Shown here: piece by piece, positions 1 through 17,916 of the stretch | Position numbering within the stretch: position 1 is the stretch's first letter | Layout: the number at the start of each line of letters is the position of its first letter | Source: a virus | Taxonomy: Duplodnaviria > Heunggongvirae > Uroviricota > Caudoviricetes | Virus record (IMG/VR): IMGVR_UViG_2690316248_000008 | Strand: one strand, 5' to 3' | Length of the DNA: 17,916 nt | Translations under genes and position numbers: made by a program | The notes under the pieces: model-generated | Seen by the model: the letters and a program-made list of their open reading frames with translations, nothing else | Database searches by the model: none | Told to the model about the DNA's origin: nothing

Positions 1-573
1 ATGCTGATTGGCTACATACGTGTGTCAACAAATGACCAAAACACAGATTTGCAACGCAATGCATTAATGTGCGCAGGATGTGAACAGATTTTTGAGGACA
101 AAATGAGCGGAACCAAGTCGGAACGACCAGGCCTGAAACGCGCTTTAAAGTGCCTTAAAAGAGGGGATACATTGGTGGTCTGGAAGCTGGATCGGTTGGG
201 TAGAAGAATGAAACACCTCATTGCTCTCACAGAAGAGCTACGCGCAAAAGGTGTCAATTTTCGCAGTCTGACGGATTCAATCGATACCAGCACTCCGATG
301 GGAAGGTTCTTTTTTCATATGATGGGTGCACTGGCAGAAATGGAGCGTGAACTGATAGTTGAGCGCACGCTGGCAGGACTGGCTGCTGCGCGAGCACAAG
401 GAAGAGTTGGAGGACGTCGCCCGAAACTGACGAAGGAGCAGCATGAGCAGATCGCAAGATTGCTCCAGAAAGGGTATGACAGAAAGCGGCTGGCAATTAT
501 CTATGATATTGGACTGTCAACGATCTACCGCTACCACCCTGTTGGGACTGTCATAACGCAACCTGAAATGTAA
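1..573 (+). CDS. Site-specific DNA invertase, serine recombinase of the Hin/Gin/Pin/Cin family
   Basis: Complete ORF starting at window base 1. N-terminus MLIGYIRVSTNDQNTDLQRNAL carries the catalytic Ser motif typical of this family; GDTLVVWKLDRLGR and SLTDSIDTS...MGRFFF blocks and a C-terminal HTH (LSTIYRY) are present. The last ~15 residues diverge from Pin/Hin as I recall them. Confidence 0.9.
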   Translation: MLIGYIRVSTNDQNTDLQRNALMCAGCEQIFEDKMSGTKSERPGLKRALKCLKRGDTLVVWKLDRLGRRMKHLIALTEELRAKGVNFRSLTDSIDTSTPMGRFFFHMMGALAEMERELIVERTLAGLAAARAQGRVGGRRPKLTKEQHEQIARLLQKGYDRKRLAIIYDIGLSTIYRYHPVGTVITQPEM

Positions 574-749
574 TTCTTTTTCAAATAATGAAACGCCGCG
601 TGGATGCCATTTATCGCACAAGATAGAGTGCATTTATCGCGCGGCGCATCAGCCAGTACCGGAAAAATCCCCTGCGGATACACCATTGCTGCGATTAACA
701 ACGCCATCCATAACATCAGAAACAGCCCGCTGATTAATTTCTTTTTCAT
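531..749 (-). CDS. Small membrane protein, possibly a truncated lysis accessory gene (LysA/spanin-like remnant)
   Basis: ATG at 749 preceded by GGGAG, one base after the endolysin stop. N-terminal TM segment (LISGLFLMLWMALLIAAMV). Its 3' end overlaps the convergent invertase gene by 43 bp, which suggests the native C-terminus was lost at a rearrangement joint. Confidence 0.35.
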   Translation of the reverse strand: MKKKLISGLFLMLWMALLIAAMVYPQGIFPVLADAPRDKCTLSCAINGIHAAFHYLKKNYISGCVMTVPTGW

Positions 750-750
750 T

Positions 751-1263
751 TCAGTTTGCTCCCTGTAAACACCAGGCCATCTCCCGCGCACGGCGGTTAT
801 CCAGCCCCTGATTAAACACACCTTTCACATAAACCCAGCGCGGCAACTGTCGGCACGCATCCGCCCAGCGCCGCTGATTGAGTAATTTCACCAGTGTTGA
901 ACTGCAGGCATTGTCCGTTCCCACGTTGAAGGCAAACGACACCGTAGCGTCATATACCTTCTGCGGCGGCTGTTGCTTCACACACCTTTCCAGCGCCCGC
1001 TCCACACGCAGCACGTTGGAGATCAGCCCTTTTGCTGCCTGTCGCTCCGTAATGGTTTTGCCGGGAATGACGCCCGACGTATTACCAATGCCGTCGGTCC
1101 AGACGCCCGCGCTGCACTGATACGGCTGCAGACGACAGCCTTCGTAATCGGCAATCAGTTTCAGCCCCTCTACGGAGGTGTGAAGCTGCTGAAAACCCGG
1201 CAGCGTGGCAGCAATAGCCAGCACGGCCCCGACAAGGCAGCGTTTAACGATTGATGGATTCAT
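751..1263 (-). CDS. Phage lysozyme (endolysin) with N-terminal signal-anchor (SAR-like) segment
   Basis: 170 aa; LIADYEGCRLQPYQC...GVWTDGIGNT matches the catalytic region of T4/P22-type phage lysozymes. N-terminal weakly hydrophobic Gly/Ala-rich stretch CLVGAVLAIAATLPGF. Overlaps the holin gene 3' end by 20 bp. Confidence 0.85.
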   Translation of the reverse strand: MNPSIVKRCLVGAVLAIAATLPGFQQLHTSVEGLKLIADYEGCRLQPYQCSAGVWTDGIGNTSGVIPGKTITERQAAKGLISNVLRVERALERCVKQQPPQKVYDATVSFAFNVGTDNACSSTLVKLLNQRRWADACRQLPRWVYVKGVFNQGLDNRRAREMAWCLQGAN

Positions 1264-1459
1264 AGTCCTCCCGCGAGATCTGCCCGTCGCGCAGAAGCTG
1301 GTAGGCTTTGTGTTTGTAGTACCAGTTGATAGCCAGCATCAGCACACCAATCATCAGGCCGCCCAGCGTTGAGGCATCCTTGATGGACAAATCGCCCAGC
1401 CAGGCCAGCACAACGGCGATGCAGTACGTGATAAAGGCGCTGATTCGCTCAAGCGTCAT
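1244..1459 (-). CDS. Putative holin (71 aa, two predicted TM helices; pinholin-like)
   Basis: Two hydrophobic segments (ISAFITYCIAVVLAWLG and LGGLMIGVLMLAINWYY) and a charged C-terminus. Sits between tail gene X and the endolysin, where P2-like phages place the holin. Confidence 0.6.
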   Translation of the reverse strand: MTLERISAFITYCIAVVLAWLGDLSIKDASTLGGLMIGVLMLAINWYYKHKAYQLLRDGQISREDYESINR

Positions 1460-1462
1460 AAT

Positions 1463-1666
1463 TCAGTCCCATAGCTGGACGGTCTGCACGGTGGTGGTAG
1501 TCGGAATGTCCGGCAGCTCCACCTGCAGCCCGTGAGGTAAAAAGGGGCCGTATTCGGCAAGCCCCGGATTTGCCTTCAGTACCTGCTCCGTGACACCCTG
1601 CGTGCGCCCGTAATGACGCCAGCAAAGCGCGTCCACCGTGTCATACTGATGCGCACGCACTTTCAT
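1463..1666 (-). CDS. X: Tail protein X (P2 gpX-like)
   Basis: 67 aa, the size of P2 gpX, in the expected position after L. Its ATG overlaps the L stop codon. Confidence 0.8.
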   Translation of the reverse strand: MKVRAHQYDTVDALCWRHYGRTQGVTEQVLKANPGLAEYGPFLPHGLQVELPDIPTTTTVQTVQLWD

Positions 1667-2130
1667 CAGATAAGCTCCACTGTGCAGTGCGGCGCGTCCT
1701 GTACCCGGCTGATGGCCCAGCGGGCGTCACGCCATAAATCACCGCTGGCTTCCGCCAGTTCCTCGCCTCGCTTCACACCAGACGCCGTGGCGTCATAGTC
1801 CTGGTATCGTTCGTTGAGCATGGCGCGGGCCCAGCAGTAAACCGCGTTGAAATAGTGCTGAATGCGCTCACTTTTCCCGTCCAGATGTTCTGCCGGAACC
1901 TCTGCCAGCGAGGCATATCCCAGCATCTGCTGGCGTCTGCGAAACTCATACAGCTCTGCGTTGACCTCCGAAATTGCCGACAGCGCAACCTGCTTTAAAC
2001 GCGGCTGCGTCACCGTGCCGTCAGTGCGCATGACACTGCGAAACTCCGACAAGTCCACATCAGGCCAGAACGGCGTATTCCTGATGATTTCCGCCTGTTC
2101 CGGTGCCTGTTCTGGCGCAACAAACTTCAT
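1666..2130 (-). CDS. L: Head completion/stabilization protein (P2 gpL-like)
   Basis: Syntenic position after M. Start set at the ATG at 2130, which has an AGGAGA RBS 7 nt upstream. The longer ORF in the track (to 2193) begins with GTG and has no RBS. Confidence 0.8.
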   Translation of the reverse strand: MKFVAPEQAPEQAEIIRNTPFWPDVDLSEFRSVMRTDGTVTQPRLKQVALSAISEVNAELYEFRRRQQMLGYASLAEVPAEHLDGKSERIQHYFNAVYCWARAMLNERYQDYDATASGVKRGEELAEASGDLWRDARWAISRVQDAPHCTVELI

Positions 2131-2193
2131 GCTGCTTTCTCCTGAAATAGAGGGCGGTGGACGGGGTTTTGATGTGGCGGTGCCTTTCGCCAC

Positions 2194-2225
2194 CCCGTGC
2201 CGCCCGTGCGCGGGGGCACGTTCTG
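2194..2225. other. GC-rich inverted repeat (CGTGCC ... GGCACG) between M and L
   Basis: Arms CGTGCC and GGCACG are reverse complements flanking a GC-rich loop. Lies in the roughly 95-bp M-L spacer. Confidence 0.3.
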
Positions 2226-2876
2226 TCAGCGGCTGTCATTGCGCAGTCTGCGCTCCAGCTGCTGTTTGTCTTTTTTCACGCCACAGCGGGGATCGAGCTG
2301 TAACGCATGGTTGAGATGATTAAGGGCGGAAGCCGGATTGCTTTCACTCAGGACAGCGCCAATCGCTTTATGCAGACGCGCCCGTGACTGGTCCGGCATA
2401 TCCAGACCGTCTGTCAGCTCCAGCGTCTGCAACAACAGATCGGCATCAAAGCCGGTGGCGGCAAGCATTGCGCTCTGCGCGGCGTCTGCCATTTCCTCTG
2501 CCAGCACGGTCTGCACGTTGCGGTTACCCAGCGGCATCACCCAGCCATGACGCAGGGCATGACGCCCGATCTCCAGCGCTCCGGCATAATCTCCGGCATC
2601 AATGCGCCACAGCATCACGTACATCAGCACGTCATCCTGTTGAGCGCCTCCGGCAGCCAGGACACCCTCTGCCCAGGCGGCGTACTTCGGCAGCAGCTCC
2701 ACCTTGATTTCCGCTTTTTTGACCGTGGACTGAACGCCCTTGAGACGGCGGCGGTCTTCCGCCAGTTGCAGCAGCATCAGGTCATGGCCCGATGCGTGGC
2801 GAACACTGCCGCCCTCGCGGGCGGCCTGTTCAGCCTGAACGCGCAGGCGATGCTGCCGTGCGGGACTCAGGTTCAT
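2226..2876 (-). CDS. M: Terminase endonuclease/small subunit (P2 gpM-like)
   Basis: 216 aa; position between N and L. ATG at 2876 with GGAG 8 nt upstream, 3 bp after the N stop. Confidence 0.85.
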   Translation of the reverse strand: MNLSPARQHRLRVQAEQAAREGGSVRHASGHDLMLLQLAEDRRRLKGVQSTVKKAEIKVELLPKYAAWAEGVLAAGGAQQDDVLMYVMLWRIDAGDYAGALEIGRHALRHGWVMPLGNRNVQTVLAEEMADAAQSAMLAATGFDADLLLQTLELTDGLDMPDQSRARLHKAIGAVLSESNPASALNHLNHALQLDPRCGVKKDKQQLERRLRNDSR

Positions 2877-2879
2877 GGA

Positions 2880-3938
2880 TTACGCTCCGGTTTCGGCTGC
2901 GGCGGCGCTGAAATCACCAATCTGGATGTTTTCCACCAGTGCGGCGCAGCGGTAGTCCTCAACCACATAGGCTTCGTTAACGGATTCAAAGTTTTCAATC
3001 CGGTCACGTTTCGGGTTGTCGATAACTGAACGGCGGCGGGTGTCTTCCTGCCAGTAGATGGACAGGTTATCCAGACGGGTGATCAGCAGCGCATTCGGCG
3101 GGAAGAACGGCGCACGCACGGCCTGCAGACCGCCCATGCGTTTCTGACTGATAATCATATCGGCTGCCAATTTTTCACTGTTTTCCTGCTCTTTGTTGAC
3201 CAGCGGGAAATACTTGTCAGACAGCAGTTCACGACCGCAAATCACCACCAGATCGTCATCGTCCTGGTAGACCACGTCGATAAGCTCATTGACCGCATCC
3301 ATCACCACAGCGTCCAAGTTGGCATATTCGCCCCCTTTACCGACTTTCACCGCACCCGGTGTGGTTTCGCCGCCCGTGGTGGTGCTGCCCATGACGTGAT
3401 CCGGTGCATCCTCACGGATTTTCTGCAGCCAGCCTTTGTTCACATCCTGCAGCAGCGGGTTTTCACTACGGTTGGAGGTTTTCGCACGCTTCACGCCGTT
3501 AAAGCCGATCATGATGCGGTCCAGTGCCTGACGTTTCACGATGGCGTCACGGATACGCACCTGGAAATCCTGAAACTTCGCCCACAGGTCCAGCTTCGCG
3601 TAGGTCAGCACCGTGTCAAAGTTGGTCTGCTCGCATTTATATTCCACATCGACCATCAGCGTCGGATCGACAGGTTCACGCTCTTTTGCGGTGGTGTCAG
3701 TGGTTCCGGCAATGGTGCTGCCAACACCCAGCCCCAGCAGCTGACCGGACTGCTCAGTCACTGGCGTGACGTTAATCAGTGTCAGGAAAGCGGCGGACTG
3801 CTGGATCTGGTCTTCCAGCGTCTGCTGCACAGACGGCTCCACGGTGAACTTGCTGGACAGTTCTTCAACTGCCACACCGTTCAGACGCGCCAGCTGCTGC
3901 AGGTAAGCGTTAAAAGCAAAGCGGGTATTCTTCTTCAT
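2880..3938 (-). CDS. N: Major capsid protein (P2 gpN-like)
   Basis: 352 aa. Blocks such as TRFAFNAYL, KFTVEPSVQQTL, LDLWAKFQDFQVRIRDAIVKRQ and LSIYWQEDTRRR closely match P2 gpN as I recall it. Confidence 0.9.
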   Translation of the reverse strand: MKKNTRFAFNAYLQQLARLNGVAVEELSSKFTVEPSVQQTLEDQIQQSAAFLTLINVTPVTEQSGQLLGLGVGSTIAGTTDTTAKEREPVDPTLMVDVEYKCEQTNFDTVLTYAKLDLWAKFQDFQVRIRDAIVKRQALDRIMIGFNGVKRAKTSNRSENPLLQDVNKGWLQKIREDAPDHVMGSTTTGGETTPGAVKVGKGGEYANLDAVVMDAVNELIDVVYQDDDDLVVICGRELLSDKYFPLVNKEQENSEKLAADMIISQKRMGGLQAVRAPFFPPNALLITRLDNLSIYWQEDTRRRSVIDNPKRDRIENFESVNEAYVVEDYRCAALVENIQIGDFSAAAAETGA

Positions 3939-3954
3939 CGGGTTTTGTGCTCCA

Positions 3955-4788
3955 TCAGCAATTGGTCAGAGTGTCAGCGGGGGCGTTACCGCCTGTTGCA
4001 CGCTGGCGGTAGTCCTGGCGACTGTCTTCATGACTCAGCTTGTCCACCAGTTCGTTAAAGACGGTTTGCTGTGCCTGCAGGGCAGTCTCCAGCTCAGACA
4101 GGCGTTCTTCCTGCTCAGACAGGGATTTTTCGGTGCGTGCGCTCAGGTTCTGCTGCTCAGTGGCAACCAGCTCCACGGCCTTATGCACATCAGAGAACCG
4201 GGCGTCATCGGACTGCTCTTTTTTGGTAAACAGCGCCGTGACACGGGCAAACAGGGACGGTTTGTCGTCCTGGATTTCTTCCAGTTCGATCACCGTTTCC
4301 TCTGCAGCAGTAAAGAGATTGGCAGGATTCTGCTTGCGGTTTGCCAGCGGGTTATGGGCTGCACTGGCGCTGAATGTCAGCATTTCCGTACCCAGACTGG
4401 CAGGGTCATCAGTGGCAGCCAGGCCGACCAGGTAGGCTTTGCCCGTATCAGCGAACTTCGGGCTGACTTCCATAGAGGTGAATAATTTCTGGCCTTTTTT
4501 CACCAGTTCCACCAGGGACTCCGTTGGCTCAACGTCGGCATACAGCGCCATCTTGCCTGCCAGCGGACCTTCCGTGATTTCTTCAGCAAACAGCGCCGTC
4601 ACCTTGCCGTAGCGGTTAAAGGTGCTGTCCGGTATATAAGACTTGATGTGCTCAAGGTTAATCAGCGCGGTATACACCGCCGGGTTGTAGCTGGCTGCCA
4701 TCTGTTCCAGCCATTCACGCTGGATTTCGCGTCCGTCGGTGGTGGCACCTTCCACCCCGATGCGAAAACGCTTTGCTTTCACTGTCAT
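3955..4788 (-). CDS. O: Capsid scaffolding protein (P2 gpO-like)
   Basis: 277 aa; first gene of the leftward late operon, divergent from P. GGAG RBS 9 nt upstream of the ATG at 4788. Confidence 0.9.
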   Translation of the reverse strand: MTVKAKRFRIGVEGATTDGREIQREWLEQMAASYNPAVYTALINLEHIKSYIPDSTFNRYGKVTALFAEEITEGPLAGKMALYADVEPTESLVELVKKGQKLFTSMEVSPKFADTGKAYLVGLAATDDPASLGTEMLTFSASAAHNPLANRKQNPANLFTAAEETVIELEEIQDDKPSLFARVTALFTKKEQSDDARFSDVHKAVELVATEQQNLSARTEKSLSEQEERLSELETALQAQQTVFNELVDKLSHEDSRQDYRQRATGGNAPADTLTNC

Positions 4789-4866
4789 GAGCCGTGCTCC
4801 GTTAGAAAAAACTTACTGGAGCCTTATGGTTGCGGTGATGGGGGCAGTGAAACAATGCGCGGTATT

Positions 4867-4884
4867 TGTACCGACAACCACACA
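4867..4884. promoter_or_regulatory. TGT-N12-ACA dyad in the O/P divergent intergenic region, candidate Ogr/Delta-type late activator site
   Basis: Sequence TGT-ACCGACAACCAC-ACA read directly. P2-family late promoters carry a TGT-N12-ACA element near -55 (established knowledge). Spacing fits a leftward O promoter better than a P promoter. Confidence 0.5.
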
Positions 4885-4930
4885 AACCGCAGGCGGGGAA
4901 AGCCTTCATTCAAGGCTGTAGGTTTGTGCC

Positions 4931-6697
4931 ATGAACACCACACTGACACCCGCAGATCTCGATCCCCGTCGGCAGGCCATGCTGCTGTACTTTCAGGGAT
5001 ACCGCGTAGCCCGCATTGCTGAAATGCTGGGCGAGAAAGTTGCAACTGTTCACAGCTGGAAAAAACGCGACAAGTGGGGTGACTATGGGCCGCTGGATCA
5101 GATGCAGCTCACCACCGCCGCACGCTACTGCCAGCTCATTATGAAGGAGCACAAAGAAGGGAAAGATTTCAAAGAGATTGACCTGCTGGCGCGCCAGTCG
5201 GAGCGCCATGCGCGGATCGGCAAGTTTAACAATGGCGGCAACGAAGCCGACTTAAACCCTAACGTCGCCAACCGCAACAAAGGCCCGCGCCGTCAGCCGG
5301 AAAAGAACGTTTTCACCGATGAACAGATTGAGAAGCTGGAAGAAATCTTCCATTCCTCCATGTTCAACTACCAGCGCCACTGGTGGGAAGCCGGAAAAAA
5401 CAACCGCATCCGCAACCTGCTGAAGTCACGCCAGATCGGCGCAACCTTTTACTTTGCCCGTGAAGCCCTGATTGACGCTCTGCTTACCGGGCGTAACCAG
5501 ATTTTCCTTTCCGCCAGTAAGGCACAGGCCCACGTCTTTAAGCAGTACATCATCGACTTCGCCAAAGAAGTGGAGGTGGAGCTGAAAGGCGATCCGATGG
5601 TGCTTCCTAACGGGGCCACGCTTTACTTCCTAGGCACCAATGCCCGCACGGCCCAGAGTTATCACGGCAACCTGTATCTGGATGAATATTTCTGGATACC
5701 AAAATTTCAGGAGCTGCGCAAAGTGGCTTCCGGTATGGCTATTCACAAGAAATGGCGACAGACCTATTTTTCCACGCCATCCAGCCTGACCCACAGTGCT
5801 TATCCGTTCTGGTCCGGCGCGTTGTTCAACCGTGGGCGCAACAAAGCCGATAAGGTGGACATCGACCTGTCCCACAGCAATCTGGCCCCCGGCCTGCTGT
5901 GCGCAGACGGGCAATACCGCCAGATAGTCACCGTGGAAGATGCGGTACGCGGCGGCTGTAACCTGTTCGACCTCGACCAGTTGCGCATGGAGTACAGCCC
6001 GGACGAATACCAGAACCTGCTGATGTGCGAGTTCGTTGACGATCTCGCATCTGTGTTCCCGCTCAGCGAATTGCAGGCGTGCATGGTGGACAGCTGGGAA
6101 GTCTGGACCGACTTTCATGCACTGGCGCTGCGCCCGTTTGGCTGGCGCGAAGTGTGGATCGGTTATGACCCGGCAAAAGGTACGCAGAACGGCGACAGTG
6201 CCGGATGCGTGGTGGTGGCTCCGCCAGCCGTGCCGGGCGGTAAGTTCCGTATTCTTGAGCGTCACCAGTGGCGCGGGATGGACTTCCGCGCCCAGGCGGA
6301 CGCCATCAAAAAACTGACCGAACAGTACAACGTGACATATATCGGCATCGACTCGACAGGTGTCGGTCACGGGGTTTATGAGAACGTGAAAGCGTTCTTT
6401 CCTGCCGTCCGGGAGTTTGTCTACAACCCCAACGTTAAAAACGCCCTGGTACTCAAGGCCTACGACATTATCAGCCACCGCCGTCTGGAGTTTGACGCCG
6501 GACACACCGACATTGCGCAGTCATTCATGGCAATCCGTCGCGCAACCACCGCCAGCGGCAACCGCCCGACCTATGAAGCCAGCCGCAGCGAAGAAGCCAG
6601 CCACGCCGATCTGGCCTGGGCAACAATGCACGCACTGTTTAACGAACCACTGCAGGGCGAGTCCGCCAATACCAGTAATATTGTGGAGATTTTTTGA
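4931..6697 (+). CDS. P: Terminase ATPase/large subunit (P2 gpP-like)
   Basis: 588 aa; divergent from O and immediately upstream of the portal gene, as in P2. Its stop overlaps the Q start (TGATG). Confidence 0.9.
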   Translation: MNTTLTPADLDPRRQAMLLYFQGYRVARIAEMLGEKVATVHSWKKRDKWGDYGPLDQMQLTTAARYCQLIMKEHKEGKDFKEIDLLARQSERHARIGKFNNGGNEADLNPNVANRNKGPRRQPEKNVFTDEQIEKLEEIFHSSMFNYQRHWWEAGKNNRIRNLLKSRQIGATFYFAREALIDALLTGRNQIFLSASKAQAHVFKQYIIDFAKEVEVELKGDPMVLPNGATLYFLGTNARTAQSYHGNLYLDEYFWIPKFQELRKVASGMAIHKKWRQTYFSTPSSLTHSAYPFWSGALFNRGRNKADKVDIDLSHSNLAPGLLCADGQYRQIVTVEDAVRGGCNLFDLDQLRMEYSPDEYQNLLMCEFVDDLASVFPLSELQACMVDSWEVWTDFHALALRPFGWREVWIGYDPAKGTQNGDSAGCVVVAPPAVPGGKFRILERHQWRGMDFRAQADAIKKLTEQYNVTYIGIDSTGVGHGVYENVKAFFPAVREFVYNPNVKNALVLKAYDIISHRRLEFDAGHTDIAQSFMAIRRATTASGNRPTYEASRSEEASHADLAWATMHALFNEPLQGESANTSNIVEIF

Positions 6698-7722
6698 TGG
6701 GAAAGAGTAAGAAGAACCGCGCTGCGTCGACGAACCAGCTCCAGCATAAAAGCCAGACTTCAGCCGAAGCATTCAGCTTCGGTGATCCCGTTCCTGTTCT
6801 GGACCGCCGTGAACTGCTGGACTATGTGGAATGCGTACAGACAGATCGCTGGTATGAGCCGCCCGTCAGCTTTGACGGACTGGCGCGCACCTTCCGCGCC
6901 GCCGTGCATCACAGTTCTCCGATTGCAGTAAAGTGCAACATTCTGACCAGTACCTATATCCCTCATCCGCTGCTCAGCCAGCAGGCTTTTTCGCGTTTTG
7001 TGCAGGACTATCTGGTATTTGGTAACGCCTACCTGGAGAAACGCACGAACCGATTCGGTGAAGTTATCGCCCTTGATCCTGCGCTGGCAAAATACACCCG
7101 ACGCGGGTTAGACCTGGATACCTACTGGTTTGTGCAATACGGTATGACAACCCAGCCGTATCAGTTCACGAAAGGCAGCATTTTTCATCTGATGGAACCG
7201 GACATCAACCAGGAGATCTACGGCCTGCCCGGCTATCTTTCTGCCATTCCGTCAGCCCTGCTCAATAAGTCCGCCACGCTGTTCCGCCGCAAGTATTACA
7301 TCAACGGCAGCCATGCAGGCTTCATCATGTATATGACCGATGCCGCGCAGAATCAGGAGGATGTGAACAATCTCCGCAACGCGATGAAAAGTGCCAAAGG
7401 TCCTGGTAACTTCCGTAACCTGTTTATGTACTCGCCTAACGGTAAAAAGGACGGGCTTCAGATTATCCCGTTGTCAGAAGTGGCGGCGAAGGATGAGTTC
7501 CTGAATATCAAGAACGTGAGCCGGGACGACATGATGGCGGCGCATCGTGTGCCGCCACAAATGATGGGGATAATGCCTAATAATGTTGGAGGGTTTGGGG
7601 ATGTGGAGAAGGCGAGTAAGGTTTTTGTTAGAAATGAACTAATTCCACTCCAAAAAAGAATAATGGAAGTTAATGAATGGTTAGGTGAGAAAACTATCCG
7701 ATTTCAGCATTATGATTTATAA
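6697..7722 (+). CDS. Q: Portal protein (P2 gpQ-like)
   Basis: 341 aa from the ATG at 6697 (GGAG RBS 9 nt upstream). The ORF-track start at 6694 is a TTG. Followed by a strong terminator. Confidence 0.9.
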   Translation: MGKSKKNRAASTNQLQHKSQTSAEAFSFGDPVPVLDRRELLDYVECVQTDRWYEPPVSFDGLARTFRAAVHHSSPIAVKCNILTSTYIPHPLLSQQAFSRFVQDYLVFGNAYLEKRTNRFGEVIALDPALAKYTRRGLDLDTYWFVQYGMTTQPYQFTKGSIFHLMEPDINQEIYGLPGYLSAIPSALLNKSATLFRRKYYINGSHAGFIMYMTDAAQNQEDVNNLRNAMKSAKGPGNFRNLFMYSPNGKKDGLQIIPLSEVAAKDEFLNIKNVSRDDMMAAHRVPPQMMGIMPNNVGGFGDVEKASKVFVRNELIPLQKRIMEVNEWLGEKTIRFQHYDL

Positions 7723-7747
7723 AAAAACGCCCTAAAAGGGCGTTTTC
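7721..7747. terminator. Bidirectional rho-independent terminator between portal gene Q and the convergent cargo operon
   Basis: AAAACGCCC-TAAAA-GGGCGTTTT hairpin with a 9-bp stem. It is followed by a T-run on the plus strand and by seven T on the minus strand. Confidence 0.7.
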
Positions 7748-8194
7748 CTAAGATTCTGTCGTTGTCTCTAATGAACACCAAGCATTAATTCCCATTTTTG
7801 AGACAGCTATCAACATAATTACTACAGCTGGAGCAATAAATGTTGCTGTTGCCCCCAAAGAACCCGCAATTGCCGAAGAGATCACCCCTACAAAGTATGT
7901 TTTAACATCACCAGTCAGTGCTCCTAAACATTCCCTCTCCTCTGCATATTTATCACCTCCACATACAAAAGCCTTAAACTCTAATTTAAACTGCTCAACA
8001 AACGCTTTTCTTCCCGGCATTTTTGAATTATCACCGCCAAATTGAGCAACTGAACTTGGGCCAGATGCAGTTAGCCATAGCTCAAGAGCCTTTTCTTCAT
8101 CGCCATTTTCGAGAAAATTCCTGACAGATGAAGATTGATACGTTTTTAAAGTGGACAACCAAGACTCAGCATCTTCATTTGGTATAGCAATCAT
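7748..8194 (-). CDS. Hypothetical protein with soluble N-terminal domain and C-terminal membrane anchor; partner of the upstream protease
   Basis: 148 aa. The C-terminal hydrophobic stretch YFVGVISSAIAGSLGATATFIAPAVVIMLIAVSKMGI is about 35 residues, enough for one long helix or a TM hairpin. ATG overlaps the protease stop (ATGA at 8191-8194). AT-rich codon usage, unlike the phage core. Confidence 0.6.
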   Translation of the reverse strand: MIAIPNEDAESWLSTLKTYQSSSVRNFLENGDEEKALELWLTASGPSSVAQFGGDNSKMPGRKAFVEQFKLEFKAFVCGGDKYAEERECLGALTGDVKTYFVGVISSAIAGSLGATATFIAPAVVIMLIAVSKMGINAWCSLETTTES

Positions 8195-8838
8195 AACATA
8201 TCCTTAACATATTCTGCAGAAACCGCATAAGTTGTCTGATGTAGTTCAGCTGGATTAATACCTCCAACCAAAACAGAACCTCCAGAATTATTTGCATAAG
8301 CGCCAACCAAGACGCCTATTACCGAGTCATTTTTTAAATTAAATACAATCGATCCCGATTGACCAGGTCTGGTTTGGATATTTATAACGGCATGTTTAGA
8401 TTGAATATTACTGCTTGAAAGTAAAACTTTTGCACCTATTTTTGCCGTTTGAAATGTCAATACTTTTCTATTTTCATTACAATGTGGGAAACCTAAAATA
8501 CCCACATCTTCACCGACATTAACATCGTCAAGAGTAGCAATTTTTAGGCAAGGTTCATAAACAGGTGCATTTTTAATTTTTAACACACATAAGTCTTTTA
8601 TTGGATCTTCATCAATAACATCAACTCCAATACATTGAAATTTATCAACACTTGTATCCTGATAACTATTAAAGTTATTTATATTAGATGGAGAAATAAC
8701 TAAGTTAGAAGAAAACCCATTAATAACATGGCGGGAAGTAATTATTTTATCCTTAGAAATAAAAAAACCTGTTCCTAAAAAACTAACCAAACCTGCATTA
8801 AGCACGCCAACAACTACGACATATTCAGGACCAATCAT
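8191..8838 (-). CDS. Trypsin-fold (chymotrypsin-like, S1/Trypsin_2-type) serine protease
   Basis: Catalytic triad motifs in canonical order: GTGFFISKDKIITSRHVI (His), DLCVLKI (Asp), PGQSGSIVF (Ser). Start set at the ATG at 8838 with GGAG about 5-8 nt upstream. The ORF-track extension to 8976 would run across the cos-like sequence. Confidence 0.75.
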   Translation of the reverse strand: MIGPEYVVVVGVLNAGLVSFLGTGFFISKDKIITSRHVINGFSSNLVISPSNINNFNSYQDTSVDKFQCIGVDVIDEDPIKDLCVLKIKNAPVYEPCLKIATLDDVNVGEDVGILGFPHCNENRKVLTFQTAKIGAKVLLSSSNIQSKHAVINIQTRPGQSGSIVFNLKNDSVIGVLVGAYANNSGGSVLVGGINPAELHQTTYAVSAEYVKDML

Positions 8839-8921
8839 AACAACTCCATTCTGTAATATGTTATGGACTCTGACTAAGACAATACTTAACCAAACCGTGA
8901 ATATCAAGGTGCAAGCGCGCG

Positions 8922-8940
8922 CTCGTATCCCCGCCACGCC
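8922..8940 (-). other. Putative cos cohesive-end sequence
   Basis: The minus strand reads GGCGTGGCGGGGATACGAG. Its first 13 nt match the 186-type cohesive end as I recall it (GGCGTGGCGGGGA...), and the adjacent AGCGCGCG resembles the sequence next to P2 cos. Orientation relative to Q is as expected. Based on recalled sequences, not a search. Confidence 0.4.
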
Positions 8941-8989
8941 TGCCCGCTTTATGTAGTGGTTTTCATGCAGGAGCATGATCTACGCAAAA

Positions 8990-9009
8990 GCCCGCCAGTT
9001 CTGGCGGGC
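8990..9009. other. Perfect 9-bp inverted repeat (GCCCGCCAG-TT-CTGGCGGGC) beside the cos-like site
   Basis: Read directly from sequence. A T-run follows only on the minus strand. Could be a terminator or a packaging/cos accessory structure. Confidence 0.35.
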
Positions 9010-9282
9010 CTTAGCAAAAACGATCCTCAAACGATCATGCAATCTCATGCAGCATAGACATGCACAGACGAGTAAAGCGAATCGGACTTTACGCAAGGTG
9101 AACTCCTCAGCGGGCATAATCAGTATGTCGGAAGATCTCTAAAAATAAATAATTCGGTTAACAGGTATGCTTACAAAAGCATATATTTGATTAAAAATCA
9201 TGTAAGGGGGAGGATCTCAAACTGAATCGCCACGGGTTTTACAAATTTCGATAGTCTCTCTAACGTTTCGGCTGAGGTCAAA

Positions 9283-9708
9283 ATGAAAAGCTTTTACGTA
9301 TTAATTTTAATTCTGGTTGCAAGCTTTGTTAGCGTCCCTGTTCAGGCGGTAACAGCTAAAAACTATGAGAAAGGAACTAAAGCTCAACAGAAATCAATAT
9401 CTTACCTTTCATGTGCATTCTATGGCAGTAGCACACAATTAGATCCTAGCTACACGGAGCAAGTACCTACAGCCGATATCAAGATATTACAGAAAGCAGC
9501 TTACCACGCTTACAACGATGCGCTCTCATACTTTGGCTATGAGGAACCAGATCACGAACAACGCATAATTGATTATGCTGAATTTGTGGCGTCGCAAGAA
9601 GCTGTGTTATGGGATAAGCCGGGAATGAATGGAAAGCAGGTAACACTAATTGCTCGTTCTCTCTACAATGAGAGTAACTGTAACTTGTTACTGGACTCAA
9701 TTAAGTAG
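9283..9708 (+). CDS. Hypothetical secreted/periplasmic protein (cargo moron)
   Basis: 141 aa. N-terminal signal peptide MKSFYVLILILVASFVSVPVQA with an AXA-type cleavage site. GAGG RBS upstream. AT-rich; the only plus-strand gene between cos and gene A. Confidence 0.6.
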   Translation: MKSFYVLILILVASFVSVPVQAVTAKNYEKGTKAQQKSISYLSCAFYGSSTQLDPSYTEQVPTADIKILQKAAYHAYNDALSYFGYEEPDHEQRIIDYAEFVASQEAVLWDKPGMNGKQVTLIARSLYNESNCNLLLDSIK

Positions 9709-9867
9709 GAAAAAGATGGTATTTTGCCCGTAGTTTCAACCTTAATCTCCGAACCTATCGCAGAACGGGCGTTCACTCATCAAATAAACGCCACACCTAA
9801 CGCCTCACTGTACTCGTTGTTCAACCTTGCTGACGCCAGAACCAAGTTCAGACGCCAGCAACTTTTC

Positions 9868-10101
9868 TTAATGCAGCCAGCTGTCGTCTTCCCACACCTT
9901 CTGCATAATCTTCATCACTTGTTTTCTTTCTTCGTCCAGTTGCAGTCCGGTCAGTTCCACACCGTTAGAGCTACCTTTGCGGATGCGAATTACCGTTTTG
10001 GGATACAGGGGGCGCAGATTGCGGTAAAGCTCGGATTCAAGGGCGTCCAGGGTAGACTGGCTAATCTTCTGCTCTTTATCGATCATTATTTCAATGCGCA
10101 T
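9868..10101 (-). CDS. DinI-family protein (Tum C-terminal-like)
   Basis: 77 aa from the ATG at 10101. MRIEIMIDK...LDALESEL...KIMQKVWEDDSW resembles E. coli DinI (MRIEV..., ending with an acidic W-containing tail). RBS GAGGTGA overlaps the stop of the upstream gene. Confidence 0.8.
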   Translation of the reverse strand: MRIEIMIDKEQKISQSTLDALESELYRNLRPLYPKTVIRIRKGSSNGVELTGLQLDEERKQVMKIMQKVWEDDSWLH

Positions 10102-10111
10102 AAAGGTCACC

Positions 10112-10300
10112 TCAGCTGATGACATCCATTGAGCGGTTGTATTCGTGGGTTCTGATTTTTGCCATGAGTTCATCTGTCAGTTCAGAAACCCACTGCAAAG
10201 CCAGCCCCTTCTCTTCATCACTACACTCACTAGCCGCTACAAGCTTAAGAAAAAAATCAATGCGCTGGAGCTTCAAAGACTCCAAAAAATAGTCCTGCAT
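10112..10300 (-). CDS. Small SOS-regulated protein, possible Tum-like antirepressor N-terminal part
   Basis: 62 aa from the ATG at 10300, with AGGAGG 4 nt upstream. It is the first gene downstream of the LexA box and 10 bp upstream of the DinI-like gene. Confidence 0.5.
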   Translation of the reverse strand: MQDYFLESLKLQRIDFFLKLVAASECSDEEKGLALQWVSELTDELMAKIRTHEYNRSMDVIS

Positions 10301-10341
10301 CTTTCCTCCTATGACACCACAAGCAATACTGTATACATAAC

Positions 10342-10361
10342 CACTGTTTATATTTACAGTA
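10342..10361. promoter_or_regulatory. LexA operator (SOS box) in the promoter of the small-protein/DinI-like operon
   Basis: CACTGTTTATATTTACAGTA is a perfect CTGT-N8-ACAG palindrome with an AT-rich core. Candidate -35 TTTACA and -10 TATACT on the minus strand overlap it. Confidence 0.7.
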
Positions 10362-10453
10362 TATAATAATCTTACTGATGTAAAACGTTTTTTTACGTTC
10401 ATTAGCCTGATATGCCTGGTATTATTAAGAGCACGAATTGTTAACCCGCGTAA

Positions 10454-12868
10454 TTAATACAGGTTTCGCCACTTATCATCTTCCTGCAAACGCTGGTTCC
10501 GATAGAAGATACGCAGGCCTGCTCCTGACGGAATACTGCCGCCGCGAAGGAGTAAATCGACCTCTTTCTCGCTGCCATTAAATCCTCTGGACTTCAGTTC
10601 ATAGACGAGCTGCTGTCGCTGATGGTCTATAATTCGCTGTTTGTAGTCTTTACGCCGTTTCGGTTTCACCAGGCGTAACCTTGCAGCCAGTTCCCGGCGC
10701 TCTTTTTTGCTCATACTGTGCAGGTAATCGTGCAACTCCTTGTCATCCATGCGGGTAATGTCCGTCCTGGTATCCCCATCAGCTGATTTGTCTTTCCCTT
10801 GTTGGTTCAAATTTTCAGCAAGGGGACAGTTATTGCCACGAGTCCAAGGGGCGCAAGCGCCCTGGTCGGCTGCCGCCTCCTGAACGTCAACGGCTTTACG
10901 AACCATTTTCCACTTCACTGCATGAGTGCAGATCTTGCCTTCTGCAATGGGTGACCAGATGCCATAAATACGAATACCGTGATCGCCATAGGCGGTCGGC
11001 TCTTCATTGATTTCATAAGCGGTTCTGATCAAGTGATATTTGCGAGGAACCAGCACGCCGCCCTGCCTCATAATGTAGGTGGCAAAACAGCCAGCATCAG
11101 CAGCAGCCAGGATGGCATCAAGGCGCGGGTTATCCAGTACCGGCGCACCTGCTTTTTTGTCACCCTGCTGCCTTGCCGCCTGACCAGCCAACAACCGCAG
11201 TTCACGGTAAGCCTGACGCCCTGGAATACCAAAGAAGCGGAATTGCTGAACACGATGCAGAGACGCCCAGGCATTAACGTATTCAGCGTTATCACGCAGG
11301 GATTTACCCGTTTCCTTGCTGATCTCGCCAGCCAGACCACGCCCGTCAATGTTCTTACTGATGTATTTCGCGATGTAGCTTGTCGGCGTTCCTTTGCGCG
11401 GGTTTATCAGCTCAGATTTAAAGCGTGGACCAGTGTTATTACCCAGTTCCTCGCGGTCTTCACGGATGGCAAACTTACGCAACAATGCAGTAATGGCGCG
11501 GCGGTCTTTTTTGCGCATAAAACACAACAGGTGCCAGTGAACTGTACCGTCATGATGCGGCTCAGCCACCCGCACGCCATACCAGCGCAACCCGGCTTTG
11601 TGCATCGCCTTACGAAATGCAGCAAACATGCCGACCAGATAATCGCTGCTTTGTCTTACCGTCGCATTTGTCCAGGTTGGGTTTGGTCTGCCGTTATTGA
11701 GCGTGGAATGGAAACGTGACGGACAGGTAATGGTGTAGAAAACGGCGCAGTCACCGCGCATTTCCGCGATAAGCTCCAGACCTTTAACACAGGCCATCAT
11801 CTCATTGCGGCGGTGCGCCGGGTTGCTGCTGCTGGCGTTTACCACGTCTTCCATATCCAGCGTGTCGCCCTCTTCGTTCACCAGTTCATGAGAACGGAAA
11901 AACTCCAGTGACTTGCGGCGCTGCTCACGTTTATGCATCACGGCTTCATAGCTGACATAGGGAGATGCTTTTTTGCTGACCAGGCAGACAGCACGCAACT
12001 GCTCTTCCCGCCATTCGCAACGCATTTTCCATAATTTCCGGTACCACCAGTCGGCGCACAACATACGCGCCAGCGAACCCGGAATGAGTTCATAGGGCAC
12101 GGGTTTACGGCGGTTTCTTTTCCGACGGAGTTGCTCAAACGCAGGCGGGATGACATCCAGACGCAGGGTTTCCGCTGCCACCTTTTCCCATGTCTTGCGG
12201 ATTTCTTCTGGCTTAACGTCATCGGTGGCATACAAATCACCACAAGCTGCATCAAGGCACATGCTCATATGCGCAGCGACAAGGGTAGACAGGCGTTTCA
12301 CCTGATCCTGACTCATTTCAGGCAGAATCAGCAGGCCGTCCAGCCCTACATGGCTTGCCATAAAACGAAAAGATGCAGATAGCTGGCTGTCGCGTACATG
12401 CTCCAGTCGTTCCAGACATGGCTTAATCGTCTCACGTAAATAGCGGGAATAAGCCTTTGGCCTGCCCAGGCTGCTGAAGTATTCAATACGTTGCATCAGC
12501 GGCTTGCTGATATGGGAAGGCTGGGCGTTGACGTCCGCCAGAATGACCATATCCGGATTAAAACGCTGCTGCTCATGCGCCAGCTTTGCCCGGCTAATGA
12601 GCTTATCCTGCTCCATTTCGTGCTGGACAGGATCACGTGATTCATTAAAAAAATAACGCTCCCAGACCTGATCACTCAGTGCCTCGCGGCGCAACTGTTC
12701 CTGCTCGTTATCGGCAGCGTACAGAGTGATCAGGTTTGAAAGCGCAGAAACCGGCGCAACTTCCGCCGGGTCCAGATAAGGGTTAATGGCCTTTTTCGGG
12801 CTGTTCCATGAGAACGCTGCGGCAGCCTCGTTAAAGCCGCAGCAGTTGTTCATATCGGCATGGCTCAT
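10454..12868 (-). CDS. A: Replication initiation endonuclease (P2/186 gpA-like, rolling-circle initiator)
   Basis: 804 aa, the largest early gene, in the gpA position downstream of the early operon. Call rests on size, position and overall resemblance to P2/186 A proteins; no single motif was verified. ATG overlaps the Dam stop (ATGA). Confidence 0.85.
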
Positions 12869-13722
12869 GCACGTACTCCGTACACGGCAGAACTATCCAC
12901 GCCACGCGAATAATCAAATCCCACCCAGCAGCGCGGCCCGGAAACAGCAATGATTTCTGTTGCTGATTTACCCTCGCCAGCTGCCACACCGATGATGCGT
13001 TTTACCTTGATATAGTGGTGAGTAAAATTGCGATACAGCGAACGGATCAGGGATGTGTCACTGTTAGAAACAATGACCGGATGTCCTTCTGATGACCGAT
13101 GTTCAAGAACAGATGCCAGGTGATACTGGTCATCTTCAGTGAAGCCGTCAGTGTGATAGCCGGAAAACGTACCGTCATACGGTGGATCGCAATACACCAC
13201 ATCCCCCGCCTTCAACATCGCCAGCGTTTCATCAAAGCTGGCGCAGATAAACGTTGCTCGCTGGGCTTTTTCTGCAAATGCGCGAATTTCTTTTTCAGGG
13301 AAATACGGATTTTTATAATTGCCGTAGGGAATGTTGAAATGCCCGCTCTTGTTATAGCGACATAAACCACGGTAACCGTGACGATTGAGATACAGGAAAT
13401 ATACCGCTTTCATGAAATCAGTAATTTCAGTTGAGTAATTAAACTCCTTCCTTATGTTGTAATAAGCCACCTCCCTGTTTGCGATCTCAAATAAAACTCT
13501 GGCGCGAGATATAAACGATTCACAATCAGCAGCAACCTTTTTATAGAGGTTGATTAAATCAGGATTAATATCCGCAACAAGATAGCTGGGGTACTCCGTC
13601 TCCATCATCACTGCACAGGAACCCGCGAAAGGTTCAACCAGTCGCGGGCCAGCAGGAAGATGCTTTTTCAGTTCGGACATAATGGCGGTTTTATTTCCCG
13701 CCCATTTCAGGATGGTGCTCAT
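12865..13722 (-). CDS. dam: DNA adenine methyltransferase (Dam-like, N6-adenine)
   Basis: 285 aa from the ATG at 13722. N-terminal LKWAGNK (AdoMet-binding motif) and catalytic DPPY are present. Translationally coupled to both neighbours. Confidence 0.85.
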
Positions 13723-13946
13723 ACAGCACCTCCGTTGTAATGTTTGCCTTTCAGCTCTGCGATTTCCTGACAGGTAATGCAAAGCTGCACACCTGGAATG
13801 GCACGGCGGCGTGCTGGCGGAATTGGCGCTTCACACTCAATGCAAAGCACGCGGGACACGCCCGGCGTTTTGGCACGGGCAGCACGGATATGACGCTGGC
13901 GTTCTTCTTCAACGCGCTGCTGTACGAGATCCATTGCATCAGCCAT
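13719..13946 (-). CDS. TraR/DksA-family C4 zinc-finger protein
   Basis: 75 aa with CIECEAPI...CITCQ (CxxC-N17-CxxC). AGGAG RBS 8 nt upstream of the ATG. Confidence 0.75.
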   Translation of the reverse strand: MADAMDLVQQRVEEERQRHIRAARAKTPGVSRVLCIECEAPIPPARRRAIPGVQLCITCQEIAELKGKHYNGGAV

Positions 13947-14179
13947 TAGTGGATCTCCTGCGCTTCGTTCTGGATTGCTTCAGCAGTCACGCGCAGCAGT
14001 TCTGCCGCTTCGACGTGGTTTAGCTGGCGGGATGTGATATGGCACGCAAGGCTATCAAGGCGGGCAGCCATTGCCTCTGCTCTTGCCCGGCGTTCTTCCA
14101 GACGAGCCTCTGTCAGTAAAATATTAAGCCCTGCGTCATCCGGTCCGGTTTTGGTCGAGAGGGTTTCAATATTACGCAT
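13946..14179 (-). CDS. Hypothetical phage early protein
   Basis: 77 aa from the ATG at 14179 (AGGAG 8 nt upstream). The ORF-track start at 14185 is a TTG. Position is within the early operon. Confidence 0.55.
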   Translation of the reverse strand: MRNIETLSTKTGPDDAGLNILLTEARLEERRARAEAMAARLDSLACHITSRQLNHVEAAELLRVTAEAIQNEAQEIH

Positions 14180-14246
14180 AATCAATTCTCCTGAATTTAG
14201 ATAAAGGGATGCCCGGCGGGTTTACGCCATTAATTTCATTAGTTGG

Positions 14247-14588
14247 TTAATTCGGCATGGTTAGCCGTCTGGGAAATAAGCTCACCACTGCACGAAAATG
14301 ATTCATTGCTTTAATCAGCTCCCGCTTTTCGTCAGTGGTCAGCTCATTAATGCTGATGCTATGACGTTCAGCTGGAATTTTTGCCATAAAGAATATGGCA
14401 GCCAGTGCCCGTTTATTTTGTTCATTATTGATATCCCGTGGATCACGCATATCTTTAATAAACTGCTCAAGCTCTGACTCAATATTCAGGCCAAAAACTT
14501 TCGCCCTTAACTCCGCAATGTGATTAAGTCCATTCAGGCGTTCACCGGGGCTTAATGGAACAGTTGCTGCAGCGCCATTAATTGCCAT
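14247..14588 (-). CDS. Hypothetical phage early protein
   Basis: 113 aa; ATG at 14588; same strand and tight spacing with neighbouring early genes. Confidence 0.55.
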   Translation of the reverse strand: MAINGAAATVPLSPGERLNGLNHIAELRAKVFGLNIESELEQFIKDMRDPRDINNEQNKRALAAIFFMAKIPAERHSISINELTTDEKRELIKAMNHFRAVVSLFPRRLTMPN

Positions 14589-14610
14589 ACTTCATATTCC
14601 CCAAACGCAG

Positions 14611-14835
14611 CTATCGTTCTTTGTTCTTACGGTAACGCTCAAGAGGAGATACATTTTTTCGTATCGTCTCTTTAACCTGCTCTCCCCGTAAAAACGTCCC
14701 ATCCTTTAACGTGAAAAAGTAACTGCCATCTCCCGACAATGACGGATAGCAACAGAGCAAATCATCTTCAGGTACTGAATAACTCTCCCCTCTGTAACGA
14801 AACTGATAAACCACTTCACTTTCTGCCGCATACAT
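14611..14835 (-). CDS. Hypothetical small phage protein
   Basis: 74 aa with protein-like composition throughout. GGAG about 9 nt upstream of the ATG at 14835. Confidence 0.45.
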   Translation of the reverse strand: MYAAESEVVYQFRYRGESYSVPEDDLLCCYPSLSGDGSYFFTLKDGTFLRGEQVKETIRKNVSPLERYRKNKER

Positions 14836-15002
14836 TTGGACTTTCTCCGTTTCCTCGTGGTCAATTCAGACAGCAATTCATCTTGTGAATGACATGGATG
14901 CCAGCGTTTTCCATCCTCACCCGTGATCCAGCCGTAACCGTAGTGCATTGCCGGGCTTTGTTTTACCAGCAGCGATGCAAATGATGGTTCTTTCGTCAGC
15001 AT
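14706..15002 (-). CDS. Hypothetical protein overlapping the 14611-14835 ORF in another frame (uncertain)
   Basis: ATG at 15002 with GAGGTG just after the CII stop. The N-terminal ~50 aa look protein-like, but the distal half is Cys/Arg-rich and overlaps the neighbouring ORF by 130 bp. Confidence 0.3.
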   Translation of the reverse strand: MLTKEPSFASLLVKQSPAMHYGYGWITGEDGKRWHPCHSQDELLSELTTRKRRKSKCMRQKVKWFISFVTEGRVIQYLKMICSVAIRHCREMAVTFSR

Positions 15003-15009
15003 AAGCACC

Positions 15010-15519
15010 TCACAGCAAACCGAATGAAGCACCGAGGCCAGTCACGGTATCAACTGCACTCGCCATCGCAGGATTAGCCTGTAAACGGGCCTGCAATGAA
15101 ACAGCAGCCAGCGCCATCAGTCGTGTTACAGAGTTAATGCTGCTGATAGCATCACGACGACCGGCACAGGTTTTTACATCGCCAGACACCGCACCTGCAG
15201 CAACACGCCCGATCTCTGCGGTTGCACTCATGACGTAATGTGGCAGTTTCTCTTTTGCCACCTCATTAATCGGTACACATGGCAGACAATGAATCTGTGC
15301 CAGAAAACCATCTACCAGCGTTGAATCTTCAGTCAGATCGGTAAGCAGCCAGATTTCTGGTGCGGTTAATAAATGAGGCTGAGCTGGGTTCAGCTTGTTC
15401 CGCAGAATCTGCACATTCATGCCTGCACGTTCTGCCAGTTGCACCAGATTGTGGCGCAGTGCAAATGCACGACAGGCTTCATCAAAATGTGGATGTTTGG
15501 AAACTTGGTAATCAAACAT
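15010..15519 (-). CDS. cII: CII-like lysogeny-establishment regulator (phage 186 CII family)
   Basis: 169 aa from the ATG at 15519, the same length as 186 CII as I recall it. Lies immediately downstream of the Apl/Cox-like gene. N-terminal HTH-like region. Confidence 0.75.
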
Positions 15520-15551
15520 GGTCAATGCCTCTGATGTATTTCAGAATCGAA

Positions 15552-15773
15552 CTAATTAAGGTTTAGATTGCATTCTGAAAGCGCATCAACGGTCATTGCT
15601 GCTATGTTGATCATCACTTTTTCGCGTTTTTTATCTTTGCGCAGACGGTGACGGATAAGGCGTCCATCAGCCAACATGTCATTGATGGTATCGATGGATA
15701 GCCCTGTCAGCTCGCTATAGCGTTCAATAGTCACATGAGGCGTGGTAAGAGTGATTGAAATGTTAGGTCTCAT
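15552..15773 (-). CDS. Apl/Cox-like small HTH regulator (excision/lytic-switch protein)
   Basis: 73 aa; first gene of the minus-strand early operon, divergent from CI. HTH-like segment [29 protein letters not shown] upstream. Confidence 0.6.
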
Positions 15774-15898
15774 GATGCAACATTCCTCGTTTAATGATGA
15801 TTAATCAGGACGAATACGGATCGTTTGTATTTTGTGAACACCATAAACATACGATCGCACGGCGAAATCGTCAAGATAAAAGTTCACTTGGAGTGACC
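15774..15898. promoter_or_regulatory. Immunity switch region between apl/cox-like and cI (lytic and lysogenic promoters, operators)
   Basis: 125-bp divergent intergenic region. Candidate lytic promoter on the minus strand: -35 TTGACG (15869-15874), 17-bp spacer, -10 TATGTT (15846-15851). Inverted GTGAAC/GTTCAC motifs at about 15832 and 15882. Confidence 0.5.
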
Positions 15899-16468
15899 AT
15901 GAATTTGGAGAAAGGCGGACGAGGCGCCATAGAGCGCATGGTAGAAGCTTATGGATTCAAGACTCGACAGGCGTTGTGCGATCATTTAGGAATCTCTAAA
16001 AGTACACTCGCCACACGCTACATGCGTGACTCATTCCCAGCAGAATGGGTAATCCAGTGCGCCCTTGAAACGGGCACCTCGCTTAATTGGCTCACAACCG
16101 GACATGGTTCAAAGCAAACTTCAGGTAATACAAATACTATGGAAGTTGCTAAATATGTATTATCTGATGGTGCCTTGCGTGAAGACGGTTTTTATATTTT
16201 TGATAAGGGATTTCTACCCTCTACGTTTAAAAAACCTTTTGTCATCACAGATAACAATTCTGAATTTATTTGTGATAAAGAATTTGATGACATACGTGAT
16301 GGTAAATGGGTAATAAGTATTGATGGCGAAGTAACGATCCGTGACATTACTCGTTTACCCGGTGGAAGAATCTTCGTCGAGGGTGGAAACAGAGCCTTCG
16401 AATGTAAGATAGAAGACATTGAAATAATTGGTAAAATTATAAGTTTAACAGTTAAATATGTTAGATAA
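15899..16468 (+). CDS. cI: CI immunity repressor (phage 186 CI-like)
   Basis: 189 aa from the ATG at 15899 (GGAG 6 nt upstream). IERMVEAYGF...STLATRYMRD...QCALETGTSLNWLTTGHG parallels the 186 CI N-terminal domain as I recall it. Confidence 0.8.
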   Translation: MNLEKGGRGAIERMVEAYGFKTRQALCDHLGISKSTLATRYMRDSFPAEWVIQCALETGTSLNWLTTGHGSKQTSGNTNTMEVAKYVLSDGALREDGFYIFDKGFLPSTFKKPFVITDNNSEFICDKEFDDIRDGKWVISIDGEVTIRDITRLPGGRIFVEGGNRAFECKIEDIEIIGKIISLTVKYVR

Positions 16469-16483
16469 TACCGGGAGGAAACT

Positions 16484-16675
16484 ATGCTTGGTAAAGTATT
16501 TTTTGTGGTTTTATCATGCTCTTTGTTATTAAGCCCACTAACTACCTATGCTAAAAATTATCCTTGTTCTGGGAAAAAGGGAGGTGTCTCTCACTGTACC
16601 TCCGATGGAAAATTTGTTTGCAATGATGGAACTATTAGTAAATCCAAAAAAATCTGTACTAAAAACTCACGATAA
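16484..16675 (+). CDS. Small secreted cysteine-rich protein (moron between cI and int)
   Basis: 63 aa with signal peptide [23 protein letters not shown]. The mature part of about 40 aa has four Cys. Strong RBS GGGAGG 15 bp after the cI stop, so it is probably co-transcribed with cI. Confidence 0.55.
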
Positions 16676-16810
16676 CTTTTGCTTTTATATCTGCGTCTAA
16701 AATAAAAATGAGCCGCAGGTTAACCGCAAAAGTTACATGCTCACATAGCAAAAAGAATAGCCAACTTCATTATGGCTTCAGTGAGATGTATGGTCGTAGG
16801 ATTTCATACA

Positions 16811-16839
16811 TTGACACTGGTTATACATACAGTAAAAAT
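16811..16839 (+). promoter_or_regulatory. Candidate int-proximal promoter with embedded LexA-like dyad
   Basis: Perfect -35 TTGACA (16811-16816), 17-bp spacer, -10 AAAAAT (16834-16839). The spacer holds CTGG-TTATACAT-ACAG (16817-16832), which fits CTG-N10-CAG with one mismatch to CTGT. Confidence 0.35.
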
Positions 16840-16863
16840 GCTCTCTACTGGAGGGCATTTTTT

Positions 16864-17916
16864 ATGGCAGTACGAAAACTCACCACTGGGAAATGGCTTT
16901 GCGAATGTTACCCCGCCGGACGAAGTGGGCGTCGTGTGCGTAAACAATTCGCCACCAAAGGCGAAGCACTGGCTTTTGAGCGCCACACGATGGAAGAAAC
17001 CGAAGCAAAGCCCTGGCTGGGTGAATCAGTGGATCGTCGAACACTGAAAGACGTGGTTGAGCTATGGTTCAAACTACATGGTAAATCTCTGACAGCTGGG
17101 CAGCATGTCTATGACAAATTGCTGTTGATGGTTGACGCTCTGGGCAATCCTCTTGCAACCGATCTCACCTCTAAAATGTTTGCCCATTATCGAGATAAAC
17201 GCCTGACAGGCGAGATCTACTTCAGCGAGAAATGGAAGAAAGGAGCAAGCCCGGTCACCATTAACCTGGAGCAAAGCTATCTAAGTAGTGTTTTTAGCGA
17301 ACTATCCCGTCTGGGCGAATGGTCGTATCCGAACCCACTGGAGAACATGCGAAAATTCACCATCGCAGAAAAAGAGATGGCATGGCTTACCCATGAGCAG
17401 ATTGTTGAATTGCTGGCTGATTGCAAACGTCAGGACCCAATTCTGGCACTGGTAGTTAAGATATGCTTAAGCACAGGCGCACGCTGGCGTGAAGCCGTAA
17501 ATCTTACCCGCTCACAGGTGACCAAATACCGAATTACCTTTGTCAGAACGAAGGGGAAGAAAAACAGAAGCATCCCTATCAGTAAAGAGCTTTACGAAGA
17601 GATCATGGCGCTTGATGGGTTCAATTTCTTCACAGACTGCTATTTTCAATTTTTATCCGTGATGGAAAAAACGTCTATCGTGCTCCCTCGCGGTCAACTC
17701 ACACACGTTCTGCGCCATACGTTTGCGGCGCACTTCATGATGTCGGGTGGAAACATTCTGGCCTTACAAAAAATTCTCGGACACCACGATATAAAAATGA
17801 CTATGCGTTACGCACATCTGGCACCGGATCATCTGGAAACGGCGCTCCGTTTCAATCCTCTGGCAACGCTGCCAAGTGGCGACAAAGTGGCGGCAGCAGT
17901 TGGCATTACCCCGTAA
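16864..17916 (+). CDS. int: Tyrosine integrase (P2/186 Int family)
   Basis: 350 aa from the ATG at 16864 (GGAGGG upstream). MAVRKLTTGKW...RRVRKQFATKGEALAFE at the N-terminus and C-terminal CLSTGARWREA, HVLRHTFA, MRYAHLAP (catalytic Tyr region) closely parallel P2 Int as I recall it. The 16708 start in the ORF track is an upstream in-frame extension. Confidence 0.9.
   Translation: MAVRKLTTGKWLCECYPAGRSGRRVRKQFATKGEALAFERHTMEETEAKPWLGESVDRRTLKDVVELWFKLHGKSLTAGQHVYDKLLLMVDALGNPLATDLTSKMFAHYRDKRLTGEIYFSEKWKKGASPVTINLEQSYLSSVFSELSRLGEWSYPNPLENMRKFTIAEKEMAWLTHEQIVELLADCKRQDPILALVVKICLSTGARWREAVNLTRSQVTKYRITFVRTKGKKNRSIPISKELYEEIMALDGFNFFTDCYFQFLSVMEKTSIVLPRGQLTHVLRHTFAAHFMMSGGNILALQKILGHHDIKMTMRYAHLAPDHLETALRFNPLATLPSGDKVAAAVGITP

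Follow-up and report, generated by a model that had tools for sequence, protein, structure and literature searches.

The window analysed here, a 17,916-nt stretch of DNA, very probably captures the right-hand edge of one phage inside another: a BcepMu-like phage of approximately 38 kb that entered the lysA gene of a resident P2-like prophage through DDE transposition. According to the mechanism we propose, the phage would have landed at codon 32-33 of lysA, in a prophage known in intact form between ybjL and rcdA in Escherichia coli SF-468. Insertion would have doubled the 6-bp target GCCAGT and split lysA in two. The 5' piece of lysA would read into the transposon end, giving an ORF of 72 aa. 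Beyond the left end of the inserted phage, approximately 38 kb leftward, would lie the 3' piece and after it lysB, lysC, R, S and the P2 tail genes. We attribute the joint to DDE transposition because the breakpoint falls at a transposon terminus, a 6-bp duplication accompanies it and the reciprocal junction could be found.

Positions of the features of the window on which the interpretation is based.
Feature	Position	Strand	Basis or remark
Hin/Gin-type serine DNA invertase	1-573	+	Pfam Resolvase and HTH_7; read as the last gene of the inserted BcepMu-like phage
Right terminus of the transposable phage	574-651	+	CATTTATCGC twice (608-617 and 631-640); CA at 650-651
GCCAGT, right-hand copy of the 6-bp target-site duplication	652-657		Single copy at the SF-468 empty site
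P2-type lysA 5' fragment, codons 1-32 plus 2 nt	652-749	-	Match to full-length LysA
Chimeric 72-aa ORF, ATG start	531-749	-	LysA residues 1-32 plus 40 antisense residues
Intact upstream part of the P2 lysis region	751-1666	-	Order collinear with phage 500465-1 and SF-468
Endolysin K	751-1263	-	Pfam Phage_lysozyme
Holin Y	1244-1459	-	Precomputed Phage_holin_2_3
gpX	1463-1666	-	Precomputed Phage_tail_X
P2-like (Peduoviridae) prophage segment, from inside lysA to the integrase stop codon	652-17916		Identity to SF-468

The window opens on the ATG of a 190-aa invertase ORF, the first base of which is base 1. As had been predicted, the 3' end of this Hin/Gin-type gene is overlapped over 43 bp by the antisense 72-aa ORF. 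The minus strand carries a series of genes in P2 order, namely scaffold O, capsid N, small terminase M, head completion L, gpX, holin, endolysin and the 72-aa ORF, which sits immediately downstream of endolysin and holin. The right part of the window holds terminase P, portal Q, a two-gene insert, replication gene A, a Dam methylase, CI and the integrase, so that the P2-like segment can be written int-CI-...-A-...-Q-P / O-N-M-L-X-Y-K-lysA. Tail sheath, tube, baseplate and fibre genes are absent from the 17,916 nt. The statement that no tail genes occur in the window is thus correct for the main tail modules but not for gpX, the sole tail-related gene present, which occupies its usual P2 position. 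The P2-type lysis cassette is itself incomplete in the window, with LysA residues 1-32 only and neither lysB nor lysC; the SF-468 twin has all three genes.

Two other parts of the window deserve mention. The two-gene insert (7748-8976, minus strand) separates portal gene Q from the replication region and consists of a trypsin-like S1 peptidase gene (8191-8976; 215 aa from the annotated start) and a gene for a 148-aa protein. It matches a PADLOC candidate system, with hits to PDC-M35A (E 8e-94) and PDC-M35B (E 4e-58). We take this site between Q and the replication genes to be a P2 accessory or defence hotspot. The P2-like prophage of strain AR_0085 carries genes of an ABC-three-component system just past its portal gene. 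At the far end of the window, the mechanical integrase ORF (16708-17916, plus strand) is 402 aa long; in SF-468 the integrase start is annotated at the equivalent of 16864, giving 350 aa. The window ends exactly at the integrase stop codon and includes neither an attachment site nor host DNA.

The break in similarity falls exactly at 651/652, 78 bp beyond the invertase stop codon. In a megablast search against phage genomes, Escherichia phage 500465-1 and Klebsiella phage 4LV2017 matched at approximately 97% identity (lysis and head region) from base 652 on. The same search against 5,426 complete E. coli genomes divided the window at base 651/652. Bases 1-651 match about 575-718 E. coli records, at 99.4-100% identity among the matches listed. 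Among approximately 45 matches listed, those to this end terminate at 651-661, beside unrelated genes that include irp1, rfaH, dcuC, yehQ, ssnA, ssuB, fdrA, dmsC, a lambdoid gpJ gene and others. Since bases 1-651 stop beside so many unrelated genes, we consider them to be the end of a mobile element. Bases 652-700 are matched in other E. coli genomes inside an intact gene of the 'DNZ54_00345 family' (LysA). The synteny break after the endolysin is therefore real and sharp, P2-like similarity starting at 652 and mobile-element similarity stopping at 651.

In none of the 5,426 complete E. coli genomes are the two parts joined at 651/652, and a 37-mer spanning this right junction had 0 matches in the GTDB representative genomes. 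This absence from complete genomes is what would be expected of an assembly chimera, in which 1-651 and 652-17916 had been falsely joined. We nevertheless hold such an artefact to be barely credible. Indeed, the same right junction with its chimeric ORF is present on an independently assembled 65-kb Logan contig, found in 2 samples. Moreover, the join falls exactly at a biologically defined terminus, and the reciprocal junction was predicted from the 6-bp rule and then found, as described below.

The nature of the mobile element was established from two complete copies, one of 38,341 bp in irp1 of strain MS20675 and one of 37,595 bp in lysB/lysC of AR_0085. Both encode an rve-domain DDE transposase with an adjacent AAA ATPase (Pfam rve and AAA_22), genes that lie outside the window. 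Both also contain Gam, GemA and Mor genes, an SLT-type lysis cassette, a Mu-type portal and a P2-type contractile tail, and finish with an invertible tail-fibre segment followed by the invertase as last gene. In tblastn searches the transposase was 68% identical to gp09 of Burkholderia phage BcepMu over 98% of the protein, and 98% identical to that of Escherichia phage PhiKM (NCBI: Bcepmuvirus). The layout is that of BcepMu, with an internal repressor region from which the early genes point leftward, and with late genes that point rightward.

The termini of the element are TG...CA, and the window holds the CA end. Read inward, the ends are TGATGCGCCGCGCGATAAATG... (right) and TGATCAGACATGAGATAAATG..., and a 10-bp motif occurs at nt 12-21 and 35-44 of both, in inverted orientation. 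The ends of BcepMu are clearly homologous, with TGAAGCGCGGCGCGATATTTC at the right end and TGAAGAGAGGTGAGATATTTC... at the other. We read the repeated 10-bp motifs as transposase-binding motifs. TG...CA termini are characteristic of BcepMu relatives (KS10 paper, PMC2628397). The complete copies are bordered by 6-bp direct duplications, ACTTGC and ATTATT, and the empty site of the AR_0085 insertion could be rebuilt without mismatch in two uninterrupted P2-like phages. Counting the window, 6-bp duplications are found in three insertions, two of them read directly and the third, that of the window, via the reciprocal junction protein. A BcepMu-type transposase and ATPase, TG...CA ends with their motifs, and many unrelated sites with a short duplication place the element among the BcepMu-like (Bcepmuvirus) phages. 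By sequence comparison, bases 1-651 are the terminal 651 bp of this approximately 38-kb BcepMu-like (Mu-style) transposable phage.

The AR_0085 copy (L006, 1357-38951) is an independent insertion of the same kind of phage in the lysB/lysC region of a different P2-like prophage, flanked by ATTATT. One further copy is annotated beside a lambdoid gpJ gene. Bcepmuvirus prophages have been reported earlier in E. coli ST131 and in gut isolates (10.1101/2022.05.07.487787; PMC12629997).

The target of the insertion could be identified at the nucleotide level. Bases 652-17916 of the window are 100.000% identical, over 17,265 nt and with no gaps, to positions 20001-37265 of L008, the SF-468 locus, which contains a complete P2-like prophage between ybjL and rcdA. 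The late genes of this prophage continue with lysA (125 aa), lysB, lysC, R, S, V, W, J, I, a fibre gene, fibre-assembly genes and an invertase of its own, followed by sheath, tube, tape-measure, U-like and D genes and ogr. The empty site in SF-468 reads ...GGACGCT-GCCAGT-ACCGG... (GGACGCTGCCAGTACCGG), with GCCAGT present once. Across the joint the window reads ...GCGCATCA/GCCAGT-ACCGG..., the slash marking 651/652.

Comparison of the joint with the intact lysA of SF-468 and of phage 500465-1, a check of the kind suggested by the original prediction, indicated that the 72-aa ORF is not a full-length gene. Its first 32 residues are those of SF-468 LysA; 31 of the 32 are found in phage 500465-1, which has P32 at the remaining position. 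The ORF consequently departs from LysA after residue 32 (SF-468 allele) or 31 (500465-1 allele). It has a precomputed Pfam match to PF28015 LysA; our own Pfam scan of the 72-aa ORF gave no match. The exact protein is on record on one Logan contig, in 2 samples. We read this ORF as LysA codons 1-32 extended by 40 codons that cross the transposon end and run antisense to the 3' end of the invertase gene. The 43-bp antisense overlap with the invertase gene is thus explained by the 5' piece of lysA reading through the transposon end.

Two observations on related loci can be added. In L008 (SF-468), a 652-aa 'AAA family ATPase' is encoded at 16235-18193, between S and the baseplate gene V and outside the window; it may be an accessory or defence gene. 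The public LysA variants P0036, P0040, P0020, P0026 and P0031 have unrelated N-terminal sequence joined to the C-terminal part of LysA, which suggests that different events have interrupted lysA, or shifted its reading frame, in other strains.

If the phage had inserted with a 6-bp duplication, the sequence of its other junction can be predicted. We built this left junction in silico from the left end of the element, the 6-bp duplication and the remainder of lysA. The predicted junction contains an ORF with its ATG inside the transposon end, running in frame as MSDQ followed by LysA residues 32-125; a duplication of 5 bp or 7 bp would destroy this frame. Ten allele variants of the predicted protein were then submitted to an exact-sequence look-up. 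One of the ten is present, as P0084, a 98-aa protein encoded on a single 32,065-bp contig of the Logan assembly, and its LysA part is identical to residues 32-125 of SF-468 LysA. The representatives returned by a homology search of a 5.8-billion-protein set were all full-length LysA clusters or truncated or chimeric LysA of other kinds; the left-junction protein lay within a 770-member cluster and was found by exact look-up only. A 27-mer of the predicted left junction had 0 matches in JGI metagenome contigs, and complete E. coli genomes, GTDB representative genomes and JGI metagenome contigs contain neither the left nor the right junction. At the protein level, P0084 shows that the insertion was a simple one, which duplicated 6 bp and removed no P2 sequence from the site. 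We infer that this junction comes from the same strain as the window.

P0084 also bears on whether the phage is still complete. Mu-type elements cause adjacent deletions, and transposition could have been followed by an adjacent deletion or rearrangement that left only a right-end fragment and removed the P2 tail region partly or wholly. The window and the matching public contig do show only approximately 0.8 kb of the element. However, P0084 can be encoded only where the left end is intact and adjoins, with the 6-bp duplication, P2 DNA that has not been deleted. Moreover, the 65-kb Logan contig extends just 143 bp upstream of the invertase ATG and breaks off within an inverted repeat, as is typical of short-read assembly. 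A secondary deletion of this kind is therefore very unlikely. By analogy with AR_0085 and SF-468, we consider that the copy inserted by transposition in lysA would be full length.

We then considered the part played by the invertase. Its 190-aa product matches Pfam Resolvase (E 8e-51, 172 bits) and HTH_7 (E 1e-12, 48 bits). It contains the motif YIRVSTNDQ, and in MLIGYIRVSTNDQ the catalytic Ser is read at residue 9. An N-terminal resolvase domain followed by a C-terminal HTH, a length of approximately 190 aa and the Ser in YxRVSTxxQ assign it to the Hin/Gin/Cin/Pin family. At the nucleotide level, the gene is 72-75% identical to invertase genes of P2-like phages (among the matches listed) and 69% identical to cin of P1/P7. 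It is 99.4-100% identical, again among the matches listed, to the 'recombinase family protein' gene that ends the element in several hundred E. coli genomes.

In the complete copies, inverted repeats of 229-274 nt begin approximately 60 bp upstream of the invertase ATG, outside the window, and flank alternative tail-fibre and fibre-assembly genes. At the boundaries of these repeats are 26-bp hix/gix-type sites, TTCCCCCAAACC-AA-CGTTTATCTCTC, with a 2-bp AA core. The tail-fibre genes and 26-bp sites that the original prediction had proposed to look for upstream are thus found in the complete copies, and the proximal crossover site is also on the public contig that bears the junction of the window. 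When MS20675 and AR_0085 are compared, the fibre and assembly genes are oppositely oriented and the left half-sites TTCCCCC and TTCTCCT are swapped at the core. Opposite orientations with exchanged half-sites are the expected footprint of inversion, and both isomers occur in nature. On the evidence of the complete copies, the substrate of the invertase is the tail-fibre segment of the transposable phage itself, just left of the window. It had been suggested that tail genes and the invertible segment could lie in that direction; the invertible segment does, but the adjacent tail genes are those of the inserted phage.

In MS20675, three crossover-like sites (approximately 2020, 3635 and 4185 in L005) and two nested inverted-repeat pairs are found between 2020 and 4200, while AR_0085 has only two sites. 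This suggests a multiple-inversion system rather than a two-state switch in MS20675. The intact P2-like prophage of SF-468 has its own Gin/Hin-type invertase (L008, 10161-10727), 75% identical at the protein level to that of the window and flanked by the tail-fibre-assembly genes and the sheath gene. A strain with both phages would therefore possess two related invertases and two invertible fibre segments, and cross-reaction between them is conceivable.

The original prediction had explained the joint by a deletion or rearrangement, possibly the work of the invertase. On this view, the P2 tail genes would have been lost when an invertase-mediated deletion or inversion brought the invertase region up against the lysis cassette, and what remains would be a defective prophage without a tail. 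In its favour, a truncated lysis gene does lie next to the invertase gene, the window has no P2 tail module, and P2-like phages of this lineage carry their own invertase, with 75% protein identity, beside their tail fibres. Nevertheless, this origin is extremely unlikely. The joint is not at a crossover site: it lies 78 bp past the invertase stop codon, at a terminus that adjoins hundreds of unrelated loci, and no crossover-like site with the AAACCNNSGT core occurs within 12 kb of it, the true sites being upstream of the gene. Furthermore, a 6-bp duplication and the full remainder of lysA at the reciprocal junction are hallmarks of transposition and not of site-specific recombination. Thus, neither the invertase nor a deletion accounts for a joint that coincides with a BcepMu-like terminus, carries a 6-bp duplication and involves no P2 loss at the site. 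With its crossover sites upstream of the gene and none near the joint, the invertase is therefore a passenger gene as regards the joint.

Two other explanations involving this gene were rejected. Recombination between the two invertase genes, whose proteins are 75% identical, does not fit a joint that is outside the gene and at the transposon terminus. Nor is the invertase of the window a gene of the P2-like phage, since the one of SF-468 sits between fibre and sheath genes and differs in sequence.

The consequences for the P2-like prophage would follow from the transposition of a complete phage into lysA. The SF-468 prophage and phages 500465-1 and 4LV2017 continue with lysA, lysB, lysC, R, S and the tail genes, whereas lysA in the window is cut after codon 32. 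In AR_0085, the P2 genes R, S, V, W, J and I, the fibre genes, the P2-like invertase, sheath, tube and the following tail genes resume directly past the far end of the element. On the model of AR_0085 and SF-468, the P2 tail module of the source strain is most likely intact and some 38 kb further left. The idea of a tail-less, likely defective prophage is consequently retained in one respect only: the prophage is probably disabled, through the insertion rather than through tail loss, for which the tail genes of the SF-468 twin give no support. The lysA gene itself is reportedly non-essential in P2. With 38 kb inserted in the O-to-S late operon, however, lysB, lysC and the tail-completion genes R and S should be subject to a polar effect. 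In addition, the cos-to-cos length, estimated from the prophage span plus the element, would be approximately 70 kb, beyond the capacity of the P2 head. It is because of this polarity on lysB/lysC/R/S and this length that we regard the prophage as probably non-viable.

The inserted phage resembles BcepMu and PhiKM in its rve transposase with a neighbouring AAA ATPase, its leftward Mor/GemA/Gam early genes and its internal repressor region. It also shares with them SLT lysis genes, a Mu-type head, a P2-type tail, TG...CA ends with 10-bp motifs and many insertion sites. Unlike BcepMu, which has an acyltransferase gene at this position, the E. coli element ends in an invertible fibre segment and an invertase. 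Indeed, BcepMu has been reported to be without an invertible region (PMC2628397). In this part of its genome the element is similar to the Mu G segment with Gin and to the Hin, Cin and Pin systems. Common to them are a serine invertase of approximately 190 aa, encoded next to an invertible segment of tail-fibre genes close to the right end of a transposable phage, crossover sites of 26 bp with AA at the centre, and alternative fibre and assembly genes. Some differences are however clear. Mu has the com/mom genes between gin and its right end, whereas in the element no gene follows that of the invertase and the terminus is 78 bp away. Mu duplications are 5 bp long, and those of the element 6 bp. 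Finally, the three crossover-like sites of the MS20675 copy distinguish it from two-site systems.

Two independent insertions are located in P2-type lysis cassettes, in lysA for the window and in lysB/lysC for AR_0085. They could be taken to mean that enterobacterial BcepMu-like phages land or persist in P2-like late operons above chance and so silence the lysis and tail genes of a competitor, the 6-bp duplication then reflecting a distinct transpososome. We regard this target bias as very unlikely. The likeliest reason for the two insertions is that they are tolerated in silent prophage DNA. Nested-prophage insertion is an ordinary event of an already known kind, in which a member of an established phage group disrupts its target in the manner of Mu.

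These results are of practical value for annotation. An invertase gene near lysis genes can be the terminal gene of a nested transposable phage, and the 72-aa "membrane ORF" beside it a fusion artefact. Once the TG...CA end and the 6-bp duplication are recognised, the P2-like prophage need not be labelled "tail-less", nor a rearrangement attributed to the invertase. More generally, BcepMu-like phages are common in E. coli and disrupt irp1 as well as other prophages, as is expected of Mu-type phages, and this bears on prophage inducibility and on strain evolution.

Follow-up and report, generated by a model that had tools for sequence, protein, structure and literature searches.

What function is served by two small genes lying between the portal gene Q and the cos-like site of a P2/186-like prophage? 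The locus is contained in a window (the whole stretch of viral DNA analysed; IMG/VR record IMGVR_UViG_2690316248_000008) of 17,916 nucleotides, in which a cassette of two minus-strand genes, referred to here as A and B, lay in an AT-rich insert of 1.2 kb that is flanked by Q and a cos-like 19-mer. An earlier reading, made from the sequence only, had described a serine protease coupled to a membrane-anchored protein, and had suggested abortive infection or superinfection exclusion as their role. The features of the locus are listed below in order of position.

6694-7722, plus strand: portal gene Q, which bounds the insert on its other side; a 100%-identical record (SF-468) annotates it as phage portal protein.
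7724-7747, both strands: GC-rich terminator hairpin (10-14 bp), positioned like tQ of P2.
8194-7748, minus strand: gene B (148 aa), encoding a predicted all-alpha protein of the PDC-M35B family.
8191-8194, minus strand: ATGA overlap between the stop of A (TGA) and the start of B (ATG), read from the sequence.
8205-8201, minus strand: AAGGA, ribosome-binding site 6 nt upstream of the B start.
8838-8191, minus strand: gene A (215 aa, beginning MIGPEY), encoding a predicted cytoplasmic serine protease (S1, chymotrypsin fold) with a single domain, from the PDC-M35A family.
8847-8844, minus strand: Shine-Dalgarno sequence GGAG, 5 nt upstream of the A start, read from the sequence.
8879-8907, minus strand: promoter-like site of the sigma-70 type (TTGATA-17-TATTGT), located between cos and gene A, with 9 of 12 matches in a consensus scan.
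8940-8922, minus strand: cos-like 19-mer GGCGTGGCGGGGATACGAG, which aligns with the cos junction of P2; it lies 83 bp upstream of gene A and bounds the insert.
10454-12868: replication gene A of the phage (not gene A of the cassette).

Both boundaries were compared with those of P2. The Q product was 62% identical to P2 gpQ, and the 19-mer shared 14 of its 19 bases with P2 cos (our own count). The same cos-like 19-mer was found ~83 bp upstream of A in one related locus (L088), and a related one ~124 bp upstream of A in another (L089). The distance from cosL to the Q stop was 1199 bp here, compared with 167 bp in P2; the latter value replaces the ~120 bp that the sequence-only reading had given for the spacing between cos and Q. 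Its description of an AT-rich cargo between the Q terminator and cos was borne out: GC content was 0.29-0.41 over positions 7601-9000, compared with 0.52-0.60 for the structural genes and 0.52-0.56 for the replication gene. In folding calculations, the hairpin at 7724-7747 gave -17.5 kcal/mol (z -5.6) on the minus strand, where UUUUUUU follows, and -13.7 kcal/mol (z -3.8) on the plus strand, where it follows the stop codon of Q. Because it folds on both strands, this hairpin would act as a bidirectional terminator, common to the convergent Q (plus) and A-B operon (minus); a consensus scan did not flag it. Since sigma-70-like sites in the region were no commoner than in shuffled sequence, the site at 8879-8907 is a weak candidate for the native promoter of A-B.

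Protein A is, as judged from its profile matches, a trypsin-fold S1 serine protease, cytoplasmic and sensor-less, with an intact catalytic triad. All three triad motifs that had been named earlier were present: ITSRHVI at residues 33-39 (His37), DLCVLKI at residues 82-88 (Asp82), and GQSGS at residues 159-163 (Ser161). His37, Asp82, and Ser161 were invariant, and in this order, in 35 aligned A homologues from many phyla. Profile searches against Pfam and PADLOC, which the sequence-only reading had proposed as a check, upheld the protease fold: A matched Trypsin_2 (PF13365) over the complete profile (positions 1-144 of 144; E 1.2e-15; 59 bits vs a curated cut-off of 27.6), and also Pfam Trypsin (E 5.3e-9). 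The nearest solved relatives were the Spl, V8, and HtrA proteases, and the next-best PADLOC matches after those to its own family were the protease domains of retron XI, Lamassu LmuA, Hachiman HamA, and Avs1b. A single domain with no fused sensor was found in the Pfam search, and the homologues were uniformly ~215 aa in length. A mechanical open reading frame reaching to 8976 would give a 261-aa version of A, which was rejected because the extension crosses the cos-like site. For this reason, and because all 35 aligned homologues begin at the MI.. position, the previously assumed start at 8838 was accepted as the true one.

Protein B matched no family in Pfam or NCBIfam, and no Pfam family was matched consistently by 144 members of its family. 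The only match in PHROGs was marginal, to a family of unknown function; a sequence-profile search of the PDB gave nothing below E 0.07, and no match was found in a fold search. The AF2 model was all-alpha (pLDDT 89.5, pTM 0.84), with confidence dropping only in the loop at residues 43-59, and consisted of the following parts.

Residues 1-43: N-terminal helical part (AF2 model).
Residues 43-59: flexible loop, which holds the conserved G45-P-x-N-T-A-P-F52-G53-G54.
Residues 60-91: middle helical part (AF2 model).
Residues 97-113 and 117-134: hydrophobic helical hairpin (AF2 model).
NAWC140: conserved end motif.

Among the B relatives, F52 of the loop motif was conserved in 129 of 143 and G53 in 131 of 144, and the motif was followed by a linker of variable length. 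A conserved motif located in the one low-confidence loop of the model provides candidate cleavable anatomy. Of the hydrophobic C-terminal anchor claimed in the sequence-only reading, the hydrophobic stretch itself was confirmed (~38 residues, with a hydropathy peak of 2.32 at residues 113-131), but it was modelled as a packed two-helix hairpin, not as a single transmembrane helix. The hairpin is rich in Gly, Ser, and Ala and, from its sequence, appears hydrophobic enough to be membrane-active. In the confident model, it packed with the N-terminal helices. Mean-field DCA of 144 B sequences, which was dominated by conserved-column artefacts, gave weak couplings between the hairpin and the N-terminal helices. 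The hairpin may be buried, as the pTM and these noisy couplings hint; packed in this way, B could be latent and soluble.

The related loci were gathered with the protease (A) alignment, because the B alignment contained no conserved 7-10-mer. B was located directly after A in 97 of 98 related loci. Translational coupling of the two genes had been proposed from their overlap, and positions 8194-8191 of the minus strand did read ATGA; overlaps of 4 or 1 nt recurred in 61 of 93 loci, and the junction fell within -10 to +20 nt in 89 of these 93. The pairwise identities of A and B were correlated (r = 0.83; permutation maximum, 0.08). A conserved third (sensor) gene was not found among 748 clustered neighbours, the largest cluster of which occurred in 13 loci at variable positions. 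At the level of sequence, these results showed that A and B form an adjacent, co-inherited, and (as predicted from the junctions) co-translated two-gene unit. Fusion of A and B as a conserved architecture was rejected, only two fused reading frames having been found: the Psychromonas protein, a deletion fusion, occurs once in 5.8 billion proteins, and A is truncated in that of Tigheibacillus. Both A and B have hundreds of full-length homologues, so that neither open reading frame is due to chance.

The cassette corresponds to the PADLOC candidate system PDC-M35, both profiles being matched by adjacent genes on one strand. A matched PDC-M35A (E 4.5e-94; 312 bits; residues 5-215, profile positions 6-216 of 216) and B matched PDC-M35B (E 4.3e-58; residues 3-145, profile positions 6-145 of 148) together with two further PDC-M35B profiles. 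No family had been recognised for B in the sequence-only reading; this full-length match assigns it to one that comprises 739 representatives at 50% identity, and the PADLOC matches of the 144 sampled B relatives were to PDC-M35B alone. When set beside PDC-M35 (Payne et al. 2024), the pair belonged to the same family, with both proteins full-length, adjacent, and on the same strand, and showed no difference at the sequence level. PDC-M35 is one of 145 bioinformatic "phage defence candidates", the prediction of which started from genes lying inside BREX, DISARM, and type I RM systems (Payne et al. 2024, bioRxiv 10.1101/2024.01.29.577857). The PADLOC match establishes which family the proteins belong to, and adds no independent support for a defence role.

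The exact locus is also on record as the pair WP_001350593 + WP_000560513 in Table S5 of Rousset et al. 2022, and was not among the cassettes cloned there. The cloned 'Peptidase + TM' cassette of that study (pFR104) was considered as the same system and rejected, since its peptidase is a HEXXH, ImmA/IrrE-type metallopeptidase. In the literature searched, we found neither a mention of PDC-M35 by name nor an experimental test of the defence activity of the pair, and the pair was not found in Vassallo 2022, DefensePredictor, Liu-DS, the modularity-network preprint, the metagenomic-selection study, the Canu paper, or the 2026 review. The locus and the pair are already catalogued (PADLOC-DB; Rousset 2022 Table S5) and not new, and the value of the cassette therefore lies in mechanism and validation, not in discovery.

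Experiments support the view that P2-like phages have a hotspot for defence genes in their gpA-gpQ region (Rousset et al. 2022; Vassallo et al. 2022). The cassette lies between the replication gene and Q, adjoins cos, and occupies a position whose content varies among related prophages. Similar to P2 old/tin and to other gpA-gpQ cargo, it is found in the cos-proximal variable region, is AT-rich, and has its own promoter-like site and terminator. On the other hand, its proteins are unrelated to those of old/tin, and it is located between cos and Q, 83 bp from cos, whereas old/tin is on the side of cos that faces the phage replication gene A. The earlier suggestion of abortive infection or exclusion agreed with both the candidate status of PDC-M35 and this hotspot site; the function itself we infer.

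An anti-phage defence role of the cassette is probable in our estimation, and its more specific assignment as a protease-gated membrane effector that causes abortive infection falls a little short of an even chance. As a self-contained accessory module that a P2/186-like prophage carries at its cos-proximal hotspot, the cassette would most likely protect the lysogen by abortive infection or exclusion. In the uninfected cell, B would be latent, its hairpin being held on the N-terminal helices or lying harmless in the membrane. Upon infection, A would cut B in the exposed conserved loop (G45 to G54, ahead of the variable linker) and free a C-terminal fragment of approximately residues 55-148, the Gly/Ser/Ala-rich hairpin of which would insert and oligomerise in the inner membrane, dissipate the membrane potential, and halt phage development. 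Since A has no sensor domain and there is no conserved third gene, the trigger would have to target A itself or else the N-terminal part of B; possible triggers are, for instance, a phage protein that binds and exposes the loop, or relief of an inhibition of A. That A is sensor-less is a point against this proposed mechanism, which by itself does not account for the trigger. Our inference covers the point of cleavage, the regulatory direction (A activating B, or B restraining A), and the membrane activity alike.

Pepco, EACC1, bacterial gasdermin, and MBL/Canu are defence modules switched on by site-specific proteolysis (Evans et al. 2025, bioRxiv 10.1101/2025.11.14.688446; Tuck et al. 2026). 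As in Pepco, EACC1, gasdermin, and MBL, a protease gene is here coupled to a small non-enzymatic partner with putative membrane-active features, the A-B pair co-evolves and moves as a unit, and B has an exposed segment suited to cleavage. However, in contrast to Pepco (beta-barrel), EACC1 (beta-rich, with cysteine-protease partners), gasdermin, and MBL, B is modelled as all-alpha and has no sequence or fold similarity to them: no homology to these effectors was found in PADLOC, by fold, or in Pfam searches with the 144 members (using a Pfam copy that may lack the Pepco and EACC1 profiles). Furthermore, A differs from the proteases of Pepco/EACC1-type modules in being a bare protein of 215 aa, unfused to STAND, Hachiman, retron, or CARD sensors, and no sensor gene is conserved nearby. 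To our knowledge, every characterised case of licensing by proteolysis couples the protease to a large sensor.

Pore formers of the colicin, Bcl-2, and diphtheria-T type are proteins with a buried hydrophobic hairpin. B is similar to them in that it is predicted to form a small helical bundle, whose Gly/Ala/Ser-rich hydrophobic hairpin could switch from a packed to a membrane-inserted state; structural similarity of the B bundle to colicin/Bcl-2-like helical pore formers was not found.

A stronger version of the protease-gated effector, which we hold to be speculative and rather unlikely as a whole, is that PDC-M35 is a complete immune system of 363 residues and the first member of a new class of all-alpha membrane effectors that are gated by a protease. 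The N-terminal helices of B would both mask the hairpin and sense the phage, the bare A would cut the GP..T.PFGG loop only once a phage product has remodelled B or A, and the hairpin fragment would oligomerise into a depolarising pore. If this is the case, PDC-M35 would be the minimal known sensor-transducer-executioner circuit, with a fold unrelated to gasdermin, Pepco, and EACC1. In bacterial immunity, the licensing of death effectors by proteolysis is turning out to be a common principle, which parallels gasdermin/caspase signalling; if A-B has a defence function, it would bring in a new class of effector and raise the question of how a bare protease senses infection. As a natural cassette of 1.2 kb with its own promoter-like site and terminator, it is a ready test case, in which Ser161 and the candidate loop are clear targets for mutation.

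The roles of the two proteins may also be reversed, in a toxin-antitoxin-like arrangement that we consider unlikely. In this case, A would be the effector, cutting an essential host factor or a phage protein (cf. Lit, IetS, and the caspase of type IV Thoeris), and B a membrane-tethered inhibitor, sensor, or localiser that is displaced or degraded on infection, thereby freeing A. The nearest defence relatives of A do include proteases that act as effectors or transducers, and the literature holds precedents for proteases that cleave EF-Tu or serve as toxins. B evolves faster than A (mean identity of 35% vs 49%), as is often so for phage-facing sensors and antitoxins, and the strict 1:1 coupling of A and B fits a stoichiometric inhibitor equally well. 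In spite of these points, the best-conserved features of B, namely the hydrophobic hairpin and the exposed loop motif, typify a membrane effector with a cleavage site rather than a protease inhibitor, and it is the small partner that is the executioner in the characterised small protease-partner pairs; both count against the reversed roles.

Homologues were found in at least eight phyla, among them Proteobacteria, Bacteroidota, Firmicutes, Cyanobacteria, Planctomycetota, Chloroflexi, Actinomycetes, and Spirochaetes, and sequence comparison showed the pair to be a unit that has apparently moved horizontally across phyla. In a possible non-immune role, the cassette would be selfish or housekeeping, for example an addiction module stabilising a mobile element, or stress-responsive regulated proteolysis, hitch-hiking in variable regions. 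In a sample of 38 loci with 150 neighbours, the families seen most often were ATPases of the OLD/AbiL/PARIS/Gabija type (~5 proteins), a point for defence; RM genes, integrases, and transposases were also present, the latter two frequently. Defence genes flanked only a minority of the sampled loci, and many copies lay amid ordinary metabolic genes, as a non-immune cassette would. Embedding among defence genes and a hotspot site are, moreover, associations only, and approximately five of eight previously untested P2 hotspot cassettes gave no phenotype (Rousset et al. 2022). Nevertheless, the Clostridium perfringens copy was located inside a type I RM operon, between hsdS and hsdR and beside a SMODS-SLATT pair; the cassette occurred at the P2 hotspot of four diverged P2-like lineages; and A is related to the proteases of defence systems. 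Addiction and defence can also coexist, and a purely non-immune role appears improbable to us beside that of the protease-gated effector.

Superinfection exclusion at the envelope, raised in the sequence-only reading, with B as a constitutive inner-membrane block to DNA entry or receptor function that A only matures or turns over and with no cell death, would suit a prophage-borne cargo adjoining cos and a hydrophobic segment compatible with membrane insertion, but is very improbable because most family members lay outside prophages (only 12 viral contigs), neither A nor B has a signal peptide, and Sie proteins are usually specific to a phage lineage, not spread over eight phyla with an obligate protease partner.

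The cassette was present in 13 of 5426 E. coli genomes, compared with 1272 that had the cos flank (8902-9000) and ~1000 that had a related 3' end of the portal gene. This survey of the position confirmed that the pair is a rare accessory cargo, and not a core function of P2-like phages. The E. coli hosts of the prophages carrying it were ExPEC/APEC.

Genes A and B, coding for a serine protease and a small helical protein with a hydrophobic hairpin, respectively, were found as two minus-strand ORFs exactly where the sequence-only reading had placed them, with reading frames overlapping by ATGA. The window is a P2/186-like prophage, and E. coli SF-468, like a dozen other ExPEC/APEC genomes, was 100% identical to it over the region. 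The gene order was lysis genes, head genes, terminase P, portal Q, the A-B region, a DinI-like gene, replication gene A (distinct from gene A of the pair), a Dam-like methylase, cII/CI, and integrase, with the following features:

4931-6697, plus strand: terminase P
6694-7722, plus strand: portal Q
7724-7747, both strands: strong bidirectional terminator hairpin, at the end of the A-B operon and common to Q
8194-7748, minus strand: gene B, 148 aa
8838-8191, minus strand: gene A, 215 aa
8922-8940: cos-like 19-mer, 83 bp upstream of the A start, aligning with the P2 cos junction
9283-9708, plus strand: ORF of 141 aa with a signal-peptide-like N-terminus, MKSFYVLILILVASFVSVPVQA
9868-10173 and 10112-10402, minus strand: DinI-like gene (Pfam DinI, 1.3e-22) and a small hypothetical gene
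10454-12868, minus strand: replication gene A
12865-13782, minus strand: D12-class N6-adenine DNA methyltransferase (2.8e-75)

Shine-Dalgarno sequences preceded both genes (GGAG before A and AAGGA before B), and a weak promoter-like site was located between the A start and the cos-like 19-mer. A longer mechanical ORF of A (to 8976) was rejected: it crossed the cos-like site, and since the extension was missing from all homologues, the start of A was assigned to 8838. As the earlier reading described, the operon was AT-rich (GC of 0.29-0.41 vs 0.52-0.60 in the flanking phage genes) and bounded by the Q terminator and the cos-like sequence. The gap between cos and Q in P2, given there as approximately 120 bp, was in fact 167 bp (cosL to the Q stop), versus 1199 bp here; the cassette has thus been inserted between cos and Q. 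The GC drop started ~130 nt ahead of the Q stop (Q 3' end, 7590-7722, plus strand), and megablast alignments with P2-like portal genes elsewhere in E. coli ended at variable points (window 7616-7708); the hotspot recombination junctions thus seem to lie within the last codons of Q, not past Q.

The S1-type catalytic triad read from the first ORF was confirmed: A matched the entire Trypsin_2 profile (59 bits; cut-off of 27.6), and His37, Asp82, and Ser161 were invariant in 35 homologues from many phyla. Its nearest solved relatives were the staphylococcal Spl and V8 proteases and HtrA/DegP proteases, and neither a signal peptide nor an additional domain was found. As judged from the sequence, A is an intact, cytoplasmic, single-domain S1 serine protease. 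B had no sequence match in Pfam, NCBIfam, or PDB. While the initial reading recognized no family for it, an exhaustive profile search retrieved relatives in 739 representative clusters (50% identity), almost all of them 137-170 aa long with end-to-end matches. Against PADLOC-DB, A matched PDC-M35A (4.5e-94) and B matched PDC-M35B (4.3e-58), both at full length, and 144 of 144 sampled B relatives matched PDC-M35B only; by these profile matches, the pair belongs to PDC-M35 and is already catalogued as a candidate. The PDC collection comprises 145 "phage defence candidates", predicted from family members embedded in operons of BREX, DISARM, or type I RM systems; no mention of PDC-M35 was found in the literature searched. 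The exact pair (WP_001350593 and WP_000560513) is listed among the P2 gpA-gpQ hotspot gene arrangements in Table S5 of Rousset et al. (2022); it was not one of the eight hotspot cassettes cloned in that study. The "Peptidase + TM" construct of the same authors was ruled out as this pair, being an unrelated HEXXH metallopeptidase pair. No experimental test of A-B was found in the other recent discovery papers and reviews covered.

When the protease alignment was used to search genomes and viral contigs, the hits, together with loci already collected, amounted to 98 loci from at least 8 phyla. In 97 of them, A was followed by a co-oriented B-family ORF, and the lone exception stopped at a contig edge. 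Among the 93 loci with placeable starts, the junction was a 4- or 1-nt overlap in 61 and between -10 and +20 nt in 89. Pairwise identities of A and B were correlated (r = 0.83; maximum of 0.08 in 500 permutations), with B diverging faster (mean identity of 35% vs 49% for A). Clustering of 748 neighbouring ORFs revealed no conserved third gene, and the unit thus consists of two genes, with no dedicated sensor for the protease. A-B is an obligate, co-translated, mobile, and accessory unit. In-frame fusions occurred in L054 (Psychromonas sp. SA13A, 9974-10903), in which a deletion linked A residue 209 to B at the GPxxT..FGG loop with the loss of the N-terminal 41-43 residues of B, and in L083 (Tigheibacillus jepli, 9980-10960), in which the A stop codon was lost and A was N-terminally truncated. 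The former was a singleton among a 5.8-billion-protein database, and both are probably decaying copies.

The cassette was present in only 13 of 5426 complete E. coli genomes, always next to the portal gene, versus 1272 with the adjacent cos flank, which ruled out a conserved core function of P2-like phages. Diverged versions of the pair were found in the gpA-gpQ hotspot of diverged P2-like elements (protease 77%, 52%, and 47% identical; portal 89%, 61%, and 35%). A cos-like 19-mer was located ~83-124 bp upstream of A in two of these related loci (L088 and L089), while the sequence of L087 started at the A start; a cos-like motif was not found in L028 (Marinomonas), where the pair was ~5 kb from the portal gene. 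Neighbourhoods were heterogeneous. In Clostridium perfringens (L004/L005, 4599-14244), A-B and a SMODS-SLATT pair were nested in a type I RM system, with hsdM/hsdS on one side and hsdR on the other; this region, also with a tyrosine-recombinase fragment and an upstream PLD-helicase gene, is a compact defence island. The commonest neighbour family was OLD/AbiL/PARIS/Gabija-type ATPases (~5 of 150 proteins); other neighbours included integrases, transposases, RM genes, a Schlafen-like helicase, and nSTAND3. The position and contexts of the pair were associated with defence, and the cassette is probably an anti-phage or exclusion module. The putative abortive-infection or exclusion role originally guessed agrees with the PDC-M35 assignment and the hotspot list. 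Other copies of the pair were located among ordinary genes. A non-immune addiction or housekeeping cassette appears improbable.

The AlphaFold2 model of B (144 relatives as input) was all-alpha and confident (pLDDT of 89.5, pTM of 0.84), with lower confidence only in the loop 43-59 and last few residues. Outside the core, family conservation was highest in this loop, at the motif G45-P-x-N-T-A-P-F52-G53-G54, in which F52 was shared by 129 of 143 sequences and G53 by 131 of 144; a linker variable in length and sequence came next. Residues 97-134 (peak Kyte-Doolittle 19-residue mean of 2.32) formed two hydrophobic helices, rich in Gly, Ser, and Ala, that met at near-invariant G114; P122 was also near-invariant, and the family ended in a conserved NAWC motif. 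The membrane anchor proposed earlier corresponded to a hydrophobic C-terminal segment that was a two-helix hairpin in the model. The high pTM and a few noisy coevolution couplings between the hairpin and N-terminal helices (F69-I129, T15-L128, I4-V104, and Y83-M127) hint at a packed, latent state. C78, in the middle helical part, and C140, just past the hairpin, were near-invariant (138 and 139 of 144, respectively); in a protein predicted to be cytoplasmic, a staple, redox switch, or metal site are possibilities.

On the model of Pepco, EACC1, and gasdermin, we tentatively propose that A may cleave B to release a membrane effector. A would cut B in the exposed conserved loop, parting the N-terminal helices from the hairpin-bearing C-terminal part, which would enter and collapse the inner membrane, thereby aborting infection. 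Since there was no sensor domain or gene, the trigger must act directly on A or B. The main rival, a reversed logic in which the effector, toxic or antiviral, would be A itself and B would be its inhibitor or sensor, appears rather unlikely, and superinfection exclusion at the envelope level very improbable. Although similar in logic to the known protease-effector modules, A-B differed in having no sensor and an effector not homologous to any described family. No significant match to the B fold was found in PDB or BFVD, and colicin/Bcl-2-type hairpin proteins, to which the fold search lent no support, are analogous only. As P2 hotspot cargo, the pair was typical in kind, but located on the Q side of cos, with old and tin of P2 on the other side. 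Defence cargo at this position would not surprise specialists; a protease/hairpin system of 363 residues that is sensor-less and has a new effector fold would be a worthwhile and easily testable addition.

On the opposite side of cos from A-B, the ORF at 9283-9708 (annotated as hypothetical protein WP_000834899) had no match in a Pfam search; Rousset et al. list its product within the same hotspot arrangement, and it could represent a second cargo protein that is secreted. The DinI-like gene and a small hypothetical gene (9868-10173 and 10112-10402, both minus strand) separated the cargo from replication gene A; these ORFs overlapped as listed, and the SF-468 annotation has shorter starts. The D12-class methyltransferase gene overlaps the stop of the replication endonuclease gene, which it directly follows, and codes for the Dam-like methylase of this 186-like prophage. 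Just past the left end of the window, a gene for an AAA family ATPase of ~650 aa (SF-468 locus L001, 1-145) is annotated next to this prophage's genes for tail and virion morphogenesis; it may be cargo occupying a second variable site.

Follow-up and report, generated by a model that had tools for sequence, protein, structure and literature searches.

Among the phages of the P2 family, P2 and 186 carry cos sites with the same family of 19-nt G+C-rich overhangs, the same AAGCGGGC and GCGCGC flanks and the same TGCAT repeats on the right-end side as the prophage described here. The 55-bp cos core of Ziermann & Calendar (1990) is quoted in passages of two citing papers (PMC5694545 and PMC3931495), and the limits of the core used in the present comparison are those given in these passages. 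The distance between cos and the portal gene is only about 170 bp in P2 and 186, made up of a terminator and conserved left-arm DNA, and accessory genes (old/tin and tum/orf97, respectively) are found on the right arm only, whereas the prophage described here has 1.2 kb of cargo between cos and the portal gene. Foreign genes between cosL and the portal gene have been described before, and this slot has been explicitly proposed as a place at which genes are picked up (a passage of PMC5694545, citing Dodd & Egan, 1996 and Nakayama, 1999). According to the same passage, the retrons Ec67 and Ec86 in 186-related prophages (Dodd & Egan, 1996), phiCTX (Nakayama, 1999) and ORF1–4 of phiRSY1 occupy the slot that is occupied here, between cos and the terminator or the end of the portal gene, although their cargo and host lineages differ from those of the present locus. 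Rousset et al. (2022; PMC9122126) described a hotspot of anti-phage systems next to cos, in the gpA–gpQ interval; in the available parts of that paper and of its 2026 follow-up (PMC13586616) the interval is treated as one hotspot, and the side of cos is not given.

Closer to the present locus are the Felsduovirus phages (Salmonella phages SEN8, Fels-2 and RE-2010) and related P2-like prophages of Klebsiella and E. coli, in which a 19-mer identical to that described below is followed by a conserved CGCGCGC, then directly by lineage-specific cargo and then by the portal gene, with a small ORF and DinI adjoining gpA on the other side, as is the case here. SEN8 is a plaque-forming, plaque-purified and CsCl-banded Felsduovirus, for which the 19-mer has been published as the annotated cos (PMC5427200), this cos having been assigned by similarity annotation and not by end sequencing. 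The cargo differs between members: Fels-2 carries a gene for a 565-aa hypothetical protein, SEN8 a hypothetical protein and an HNH endonuclease, and 500465-1 a TIR protein, whereas the locus described here carries a protease and a 148-aa partner.

The stretch of DNA analysed here, hereafter the window, comprises 17,916 nucleotides, and the features discussed are collected in Table 1. The initial annotation had pointed to a cos-like sequence near position 8922 and had proposed that it be aligned with the cos regions of P2 and 186. Judged by homology, position and orientation, this sequence would indeed be a cos of the P2 family, and the segment 8915–9065 is very probably the cos site of an apparently intact Fels-2-type P2-family prophage of about 34.5 kb that lies between the E. 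coli genes ybjL and rcdA.

Table 1. Positions of the features of the cos region and of the surrounding prophage genes in the window.
Feature	Position	Strand	Basis
Terminase endonuclease/small subunit gene (P2 gpM homologue)	2226–2876	−	RefSeq annotation of identical prophage (L009 14627–15277)
Terminase large subunit gene (P2 gpP homologue), full length	4931–6697	+	Terminase_5, Terminase_6N, Terminase_6C
Portal gene Q (P2 gpQ homologue)	6694–7722	+	Pfam Phage_portal; annotation of identical prophage
Hairpin CGCCC-TAAAA-GGGCG with A-run and T-run flanks	7721–7746	between converging Q and PDC-M35B genes	Direct reading
Cargo cassette, ~1.19 kb	7723–8914	−	Homology breakpoints versus other E. coli P2-like prophages
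148-aa partner, hydrophobic C-terminus, PDC-M35B candidate	7748–8194	−	Start overlaps protease stop by 4 nt
S1/trypsin-like serine peptidase, 215 aa, PDC-M35A candidate	8191–8838	−	Pfam Trypsin_2 1.2e-15; PADLOC
Promoter-like site TTGATA, 17 nt, TATTGT; 15 bp inside left arm	8879–8907	−	Scan, 9/12 match
cosN-like nicking region	8913–8949	no strand	Half-sites around 19-mer, palindrome AGCGCGCGCT within
Conserved cos island, 151 bp	8915–9065	no strand	Column conservation, BLAST edges, mosaic breakpoints
Predicted 19-nt 5' cohesive end GGCGTGGCGGGGATACGAG	8922–8940	−	Identity to Fels-2 and SEN8 annotated cos
Predicted nicks	8941/8940 and 8921/8922	− and +, respectively	Record ends of SEN8 and EtG = position equivalent to 8941
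Four same-orientation CATGCA repeats (TGCATG on −)	8964, 9036, 9046, 9059 (within 8964–9064)		4/9 window occurrences
G+C-rich hairpin GCCCGCCAG/CTGGCGGGC, then U-run	8990–9009	−	RNA fold
Accessory gene, 141-aa protein with N-terminal signal-peptide-like sequence	9283–9708	+	Translation
SOS module	9868–10359	−	LexA box CTGTTTATATTTACAG 10344–10359; 62-aa ORF 10112–10300; DinI-like 9868–10101
Replication endonuclease gene (P2 gpA homologue); far border of accessory region	10454–12868	−	Phage_GPA 2.1e-127

Read on the minus strand from 8940 to 8922, the letters give GGCGTGGCGGGGATACGAG (plus strand, CTCGTATCCCCGCCACGCC), a 19-mer of the G+C-rich cohesive-end type that begins GGCG(A/T)GGCGGGG. The initial annotation had compared this segment with the first 13 nt of the 186 cohesive end, and the public records (186, GGCGTGGCGGGGAAAGCAT; P2, GGCGAGGCGGGGAAAGCAC) agree: the first 13 nt are identical to 186 and 15 of the 19 positions match overall, while the identity is 19/19 for Fels-2 and for SEN8, 18/19 for Smp131 and 14/19 for P2. 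The exact 13-mer GGCGTGGCGGGGA occurs once in the whole window, and with up to two mismatches it has two matches where 0.39 would be expected by chance. The genome record of SEN8 starts with the identical 19-mer (positions 1–19, annotated as 'putative cos site') and ends with ...AAAGCGGGCA, at the position equivalent to 8941 of the window, and the record of the 186-like Erwinia phage EtG ends at the same aligned position.

The 19-mer is framed by the half-sites AAGCGCGCG (8913–8921) and TGCCCGCTT (8941–8949), which are related by a computed two-fold rotational symmetry of 7/9 and both fall in highly conserved columns of the alignment described below; the AGCGGGC...GCGCGCT flanks are also present in P2 and 186. 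Such symmetry is as expected of a symmetric nicking site, and a role of the half-sites in nicking may be inferred from it. The 10-bp palindrome noted in the initial annotation is present as AGCGCGCGCT, although it begins one base to the right of the start given there, at 8914; it extends to 8923 and thus overlaps the final two bases of the 19-mer.

In an ungapped comparison of the 58-bp core, 43 of 58 positions are identical to P2 and 45 of 58 to 186, and alignment to the circularised ends of both phages reveals a shared TGCAT(T/G)AAAACC-N-AAGCGGGC(A/G), followed by the 19-mer and (T/C)GCGCGC, with more TGCAT motifs further to the right. The order of the genes is also that of P2 and 186, with gpA on the minus strand, cos and then Q on the plus strand, so that the orientation relative to Q that had been claimed for a P2-family cos is found in the records of both phages. 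The interval from the end of the Q stop codon (7722) to the start of the 19-mer (8922) is 1,199 bp long, in agreement with the 1.2 kb estimated initially. It might be considered that a G+C-rich sequence without function resembles the cohesive end of 186 by chance, given that only 13 contiguous bases match 186, but the uniqueness of the 13-mer in the window and the complete identity of the 19-mer with Fels-2 and SEN8 speak against it. Because of the core alignments and of a 151-bp block that is shared by 139 relatives, the match goes far beyond chance, and this explanation, which is refuted by the Fels-2 identity, by the 139-sequence island and by BLAST matches to 91 phage records over about 150 bp (E-values down to 1e-64), has a vanishingly small probability. 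A cos of a P4-like satellite was likewise rejected, because the flanks are structural and replication genes of the P2 type.

When 139 distinct sequences were stacked in register on the cos core, conservation was about 0.8–1.0 inside the island, compared with about 0.3–0.4 in the background, and fell within 2–3 bp on both sides, the overall conservation of the island being about 90–100%. Because its sharp edges are at 8915 and 9065, the island is asymmetric, comprising the 19-mer with 7 bp next to it on the portal (Q) side and about 125 bp towards gpA. The DNA flanking it on both sides is unrelated among the relatives, which come from many Enterobacterales; purifying selection has thus acted on the cos site across the relatives, independently of the flanking genes. 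When the region was compared by BLAST with 50,697 phage records, only the block of about 150 bp from 8913/8915 to 9065 was matched, in 87–91 records from P2-like phages of Klebsiella, Salmonella, Escherichia, Yersinia and Erwinia, and the matches begin and end at the edges of the island. Within the Felsduovirus group the 151-bp island is 92–97% identical to that of the window.

The gpA-side part of the island may, by analogy with lambda cosB, be a terminase recognition region. Four of the nine CATGCA occurrences counted in the window fall within about 100 bp of the island, and TGCAT repeats are found at the aligned positions in P2 and 186; these repeats are candidate terminase recognition repeats analogous to those of cosB. 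Between them lies the hairpin at 8990–9009, for which the minus-strand RNA gives a fold of −27.6 kcal/mol (z = −5.2) and whose pairs are kept in 73–96% of the 139 sequences of the ungapped alignment, mostly as invariant bases with few compensatory changes. The terminator t95b of 186 is located in the corresponding region, between orf97 and cos, and by comparison with it the hairpin appears terminator-like and would stop right-arm transcription before cosN. An Rfam scan of the whole window gave no family above threshold, and the island is therefore not a known RNA element. With a strong hairpin and a U-run on the minus strand, and with t95b at the equivalent place in 186, it could be argued that the block is kept mainly as a terminator or regulatory region of the right-arm DinI/accessory operon and that packaging specificity resides elsewhere. 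Against this, the hairpin accounts for no more than some 20 bp of the conserved 151, conservation is highest in the 19-mer and its symmetric flanks, known from experiments to be the cohesive ends of P2 and 186, and the nearest gene on the side of the hairpin (9283–9708) points away from it. A terminator role would in any case be compatible with the role as cos and would be no replacement for it. This explanation is highly improbable.

The preferred assignment, a cos site that still serves its prophage, also involves the state of the prophage itself. Positions 7600–10500 of the window are 100% identical in E. coli SF-468 and in several chromosomes of APEC O1:K1:H7 and human ExPEC strains, and the full arrangement is found in 13 of 5,426 complete genomes, with parts of it in 1,285. 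In SF-468 the prophage extends from ogr to the integrase gene, and its size is comparable to those of P2 (33.6 kb) and SEN8 (35.2 kb). The terminase, portal, head, tail, lysis, replication, immunity and integrase genes are complete, with no pseudogene flags in the core set, and the cognate gpP, gpM and portal genes are present and intact in the same element. Because the core genes are of full length and the terminase large subunit has its three domains, the prophage looks packaging-competent, and it may be regarded as apparently intact. A different possibility is that the site is a genuine cos by descent, but that the prophage is defective or never induced, the site being a relic that is no longer cut in its host. 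This would fit the restriction of all identical copies to closely related ExPEC/APEC genomes, as under vertical inheritance, and the visible decay of other E. coli copies of the lineage, as in L007 and L008, which have truncated tape measure, scaffold and terminase genes. In the present copy, however, every P2 core gene is annotated at full length, the LexA box and the DinI/Tum-like induction module are intact, and the cos island is undegraded when compared with the consensus of the 139 relatives, so that a relic is improbable.

The DNA between Q and cos is a cassette whose borders are defined by comparison with other E. coli prophages of the lineage, in which homology ends at 7686–7727, in the last codons of Q, and restarts at 8913–8915; the relatives bear unrelated genes in this slot. 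In some of these E. coli prophages the DNA from cos to gpA is 99.9% identical to that of the window. As had been proposed, a protease operon lies between cos and Q, and it consists of the two minus-strand genes listed in Table 1. The peptidase matches PDC-M35A (4.5e-94) over 211 of 216 profile positions and its partner, for which a Pfam search gave no match, matches PDC-M35B (4.3e-58) over 140 of 148; the two genes are adjacent, overlap by 4 nt and fit both profiles nearly at full length. PADLOC lists PDC-M35 as a candidate phage-defence system, and the cassette may have a function in defence. A literature search for PDC-M35 returned no mention of it and found no published experimental test of the protease/148-aa system, which is also absent from the systems tested by Rousset et al. 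(2022) and in the follow-up, as far as these are given in the available parts of PMC9122126 and PMC13586616. The 'Peptidase + TM' system tested by Rousset et al. (pFR104) was considered as an equivalent of this cassette and rejected, its peptidase having an HExxH metallopeptidase-type motif and being unrelated to the S1 protease.

The start of the peptidase was placed at the ATG at 8838, because a GGAG Shine–Dalgarno sequence is located 6 nt upstream, RefSeq (WP_001350593) gives the same coordinates, the closest homologues have 215 aa and this start does not read through the conserved noncoding island. The longer ORF of 261 aa (8191–8976) was rejected as a real protease gene, being a mechanical extension through cos. 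The promoter-like site upstream of the peptidase is a prediction only, because the scan for promoters and terminators gave no more sites in the region than in shuffled sequences; the cassette found in Klebsiella retains the TTGATA hexamer. At the other end of the cassette, the hairpin at 7721–7746, which the cassette has in common with the converging Q gene, resembles a terminator acting in both directions, judging by its arms and flanking runs, although it was not flagged by the promoter/terminator scan; relatives have different hairpins at this spot. The gene pair is found with about 75% identity at the same cos junction in P2-like prophages of Klebsiella pneumoniae, joined to cos at the same base, and it also occurs as a moron between the tail genes of Mu-like prophages of Aeromonas, while the protease has homologues in many phyla.

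On the other side of cos, next to gpA, the gene for a protein with a signal-peptide-like sequence and the SOS module are found in the position equivalent to old/tin, as the initial annotation had anticipated, or to tum/orf97. The 141-aa protein has no Pfam or PADLOC match, and its gene (WP_000834899) is a recurrent entry in the P2 hotspot table published by Rousset et al. (2022), as far as the available part of PMC9122126 extends; it replaces, in the opposite orientation, the orf97-like gene of Fels-2. The LexA box is perfect and precedes, on the minus strand, the 62-aa ORF and then DinI, the latter with a Pfam profile match of 1.3e-22 and a corresponding annotation. This module corresponds to the p95–tum operon of 186, and its 62-aa ORF and DinI correspond to the small ORF and DinI of Fels-2 and SEN8.

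The locus thus has variable genes between the gpA and gpQ of a P2-like prophage, as in the published hotspot, and Table S5 of Rousset et al. (2022; PMC9122126) contains the exact arrangement WP_001154434, WP_001350593, WP_000560513, WP_000834899 and DinI. The initial annotation had taken the position of the cos as a sign of cargo insertion on the left arm of the virion. The insertion is real, but it is not peculiar to this prophage. The side of cos that carries cargo was surveyed in 160 loci anchored on relatives of the portal protein, 80 from bacterial genomes taken at one genome per species and 80 from IMG/VR. In the Fels-2-type set (n = 145), defined by a cos core downstream of Q and including the window, Fels-2 and two E. 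coli loci, the interval between Q and cos was shorter than 300 bp in 13 loci, 300–1000 bp in 22, 1–2 kb in 72 and longer than 2 kb in 38 (median 1.65 kb; 112 distinct sequence clusters among the 145), and cargo was present on the Q side in 132 of the 145, these counts being drawn from redundant samples (IMG/VR contigs, one genome per species) and ignoring kinship. Other E. coli prophages have DUF6953 or DUF4062 proteins in this slot. Left-arm cargo is therefore the normal state of the Fels-2-type lineage; the 1.2 kb of extra genes in this slot conforms to its usual organisation, so that the feature described here is an ordinary, already known and already catalogued Fels-2-type arrangement. Among prophages with a P2-type portal (99% identity), by comparison, the interval between Q and cos is 159–172 bp in 77 of 79, with 1.3–6.1 kb between cos and gpA; from the counts of 77/79 and 132/145, the two lineages use opposite sides of cos in these redundant samples, which carry no phylogenetic correction.

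In the 'empty' loci of the survey a terminator has been retained, together with about 95 bp of noncoding DNA that is conserved among these loci and extends up to cos, at the same position as the intervals of about 170 bp between Q and cos in P2 and 186. This stretch is missing from the cargo-bearing loci, including the viable SEN8 and the window, and the matching left-arm sequences of P2 and 186 are also missing from the window, whose left-arm homology to these phages stops 7 bp past the nick. If the lost 95 bp or so aided the efficiency of packaging, the cos of the window could be a weaker one, although SEN8, which is also without it, still forms plaques.

On this basis, a course of packaging may be proposed for the prophage. 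Upon induction, circular phage DNA would be recognised by the terminase of the phage itself (gpM and gpP), probably through the 125 bp or so on the gpA side of the island, with its four TGCATG repeats and hairpin. Staggered nicks at the predicted positions on the two strands, within a partly two-fold-symmetric element, would then leave 19-nt 5' overhangs reading GGCGTGGCGGGGATACGAG; the nearest proxy for such cleavage is the plaque-forming SEN8, in which the identical 19-mer is annotated as cos. The left end of the linear virion DNA would consist of the 19-mer and 7 conserved bp, followed by the 1.19-kb cassette and then by Q, whereas the right end would carry the gene for the signal-peptide protein and the LexA-controlled DinI/Tum-like module adjoining gpA. 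The cassette would belong to a set of many alternatives that related prophages exchange, apparently by recombination in the two conserved flanks, one formed by the 3' end of Q and the other by the cos island.

In conclusion, this study assigns with high probability the cos site of a Fels-2-type prophage that is common in E. coli ExPEC/APEC strains, and the assignment would fix the ends of its virion genome, mark the 261-aa ORF through cos as an artefact and settle on which arm, left or right, each accessory gene lies. The position of the site may be useful for cos-plasmids and for phagemid or transduction vectors in this lineage, as well as for setting cassette borders when P2-like prophages are mined for defence systems. 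The current understanding of P2-family packaging is unchanged by these results. The survey amounts to a natural 'deletion analysis' of the Fels-2-type cos, with 7 conserved bp on the portal side compared with about 125 bp on the other, and two of its results are mildly new: the portal-side edge of the island is just 7 bp past the nick, and the P2-type and Fels-2-type lineages have their cargo on opposite sides of cos. It is possible, though on the doubtful side, that the 'single' gpA–gpQ hotspot really consists of two cargo slots which are split by the 151-bp cos island and between which the choice depends on the lineage. The Q-side cargo of the Fels-2-type loci starts exactly 7 bp past the nick, and, as a more speculative extension of the two-slot reading, the terminase may need essentially no left-arm sequence beyond the nicking half-site; more speculatively still than the two slots themselves, the cos island, or the double-strand end made there by the terminase, may serve as a recombination anchor that drives the exchange of cassettes. 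If this extension holds, the promoter of each cassette would be located within about 15–45 bp of the physical terminus of the packaged genome.

When the loci recovered as relatives of the P2 portal gene (L178-L257) were compared with those recovered as relatives of the window portal gene (L010-L169), both being redundant samples taken without phylogenetic correction, the interval between the portal gene Q and the predicted packaging site, cos, was 159-172 bp in 77 of 79 P2-type loci, in which the distance from cos to the replication endonuclease gene gpA was 1.3-6.1 kb, whereas it was at least 300 bp in 132 of 145 Fels-2-type loci (median 1.65 kb; 112 distinct clusters). The two lineages differ in which side of cos holds the cargo: the gpA side in the P2 type, the Q side in the Fels-2 type. 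In the relevant passages of recent hotspot papers (PMC9122126, PMC13586616), the gpA-gpQ interval is treated as a single hotspot. The 'empty' Fels-2-type loci have in common a conserved non-coding stretch (…GCCGCCAGCGGGCCAGAGGCTGCGCCGGATTTTGGCCATTTTACCCCGTTGCGCGCGC) lying between the portal terminator and cos, which is wholly gone from the cargo-bearing Fels-2-type loci.

Features of the window and of related loci
Feature	Position	Remarks
Mechanical 261-aa ORF	8191-8976	Protease ORF plus 46 codons upstream, across the cos island
141-aa protein gene (WP_000834899)	9283-9708	N-terminal signal-peptide-like sequence
62-aa ORF, then DinI-like gene	9868-10300	Downstream of the LexA box
Perfect LexA box, CTGTTTATATTTACAG	10344-10359	About 45 nt upstream of the 62-aa ORF
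Non-coding stretch, ~95 bp	~180 bp past the portal gene	L094, L147, L015, L031, L033, L029

In the window, the mechanical ORF was rejected as the protease gene; its upstream extension crosses the conserved cos island, and the real start is almost certainly the ATG at 8838. Automatic gene callers made similar errors in relatives, where they called short ORFs spanning cos that are spurious, such as a 65-aa ORF at 4791-4988 of L174. The record of Escherichia phage Cartapus (OV696611.1), two places of which match the window cos region, ends within the cos island at the window equivalent of 8973, 32 bp from the predicted nick; this end is probably an arbitrary assembly start.

On the gpA side, the LexA box, the 62-aa ORF and the DinI-like gene together look like an SOS-inducible Tum-like module of the kind that phage 186 carries. 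The gene for WP_000834899, a protein without a Pfam or PADLOC match, is transcribed away from cos; many P2-like prophages of E. coli encode the protein, which is mentioned at least 32 times within a portion of Rousset Table S5 (PMC9122126).

Outside the window, the identical prophage of E. coli SF-468 (L009) contains a 652-aa AAA family ATPase gene (9287-11245), which is flanked by baseplate gene V on one side and the virion morphogenesis gene on the other and is an additional accessory gene in the prophage late region. The cassette of the protease and its partner (here of about 140 aa) was also observed in Mu-like prophages (Aeromonas dhakensis L177, 5001-6064, and L176), with the tape-measure gene on one side and tail genes on the other, which indicates that the cassette is mobile across unrelated phage backbones. 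In a Klebsiella pneumoniae prophage (L173), the protease cassette occupies the Q-side slot, while the gene for a 494-aa reverse transcriptase (RVT_1; 1468-2952) separates gpA from the module of the small ORF and DinI, and thus the two slots are filled simultaneously.

What the first reader, a model, noticed from the sequence alone, without database searches (positions are those of the whole stretch)
9283..9708. AT-rich secreted-protein gene of unknown function in the cos-to-A cargo position
A 141-aa protein with a clear signal peptide, encoded on the opposite strand to all surrounding phage genes, in the region where P2 carries old and tin. The call as cargo is positional; I recognise no family.
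Basis: inference. Interest (0 to 1): 0.45.

Follow-up and report, generated by a model that had tools for sequence, protein, structure and literature searches.

The report
Exported prophage cargo protein beside cos
A P2-type prophage of E. coli carries, in the slot where phage P2 keeps its anti-phage genes old and tin, a 731-base stand-alone cassette for a small exported helical protein from an uncharacterised family; it is probably a lysogen-protecting envelope factor, but its activity is untested.

Summary
ORF 9283-9708 (+) is a real gene under purifying selection (dN/dS 0.13-0.26) and was intact in 39 of 39 full copies examined. It encodes a 141-aa precursor with a canonical Sec signal peptide (cleavage after VQA22). 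The mature protein is 119 aa and acidic, with two invariant cysteines and a confidently predicted five-helix bundle (pLDDT 95).

I mapped the cos site to 8922-8940. The gene therefore lies between cos and DinI/gpA, which is the old/tin position of P2, and it has the same orientation as old and tin. An empty-slot allele defines a 731-bp cassette (9066-9796, 41% GC). That cassette is present in 101 of about 1,130-1,280 E. coli genomes that carry this backbone.

The gene is independent of the neighbouring PDC-M35 defence candidate. PDC-M35 sits in a separate slot between the portal gene and cos, and that slot varies freely among carriers.

The most likely function is envelope-level protection of the lysogen, analogous to T4 Spackle but not homologous to it. 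I put this at about 0.35, and it is inferred, not shown.

The parts
9066..9796 (+). Self-contained cargo cassette (731 bp, 40.6% GC) inserted between the cos block and the DinI flank
   Evidence: In the empty-slot allele L065, the cos block (= window 8914-9065) and the DinI flank (= window 9797 onward) are 7 bp apart. The cassette is 99-100% identical in 101 E. coli genomes and in more than 35 viral or metagenome loci.
9158..9187 (+). Candidate sigma-70 promoter: TTAACA, 18-nt spacer, TATATT
   Evidence: This was the best promoter-like site in the region, matching 10 of 12 positions, although the number of sites in the region is no higher than in shuffled sequence. Both hexamers are retained in the Klebsiella-type cassettes L043 and L044, which are 81-88% identical here (TTAACA or CTAACA; TATGTT). 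Function is inferred.
9274..9277 (+). Shine-Dalgarno GAGG, 5 nt upstream of the ATG
   Evidence: Read directly from the sequence. It is invariant in L043 and L044.
9283..9348 (+). Sec-type signal peptide (residues 1-22, predicted cleavage VQA|VT)
   Evidence: Translation and hydrophobicity plus the -3/-1 rule across the family. There is no lipobox.
9349..9708 (+). Mature 119-aa acidic (pI 5.1) five-helix periplasmic domain plus stop codon. Invariant residues are C44 (9412-9414), C133 (9679-9681), W110, Y128 and N132.
   Evidence: Family alignments A2 and A4. AlphaFold2 gives pLDDT 95.2 and pTM 0.88, with helices at mature residues 3-28, 41-61, 69-88, 98-108 and 111-118. pI values come.
8914..9065 (.). 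Conserved cos block (context, not part of the cassette). The 19-nt cohesive-end equivalent is at 8922-8940.
   Evidence: The block is conserved at 84-100% identity in about 1,278 E. coli genomes, whatever cargo flanks it, and in Fels-2 and other Peduoviridae. It aligns to the P2 cosR/cosL junction.
7748..8838 (-). Neighbouring but independent cargo in the portal-to-cos slot: the PDC-M35 candidate defence pair (trypsin-like protease 8191-8838 and membrane protein 7748-8194)
   Evidence: PADLOC E-values are 8e-94 and 4e-58, and Pfam Trypsin_2 matches at 2e-15. PGAP coordinates come from the identical locus in strain SF-468. Only 13 genomes carry this pair together with the target, against 101 that carry the target.
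9868..10101 (-). DinI-like gene, the first backbone gene on the right of the slot (context)
   Evidence: Pfam DinI 1.3e-22. Annotated as WP_001217575. Homology breakpoints among 1,127 genomes fall at 9813-9870.

Best explanation
SHOWN.
- The gene is a compact, horizontally mobile cargo cassette ('moron') in a Fels-2/P2-type prophage.
- It sits in the slot between cos and the DinI-gpA early operon, the position and orientation of P2 old and tin.
- It encodes a precursor with a Sec signal peptide.
- The mature 119-aa protein is acidic, has exactly two invariant cysteines, and is predicted with high confidence to be a five-helix bundle.
- The gene is kept intact and under purifying selection while the cargo in the other slot (portal to cos) is swapped freely.

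INFERRED.
- The cassette is transcribed from its own sigma-70 promoter in the lysogen, against the repressed early operon, as old and tin are in P2.
- The protein is exported to the periplasm. There DsbA would form a C44-C133 disulfide that ties helix 1 to the helix 4/5 junction.

MOST LIKELY FUNCTION (inferred, about 0.35).
- The protein is a single-gene, envelope-level protection factor for the lysogen.
- It would bind and neutralise a periplasm-exposed component of a superinfecting phage, such as a tail-associated peptidoglycan hydrolase, or an ejection or tape-measure protein, or the host factor these use.
- This would block entry before the invading DNA reaches the cytoplasm.
- It would then work like T4 Spackle, a small acidic periplasmic helical bundle with one disulfide that inhibits the gp5 tail lysozyme. 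It is not related to Spackle.
For: The gene is real and constrained: dN/dS 0.13-0.26, 39 of 39 full copies intact with only 5 protein variants, and pLDDT 95.2.

Export: a signal peptide and exactly two cysteines occur in all 18 family members, all of which are acidic with pI 4.5-5.9.

Cargo status and slot: cos was mapped. The empty allele L065 defines the 731-bp cassette. It is present in 101 of 1,127-1,278 genomes with this backbone. GC is 41% against 50%. In P2, old and tin occupy the same arm in the same orientation, and the old-tin mRNA starts are annotated about 150 nt from cosR.

Independence from PDC-M35: carriers show at least 20 different portal-to-cos distances, from 628 to 3,357 bp, and different slot-1 genes. 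Rousset et al. Table S5A lists WP_000834899 together with HIRAN, DUF262/DUF1524 or Trypsin_2 cargo, and the near-identical variant WP_021561694 as the only cargo.

Association with defence:
- A Hafnia orthologue (77% identity) sits in a different P2 cargo slot (between genes S and V), next to PDC-S11.
- A 40%-identical relative sits beside an AbiJ-type PDC-S32 gene next to an integrase.
- Other relatives are lone genes at prophage ends and in IncFIB phage-plasmid-like replicons; in those replicons they are oriented against their neighbours.

Architectural analogy: Spackle is a periplasmic helical bundle with a Cys29-Cys81 disulfide (PMC7677548) and pI 4.6.
Against: - No experiment or expression data bears on this gene.
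- The anti-phage role rests on position and neighbours only.
- No PADLOC model matches.
- The same cos-DinI slot also holds cargo that is not obviously anti-phage, such as an HNH endonuclease or an RNase A-like toxin with a CDI immunity gene.
- The promoter is only a consensus match, and the number of such matches in the region is at chance level.
- No convincing intrinsic terminator follows the gene (z-score -0.9).
- Many carriers are extraintestinal or avian pathogenic isolates, which would fit a host-interaction role equally well.
Confidence: 0.35

Rival explanations
1. Orphan periplasmic immunity protein. It would neutralise an antibacterial toxin that acts in the periplasm, such as a T6SS amidase or muramidase, a colicin M- or pesticin-like bacteriocin, or a peptidoglycan hydrolase. 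The phage would carry it to protect its host in bacterial competition.
Confidence: 0.22
2. Host-interaction or stress factor. It would be a lysogenic-conversion protein that improves survival in an animal host or under envelope stress, for example as a periplasmic chaperone or as an inhibitor of host muramidases or proteases. It would have no role in conflicts between phages or between bacteria.
For: Prophage morons often encode envelope virulence or fitness factors (established knowledge: Bor, Lom, SodC). Carriers include bloodstream isolates and APEC O1:K1:H7 strains. Periplasmic location and a disulfide suit a stable envelope protein.
Confidence: 0.15
3. Accessory to the phage's own lytic cycle, for example by modulating lysis timing or by protecting progeny from being inactivated on cell debris.
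For: In one Klebsiella prophage family, the relative lies in a co-oriented gene run upstream of HNH and terminase, a region that often holds lysis genes.
Against: In the window the gene is oriented against both flanking operons and lies outside the lysis cassette. About 90% of otherwise 95-99% identical prophages lack it. The closest sequenced phages lack it. The neighbours in the Klebsiella run match no holin, endolysin or spanin family.
Confidence: 0.08
4. Third component of the adjacent PDC-M35 protease and membrane-protein candidate defence system.
For: The two are adjacent in this window, and both involve the envelope (PDC-M35B has a C-terminal membrane segment).
Against: The cos site separates them, and they point away from each other. 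Only 13 genomes have both, against 101 with the target. The target occurs with at least 20 other slot-1 contents, or with none. PADLOC defines PDC-M35 as two genes.
Confidence: 0.03

Closest known systems
P2 old and tin (lysogenic-conversion, phage-exclusion genes in the cos-to-A arm of phage P2)
   Same: The genomic slot (between cos and the end of the gpA operon) is the same. The orientation is the same: transcribed from the cos side towards A, against the early operon. Both are non-essential, variably present and AT-rich.
   Different: There is no sequence relationship. Old is a cytoplasmic AAA/OLD nuclease and Tin is a cytoplasmic protein, whereas this protein carries a signal peptide and is predicted to act in the periplasm.
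T4 Spackle (Sp, gp61.3), a periplasmic superinfection-exclusion protein
   Same: Both are small and acidic, have a cleaved signal peptide, and form a compact alpha-helical bundle. Both have two cysteines that link the N-terminal helix to the C-terminal region (PMC7677548). Both are phage-encoded single genes.
Cargo of the P2 gpA-gpQ defence hotspot (Rousset et al. 2022, PMC9122126)
   Same: The gene lies inside that hotspot. This very protein (WP_000834899) is listed as 'hypothetical' in several arrangements in their Table S5A.
   Different: It has not been described, named or tested. The characterised systems named in the passages of that paper read here (old, tin, PARIS) act in the cytoplasm. 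Here the hotspot resolves into two independent slots, one on each side of cos.
Tai4/Rap-type periplasmic T6SS immunity proteins
   Different: No Pfam match. No adjacent effector gene. The structural match is no better than to hundreds of unrelated helical proteins.
phrog_7437 (PHROGs family of unknown function)
   Same: Full-length match, E 4e-99, positions 1-141 of 141. The 34%-identical Klebsiella relative also matches (E 2e-14).
   Different: The family carries no annotation and adds no functional information.

Membership tests
phrog_7437 | Significant full-length match to the family HMM | tested here: met
   E 4.3e-99, 329 bits, positions 1-141 of 141.
Moron (independent cargo transcription unit in a phage genome) | Inserted between genes or sites that are adjacent in related phages | tested here: met
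   In L065 the cos block and the DinI flank are 7 bp apart. The window has 731 extra bases.
Moron (independent cargo transcription unit in a phage genome) | Base composition different from the backbone | tested here: met
   40.6% GC against 50.1% for the window. GC3 is 38.7% against 57.1% for gpA.
Moron (independent cargo transcription unit in a phage genome) | Own promoter and own terminator | tested here: inconclusive
   The candidate promoter at 9158-9187 is conserved in diverged cassettes, but the number of consensus matches in the region is at chance level. No convincing intrinsic terminator follows the gene (z-score -0.9).
Moron (independent cargo transcription unit in a phage genome) | Expressed from the repressed prophage | not testable with these tools
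   Needs RNA-seq or 5'-RACE on a lysogen.
P2 gpA-gpQ hotspot anti-phage cargo (Rousset et al. 2022) | Located between gpA and gpQ next to cos, and variably present among P2-like prophages | tested here: met
P2 gpA-gpQ hotspot anti-phage cargo (Rousset et al. 2022) | Confers resistance to phage infection | not testable with these tools
   No phenotype data were found. The accession WP_000834899 occurs in no indexed paper text.
T4 Spackle (Sp) | Sequence homology to gp61.3 | tested here: not met
   hhalign of the family profile against T4 Sp gives probability 0.2% and E 0.29.
T4 Spackle (Sp) | Signal peptide, with a small helical bundle that has one disulfide | tested here: met
   Signal peptide and two invariant cysteines. 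Five-helix model at pLDDT 95. The disulfide itself is inferred.
T4 Spackle (Sp) | Binds and inhibits a phage tail lysozyme | not testable with these tools
   Needs biochemistry.
Tai4/Rap T6SS amidase immunity | Match to the family profile, with a cognate effector gene next to it | tested here: not met
   No Pfam hit in 15 members at E up to 5. No effector in any context examined.
Tai4/Rap T6SS amidase immunity | Specific fold similarity | tested here: inconclusive
PDC-M35 candidate defence system | Match to a PDC-M35 model, or strict co-occurrence with PDC-M35A and B | tested here: not met
   No PADLOC hit for the target. The two co-occur in 13 of the 101 carriers.
Known periplasmic lysozyme inhibitors (Ivy, MliC/PliC, PliG, LprI/DUF1311) | Match to the family profile | tested here: not met
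   No Pfam or NCBIfam hit. A profile search against PDB sequences found nothing at E up to 10.

The most novel reading that the evidence does not exclude
The protein may be the founding member of a previously unrecognised family of single-gene anti-phage factors that act in the periplasm and block entry. The family would be unrelated in sequence and fold to Spackle, Imm, Cor, Llp or SieA. It moves as a minimal cassette between cargo slots of temperate phages and phage-plasmids of Enterobacterales: cos-DinI and S-V in P2-type phages, integrase-proximal ends, and IncFIB phage-plasmids. In some elements it is paired with a conserved two-pass membrane protein.
Probability: 0.3. Interest if true: 0.65.

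Novelty: new member of a known kind. Interest (0 to 1): 0.4.

Why it matters
The characterised P2/P4 hotspot systems seen in the papers consulted here act in the cytoplasm, on nucleic acids, nucleotides or translation. A hotspot gene that is a lone exported protein points to protection at the envelope. That layer of defence is poorly sampled, and tools such as PADLOC have no model for this family. The cassette is only 731 bp and well delimited, so it is easy to clone and test.

Two structural points also help anyone mining these hotspots. First, the gpA-gpQ 'hotspot' is really two independently exchanging slots separated by cos. Second, the same small gene hops between different cargo slots of different temperate elements.

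If the gene turns out to be an immunity or host-interaction factor instead, it would still give a function to a protein found on more than 1,000 public enterobacterial contigs.

Tried and rejected
- **Family libraries.** Pfam, NCBIfam and PADLOC scans of the target found nothing. A Pfam scan of all 15 family members at E up to 5 found nothing consistent.
- **PDB by sequence.** Searches with the single protein and with the family profile gave only chance-level matches to Xaa-Pro dipeptidase, or nothing.
- **Phage collection.** megablast and tblastn with the target and with a distant relative found no sequenced phage that carries the gene.
- **Species-representative genomes.** The second found no relatives, so the gene is strain-level accessory.
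- **Link to PDC-M35.** Rejected on distribution.
- **Paralogy with neighbouring exported proteins.** Some proteins in Klebsiella and Siccibacter islands share a '...C... / ...NC..L' cysteine pattern. hhalign probabilities were 56%, 17% and 7%, with the top value driven by the signal peptide, so this is unsupported.
- **Conserved two-pass membrane partner.** The partner is real in Hafnia and K. aerogenes (28% identity, E 3e-19). It is absent from the window and from most other contexts, so it does not define the family.
- **Structured RNA.** An Rfam scan of 8800-10000 found nothing.
- **One source's label.** One source calls a variant of the protein 'outer membrane lipoprotein-sorting protein'. 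No profile match supports this, and I treat it as an annotation artefact.

Full report
**1. What is at the coordinates**

The window is the head, replication and lysogeny half of a P2-type (Peduoviridae) prophage. The layout is:
- capsid genes, terminase and portal up to 7722;
- gpA at 10454-12868 (-), with Pfam Phage_GPA at 2e-127;
- Dam, a CI-like repressor and an integrase further right.

The backbone is about 96% identical over about 80% of its length to Escherichia phage vB_EcoM-813R9 and Klebsiella phage 4LV2017. The hotspot region is the part that does not match.

The reported ORF is there: 9283-9708 (+), ATG start, 141 codons, with a GAGG ribosome-binding site 5 nt upstream.

**2. It is a real, constrained gene for an exported protein**

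Against four orthologues of 77-91% protein identity, dN/dS is 0.13-0.26. The exact protein occurs on at least 1,000 public contigs, where nearly all sources call it 'hypothetical'.

The N-terminus, MKSFYVLILILVASFVSVPVQA|VT, has the three regions of a Sec signal peptide: a short charged start, a hydrophobic core and a small-residue cleavage motif. It has V-Q-A at -3 to -1 and no lipobox.

A profile search of 1.84 billion representative proteins found only 17 hits at E 0.001 or better. Fourteen of them are small proteins of 94-168 aa, and three weak ones are long proteins matched only over short stretches. Word-indexed searches of 5.8 billion proteins found 7 to 15 clusters. All named sources are Enterobacterales: Escherichia, Klebsiella, Salmonella, Citrobacter, Enterobacter, Hafnia, Lelliottia and Siccibacter.

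Every full-length member has the same kind of leader, exactly two cysteines (C44 and C133 in the window protein), invariant W110, Y128 and N132, and an acidic mature part with pI 4.5-5.9.

AlphaFold2 on the mature part with an 18-sequence alignment gives pLDDT 95.2 and pTM 0.88, and shows five helices. C44 lies in helix 1 and C133 at the junction of helices 4 and 5. I infer a periplasmic disulfide between them.

**3. Where exactly it sits: two slots around cos**

A search with 7650-9900 showed that about 150 bp (8914-9065) are conserved in roughly 1,278 of 5,426 complete E. coli genomes, whatever lies on either side. The same block is conserved in Fels-2 and many other Peduoviridae.

Aligned to the joined ends of P2 (record NC_001895, with cosL and cosR annotated), window 8914-8969 matches across the junction. 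The 19-nt cohesive end corresponds to 8922-8940, whose reverse complement is GGCGTGGCGGGGATACGAG, identical at 14 of 19 positions. A second match (ATGCAATCTCATGCA) falls in the P2 right arm.

The known gpA-gpQ hotspot (Rousset et al. 2022, PMC9122126) therefore resolves into two slots:
- Slot 1 lies between portal and cos. In this window it holds the PDC-M35 pair at 7748-8838.
- Slot 2 lies between cos and DinI. This is the old/tin arm of P2.

The target is in slot 2. Like old and tin, it is transcribed from the cos side towards A.

An empty slot-2 allele (L065) has the cos block and the DinI flank 7 bp apart. This defines the insertion as window 9066-9796: 731 bp at 40.6% GC, against 50.1% for the window.

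Other slot-2 contents are:
- an HNH endonuclease (L066);
- an RNase A-like toxin with a CDI immunity gene (L067);
- Fels-2 STM2726 (L063);
- DUF2971, DUF4145, DUF6236 and ComF-family genes.

**4. Distribution and independence from the neighbours**

101 of 5,426 E. coli genomes carry the cassette at 99% identity or better, always on the chromosome. 1,127 genomes carry the adjacent DinI-gpA backbone. Only 13 carry the whole arrangement seen in the window.

Among the carriers I held, the distance from portal to cos takes more than 20 values, from 628 to 3,357 bp. Slot-1 genes include PDC-M35, a 519-aa hypothetical protein and a DUF262 protein.

Rousset et al. Table S5A lists WP_000834899 as 'hypothetical' together with HIRAN, DUF262/DUF1524 or Trypsin_2 cargo. 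It lists the near-identical variant WP_021561694 as the only cargo. The gene is therefore not a component of PDC-M35.

The block from cos through the cassette, DinI and the end of gpA is 97-100% identical among carriers, while the portal gene is only 77-90% identical. This points to recombination at or near cos.

**5. Relatives elsewhere**

- A 77%-identical orthologue in Hafnia alvei lies in a P2-type prophage but in a different cargo slot, between tail genes S and V (the orf30 position of P2, from my own knowledge of the P2 map). It is preceded by a 215-aa two-pass membrane protein and followed by a PDC-S11 candidate defence nuclease.
- A 34%-identical relative in a K. aerogenes prophage, inserted at the eco-mqo locus, follows a homologous 219-aa membrane protein (28% identity, E 3e-19). 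Three more signal-peptide proteins follow it.
- One relative lies directly after an integrase.
- One lies beside an AbiJ-type PDC-S32 gene and an integrase.
- One lies in the cargo at the end of a Citrobacter prophage.
- One lies in an IS-rich region of a Salmonella plasmid.
- Several lie in 105-116 kb IncFIB non-mobilisable plasmids that carry phage methyltransferase genes (phage-plasmid-like). There the relative is again the only + strand gene among - strand neighbours.

The recurring picture is a lone gene in the accessory regions of temperate elements, in several cases oriented against its neighbours and often next to defence candidates. No toxin, effector or enzyme partner is consistently present.

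**6. What it is not**

- No Pfam, NCBIfam or PADLOC family matches. The only hit is phrog_7437, of unknown function.
- No PDB relative is found by sequence.
- T4 Spackle, the obvious functional analogue, shows no profile similarity (probability 0.2%).

**7. Mechanism**

Shown: this is a mobile 731-bp cassette in the old/tin slot. It encodes a conserved protein with an export signal, an acidic mature part, two cysteines and a five-helix fold.

Inferred: the cassette is transcribed in the lysogen from its own promoter. The candidate is TTAACA-18-TATATT at 9158-9187, and it is retained in diverged cassettes. Export through Sec, cleavage after A22 and DsbA-dependent disulfide formation are also inferred.

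My preferred function, at about 0.35, is envelope-level exclusion of superinfecting phages. The protein would bind a periplasm-exposed phage component or the host factor it uses, which makes it a functional analogue of Spackle. Spackle is likewise a small acidic periplasmic helical bundle with one disulfide (PMC7677548). The basis is position, orientation, neighbours and architecture only.

The rivals are:
- an orphan periplasmic immunity protein against an antibacterial toxin (0.22);
- a host-interaction or stress factor (0.15);
- an accessory to the lytic cycle (0.08);
- a component of PDC-M35 (0.03);
- the remainder is 'something else'.

**8. Novelty and verdict**

The kind of thing, cargo in the P2 cos-proximal hotspot, is known, and this protein already sits unremarked in a published supplementary table. 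The protein family itself is uncharacterised and has no detectable relatives by sequence or fold. An exported single-gene cargo stands out among the hotspot systems I saw characterised.

I rate it a new member of a known kind, with moderate interest (0.4). It is cheap to test and has a reasonable chance of revealing a new envelope-level protection factor.

Noticed in passing
window 8914-9065 (cos core 8922-8940): This is the cos site of the prophage. It lies in the middle of the gpA-gpQ hotspot and splits it into two cargo slots that exchange independently (portal-cos and cos-DinI). The block is conserved in about 1,278 of 5,426 E. coli genomes, whatever the flanking cargo.
   Followed up: yes
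window 7748-8838 (-): A two-gene candidate defence system, PDC-M35. A trypsin-like S1 protease (8191-8838) overlaps by 4 nt with a 148-aa protein that has a C-terminal membrane segment (7748-8194). PADLOC E-values are 8e-94 and 4e-58. This arrangement is rare: 13 genomes.
   Followed up: partly
window 8191-8976 (-): The mechanical ORF for the protease runs 46 codons upstream of the annotated start and across the cos core. The shorter annotated start at 8838 (WP_001350593, 215 aa) is the plausible one.
   Followed up: partly
window 8990-9009: A strong GC-rich inverted repeat, GCCCGCCAG-TT-CTGGCGGGC, lies inside the cos block. On the - strand it is followed by TTTTGCG, so it may terminate read-through from the early operon or be part of the terminase recognition region. 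The terminator scan did not list it.
   Followed up: no
L011 7333-7980 and L004 7267-7926: A 215/219-aa protein with two N-terminal membrane helices and a predicted periplasmic C-terminal domain directly precedes the target's relatives in two unrelated prophages (28% identity, E 3e-19). It has no family assignment and is absent from the window. It may be an optional partner.
   Followed up: partly
L004 8393-9635; L070 6540-7917; L071 5166-7584: Islands at the eco-mqo locus of Klebsiella and Siccibacter hold runs of several small signal-peptide proteins around the family member. Some share a similar cysteine pattern ('...C...' early and 'NC' near the C-terminus), but profile comparison does not support homology.
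   Followed up: partly
L009 6113-6439 and L061 6669-7082 (-): A small lipoprotein with the motif MWNSRY.FKSVGQVM.MCN.GD recurs near family members in two unrelated contigs.
   Followed up: no
L067 3359-4496: In another E. coli P2-type prophage, the cos-DinI slot carries an RNase A-like domain protein plus a CDI-system immunity protein, in the same orientation as the target. The slot therefore also hosts toxin and immunity cargo.
   Followed up: no
window 9868-10402 (-): The first backbone genes right of the slot are a DinI-like gene and a small ORF (phrog_698). The annotated versions are 77 aa and 62 aa, shorter than the mechanical ORFs of 101 aa and 96 aa. In Fels-2 the DinI-like gene is noted as similar to PSP3 TumB.
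   Followed up: no
cluster of the window protein: One public source labels a variant of this protein 'outer membrane lipoprotein-sorting protein'. No profile match supports this, and it looks like an annotation artefact.
   Followed up: partly

Follow-up and report, generated by a model that had tools for sequence, protein, structure and literature searches.

Organization of the tumA-tumB locus

The DNA analysed here (the window) is a 17,916-nt stretch of a Caudoviricetes sequence, and the module of interest lies on its minus strand, where it is read from the 10361 side toward position 9868, with tumA first and tumB second. The module stands directly 3' of the P2-type replication gene A, whose open reading frame (ORF) spans 10454-12868, and this position after gene A is common to the module described here, 186, Fels-2 and vB_EcoM-813R9. 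The elements listed in the original prediction, a LexA box and two ORFs, were all found in place on the minus strand between 9868 and 10361.

Following the minus strand, a putative -35 hexamer TTTACA (10379-10384) and a putative -10 hexamer TACTGT (10356-10361) mark the candidate tumA promoter, which is regarded as the equivalent of 186 p95; the -35 was assigned by analogy with the annotated p95, and the -10 has the same hexamer and position as the p95 -10. This -10 lies within LexA box 1, TACTGTAAATATAAACAGTG, at 10342-10361 (minus strand), which is followed by the imperfect LexA box 2, CAGTGGTTATGTATACAGTA, at 10327-10346 (minus strand). The Shine-Dalgarno (SD) sequence of tumA, GGAGGAAAG, was read from the sequence at 10301-10309 and is identical in Fels-2; it precedes tumA itself (10112-10300, including the TGA stop), which encodes a predicted antirepressor of 62 aa homologous to residues 4-44 of 186 Tum. 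The SD of tumB, GAGGTGA (10107-10113), likewise read from the sequence, overlaps the tumA stop codon, so translational coupling of the two genes is likely. The second gene, tumB (9868-10101), encodes a 77-aa protein of the DinI family (Pfam PF06183). The description of two genes 10 bp apart in different frames proved exact: the tumA stop and the tumB ATG are separated by exactly 10 nt (10102-10111), with a +1 frame shift between the ORFs.

RNA folding places a stem-loop just 3' of tumB, at 9827-9861, with no strand assigned to it. As there is a T-run on the plus strand and no U-tract on the tumB strand, this structure may be the terminator of a convergent transcript, or a bidirectional terminator; the terminator scan called neither the stem-loop nor any other terminator for the operon. 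The homology to other phages stops in the same area, at about 9797 or 9870. On the plus strand, cI (15899-16468) encodes the immunity repressor of the phage, with Pfam matches to Phage_CI_repr (8.1e-34) and Phage_CI_C (7.7e-29) and a match to the solved structure of 186 CI (2FJR, E 3.3e-31). With a CI of this type, the window contains the repressor at which TumA is presumed to be directed.

The putative promoter and its double LexA operator

The CTGT-N8-ACAG core of LexA box 1, CTGTAAATATAAACAG (minus strand, 10344-10359), is the sole instance of this pattern in the window, where 0.27 would be expected by chance. LexA sites were scored with a position weight matrix trained on 20 E. coli LexA sites; the training sites score 12.5-26.2 bits, and in shuffled windows the matrix finds a mean of 0.115 sites of at least 14 bits. 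With this matrix, box 1, taken as the 20-mer 10342-10361, scores 22.2 bits, which falls within the span of the training sites, and box 2 scores 16.2 bits. The perfect LexA box originally predicted was confirmed.

The same prediction held that the box overlaps a plausible promoter, and here the result is divided. The putative -35 and -10 hexamers are separated by a spacer of 17 nt, and they mirror the annotated 186 p95 (TTCACA-18-TACTGT), whose -10 also lies inside the LexA box; this part of the claim stands, and the plausibility of the promoter comes from its likeness to p95. The generic sigma-70 scan, on the other hand, called no promoter for the operon, the hexamers being weak in comparison with the consensus.

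Box 2, which the original prediction had overlooked, starts 15 nt after box 1, so that the two 16-nt cores have one base in common. By this geometry the two boxes can be classed as a colicin-type double operator. The second box was seen in 23-24 of 40 related loci, while the Pantoea/Erwinia-type loci carry a single LexA box, at -40. A 55-nt query taken from the operator matched 215 plasmids, and on small mobilisable plasmids the match lies 40-45 nt 5' of colicin N, colicin E1-like and klebicin/cloacin-like genes. Over 42-48 nt, the boxes with their flanks share 86-88% identity with the promoters of the colicin N, E1-like and klebicin genes, and in these promoters the two boxes score about 22 and 12.7-17.0 bits, with the same 15-nt offset and with a box 2 that opens with CAGTGG at the junction, as it does here. 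The colicin promoters differ in what they drive, a bacteriocin rather than a prophage antirepressor, and their -35 region and leader are unlike those of the tumA promoter.

[quoted passage not shown] By analogy, we infer that repression of the Fels-2-type promoter may be tighter than that of 186 p95, or its release later. The likeness to the colicin operators may reflect common ancestry or exchange with Col plasmids, or it may be convergence under the constraint that overlapping boxes impose, and the sequences fit both explanations. The literature search returned no paper noting a colicin-like tumA operator, the primary Fels-2 study of 2002 lying outside its coverage.

TumA and the N-terminal region of 186 Tum

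The homology between TumA and 186 Tum becomes visible with profile methods, which are needed because BLASTP of TumA against 186 Tum gives no alignment. A profile search with TumA, run against 1.84 billion cluster representatives, yielded 88 relatives of small size, and a 45-sequence alignment of relatives from this search served as the input for hhalign, which matched the TumA profile to the 186-type Tum N-terminal family with a probability of 96.8% (E 2.9e-10). Residues 4-44 of one protein pair with residues 4-44 of the other, in collinear order and with no gaps. With shallow alignments (Neff 1.3) the hhalign probability was just 28%, and the relationship became clear only after diverse members had been added. 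The comparison of ORF1 with 186 Tum that had been proposed at the outset therefore gave a positive answer by profile, and BLASTP alone would wrongly have spoken against the relationship. The same profile search also matched P0294, a NACHT-HEAT-repeat protein of 1205 aa, and this match was rejected as a resemblance between repeat hairpins and not homology.

Further comparisons of the same two proteins agree with the profile alignment. The HMM of the TumA family gives 186 Tum 33.4 bits, against a maximum of 14.8 bits among 10,000 shuffles. Independently, PHROG places TumA in phrog_698 (3.6e-38), with cross-matches to phrog_8554 and phrog_1993, and PSP3 TumA and the N-terminal region of 186 Tum fall into the phrog_1993 subfamily, which the window TumA matches only at E 0.0022; reciprocally, the N-terminal region of 186 Tum matches phrog_698 at 5.9e-6 over the same residues. 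A motif common to TumA, 186 Tum and PSP3 TumA, C-x7-AL-x-[LW]-[IV]-[AS]-E-[LI], can be picked out by eye. On these alignments, the homology of TumA to the N-terminal region of 186 Tum is genuine.

Pfam and NCBIfam hold no model for TumA, and databases label the protein as 'hypothetical protein', as 'unknown function' (PHROG) or, oddly, as 'levan regulatory protein'. AlphaFold2 models TumA as a two-helix hairpin (helices 2-23 and 28-61, pLDDT 90.5), for which Foldseek against the PDB returned only generic helical hairpins, all with E >1. A sequence search of the PDB with the TumA profile found neither a structure of TumA nor one of a Tum N-terminal domain.

TumB, a phage member of the DinI family

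The DinI-like nature claimed for the second gene is confirmed by its match to Pfam DinI (PF06183), with E 6.6e-23 and 81.3 bits against a gathering cutoff of 24.2. TumB scores 42.7 bits against the NCBIfam DinI equivalog, far under its cutoff of 111, and it is thus a phage paralogue and not the equivalog of the chromosomal protein; E. coli DinI (PDB 1GHH, 7YWA) is nevertheless a member of the same Pfam family. In PHROG, TumB falls into phrog_189, 'RecA filament binding protein DinI'. TumB aligns at 41% identity with residues 71-145 of 186 Tum, a span that begins exactly at the internal GTG start of the annotated 77-aa 'truncated Tum', and the C-terminal half of Tum matches the sequence of 1GHH. 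The counterparts of TumB are STM2726.1 of Fels-2, which is itself annotated as similar to PSP3 TumB, and PSP3 TumB. TumB would be an accessory part of the module rather than its antirepressor.

Distribution of the module and its conserved core

The DNA of the module is present in 1126 of 5426 complete E. coli genomes (about 21%), and the module region is 100% identical to the chromosomes of E. coli SF-468 and APEC O1:K1:H7. The module also occurs in dozens of Klebsiella, Salmonella, Escherichia and Yersinia phages. A scan for related loci that took one genome per species yielded the 40 loci mentioned above, which come from Escherichia, Citrobacter, Enterobacter, Klebsiella, Raoultella, Kluyvera, Serratia, Pantoea, Erwinia, Tatumella, Izhakiella and others, and in which TumA identity ranges from 65% to 100%.

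A LexA box of at least 17 bits precedes tumA in all 39 of the related loci with upstream sequence, each from a different species, lying 40-97 nt 5' of the tumA start in every one of them, and it is almost the only site of such strength in about 15 kb per locus. Eighteen of the 40 loci lack tumB, and in a few others the gene shows visible decay. Given a box in 39/39 loci and the loss of tumB from 18/40, the LexA box and tumA are the conserved core of the module, with the DinI-like gene an optional rider. The optional status of tumB agrees with the assignment of the PSP3 antirepressor to the upstream gene and with results from the Gifsy prophages, where deletion of the dinI homologue had no significant effect on induction (PMC3121763).

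Relation to known prophage induction modules

Essentially the same module is found in Fels-2, where TumA (STM2728) is 98.4% identical to that of the window, the SD and the 10-nt gap are shared, the DinI gene STM2726.1 follows, and the whole stands after gene A behind a double LexA operator of 22.2 and 15.3 bits. Fels-2 differs in being a prophage of Salmonella LT2, the host here being E. coli, in a CI that is only 38% identical, in a box 2 that is unlike at two positions, and in what lies downstream, namely the orf97-like STM2726 in Fels-2 and a PDC-M35 candidate defence pair together with a secreted protein in the window. Bunny et al. reportedly traced the lethality of lexA null mutations to the Fels-2 tum homologue.

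PSP3 has the same order of parts after gene A, a LexA-boxed promoter followed by a roughly 60-aa TumA and a 77-aa DinI-like TumB, and its annotation describes tumA as 'similar to 5' end 186 tum; UV induction of prophage' and tumB as 'similar to dinI and 3' end of 186 tum'. It differs from the window in the subfamily of its TumA, in having one strong LexA box (28.2 bits), and in that tumA and tumB are in the same frame, with the stop plus one codon between them. In the passages of PMC3121763 (Lemire et al. 2011) that deal with these phages, which take the Fels-2 tum facts from Bunny, Liu & Roth 2002, a stop codon is described as dividing the tum of Fels-2 and PSP3, so that an antirepressor gene lies upstream and a homologue of dinI downstream; for PSP3, the placing of the antirepressor activity in the upstream gene is relayed there from a personal communication. 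The strain used in the Salmonella SOS-regulon study PMC8072944 is one without Fels-2.

Phage 186 shares with the window the LexA box over the -10, homologous antirepressor and DinI-like regions, the genomic position and the type of CI. It differs in making one 146-aa polypeptide, together with internal-start products that include a 77-aa DinI-like form, where the window has two genes; in its single box of 27.1 bits; and in a roughly 25-residue linker that is absent here. In 186, Tum is expressed from p95, which LexA represses; Tum sequesters CI, and the resulting derepression of pR is reversible (PMC7708051). The dinI-gfoA/gftA operons of Gifsy-1, -2 and -3 can be compared by operon logic only: they are likewise LexA-repressed, lie outside the immunity region and pair a small antirepressor with a DinI homologue, leaving the repressor uncleaved (PMC3121763), but dinI comes first and the phages are lambdoid, with an unrelated repressor family.

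TumA and the CI repressors with which it is paired

The 186-type CI repressor is a 14-mer wheel, and to our knowledge no structure of a Tum-CI complex exists. In phages whose TumA is 98-100% identical to that of the window, among them vB_EcoM-813R9, the Kp48xx series, ST11-OXA245phi3.1, Cartapus, RE2010 and Fels-2, CI is only 38-57% identical overall. This divergence is unevenly distributed over the repressor: compared with the window, the CIs of these Fels-2-type TumA phages are 68-78% identical in the N-terminal helix-turn-helix (HTH) domain and 25-43% in the C-terminal oligomerisation domain. For phages with 186- or PSP3-type Tum (186, PSP3 and YenM_06.16-2), the corresponding values are 40-48% and 29-41%. 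Across 29 genomic loci the median identities are 83% for TumA, 66% for the CI N-terminal domain and 35% for the CI C-terminal domain, in a sample that is phylogenetically structured and for a comparison in which DNA-binding domains are generally the better conserved. Within the family, the identity of TumA and that of the CI N-terminal domain showed no significant correlation (Spearman 0.23, p 0.23, n = 29). The pattern at the level of classes tentatively suggests that TumA may recognise the N-terminal domain of CI, and that one TumA could serve heteroimmune repressors.

A predicted SOS induction module and its alternatives

The locus brings together a LexA operator, a homologue of the Tum N-terminal region, a DinI moiety and a site after gene A in a phage with a 186-type CI. 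It is read here, with a probability of roughly 85%, as the SOS-induction module of a 186/Fels-2-type P2-like (Peduoviridae) E. coli prophage, in the naturally split tumA-tumB form. The Tum-type module proposed in the original prediction is thereby supported, through the homology of TumA and TumB, the LexA box and the counterparts in Fels-2 and PSP3. In an undamaged lysogen, LexA would occupy the double operator over the -10 region of the promoter and keep the operon off. DNA damage would activate RecA and lead to the self-cleavage of LexA, upon which the operon would be transcribed. TumA would then bind the 186-type CI of the prophage and block it from its operators, and the early lytic promoter would be derepressed, leading to a prophage induction that is reversible and proceeds without CI cleavage. 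TumB, translated from its own SD, would probably modulate RecA filaments, and hence the strength or duration of the SOS signal. For the present copy, LexA binding, SOS induction and the binding of TumA to CI are predicted by analogy with 186, PSP3 and Fels-2.

The original prediction had left open whether tum is split or frameshifted here, or whether the phage encodes a standalone DinI-like RecA modulator, and the evidence selects a split tum over both of the other options, with ORF1 as the Tum N-terminal part and ORF2 as the DinI-like C-terminal half. Measured against 186, the halves are indeed 10 nt apart in different frames, and many database entries for 186-type Tum are truncated or frameshifted, which would suit a fused gene broken by a frameshift or nonsense mutation in which only the DinI-like remnant still functions. 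Such decay is, however, extremely improbable, and already effectively refuted by the sequence comparisons. The downstream gene has its own SD and ATG, and the split form is widespread, being found in Fels-2, PSP3, dozens of phages and the 1126 E. coli genomes; TumA has been kept at 65-100% identity over more than 15 genera. The fusion into one polypeptide that defines 186 Tum is interrupted here by the TGA stop, the 10-nt gap and the +1 frame shift, and no fused protein of about 146 aa was found among the 88 TumA cluster representatives, whose small members are all standalone. In the related loci that have tumB, the gap is 9-13 nt long, contains a purine-rich SD and occurs in all three relative frames, which fits neither one inherited lesion nor a conserved recoding signal; a programmed frameshift or readthrough that would yield a fused Tum was rejected because both the length of the gap and the relative frame vary among relatives. 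Only the 186-type clade has the fused Tum, in about 28 phage records at ≥90% identity, and that clade also has standalone 'Tum protein' genes of 63-64 aa, one of which lies directly before a methylase gene, without a dinI homologue. As judged from these comparisons, tumA and tumB are a natural split form and a very common arrangement, not a broken gene.

Two further explanations concern what the products do. Of the two products, only TumB has a curated family, and ORF1 is labelled 'hypothetical' or of unknown function in databases, so the operon might be an SOS-modulating 'moron' in which TumB works on host RecA, while ORF1, a leader peptide or some unrelated small protein, leaves CI alone. 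This is highly unlikely in view of the homology of ORF1 to the Tum N-terminal region, the invariant pairing of tumA with the LexA box, both of which 18 of the 40 loci keep without tumB, and the existence of the 186-type locus with TumA only; moreover, CI is of the non-cleavable 186 type, so an antirepressor is needed for SOS induction (PMC7708051). The other explanation accepts TumA as the inducer and gives it a target other than CI, such as LexA, RecA, Apl/Cox or a host factor, and it would easily explain how near-identical TumA proteins coexist with CIs that are so different. It is improbable all the same, since 186 Tum acts directly on the DNA binding of CI (PMC7708051; PMC3121763; annotation of the 186 record) and since the N-terminal domain of the CIs paired with Fels-2-type TumA is much more alike than that of the CIs paired with other Tum subfamilies, which leaves a common CI surface available to TumA. 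An SOS-induction module of the split tumA-tumB type, with TumA directed against CI, is therefore the preferred reading.

Implications for P2-like prophages

The module is already known from P2-like prophages of the Fels-2/PSP3 type, as their tumA-tumB module for SOS induction, and because its biology is textbook knowledge for 186-like phages, the value of the present analysis lies chiefly in annotation. Roughly one in five complete E. coli genomes carries TumA as a 'hypothetical' protein, as do many prophages of Klebsiella and Salmonella, and its recognition flags P2-like prophages as SOS-inducible. Such predicted inducibility matters for induction by antibiotics and for the mobilisation of cargo, which in the present phage is a candidate defence system.

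Two modest leads go further. The occurrence of a near-invariant TumA together with very different CIs points to a conserved target surface and to possible cross-induction of heteroimmune prophages, and the LexA operator, being double and colicin-like, may help to set when induction occurs. Taken together, they allow a tentative and rather doubtful proposal, in which Fels-2-type TumA is a broad-spectrum antirepressor directed at the N-terminal HTH of CI and capable of inducing P2-like prophages in trans, under a colicin-type double LexA operator shared with Col plasmids by descent or exchange. If this were true, the double operator would raise the SOS threshold for induction, or delay it, relative to 186 and PSP3 with their single box, and an SOS-induced P2-like prophage could trans-induce other P2-like prophages residing in the same cell.

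Limits and gene content of the tum operon

Homologues of TumA, some of which are named 'Levan regulatory protein' or 'levan regulatory domain protein' in database sources, are often lengthened to 84-109 aa by gene callers, which start them at an ATG further 5' (position 10402 in the window). Such extensions are almost certainly spurious, because this ATG lies upstream of the putative LexA-controlled tumA promoter. At the other end of the operon, the stem-loop located 3' of tumB (9827-9861) carries its T-run on the + strand (…CAGCAACTTTTCTT) and thus looks more like the terminator of a convergent + strand transcript than that of the tum operon itself.

The dinI-like gene is not a constant companion of tumA. 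In the scan of P2-like prophages with one genome per species (L017-L056), 18 of the 40 loci have tumA and its LexA box but lack a dinI-like gene, and in a 186-type tumA locus without this gene (L057/L058) a DNA methylase gene comes next. Some of the loci that lack it (L026, L036 and L056) contain a sequence like the post-tumB hairpin directly 3' of the tumA stop codon, as a clean deletion of tumB would leave it.

The TumA profile also matched eight stretches of P0294, a 1205-aa NACHT/HEAT-repeat STAND protein (E 3.6e-7). These matches fall within its HEAT repeats, and the TumA hairpin therefore resembles a HEAT unit; this likeness was judged to be analogy and P0294 was rejected as a TumA homologue. 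Among the CI repressors, those of the Klebsiella phages Kp4860-7 and ST11-OXA245phi3.1 and of PSP3 (L008, L009 and L014) are about 286 aa long and contain a tandem pair of Phage_CI_repr HTH domains at the N-terminus rather than a single one.

Cargo genes and small ORFs

The P2 variable hotspot, which separates the portal gene from the tum operon, holds two cargo genes on the minus strand (7748-8976), in the position taken by STM2726 in Fels-2 and by orf97 in 186. The pair matches the PADLOC candidate defence system PDC-M35: the peptidase, which is trypsin-like, matches PDC-M35A (E 8e-94), and its 148-aa partner PDC-M35B (E 4.3e-58). Two + strand ORFs with signal-peptide-like N-termini, one of 141 aa convergent with tumB (9283-9708) and a cysteine-rich one of 63 aa between cI and int (16484-16675), are probably morons; neither had a match in the family search.

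A LexA-box-like site upstream of int

Besides the tum box, the window has another strong site of this kind on the + strand, CACTGGTTATACATACAGTA (16815-16834, within 16810-16866), which scores 23.0 bits, more than the tum box. A promoter-like TTGACA ... AAAAAT encloses the site in its 17-nt spacer, and the true start of the integrase gene (ATG 16866, + strand) lies about 30 nt downstream of the site. Klebsiella phage 4LV2017 keeps the entire element 5' of int, from ATACATTGACA through the int ATG, whereas the sequences upstream of it are unrelated to those of the window, and the same site is present in the prophage locus L017. CACTGGTTATACATACAGTA could place the int promoter under SOS control; such a promoter is not among the features of 186.

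Follow-up and report, generated by a model that had tools for sequence, protein, structure and literature searches.

Between the genes for the immunity repressor CI and the integrase of a 186-like E. coli prophage lies a short open reading frame, ORF63, and the question is what such a small gene does behind cI. The window (the whole stretch of DNA analysed, 17,916 nucleotides) derives from this prophage. In phage 186 itself cI and int overlap, and pL-cI-int-orf69 is annotated as one lysogenic operon, while in the window the interval between cI and int is a variable cargo slot. The features of the region are collected in Table 1.

Table 1. Features of the cI-int region; positions refer to the window.
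Feature	Position	Strand	Description and basis
Candidate lysogenic promoter pL	15755-15783	+	TTGAAA (15755-15760), 17-nt spacer, CAACAT (15778-15783)
Candidate lytic promoter pR	15846-15874	-	TTGACG-17-TATGTT; promoter scan; faces pL
cI, immunity repressor	15899-16468	+	186 type, 189 aa; Pfam, RefSeq
Shine-Dalgarno sequence of ORF63	16473-16478	+	GGGAGG, 5 nt 5' of the ATG; read from sequence
ORF63	16484-16675	+	63 aa, AT-rich (34% GC)
Predicted signal peptide of ORF63, aa 1-23	16484-16552	+	Hydropathy; SPase I cleavage predicted after Ala23
Mature YdcA-family peptide (40 aa) and stop codon	16553-16675	+	NF007463, PF27300, invariant motif, AlphaFold2
Long imperfect stem-loop directly after the ORF63 stop	16674-16734	+	RNA fold; without a U-tract on the + strand
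Stem-loop ATGTATG...CATACAT	16786-16811	+	Marks the start of conserved int-proximal sequence
Promoter-like element just 5' of int	16811-16839	+	TTGACA-17-AAAAAT; promoter scan, 10/12 matches
Intrinsic-terminator-like hairpin and U6	16834-16863	+	dG -14.1 kcal/mol, z -5.8; ends at the int ATG
int, tyrosine integrase	16864-17916	+	350 aa; Pfam Int_N, Phage_integrase; the window stops at its stop codon

ORF63 is confirmed as a genuine gene. The cI stop codon TAA (16466-16468) and the ATG at 16484 are on the same strand and leave a gap of 15 nt. This tight spacing is retained in close alleles, and the Shine-Dalgarno sequence is kept as (C/T)GGGAGGAAA in 47 of the 50 alleles examined. The placement 15 bp past cI with a strong ribosome-binding site, given in a preliminary description of this DNA, is thus borne out by the stop and start coordinates and by the GGGAGG. 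The E. coli alleles diverge at no more than 13 of 192 nucleotides, and their amino acid differences are confined to the signal peptide or to K24. The core from P27 to C58 (32 codons) displays up to seven synonymous and no non-synonymous changes among these alleles. For the mature peptide dN is about 0 at a dS of up to 0.45, and for distant homologues dS is saturated while dN is 0.08-0.2; the 40 mature residues are under strong purifying selection. A length of only 63 amino acids and a GC content of 34% might suggest that the frame is open merely by chance and that the cI-int spacer is non-coding. The probability of this is negligible, since substitutions that are exclusively synonymous in the core indicate a coding sequence, the matches to curated HMMs exceed their cut-off, and the homologues form 449 clusters at 50% identity and 614 at 90% identity. 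Selection and family membership together rule out the non-coding spacer that had been allowed for in the preliminary description.

The protein is a prophage-borne member of the known, widespread and uncharacterised YdcA family (PF27300). NCBIfam model NF007463 matches it with 115.3 bits (cut-off 93) and covers residues 5-63 of 63, phrog_6000 matches with an E-value of 9e-34, the Pfam family PF27300 'YdcA' is assigned in precomputed records of the identical cluster, and RefSeq names the product 'YdcA family protein'. The Pfam-A release used for the scan predates PF27300 and could therefore not return YdcA; its sole match to ORF63 was a meaningless sub-threshold one (GULLO2-like, E 0.068). Literature searches on WP_000900884, WP_000900883, PF27300 and PRK10040 found no papers.

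Residues 1-23 show the n-h-c layout of the Sec/SPase I type, with K4, a hydrophobic core (9-residue Kyte-Doolittle mean up to 2.7) and then T-Y-A. Across the family, alanine is conserved at position -1 to 90% or more while the remaining signal segment varies freely, and the conserved cleavage context reads xxA before and (K/R/A)N after the cut. The mature part contains nine K/R against two D/E, giving a pI of about 9.6 and a net charge of about +7. Its four cysteines, C28, C38, C46 and C58, are all invariant across the family and presumably form two disulfides in the periplasm. A fifth cysteine, C12, lies inside the signal peptide and is not conserved. A lipoprotein of the Cor/Llp type, processed at VLSC12, was considered and rejected, as this cysteine falls midway along the hydrophobic core and other family members do not keep it. 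The invariant pattern of the family is P-C-S..K-G-G...C...F-C..G..S.S-K..C. In the alignments A1, A2 and A5 the residues P27, C28, S29, K32, G33, G34 and C38, and further F44, C46, G49, S52, S54, K55 and C58, are invariant or nearly so. ORF63 contains the motif PCSGxKGG ... F[VI]CxDG[ST]xSxSKKxC with the four invariant cysteines, and its AlphaFold2 model has a pLDDT of 84-92 over the domain. Export of ORF63 and oxidation of its cysteines would be in keeping with these features, and the preliminary description of a small, cysteine-rich, secreted protein was correct as far as length (63 aa), cysteine content and the predicted Sec-type signal peptide are concerned. DUF3761 has a similar motif, but kinship with it by circular permutation was rejected, as no Pfam family matched a version of the sequence that had been permuted and duplicated in silico.

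The preliminary description had missed not only the family but also that E. coli has a core chromosomal paralogue and that a terminator-like hairpin separates ORF63 from int. Chromosomal ydcA is found in 5416 of 5426 E. coli genomes. The K-12 protein (57 aa; PF27300 / PRK10040), described as predicted periplasmic, and ORF63 belong to one family and are about 70% identical in their mature regions. Both have a signal peptide followed by PCSGxKGG[IV]SHC...GKFVCNDG[ST]IS.SKK.C with the four invariant cysteines. However, the K-12 gene is a monocistronic core gene beside hokB, cybB and rydC, whereas ORF63 is phage cargo behind cI, and ORF63 fits the equivalog NF007463 and not NF007462 (67.6 bits, cut-off 118). 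For the whole family a single phenotype has been published: E. coli W with ydcA deleted is sensitive to 300 mM 3-hydroxypropionate, and ydcA has also been reported to be acid-induced under YdcI (PMC7642389). These data point to envelope physiology rather than phage defence. It is thus conceivable, if somewhat unlikely, that ORF63 confers a phage-unrelated lysogenic conversion, the prophage copy adding to or replacing the host YdcA in acid or organic-acid tolerance or in outer-membrane or periplasmic homeostasis. The core status of ydcA and the housekeeping neighbourhoods in which other members are found agree with such a role. So does the extreme conservation of the mature peptide in Alpha-, Beta- and Gammaproteobacteria alike, which suggests that a partner in the cell is conserved as well. 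On the other hand, the host already carries ydcA, so an added physiological benefit is not evident.

The gene preceding ORF63 is a 186-type repressor gene (Pfam Phage_CI_repr, E 2.7e-33, and Phage_CI_C, E 5.2e-29; 'phage repressor protein CI' in RefSeq). We infer the candidate pL solely from its position when aligned to the pL annotated in phage 186 (TTGCGA-17-CATGAT); its score in the promoter scan is sub-threshold. Its -35 element lies inside the apl/cox-like gene and the candidate pR lies between cI and the apl-like gene, both as in phage 186. On the + strand no terminator-like site was found from cI to ORF63, which agrees with the absence of an obvious terminator noticed earlier, and the promoter scan gave no promoter-like site on this strand in 15900-16484. 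Co-transcription with cI, as proposed in the preliminary description, is well supported by anatomy and comparison: the two genes are on the same strand with a short gap that lacks promoter and terminator signals and is kept in alleles, the corresponding genes overlap in Haemophilus phage HP2, and the cI-cargo-int layout corresponds to that of the lysogenic operons mapped for 186 and K139. As ORF63 has no promoter of its own and would be carried on the lysogenic cI mRNA, the protein would be made continuously in lysogens.

About 190 nt following ORF63 form a highly structured RNA (fold of 16660-16880, z -5.9). The stem-loop directly after the stop codon is restricted to prophages with ORF63 as the only cargo, and nothing similar to the 110-nt spacer that follows ORF63 was found in the other loci compared. 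The reverse complement of this stem-loop scores as terminator-like. The second stem-loop is present in all cargo variants, with variable loops, and similarity to Klebsiella phage int modules begins there. The spacer and -10 element of the promoter-like sequence make up a LexA-box-like CACTGGTTATACATACAGTA (16815-16834; CTG-N10-CAG search). Every int-linked locus keeps this element, which in one of them (L156) contains a perfect CTGT-N8-ACAG. It is also found 5' of int in Yersinia prophages and may act as an SOS-inducible int promoter. A literature search for a LexA-regulated int promoter found nothing relevant.

The hairpin that ends at the int start codon is absent from the output of the terminator scan. 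Its 3' arm contains the Shine-Dalgarno sequence of int, GGAGG (16850-16854). Three sequence versions exist. Two hairpin versions differ in loop length and misalign, making a MAFFT/RNAalifold consensus uninformative; folded separately, all three form the hairpin with a dG of -12 to -16, and compensatory changes from C:G to U:A and from U:A to A:U are seen between them. It is probable that this hairpin constitutes the 3' end or an attenuator of the cI-ORF63 transcript.

A census of 77 IMG/VR loci with an int at least 99% identical shows 12 or more alternative gene contents of the cI-int interval, with all cargo on the same strand as cI. The commonest occupant is ydcA, found after cI in 45 loci, five of which also have the PDC-S20 KAP NTPase. 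PD-Lambda-1 (E 3e-120) is present in 11 loci and Old (E 9e-235) in three, and other loci contain PDC-S20, PDC-M18A, PDC-M11A or an OLD/AriA-like ATPase. The cI-int slot is a defence-gene hotspot. PADLOC gave no match for ORF63 but matched its alternatives PD-Lambda-1, Old, PDC-S20, PDC-M18A and PDC-M11A; as hotspots also hold non-defence cargo, location alone is weak evidence for a defence function. Of 5426 complete E. coli genomes, 632 (about 12%) have the prophage ydcA, among them BL21-type laboratory strains; the locus of BL21(DE3)-type strains is 95.5% identical. According to RefSeq, attB lies beside rcdA/ybjJ. Two E. coli records seemed to suggest carriage on a plasmid (H63 and H64), but both contain rcdA and ybjJ; they thus represent the same chromosomal prophage region and give no evidence of plasmid carriage.

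The order cI-ydcA-int is also found in Yersinia prophages, though their CI is just 34-38% and their integrase 48% identical. In HP2 an unannotated ydcA has an ATG that overlaps the cI stop codon, and the gene after it encodes a secreted OB-fold (tRNA_anti-like) protein; the annotation of the Haemophilus phages HP2 and S2, where the ydcA frame is missing, is hereby corrected. Further phage types carry ydcA in cargo slots beside HicAB or SocA modules. Altogether at least four types of temperate phages have repeatedly taken up ydcA in slots whose other occupants are defence or toxin-antitoxin modules. Such repeated capture is more typical of genes engaged in conflicts between mobile genetic elements and speaks against a purely physiological contribution to the envelope. 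In Moraxella and Acinetobacter phages ydcA is part of a tail-gene module that is transcribed late. This would fit a gene without any role in the lysogen, either a recently captured and tolerated host gene or one used in lytic growth only, e.g., for envelope remodelling at lysis or injection. For ORF63 this is quite improbable given the strong selection on the mature peptide within the prophage lineage, the place right after cI that is kept across very divergent immunity modules and in HP2, and the frequency of the gene both in the slot and in complete E. coli genomes.

The reading preferred here, to which we assign a probability of about 0.4, is that ORF63 is a 'moron' carried as cargo on the lysogenic mRNA, and that its product is a periplasmic binding module protecting the lysogen in the manner of superinfection exclusion. 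ORF63 would be translated from the cI mRNA begun at pL and, during establishment, at the CII-activated promoter, and this mRNA would most likely end or be attenuated at the hairpin and U-tract before int. The protein would be made with a Sec signal peptide, cleaved after Ala23 and oxidised to a strongly basic knot of 40 residues, for which a mass of about 4261 Da is expected if two disulfides are formed. The product would then act as a small binding module in the envelope, with either a polyanion (DNA in transit) or an outer-membrane-proximal component as its partner, and the lysogen would be shielded from incoming foreign DNA or phage. As E. coli already has a core ydcA, an exclusion role would need either a diverged sequence or extra dosage. 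The preliminary description had put the gene forward as a candidate for lysogenic conversion or superinfection exclusion. The candidacy is supported by location only, through the defence hotspot and through Glo in the same slot of Vibrio cholerae phage K139; a role in exclusion or defence would be plausible.

Information on what the domain may bind comes from its relatives. Behind a signal peptide, the YdcA domain is found fused to Endonuclease_NS (P0170, P0173, P0192), to SNase (P0092) and to a PLD/Nuc-type domain (P0166), i.e., to three unrelated secreted nuclease folds in five of the 30 longer members scanned. A fusion to an HNH motif is weakly linked. In a search with a 137-sequence domain profile, the best 120 of 614 matches were all single-domain. 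[quoted passage not shown] Each of the two Dis2 lobes has the motif C-x-K-x-G-G-[IV]-x-x-C...G-x-x-V-C-N-[DN]-G, which resembles that of ORF63. The comparison of ORF63 with the lobes (PDB 7MUC/7MUD chain AN) gives modest statistics, with a phmmer E-value of 2.2e-4 and a Foldseek probability of 0.91-0.95 at 38-39% identity. Dis2 is small, disulfide-pinned and periplasmic, and is found near the outer membrane in the Dot/Icm outer-membrane cap (PMC8486379). No structural homologues are reported in the papers describing it (PMC8486379; PMC12716638). Dis2 is built of two lobes with five disulfides, whereas a single lobe with two predicted disulfides is seen in ORF63, whose neighbours are phage genes only, with no T4SS genes nearby.

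The nuclease fusions and the strong positive charge raise the possibility of a periplasmic or extracellular DNA-handling factor, in which the knot binds DNA and modulates uptake, conjugation or extracellular DNA. Such a factor could block natural transformation or protect and retain DNA, and would not be specific for phage exclusion. Phage-borne copies occur in the naturally competent genera Haemophilus, Moraxella and Acinetobacter, the OB-fold gene is next to ydcA in HP2, periplasmic nucleases encoded by mobile genetic elements are known to block transformation (PMC12378983), and some sources name the cluster 'conjugal transfer protein'. This last name is, however, an automatic label, and natural transformation does not take place in E. 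coli under usual conditions. Furthermore, the sole solved relative, Dis2, contacts the lipoproteins DotK, DotC and DotD, not DNA (PMC12716638), and the fusions are equally compatible with anchoring in the envelope. A DNA-handling role of this kind is judged to be decidedly unlikely for ORF63.

A wider proposal covering the whole family, bolder and on present judgement unlikely, would be that YdcA mini-proteins form an unrecognised class of Sec-exported, disulfide-stapled, cationic periplasmic modules that bind DNA, an envelope polyanion or a conduit. Temperate phages of several unrelated types would use them, expressed in the lysogen from cargo slots, to halt incoming DNA in the periplasm, and the same module would have been recruited N-terminally into secreted nucleases and duplicated into Dis2. 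YdcA is a core E. coli protein, and the links to the slot, to nucleases and to a T4SS provide the first concrete hypotheses for the family. If ORF63 does act in the periplasm on DNA or phage that enters, a mostly cytoplasmic defence repertoire would gain a very small mechanism located in the envelope; if not, the hotspot would be flagged as carrying envelope-physiology genes as well.

Accessory genes that are expressed in the lysogen with or next to the immunity repressor include rexAB of lambda, sieB of P22 and sim of P1, and the Sim protein is processed by signal peptidase. All of these are unrelated to ORF63 in sequence, size and, where known, mechanism. The slot has counterparts among the anti-phage hotspots of P2-like phages (Old, Tin, Fun; PMC9122126; PMC13586616), which likewise are short variable loci between conserved genes with a high turnover. 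Rousset et al. (2022; PMC9122126) described hotspots between cI and int in K139-like phages of Vibrio, and a 2026 survey (PMC13586616) a minor hotspot 'between integrase and primase' in P2-like prophages. The classical hotspot of E. coli P2 is situated between gpA and gpQ, where a PDC-M35 pair is found in the window. A parallel to the preferred reading, a periplasmic module protecting the lysogen, is Glo of K139, which is periplasmic and implicated in phage exclusion (Nesper et al., 1999, as cited in PMC4870250). Glo has 137 aa, the exclusion phenotype is on record for Glo only, and homology to ORF63 was rejected (BLASTP E 0.17 over 30 residues), so that any likeness in action would be an analogy. 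In layout the two agree: K139 has the order PL-cI-orf2-glo-int with a mapped lysogenic start site according to the record annotation, so that the lysogenic transcript from PL in this P2-related phage includes, between cI and int, the gene for a secreted or periplasmic protein, and ORF63 is likewise located between cI and int, on the cI strand and without a promoter of its own.

By its sequence, ORF63, the gene between cI and int, is a prophage-borne member of the known, uncharacterised YdcA family. The protein scores 115 bits against NCBIfam NF007463 (PRK10040.1-2; cut-off 93) and matches PHROG 6000 with an E-value of 9e-34. Pfam PF27300 (YdcA) is recorded, as a precomputed match, on its homologues, and recent PGAP annotations name the identical protein 'YdcA family protein'. 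UniRef labels the identical protein 'Conjugal transfer protein'; a basis for that name was not found in the window or among the plasmid hits. The family comprises 449 clusters at 50% identity (614 at 90%) from Alpha-, Beta-, and Gammaproteobacteria. The signal peptides diverge freely across the family, and the mature motif PCSGxKGG[IV]SHC...GKF[VI]CNDG[ST]xSxSKKxC is almost invariant, all four cysteines included.

In the E. coli prophage lineage twelve nucleotide alleles of ORF63 are found, differing from the window at no more than 13 of 192 nucleotides and changing only residues S17, T20, and K24. Within the 32-codon core, synonymous differences number at most seven and non-synonymous ones are absent (dS 0.45, dN 0); towards distant homologues the synonymous sites are saturated, with dN at 0.08-0.2. 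ORF63 is a genuine gene: the synonymous-only substitution pattern excludes a non-coding spacer, the outcome that the preliminary description had named as fatal to its proposal. A chance reading frame is likewise refuted, its probability being next to nil. That description had been accurate on the size of the product, the short gap after cI, the signal peptide, the four cysteines of the mature part, and the lack of a terminator between cI and ORF63. The predicted signal peptide has the typical n-h-c layout, and the identity and anatomy of ORF63 as given here are very probably right. The window covers the right-hand portion of an E. coli prophage of P2/186-like type. Many ExPEC and APEC chromosomes are 100% identical to the window over the stretch tested, and in these rcdA and ybjJ adjoin the prophage.

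Features of the prophage referred to in the text (window coordinates)
Feature	Position	Strand	Description
cI	15899-16468	+	Pfam Phage_CI_repr and Phage_CI_C; stop codon at 16466-16468
ORF63	16484-16675	+	63-aa product; ATG at 16484, gap to cI 15 nt; GGGAGG 5 nt 5' of ATG
Mature peptide of ORF63	16553-16672		Four Cys
Long imperfect hairpin	16674-16734		Adjoins the ORF63 stop; confined to the 'ORF63 only' arrangement
Stem-loop ATGTATG...CATACAT	16786-16811		Cargo/int junction; in all variants
Promoter-like TTGACA-17-AAAAAT	16811-16839		In the int-proximal conserved block, directly upstream of int; -10 at 16834-16839
LexA-box-like CACTGGTTATACATACAGTA	16815-16834		Spacer and -10 of the promoter-like element
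Pre-int hairpin	16834-16863		13 bp, then U6; terminator-like
int	16864-17916	+	
apl/cox-like gene, cII (CP76 family), fil, replication genes		-	
LexA box CACTGTTTATATTTACAGTA	10342-10361		Strong; upstream of the 62-aa ORF and of the DinI-like and tum-position genes
62-aa ORF	10112-10300	-	Downstream of the LexA box CACTGTTTATATTTACAGTA
S1-family peptidase (215 aa) and 148-aa protein	7748-8838	-	Classical P2 gpQ-gpA hotspot; candidate defence pair (PADLOC) PDC-M35A (E 4.5e-94) and PDC-M35B (E 4.3e-58)

The annotated lysogenic operon of phage 186 has the order pL-cI-int-orf69-terminator, and the start of int overlaps the stop of cI. Compared with this, the window prophage has 395 bp inserted between the two genes. 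A pL-like element, TTGAAA-17-CAACAT, is found at the position homologous to pL of phage 186 and is faced by a pR-like promoter. A scan of the plus strand of the cI-ORF63 interval gave no promoter-like and no terminator-like site. The 188 nt 3' of ORF63 fold far better than shuffled sequences (z -5.9), and their last 30 nt form the pre-int hairpin, which stops precisely at the int ATG, with the int Shine-Dalgarno sequence placed in its 3' arm. This hairpin was missing from the output of the terminator scan of the window; its anatomy resembles that of an intrinsic terminator. Three sequence versions of it exist among the int-linked loci (IMG/VR loci with an int at least 99% identical), and all fold (dG -12 to -16 kcal/mol, z -4.2 to -5.8), with compensatory pair changes included. 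The simplest reading would be a bicistronic cI-ORF63 lysogenic mRNA that is ended or attenuated before int. This reading, together with the hairpin, strengthens the earlier proposal that ORF63 is co-transcribed with cI: its anatomical side stands, with the short gap, the uninterrupted junction, and the terminator-like hairpin before int, and the transcript, a prediction from that anatomy, is likely.

The LexA-like box upstream of int is kept in all 77 int-linked loci analysed whatever their cargo, and in one of them, L156, the match is perfect (CTGT-N8-ACAG). The corresponding position in Yersinia P2-like prophages, which have a different int, reads TACTGTTTTTATATACAGTA; the site upstream of int was also noted at loci L010, L011, and L025. 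The window has a single further box of this kind (CACTGTTTATATTTACAGTA), the counterpart to be expected of phage 186's SOS-controlled tum promoter. At the usual spacing from the -10, a transcript of the pre-int element would start in the left arm of the hairpin, and would therefore escape the hairpin and free the int Shine-Dalgarno sequence. This arrangement suggests that int expression is SOS-inducible and kept apart from the lysogenic transcript; a shallow literature search did not find an SOS/LexA-regulated int promoter of this kind described.

Eighty int-linked loci were fetched, and 77 could be analysed for what lies between cI and int. ORF63 is the commonest occupant of this slot, directly following cI alleles of 72-100% identity in 45 loci, five of which also encode a KAP NTPase of 443-446 aa (PADLOC PDC-S20). 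PD-Lambda-1 (E 3e-120) occupies 11 loci and is also found in phage vB_EcoM-813R9, Old (E 9e-235) occupies three, and the remaining 18 contain PDC-S20, PDC-M18A, PDC-M11A, an OLD/AriA-like ATPase or unrecognised sets. All cargo genes are on the cI strand. Because its contents are varied, same-stranded and include defence genes, the slot is a defence-type hotspot within the lysogenic operon. In two loci (L100 and L106) the slot opens, about 2.6 kb upstream of int, with a 307-aa protein in which two consecutive CI-type N-terminal HTH regions and a CI C-terminal domain were seen by eye, and which is followed by a PDC-S20 KAP NTPase; this suggests duplication or fusion of a repressor-like gene.

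The ORF63 region is present in 632 of 5426 complete E. coli genomes, including C41(DE3) and NEBExpress, B-strain derivatives with a deleted version of the prophage. In C41(DE3) (NZ_CP010585 869623-877908) the deleted prophage of BL21-type B strains keeps cI, a YdcA-family gene of 95.5% nucleotide identity, and int, with a retron St85-family effector gene in the vicinity. Expression could be tested in public transcriptome and ribosome-profiling data of B strains, which keep these three genes.

The mature peptide is very basic (nine K/R against two D/E, pI about 9.6) and is modelled by AlphaFold2 as a small β-hairpin knot (pLDDT 84-92). Thirty longer members of the family were scanned for domain fusions. 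A signal peptide and a YdcA domain precede Endonuclease_NS in three metagenomic proteins (P0170, P0173, and P0192), SNase in P0092, and a PLD/Nuc-type domain in P0166; P0195 has YdcA with a sub-threshold HNH motif. Other longer members have tandem YdcA repeats, a VasL C-terminal region or DUF4124, and some carry a C.C...C.GPRGG.YC (PBCV_basic_adap-like) tail. An N-terminal YdcA domain common to three unrelated secreted nuclease folds argues that the module binds either the substrate (nucleic acid or another polyanion) or an envelope anchor.

The explanation we favour, with a probability of about 0.4, is that ORF63 would encode a YdcA-family periplasmic mini-protein, carried as hotspot cargo and expressed on the lysogenic transcript of cI, and that this protein most likely works at the envelope to counter incoming phage or DNA. 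The exclusion role suggested in the preliminary description is, on its own, rather less likely than not. A role in DNA handling or in blocking transformation, which overlaps the favoured explanation, accords with the nuclease fusions and with the natural competence of some host genera, and is rather improbable. The main rival, a benefit to envelope physiology, is unlikely, if less so. It draws on the core chromosomal paralogue of E. coli and on the sole published phenotype, the 3-hydroxypropionate sensitivity of a ydcA mutant, with acid induction also reported (PMC7642389). Plain chromosomal ydcA (57 aa, beside hokB and cybB) is found in 5416 of the 5426 genomes, and a lysogen thus has two paralogues. 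The copies in Atlantibacter and Moraxellaceae chromosomes lie among housekeeping genes.

Yersinia prophages have the order cI-ydcA-int with cI 34-38% and int 48% identical to those of the window, while ydcA lies about 400 bp after cI in Buttiauxella and after int in Atlantibacter. In Moraxella and Acinetobacter siphophages it is found between the tail-tube region and the tape measure, beside HicAB or SocA modules, and in a Citrobacter lambdoid prophage in a nin-like region beside HicAB and DinI. The synteny with cI, together with the selection on the coding sequence, disfavours a functionless passenger, which is quite improbable.

The YdcA domain is probably linked to Dis2 (Lpg0823) of the Legionella Dot/Icm T4SS. 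A phmmer search of PDB sequences with the mature peptide matched Dis2 (E 2.2e-4), both lobes of which can be aligned with it (CCSKMGGINYCDSSAGRLVCNNGFYS and GGVYPQLNSSGLVVCNDGYVS), and the top Foldseek match is the same chain (PDB 7MUC/7MUD chain AN; probability 0.91-0.95, 38-39% identity). Dis2 has been described with two similar lobes and five disulfides that pin them, a place beside the outer membrane, and contacts to DotK, DotC, and DotD; it was published without a structural homologue, as Legionella-specific or with none outside Legionellales (PMC8486379; PMC12716638). This probable link is new, as are the nuclease fusions.

A cI-int hotspot of this type is already known from Vibrio K139-like phages (PMC9122126); ORF63 as the dominant cargo of the slot described here is new. 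The map of K139 is PL-cI-orf2-glo-int, and its annotation gives Glo as periplasmic and involved in the exclusion of phages; Glo and ORF63 are not homologous. Also new is the cI-ydcA linkage kept across genera, which extends to Haemophilus phages HP2 and S2. These have an unannotated 60-aa YdcA homologue whose ATG overlaps the cI stop (TAATG), followed by orf1(S), encoding a secreted tRNA_anti-like OB-fold protein, and then int.
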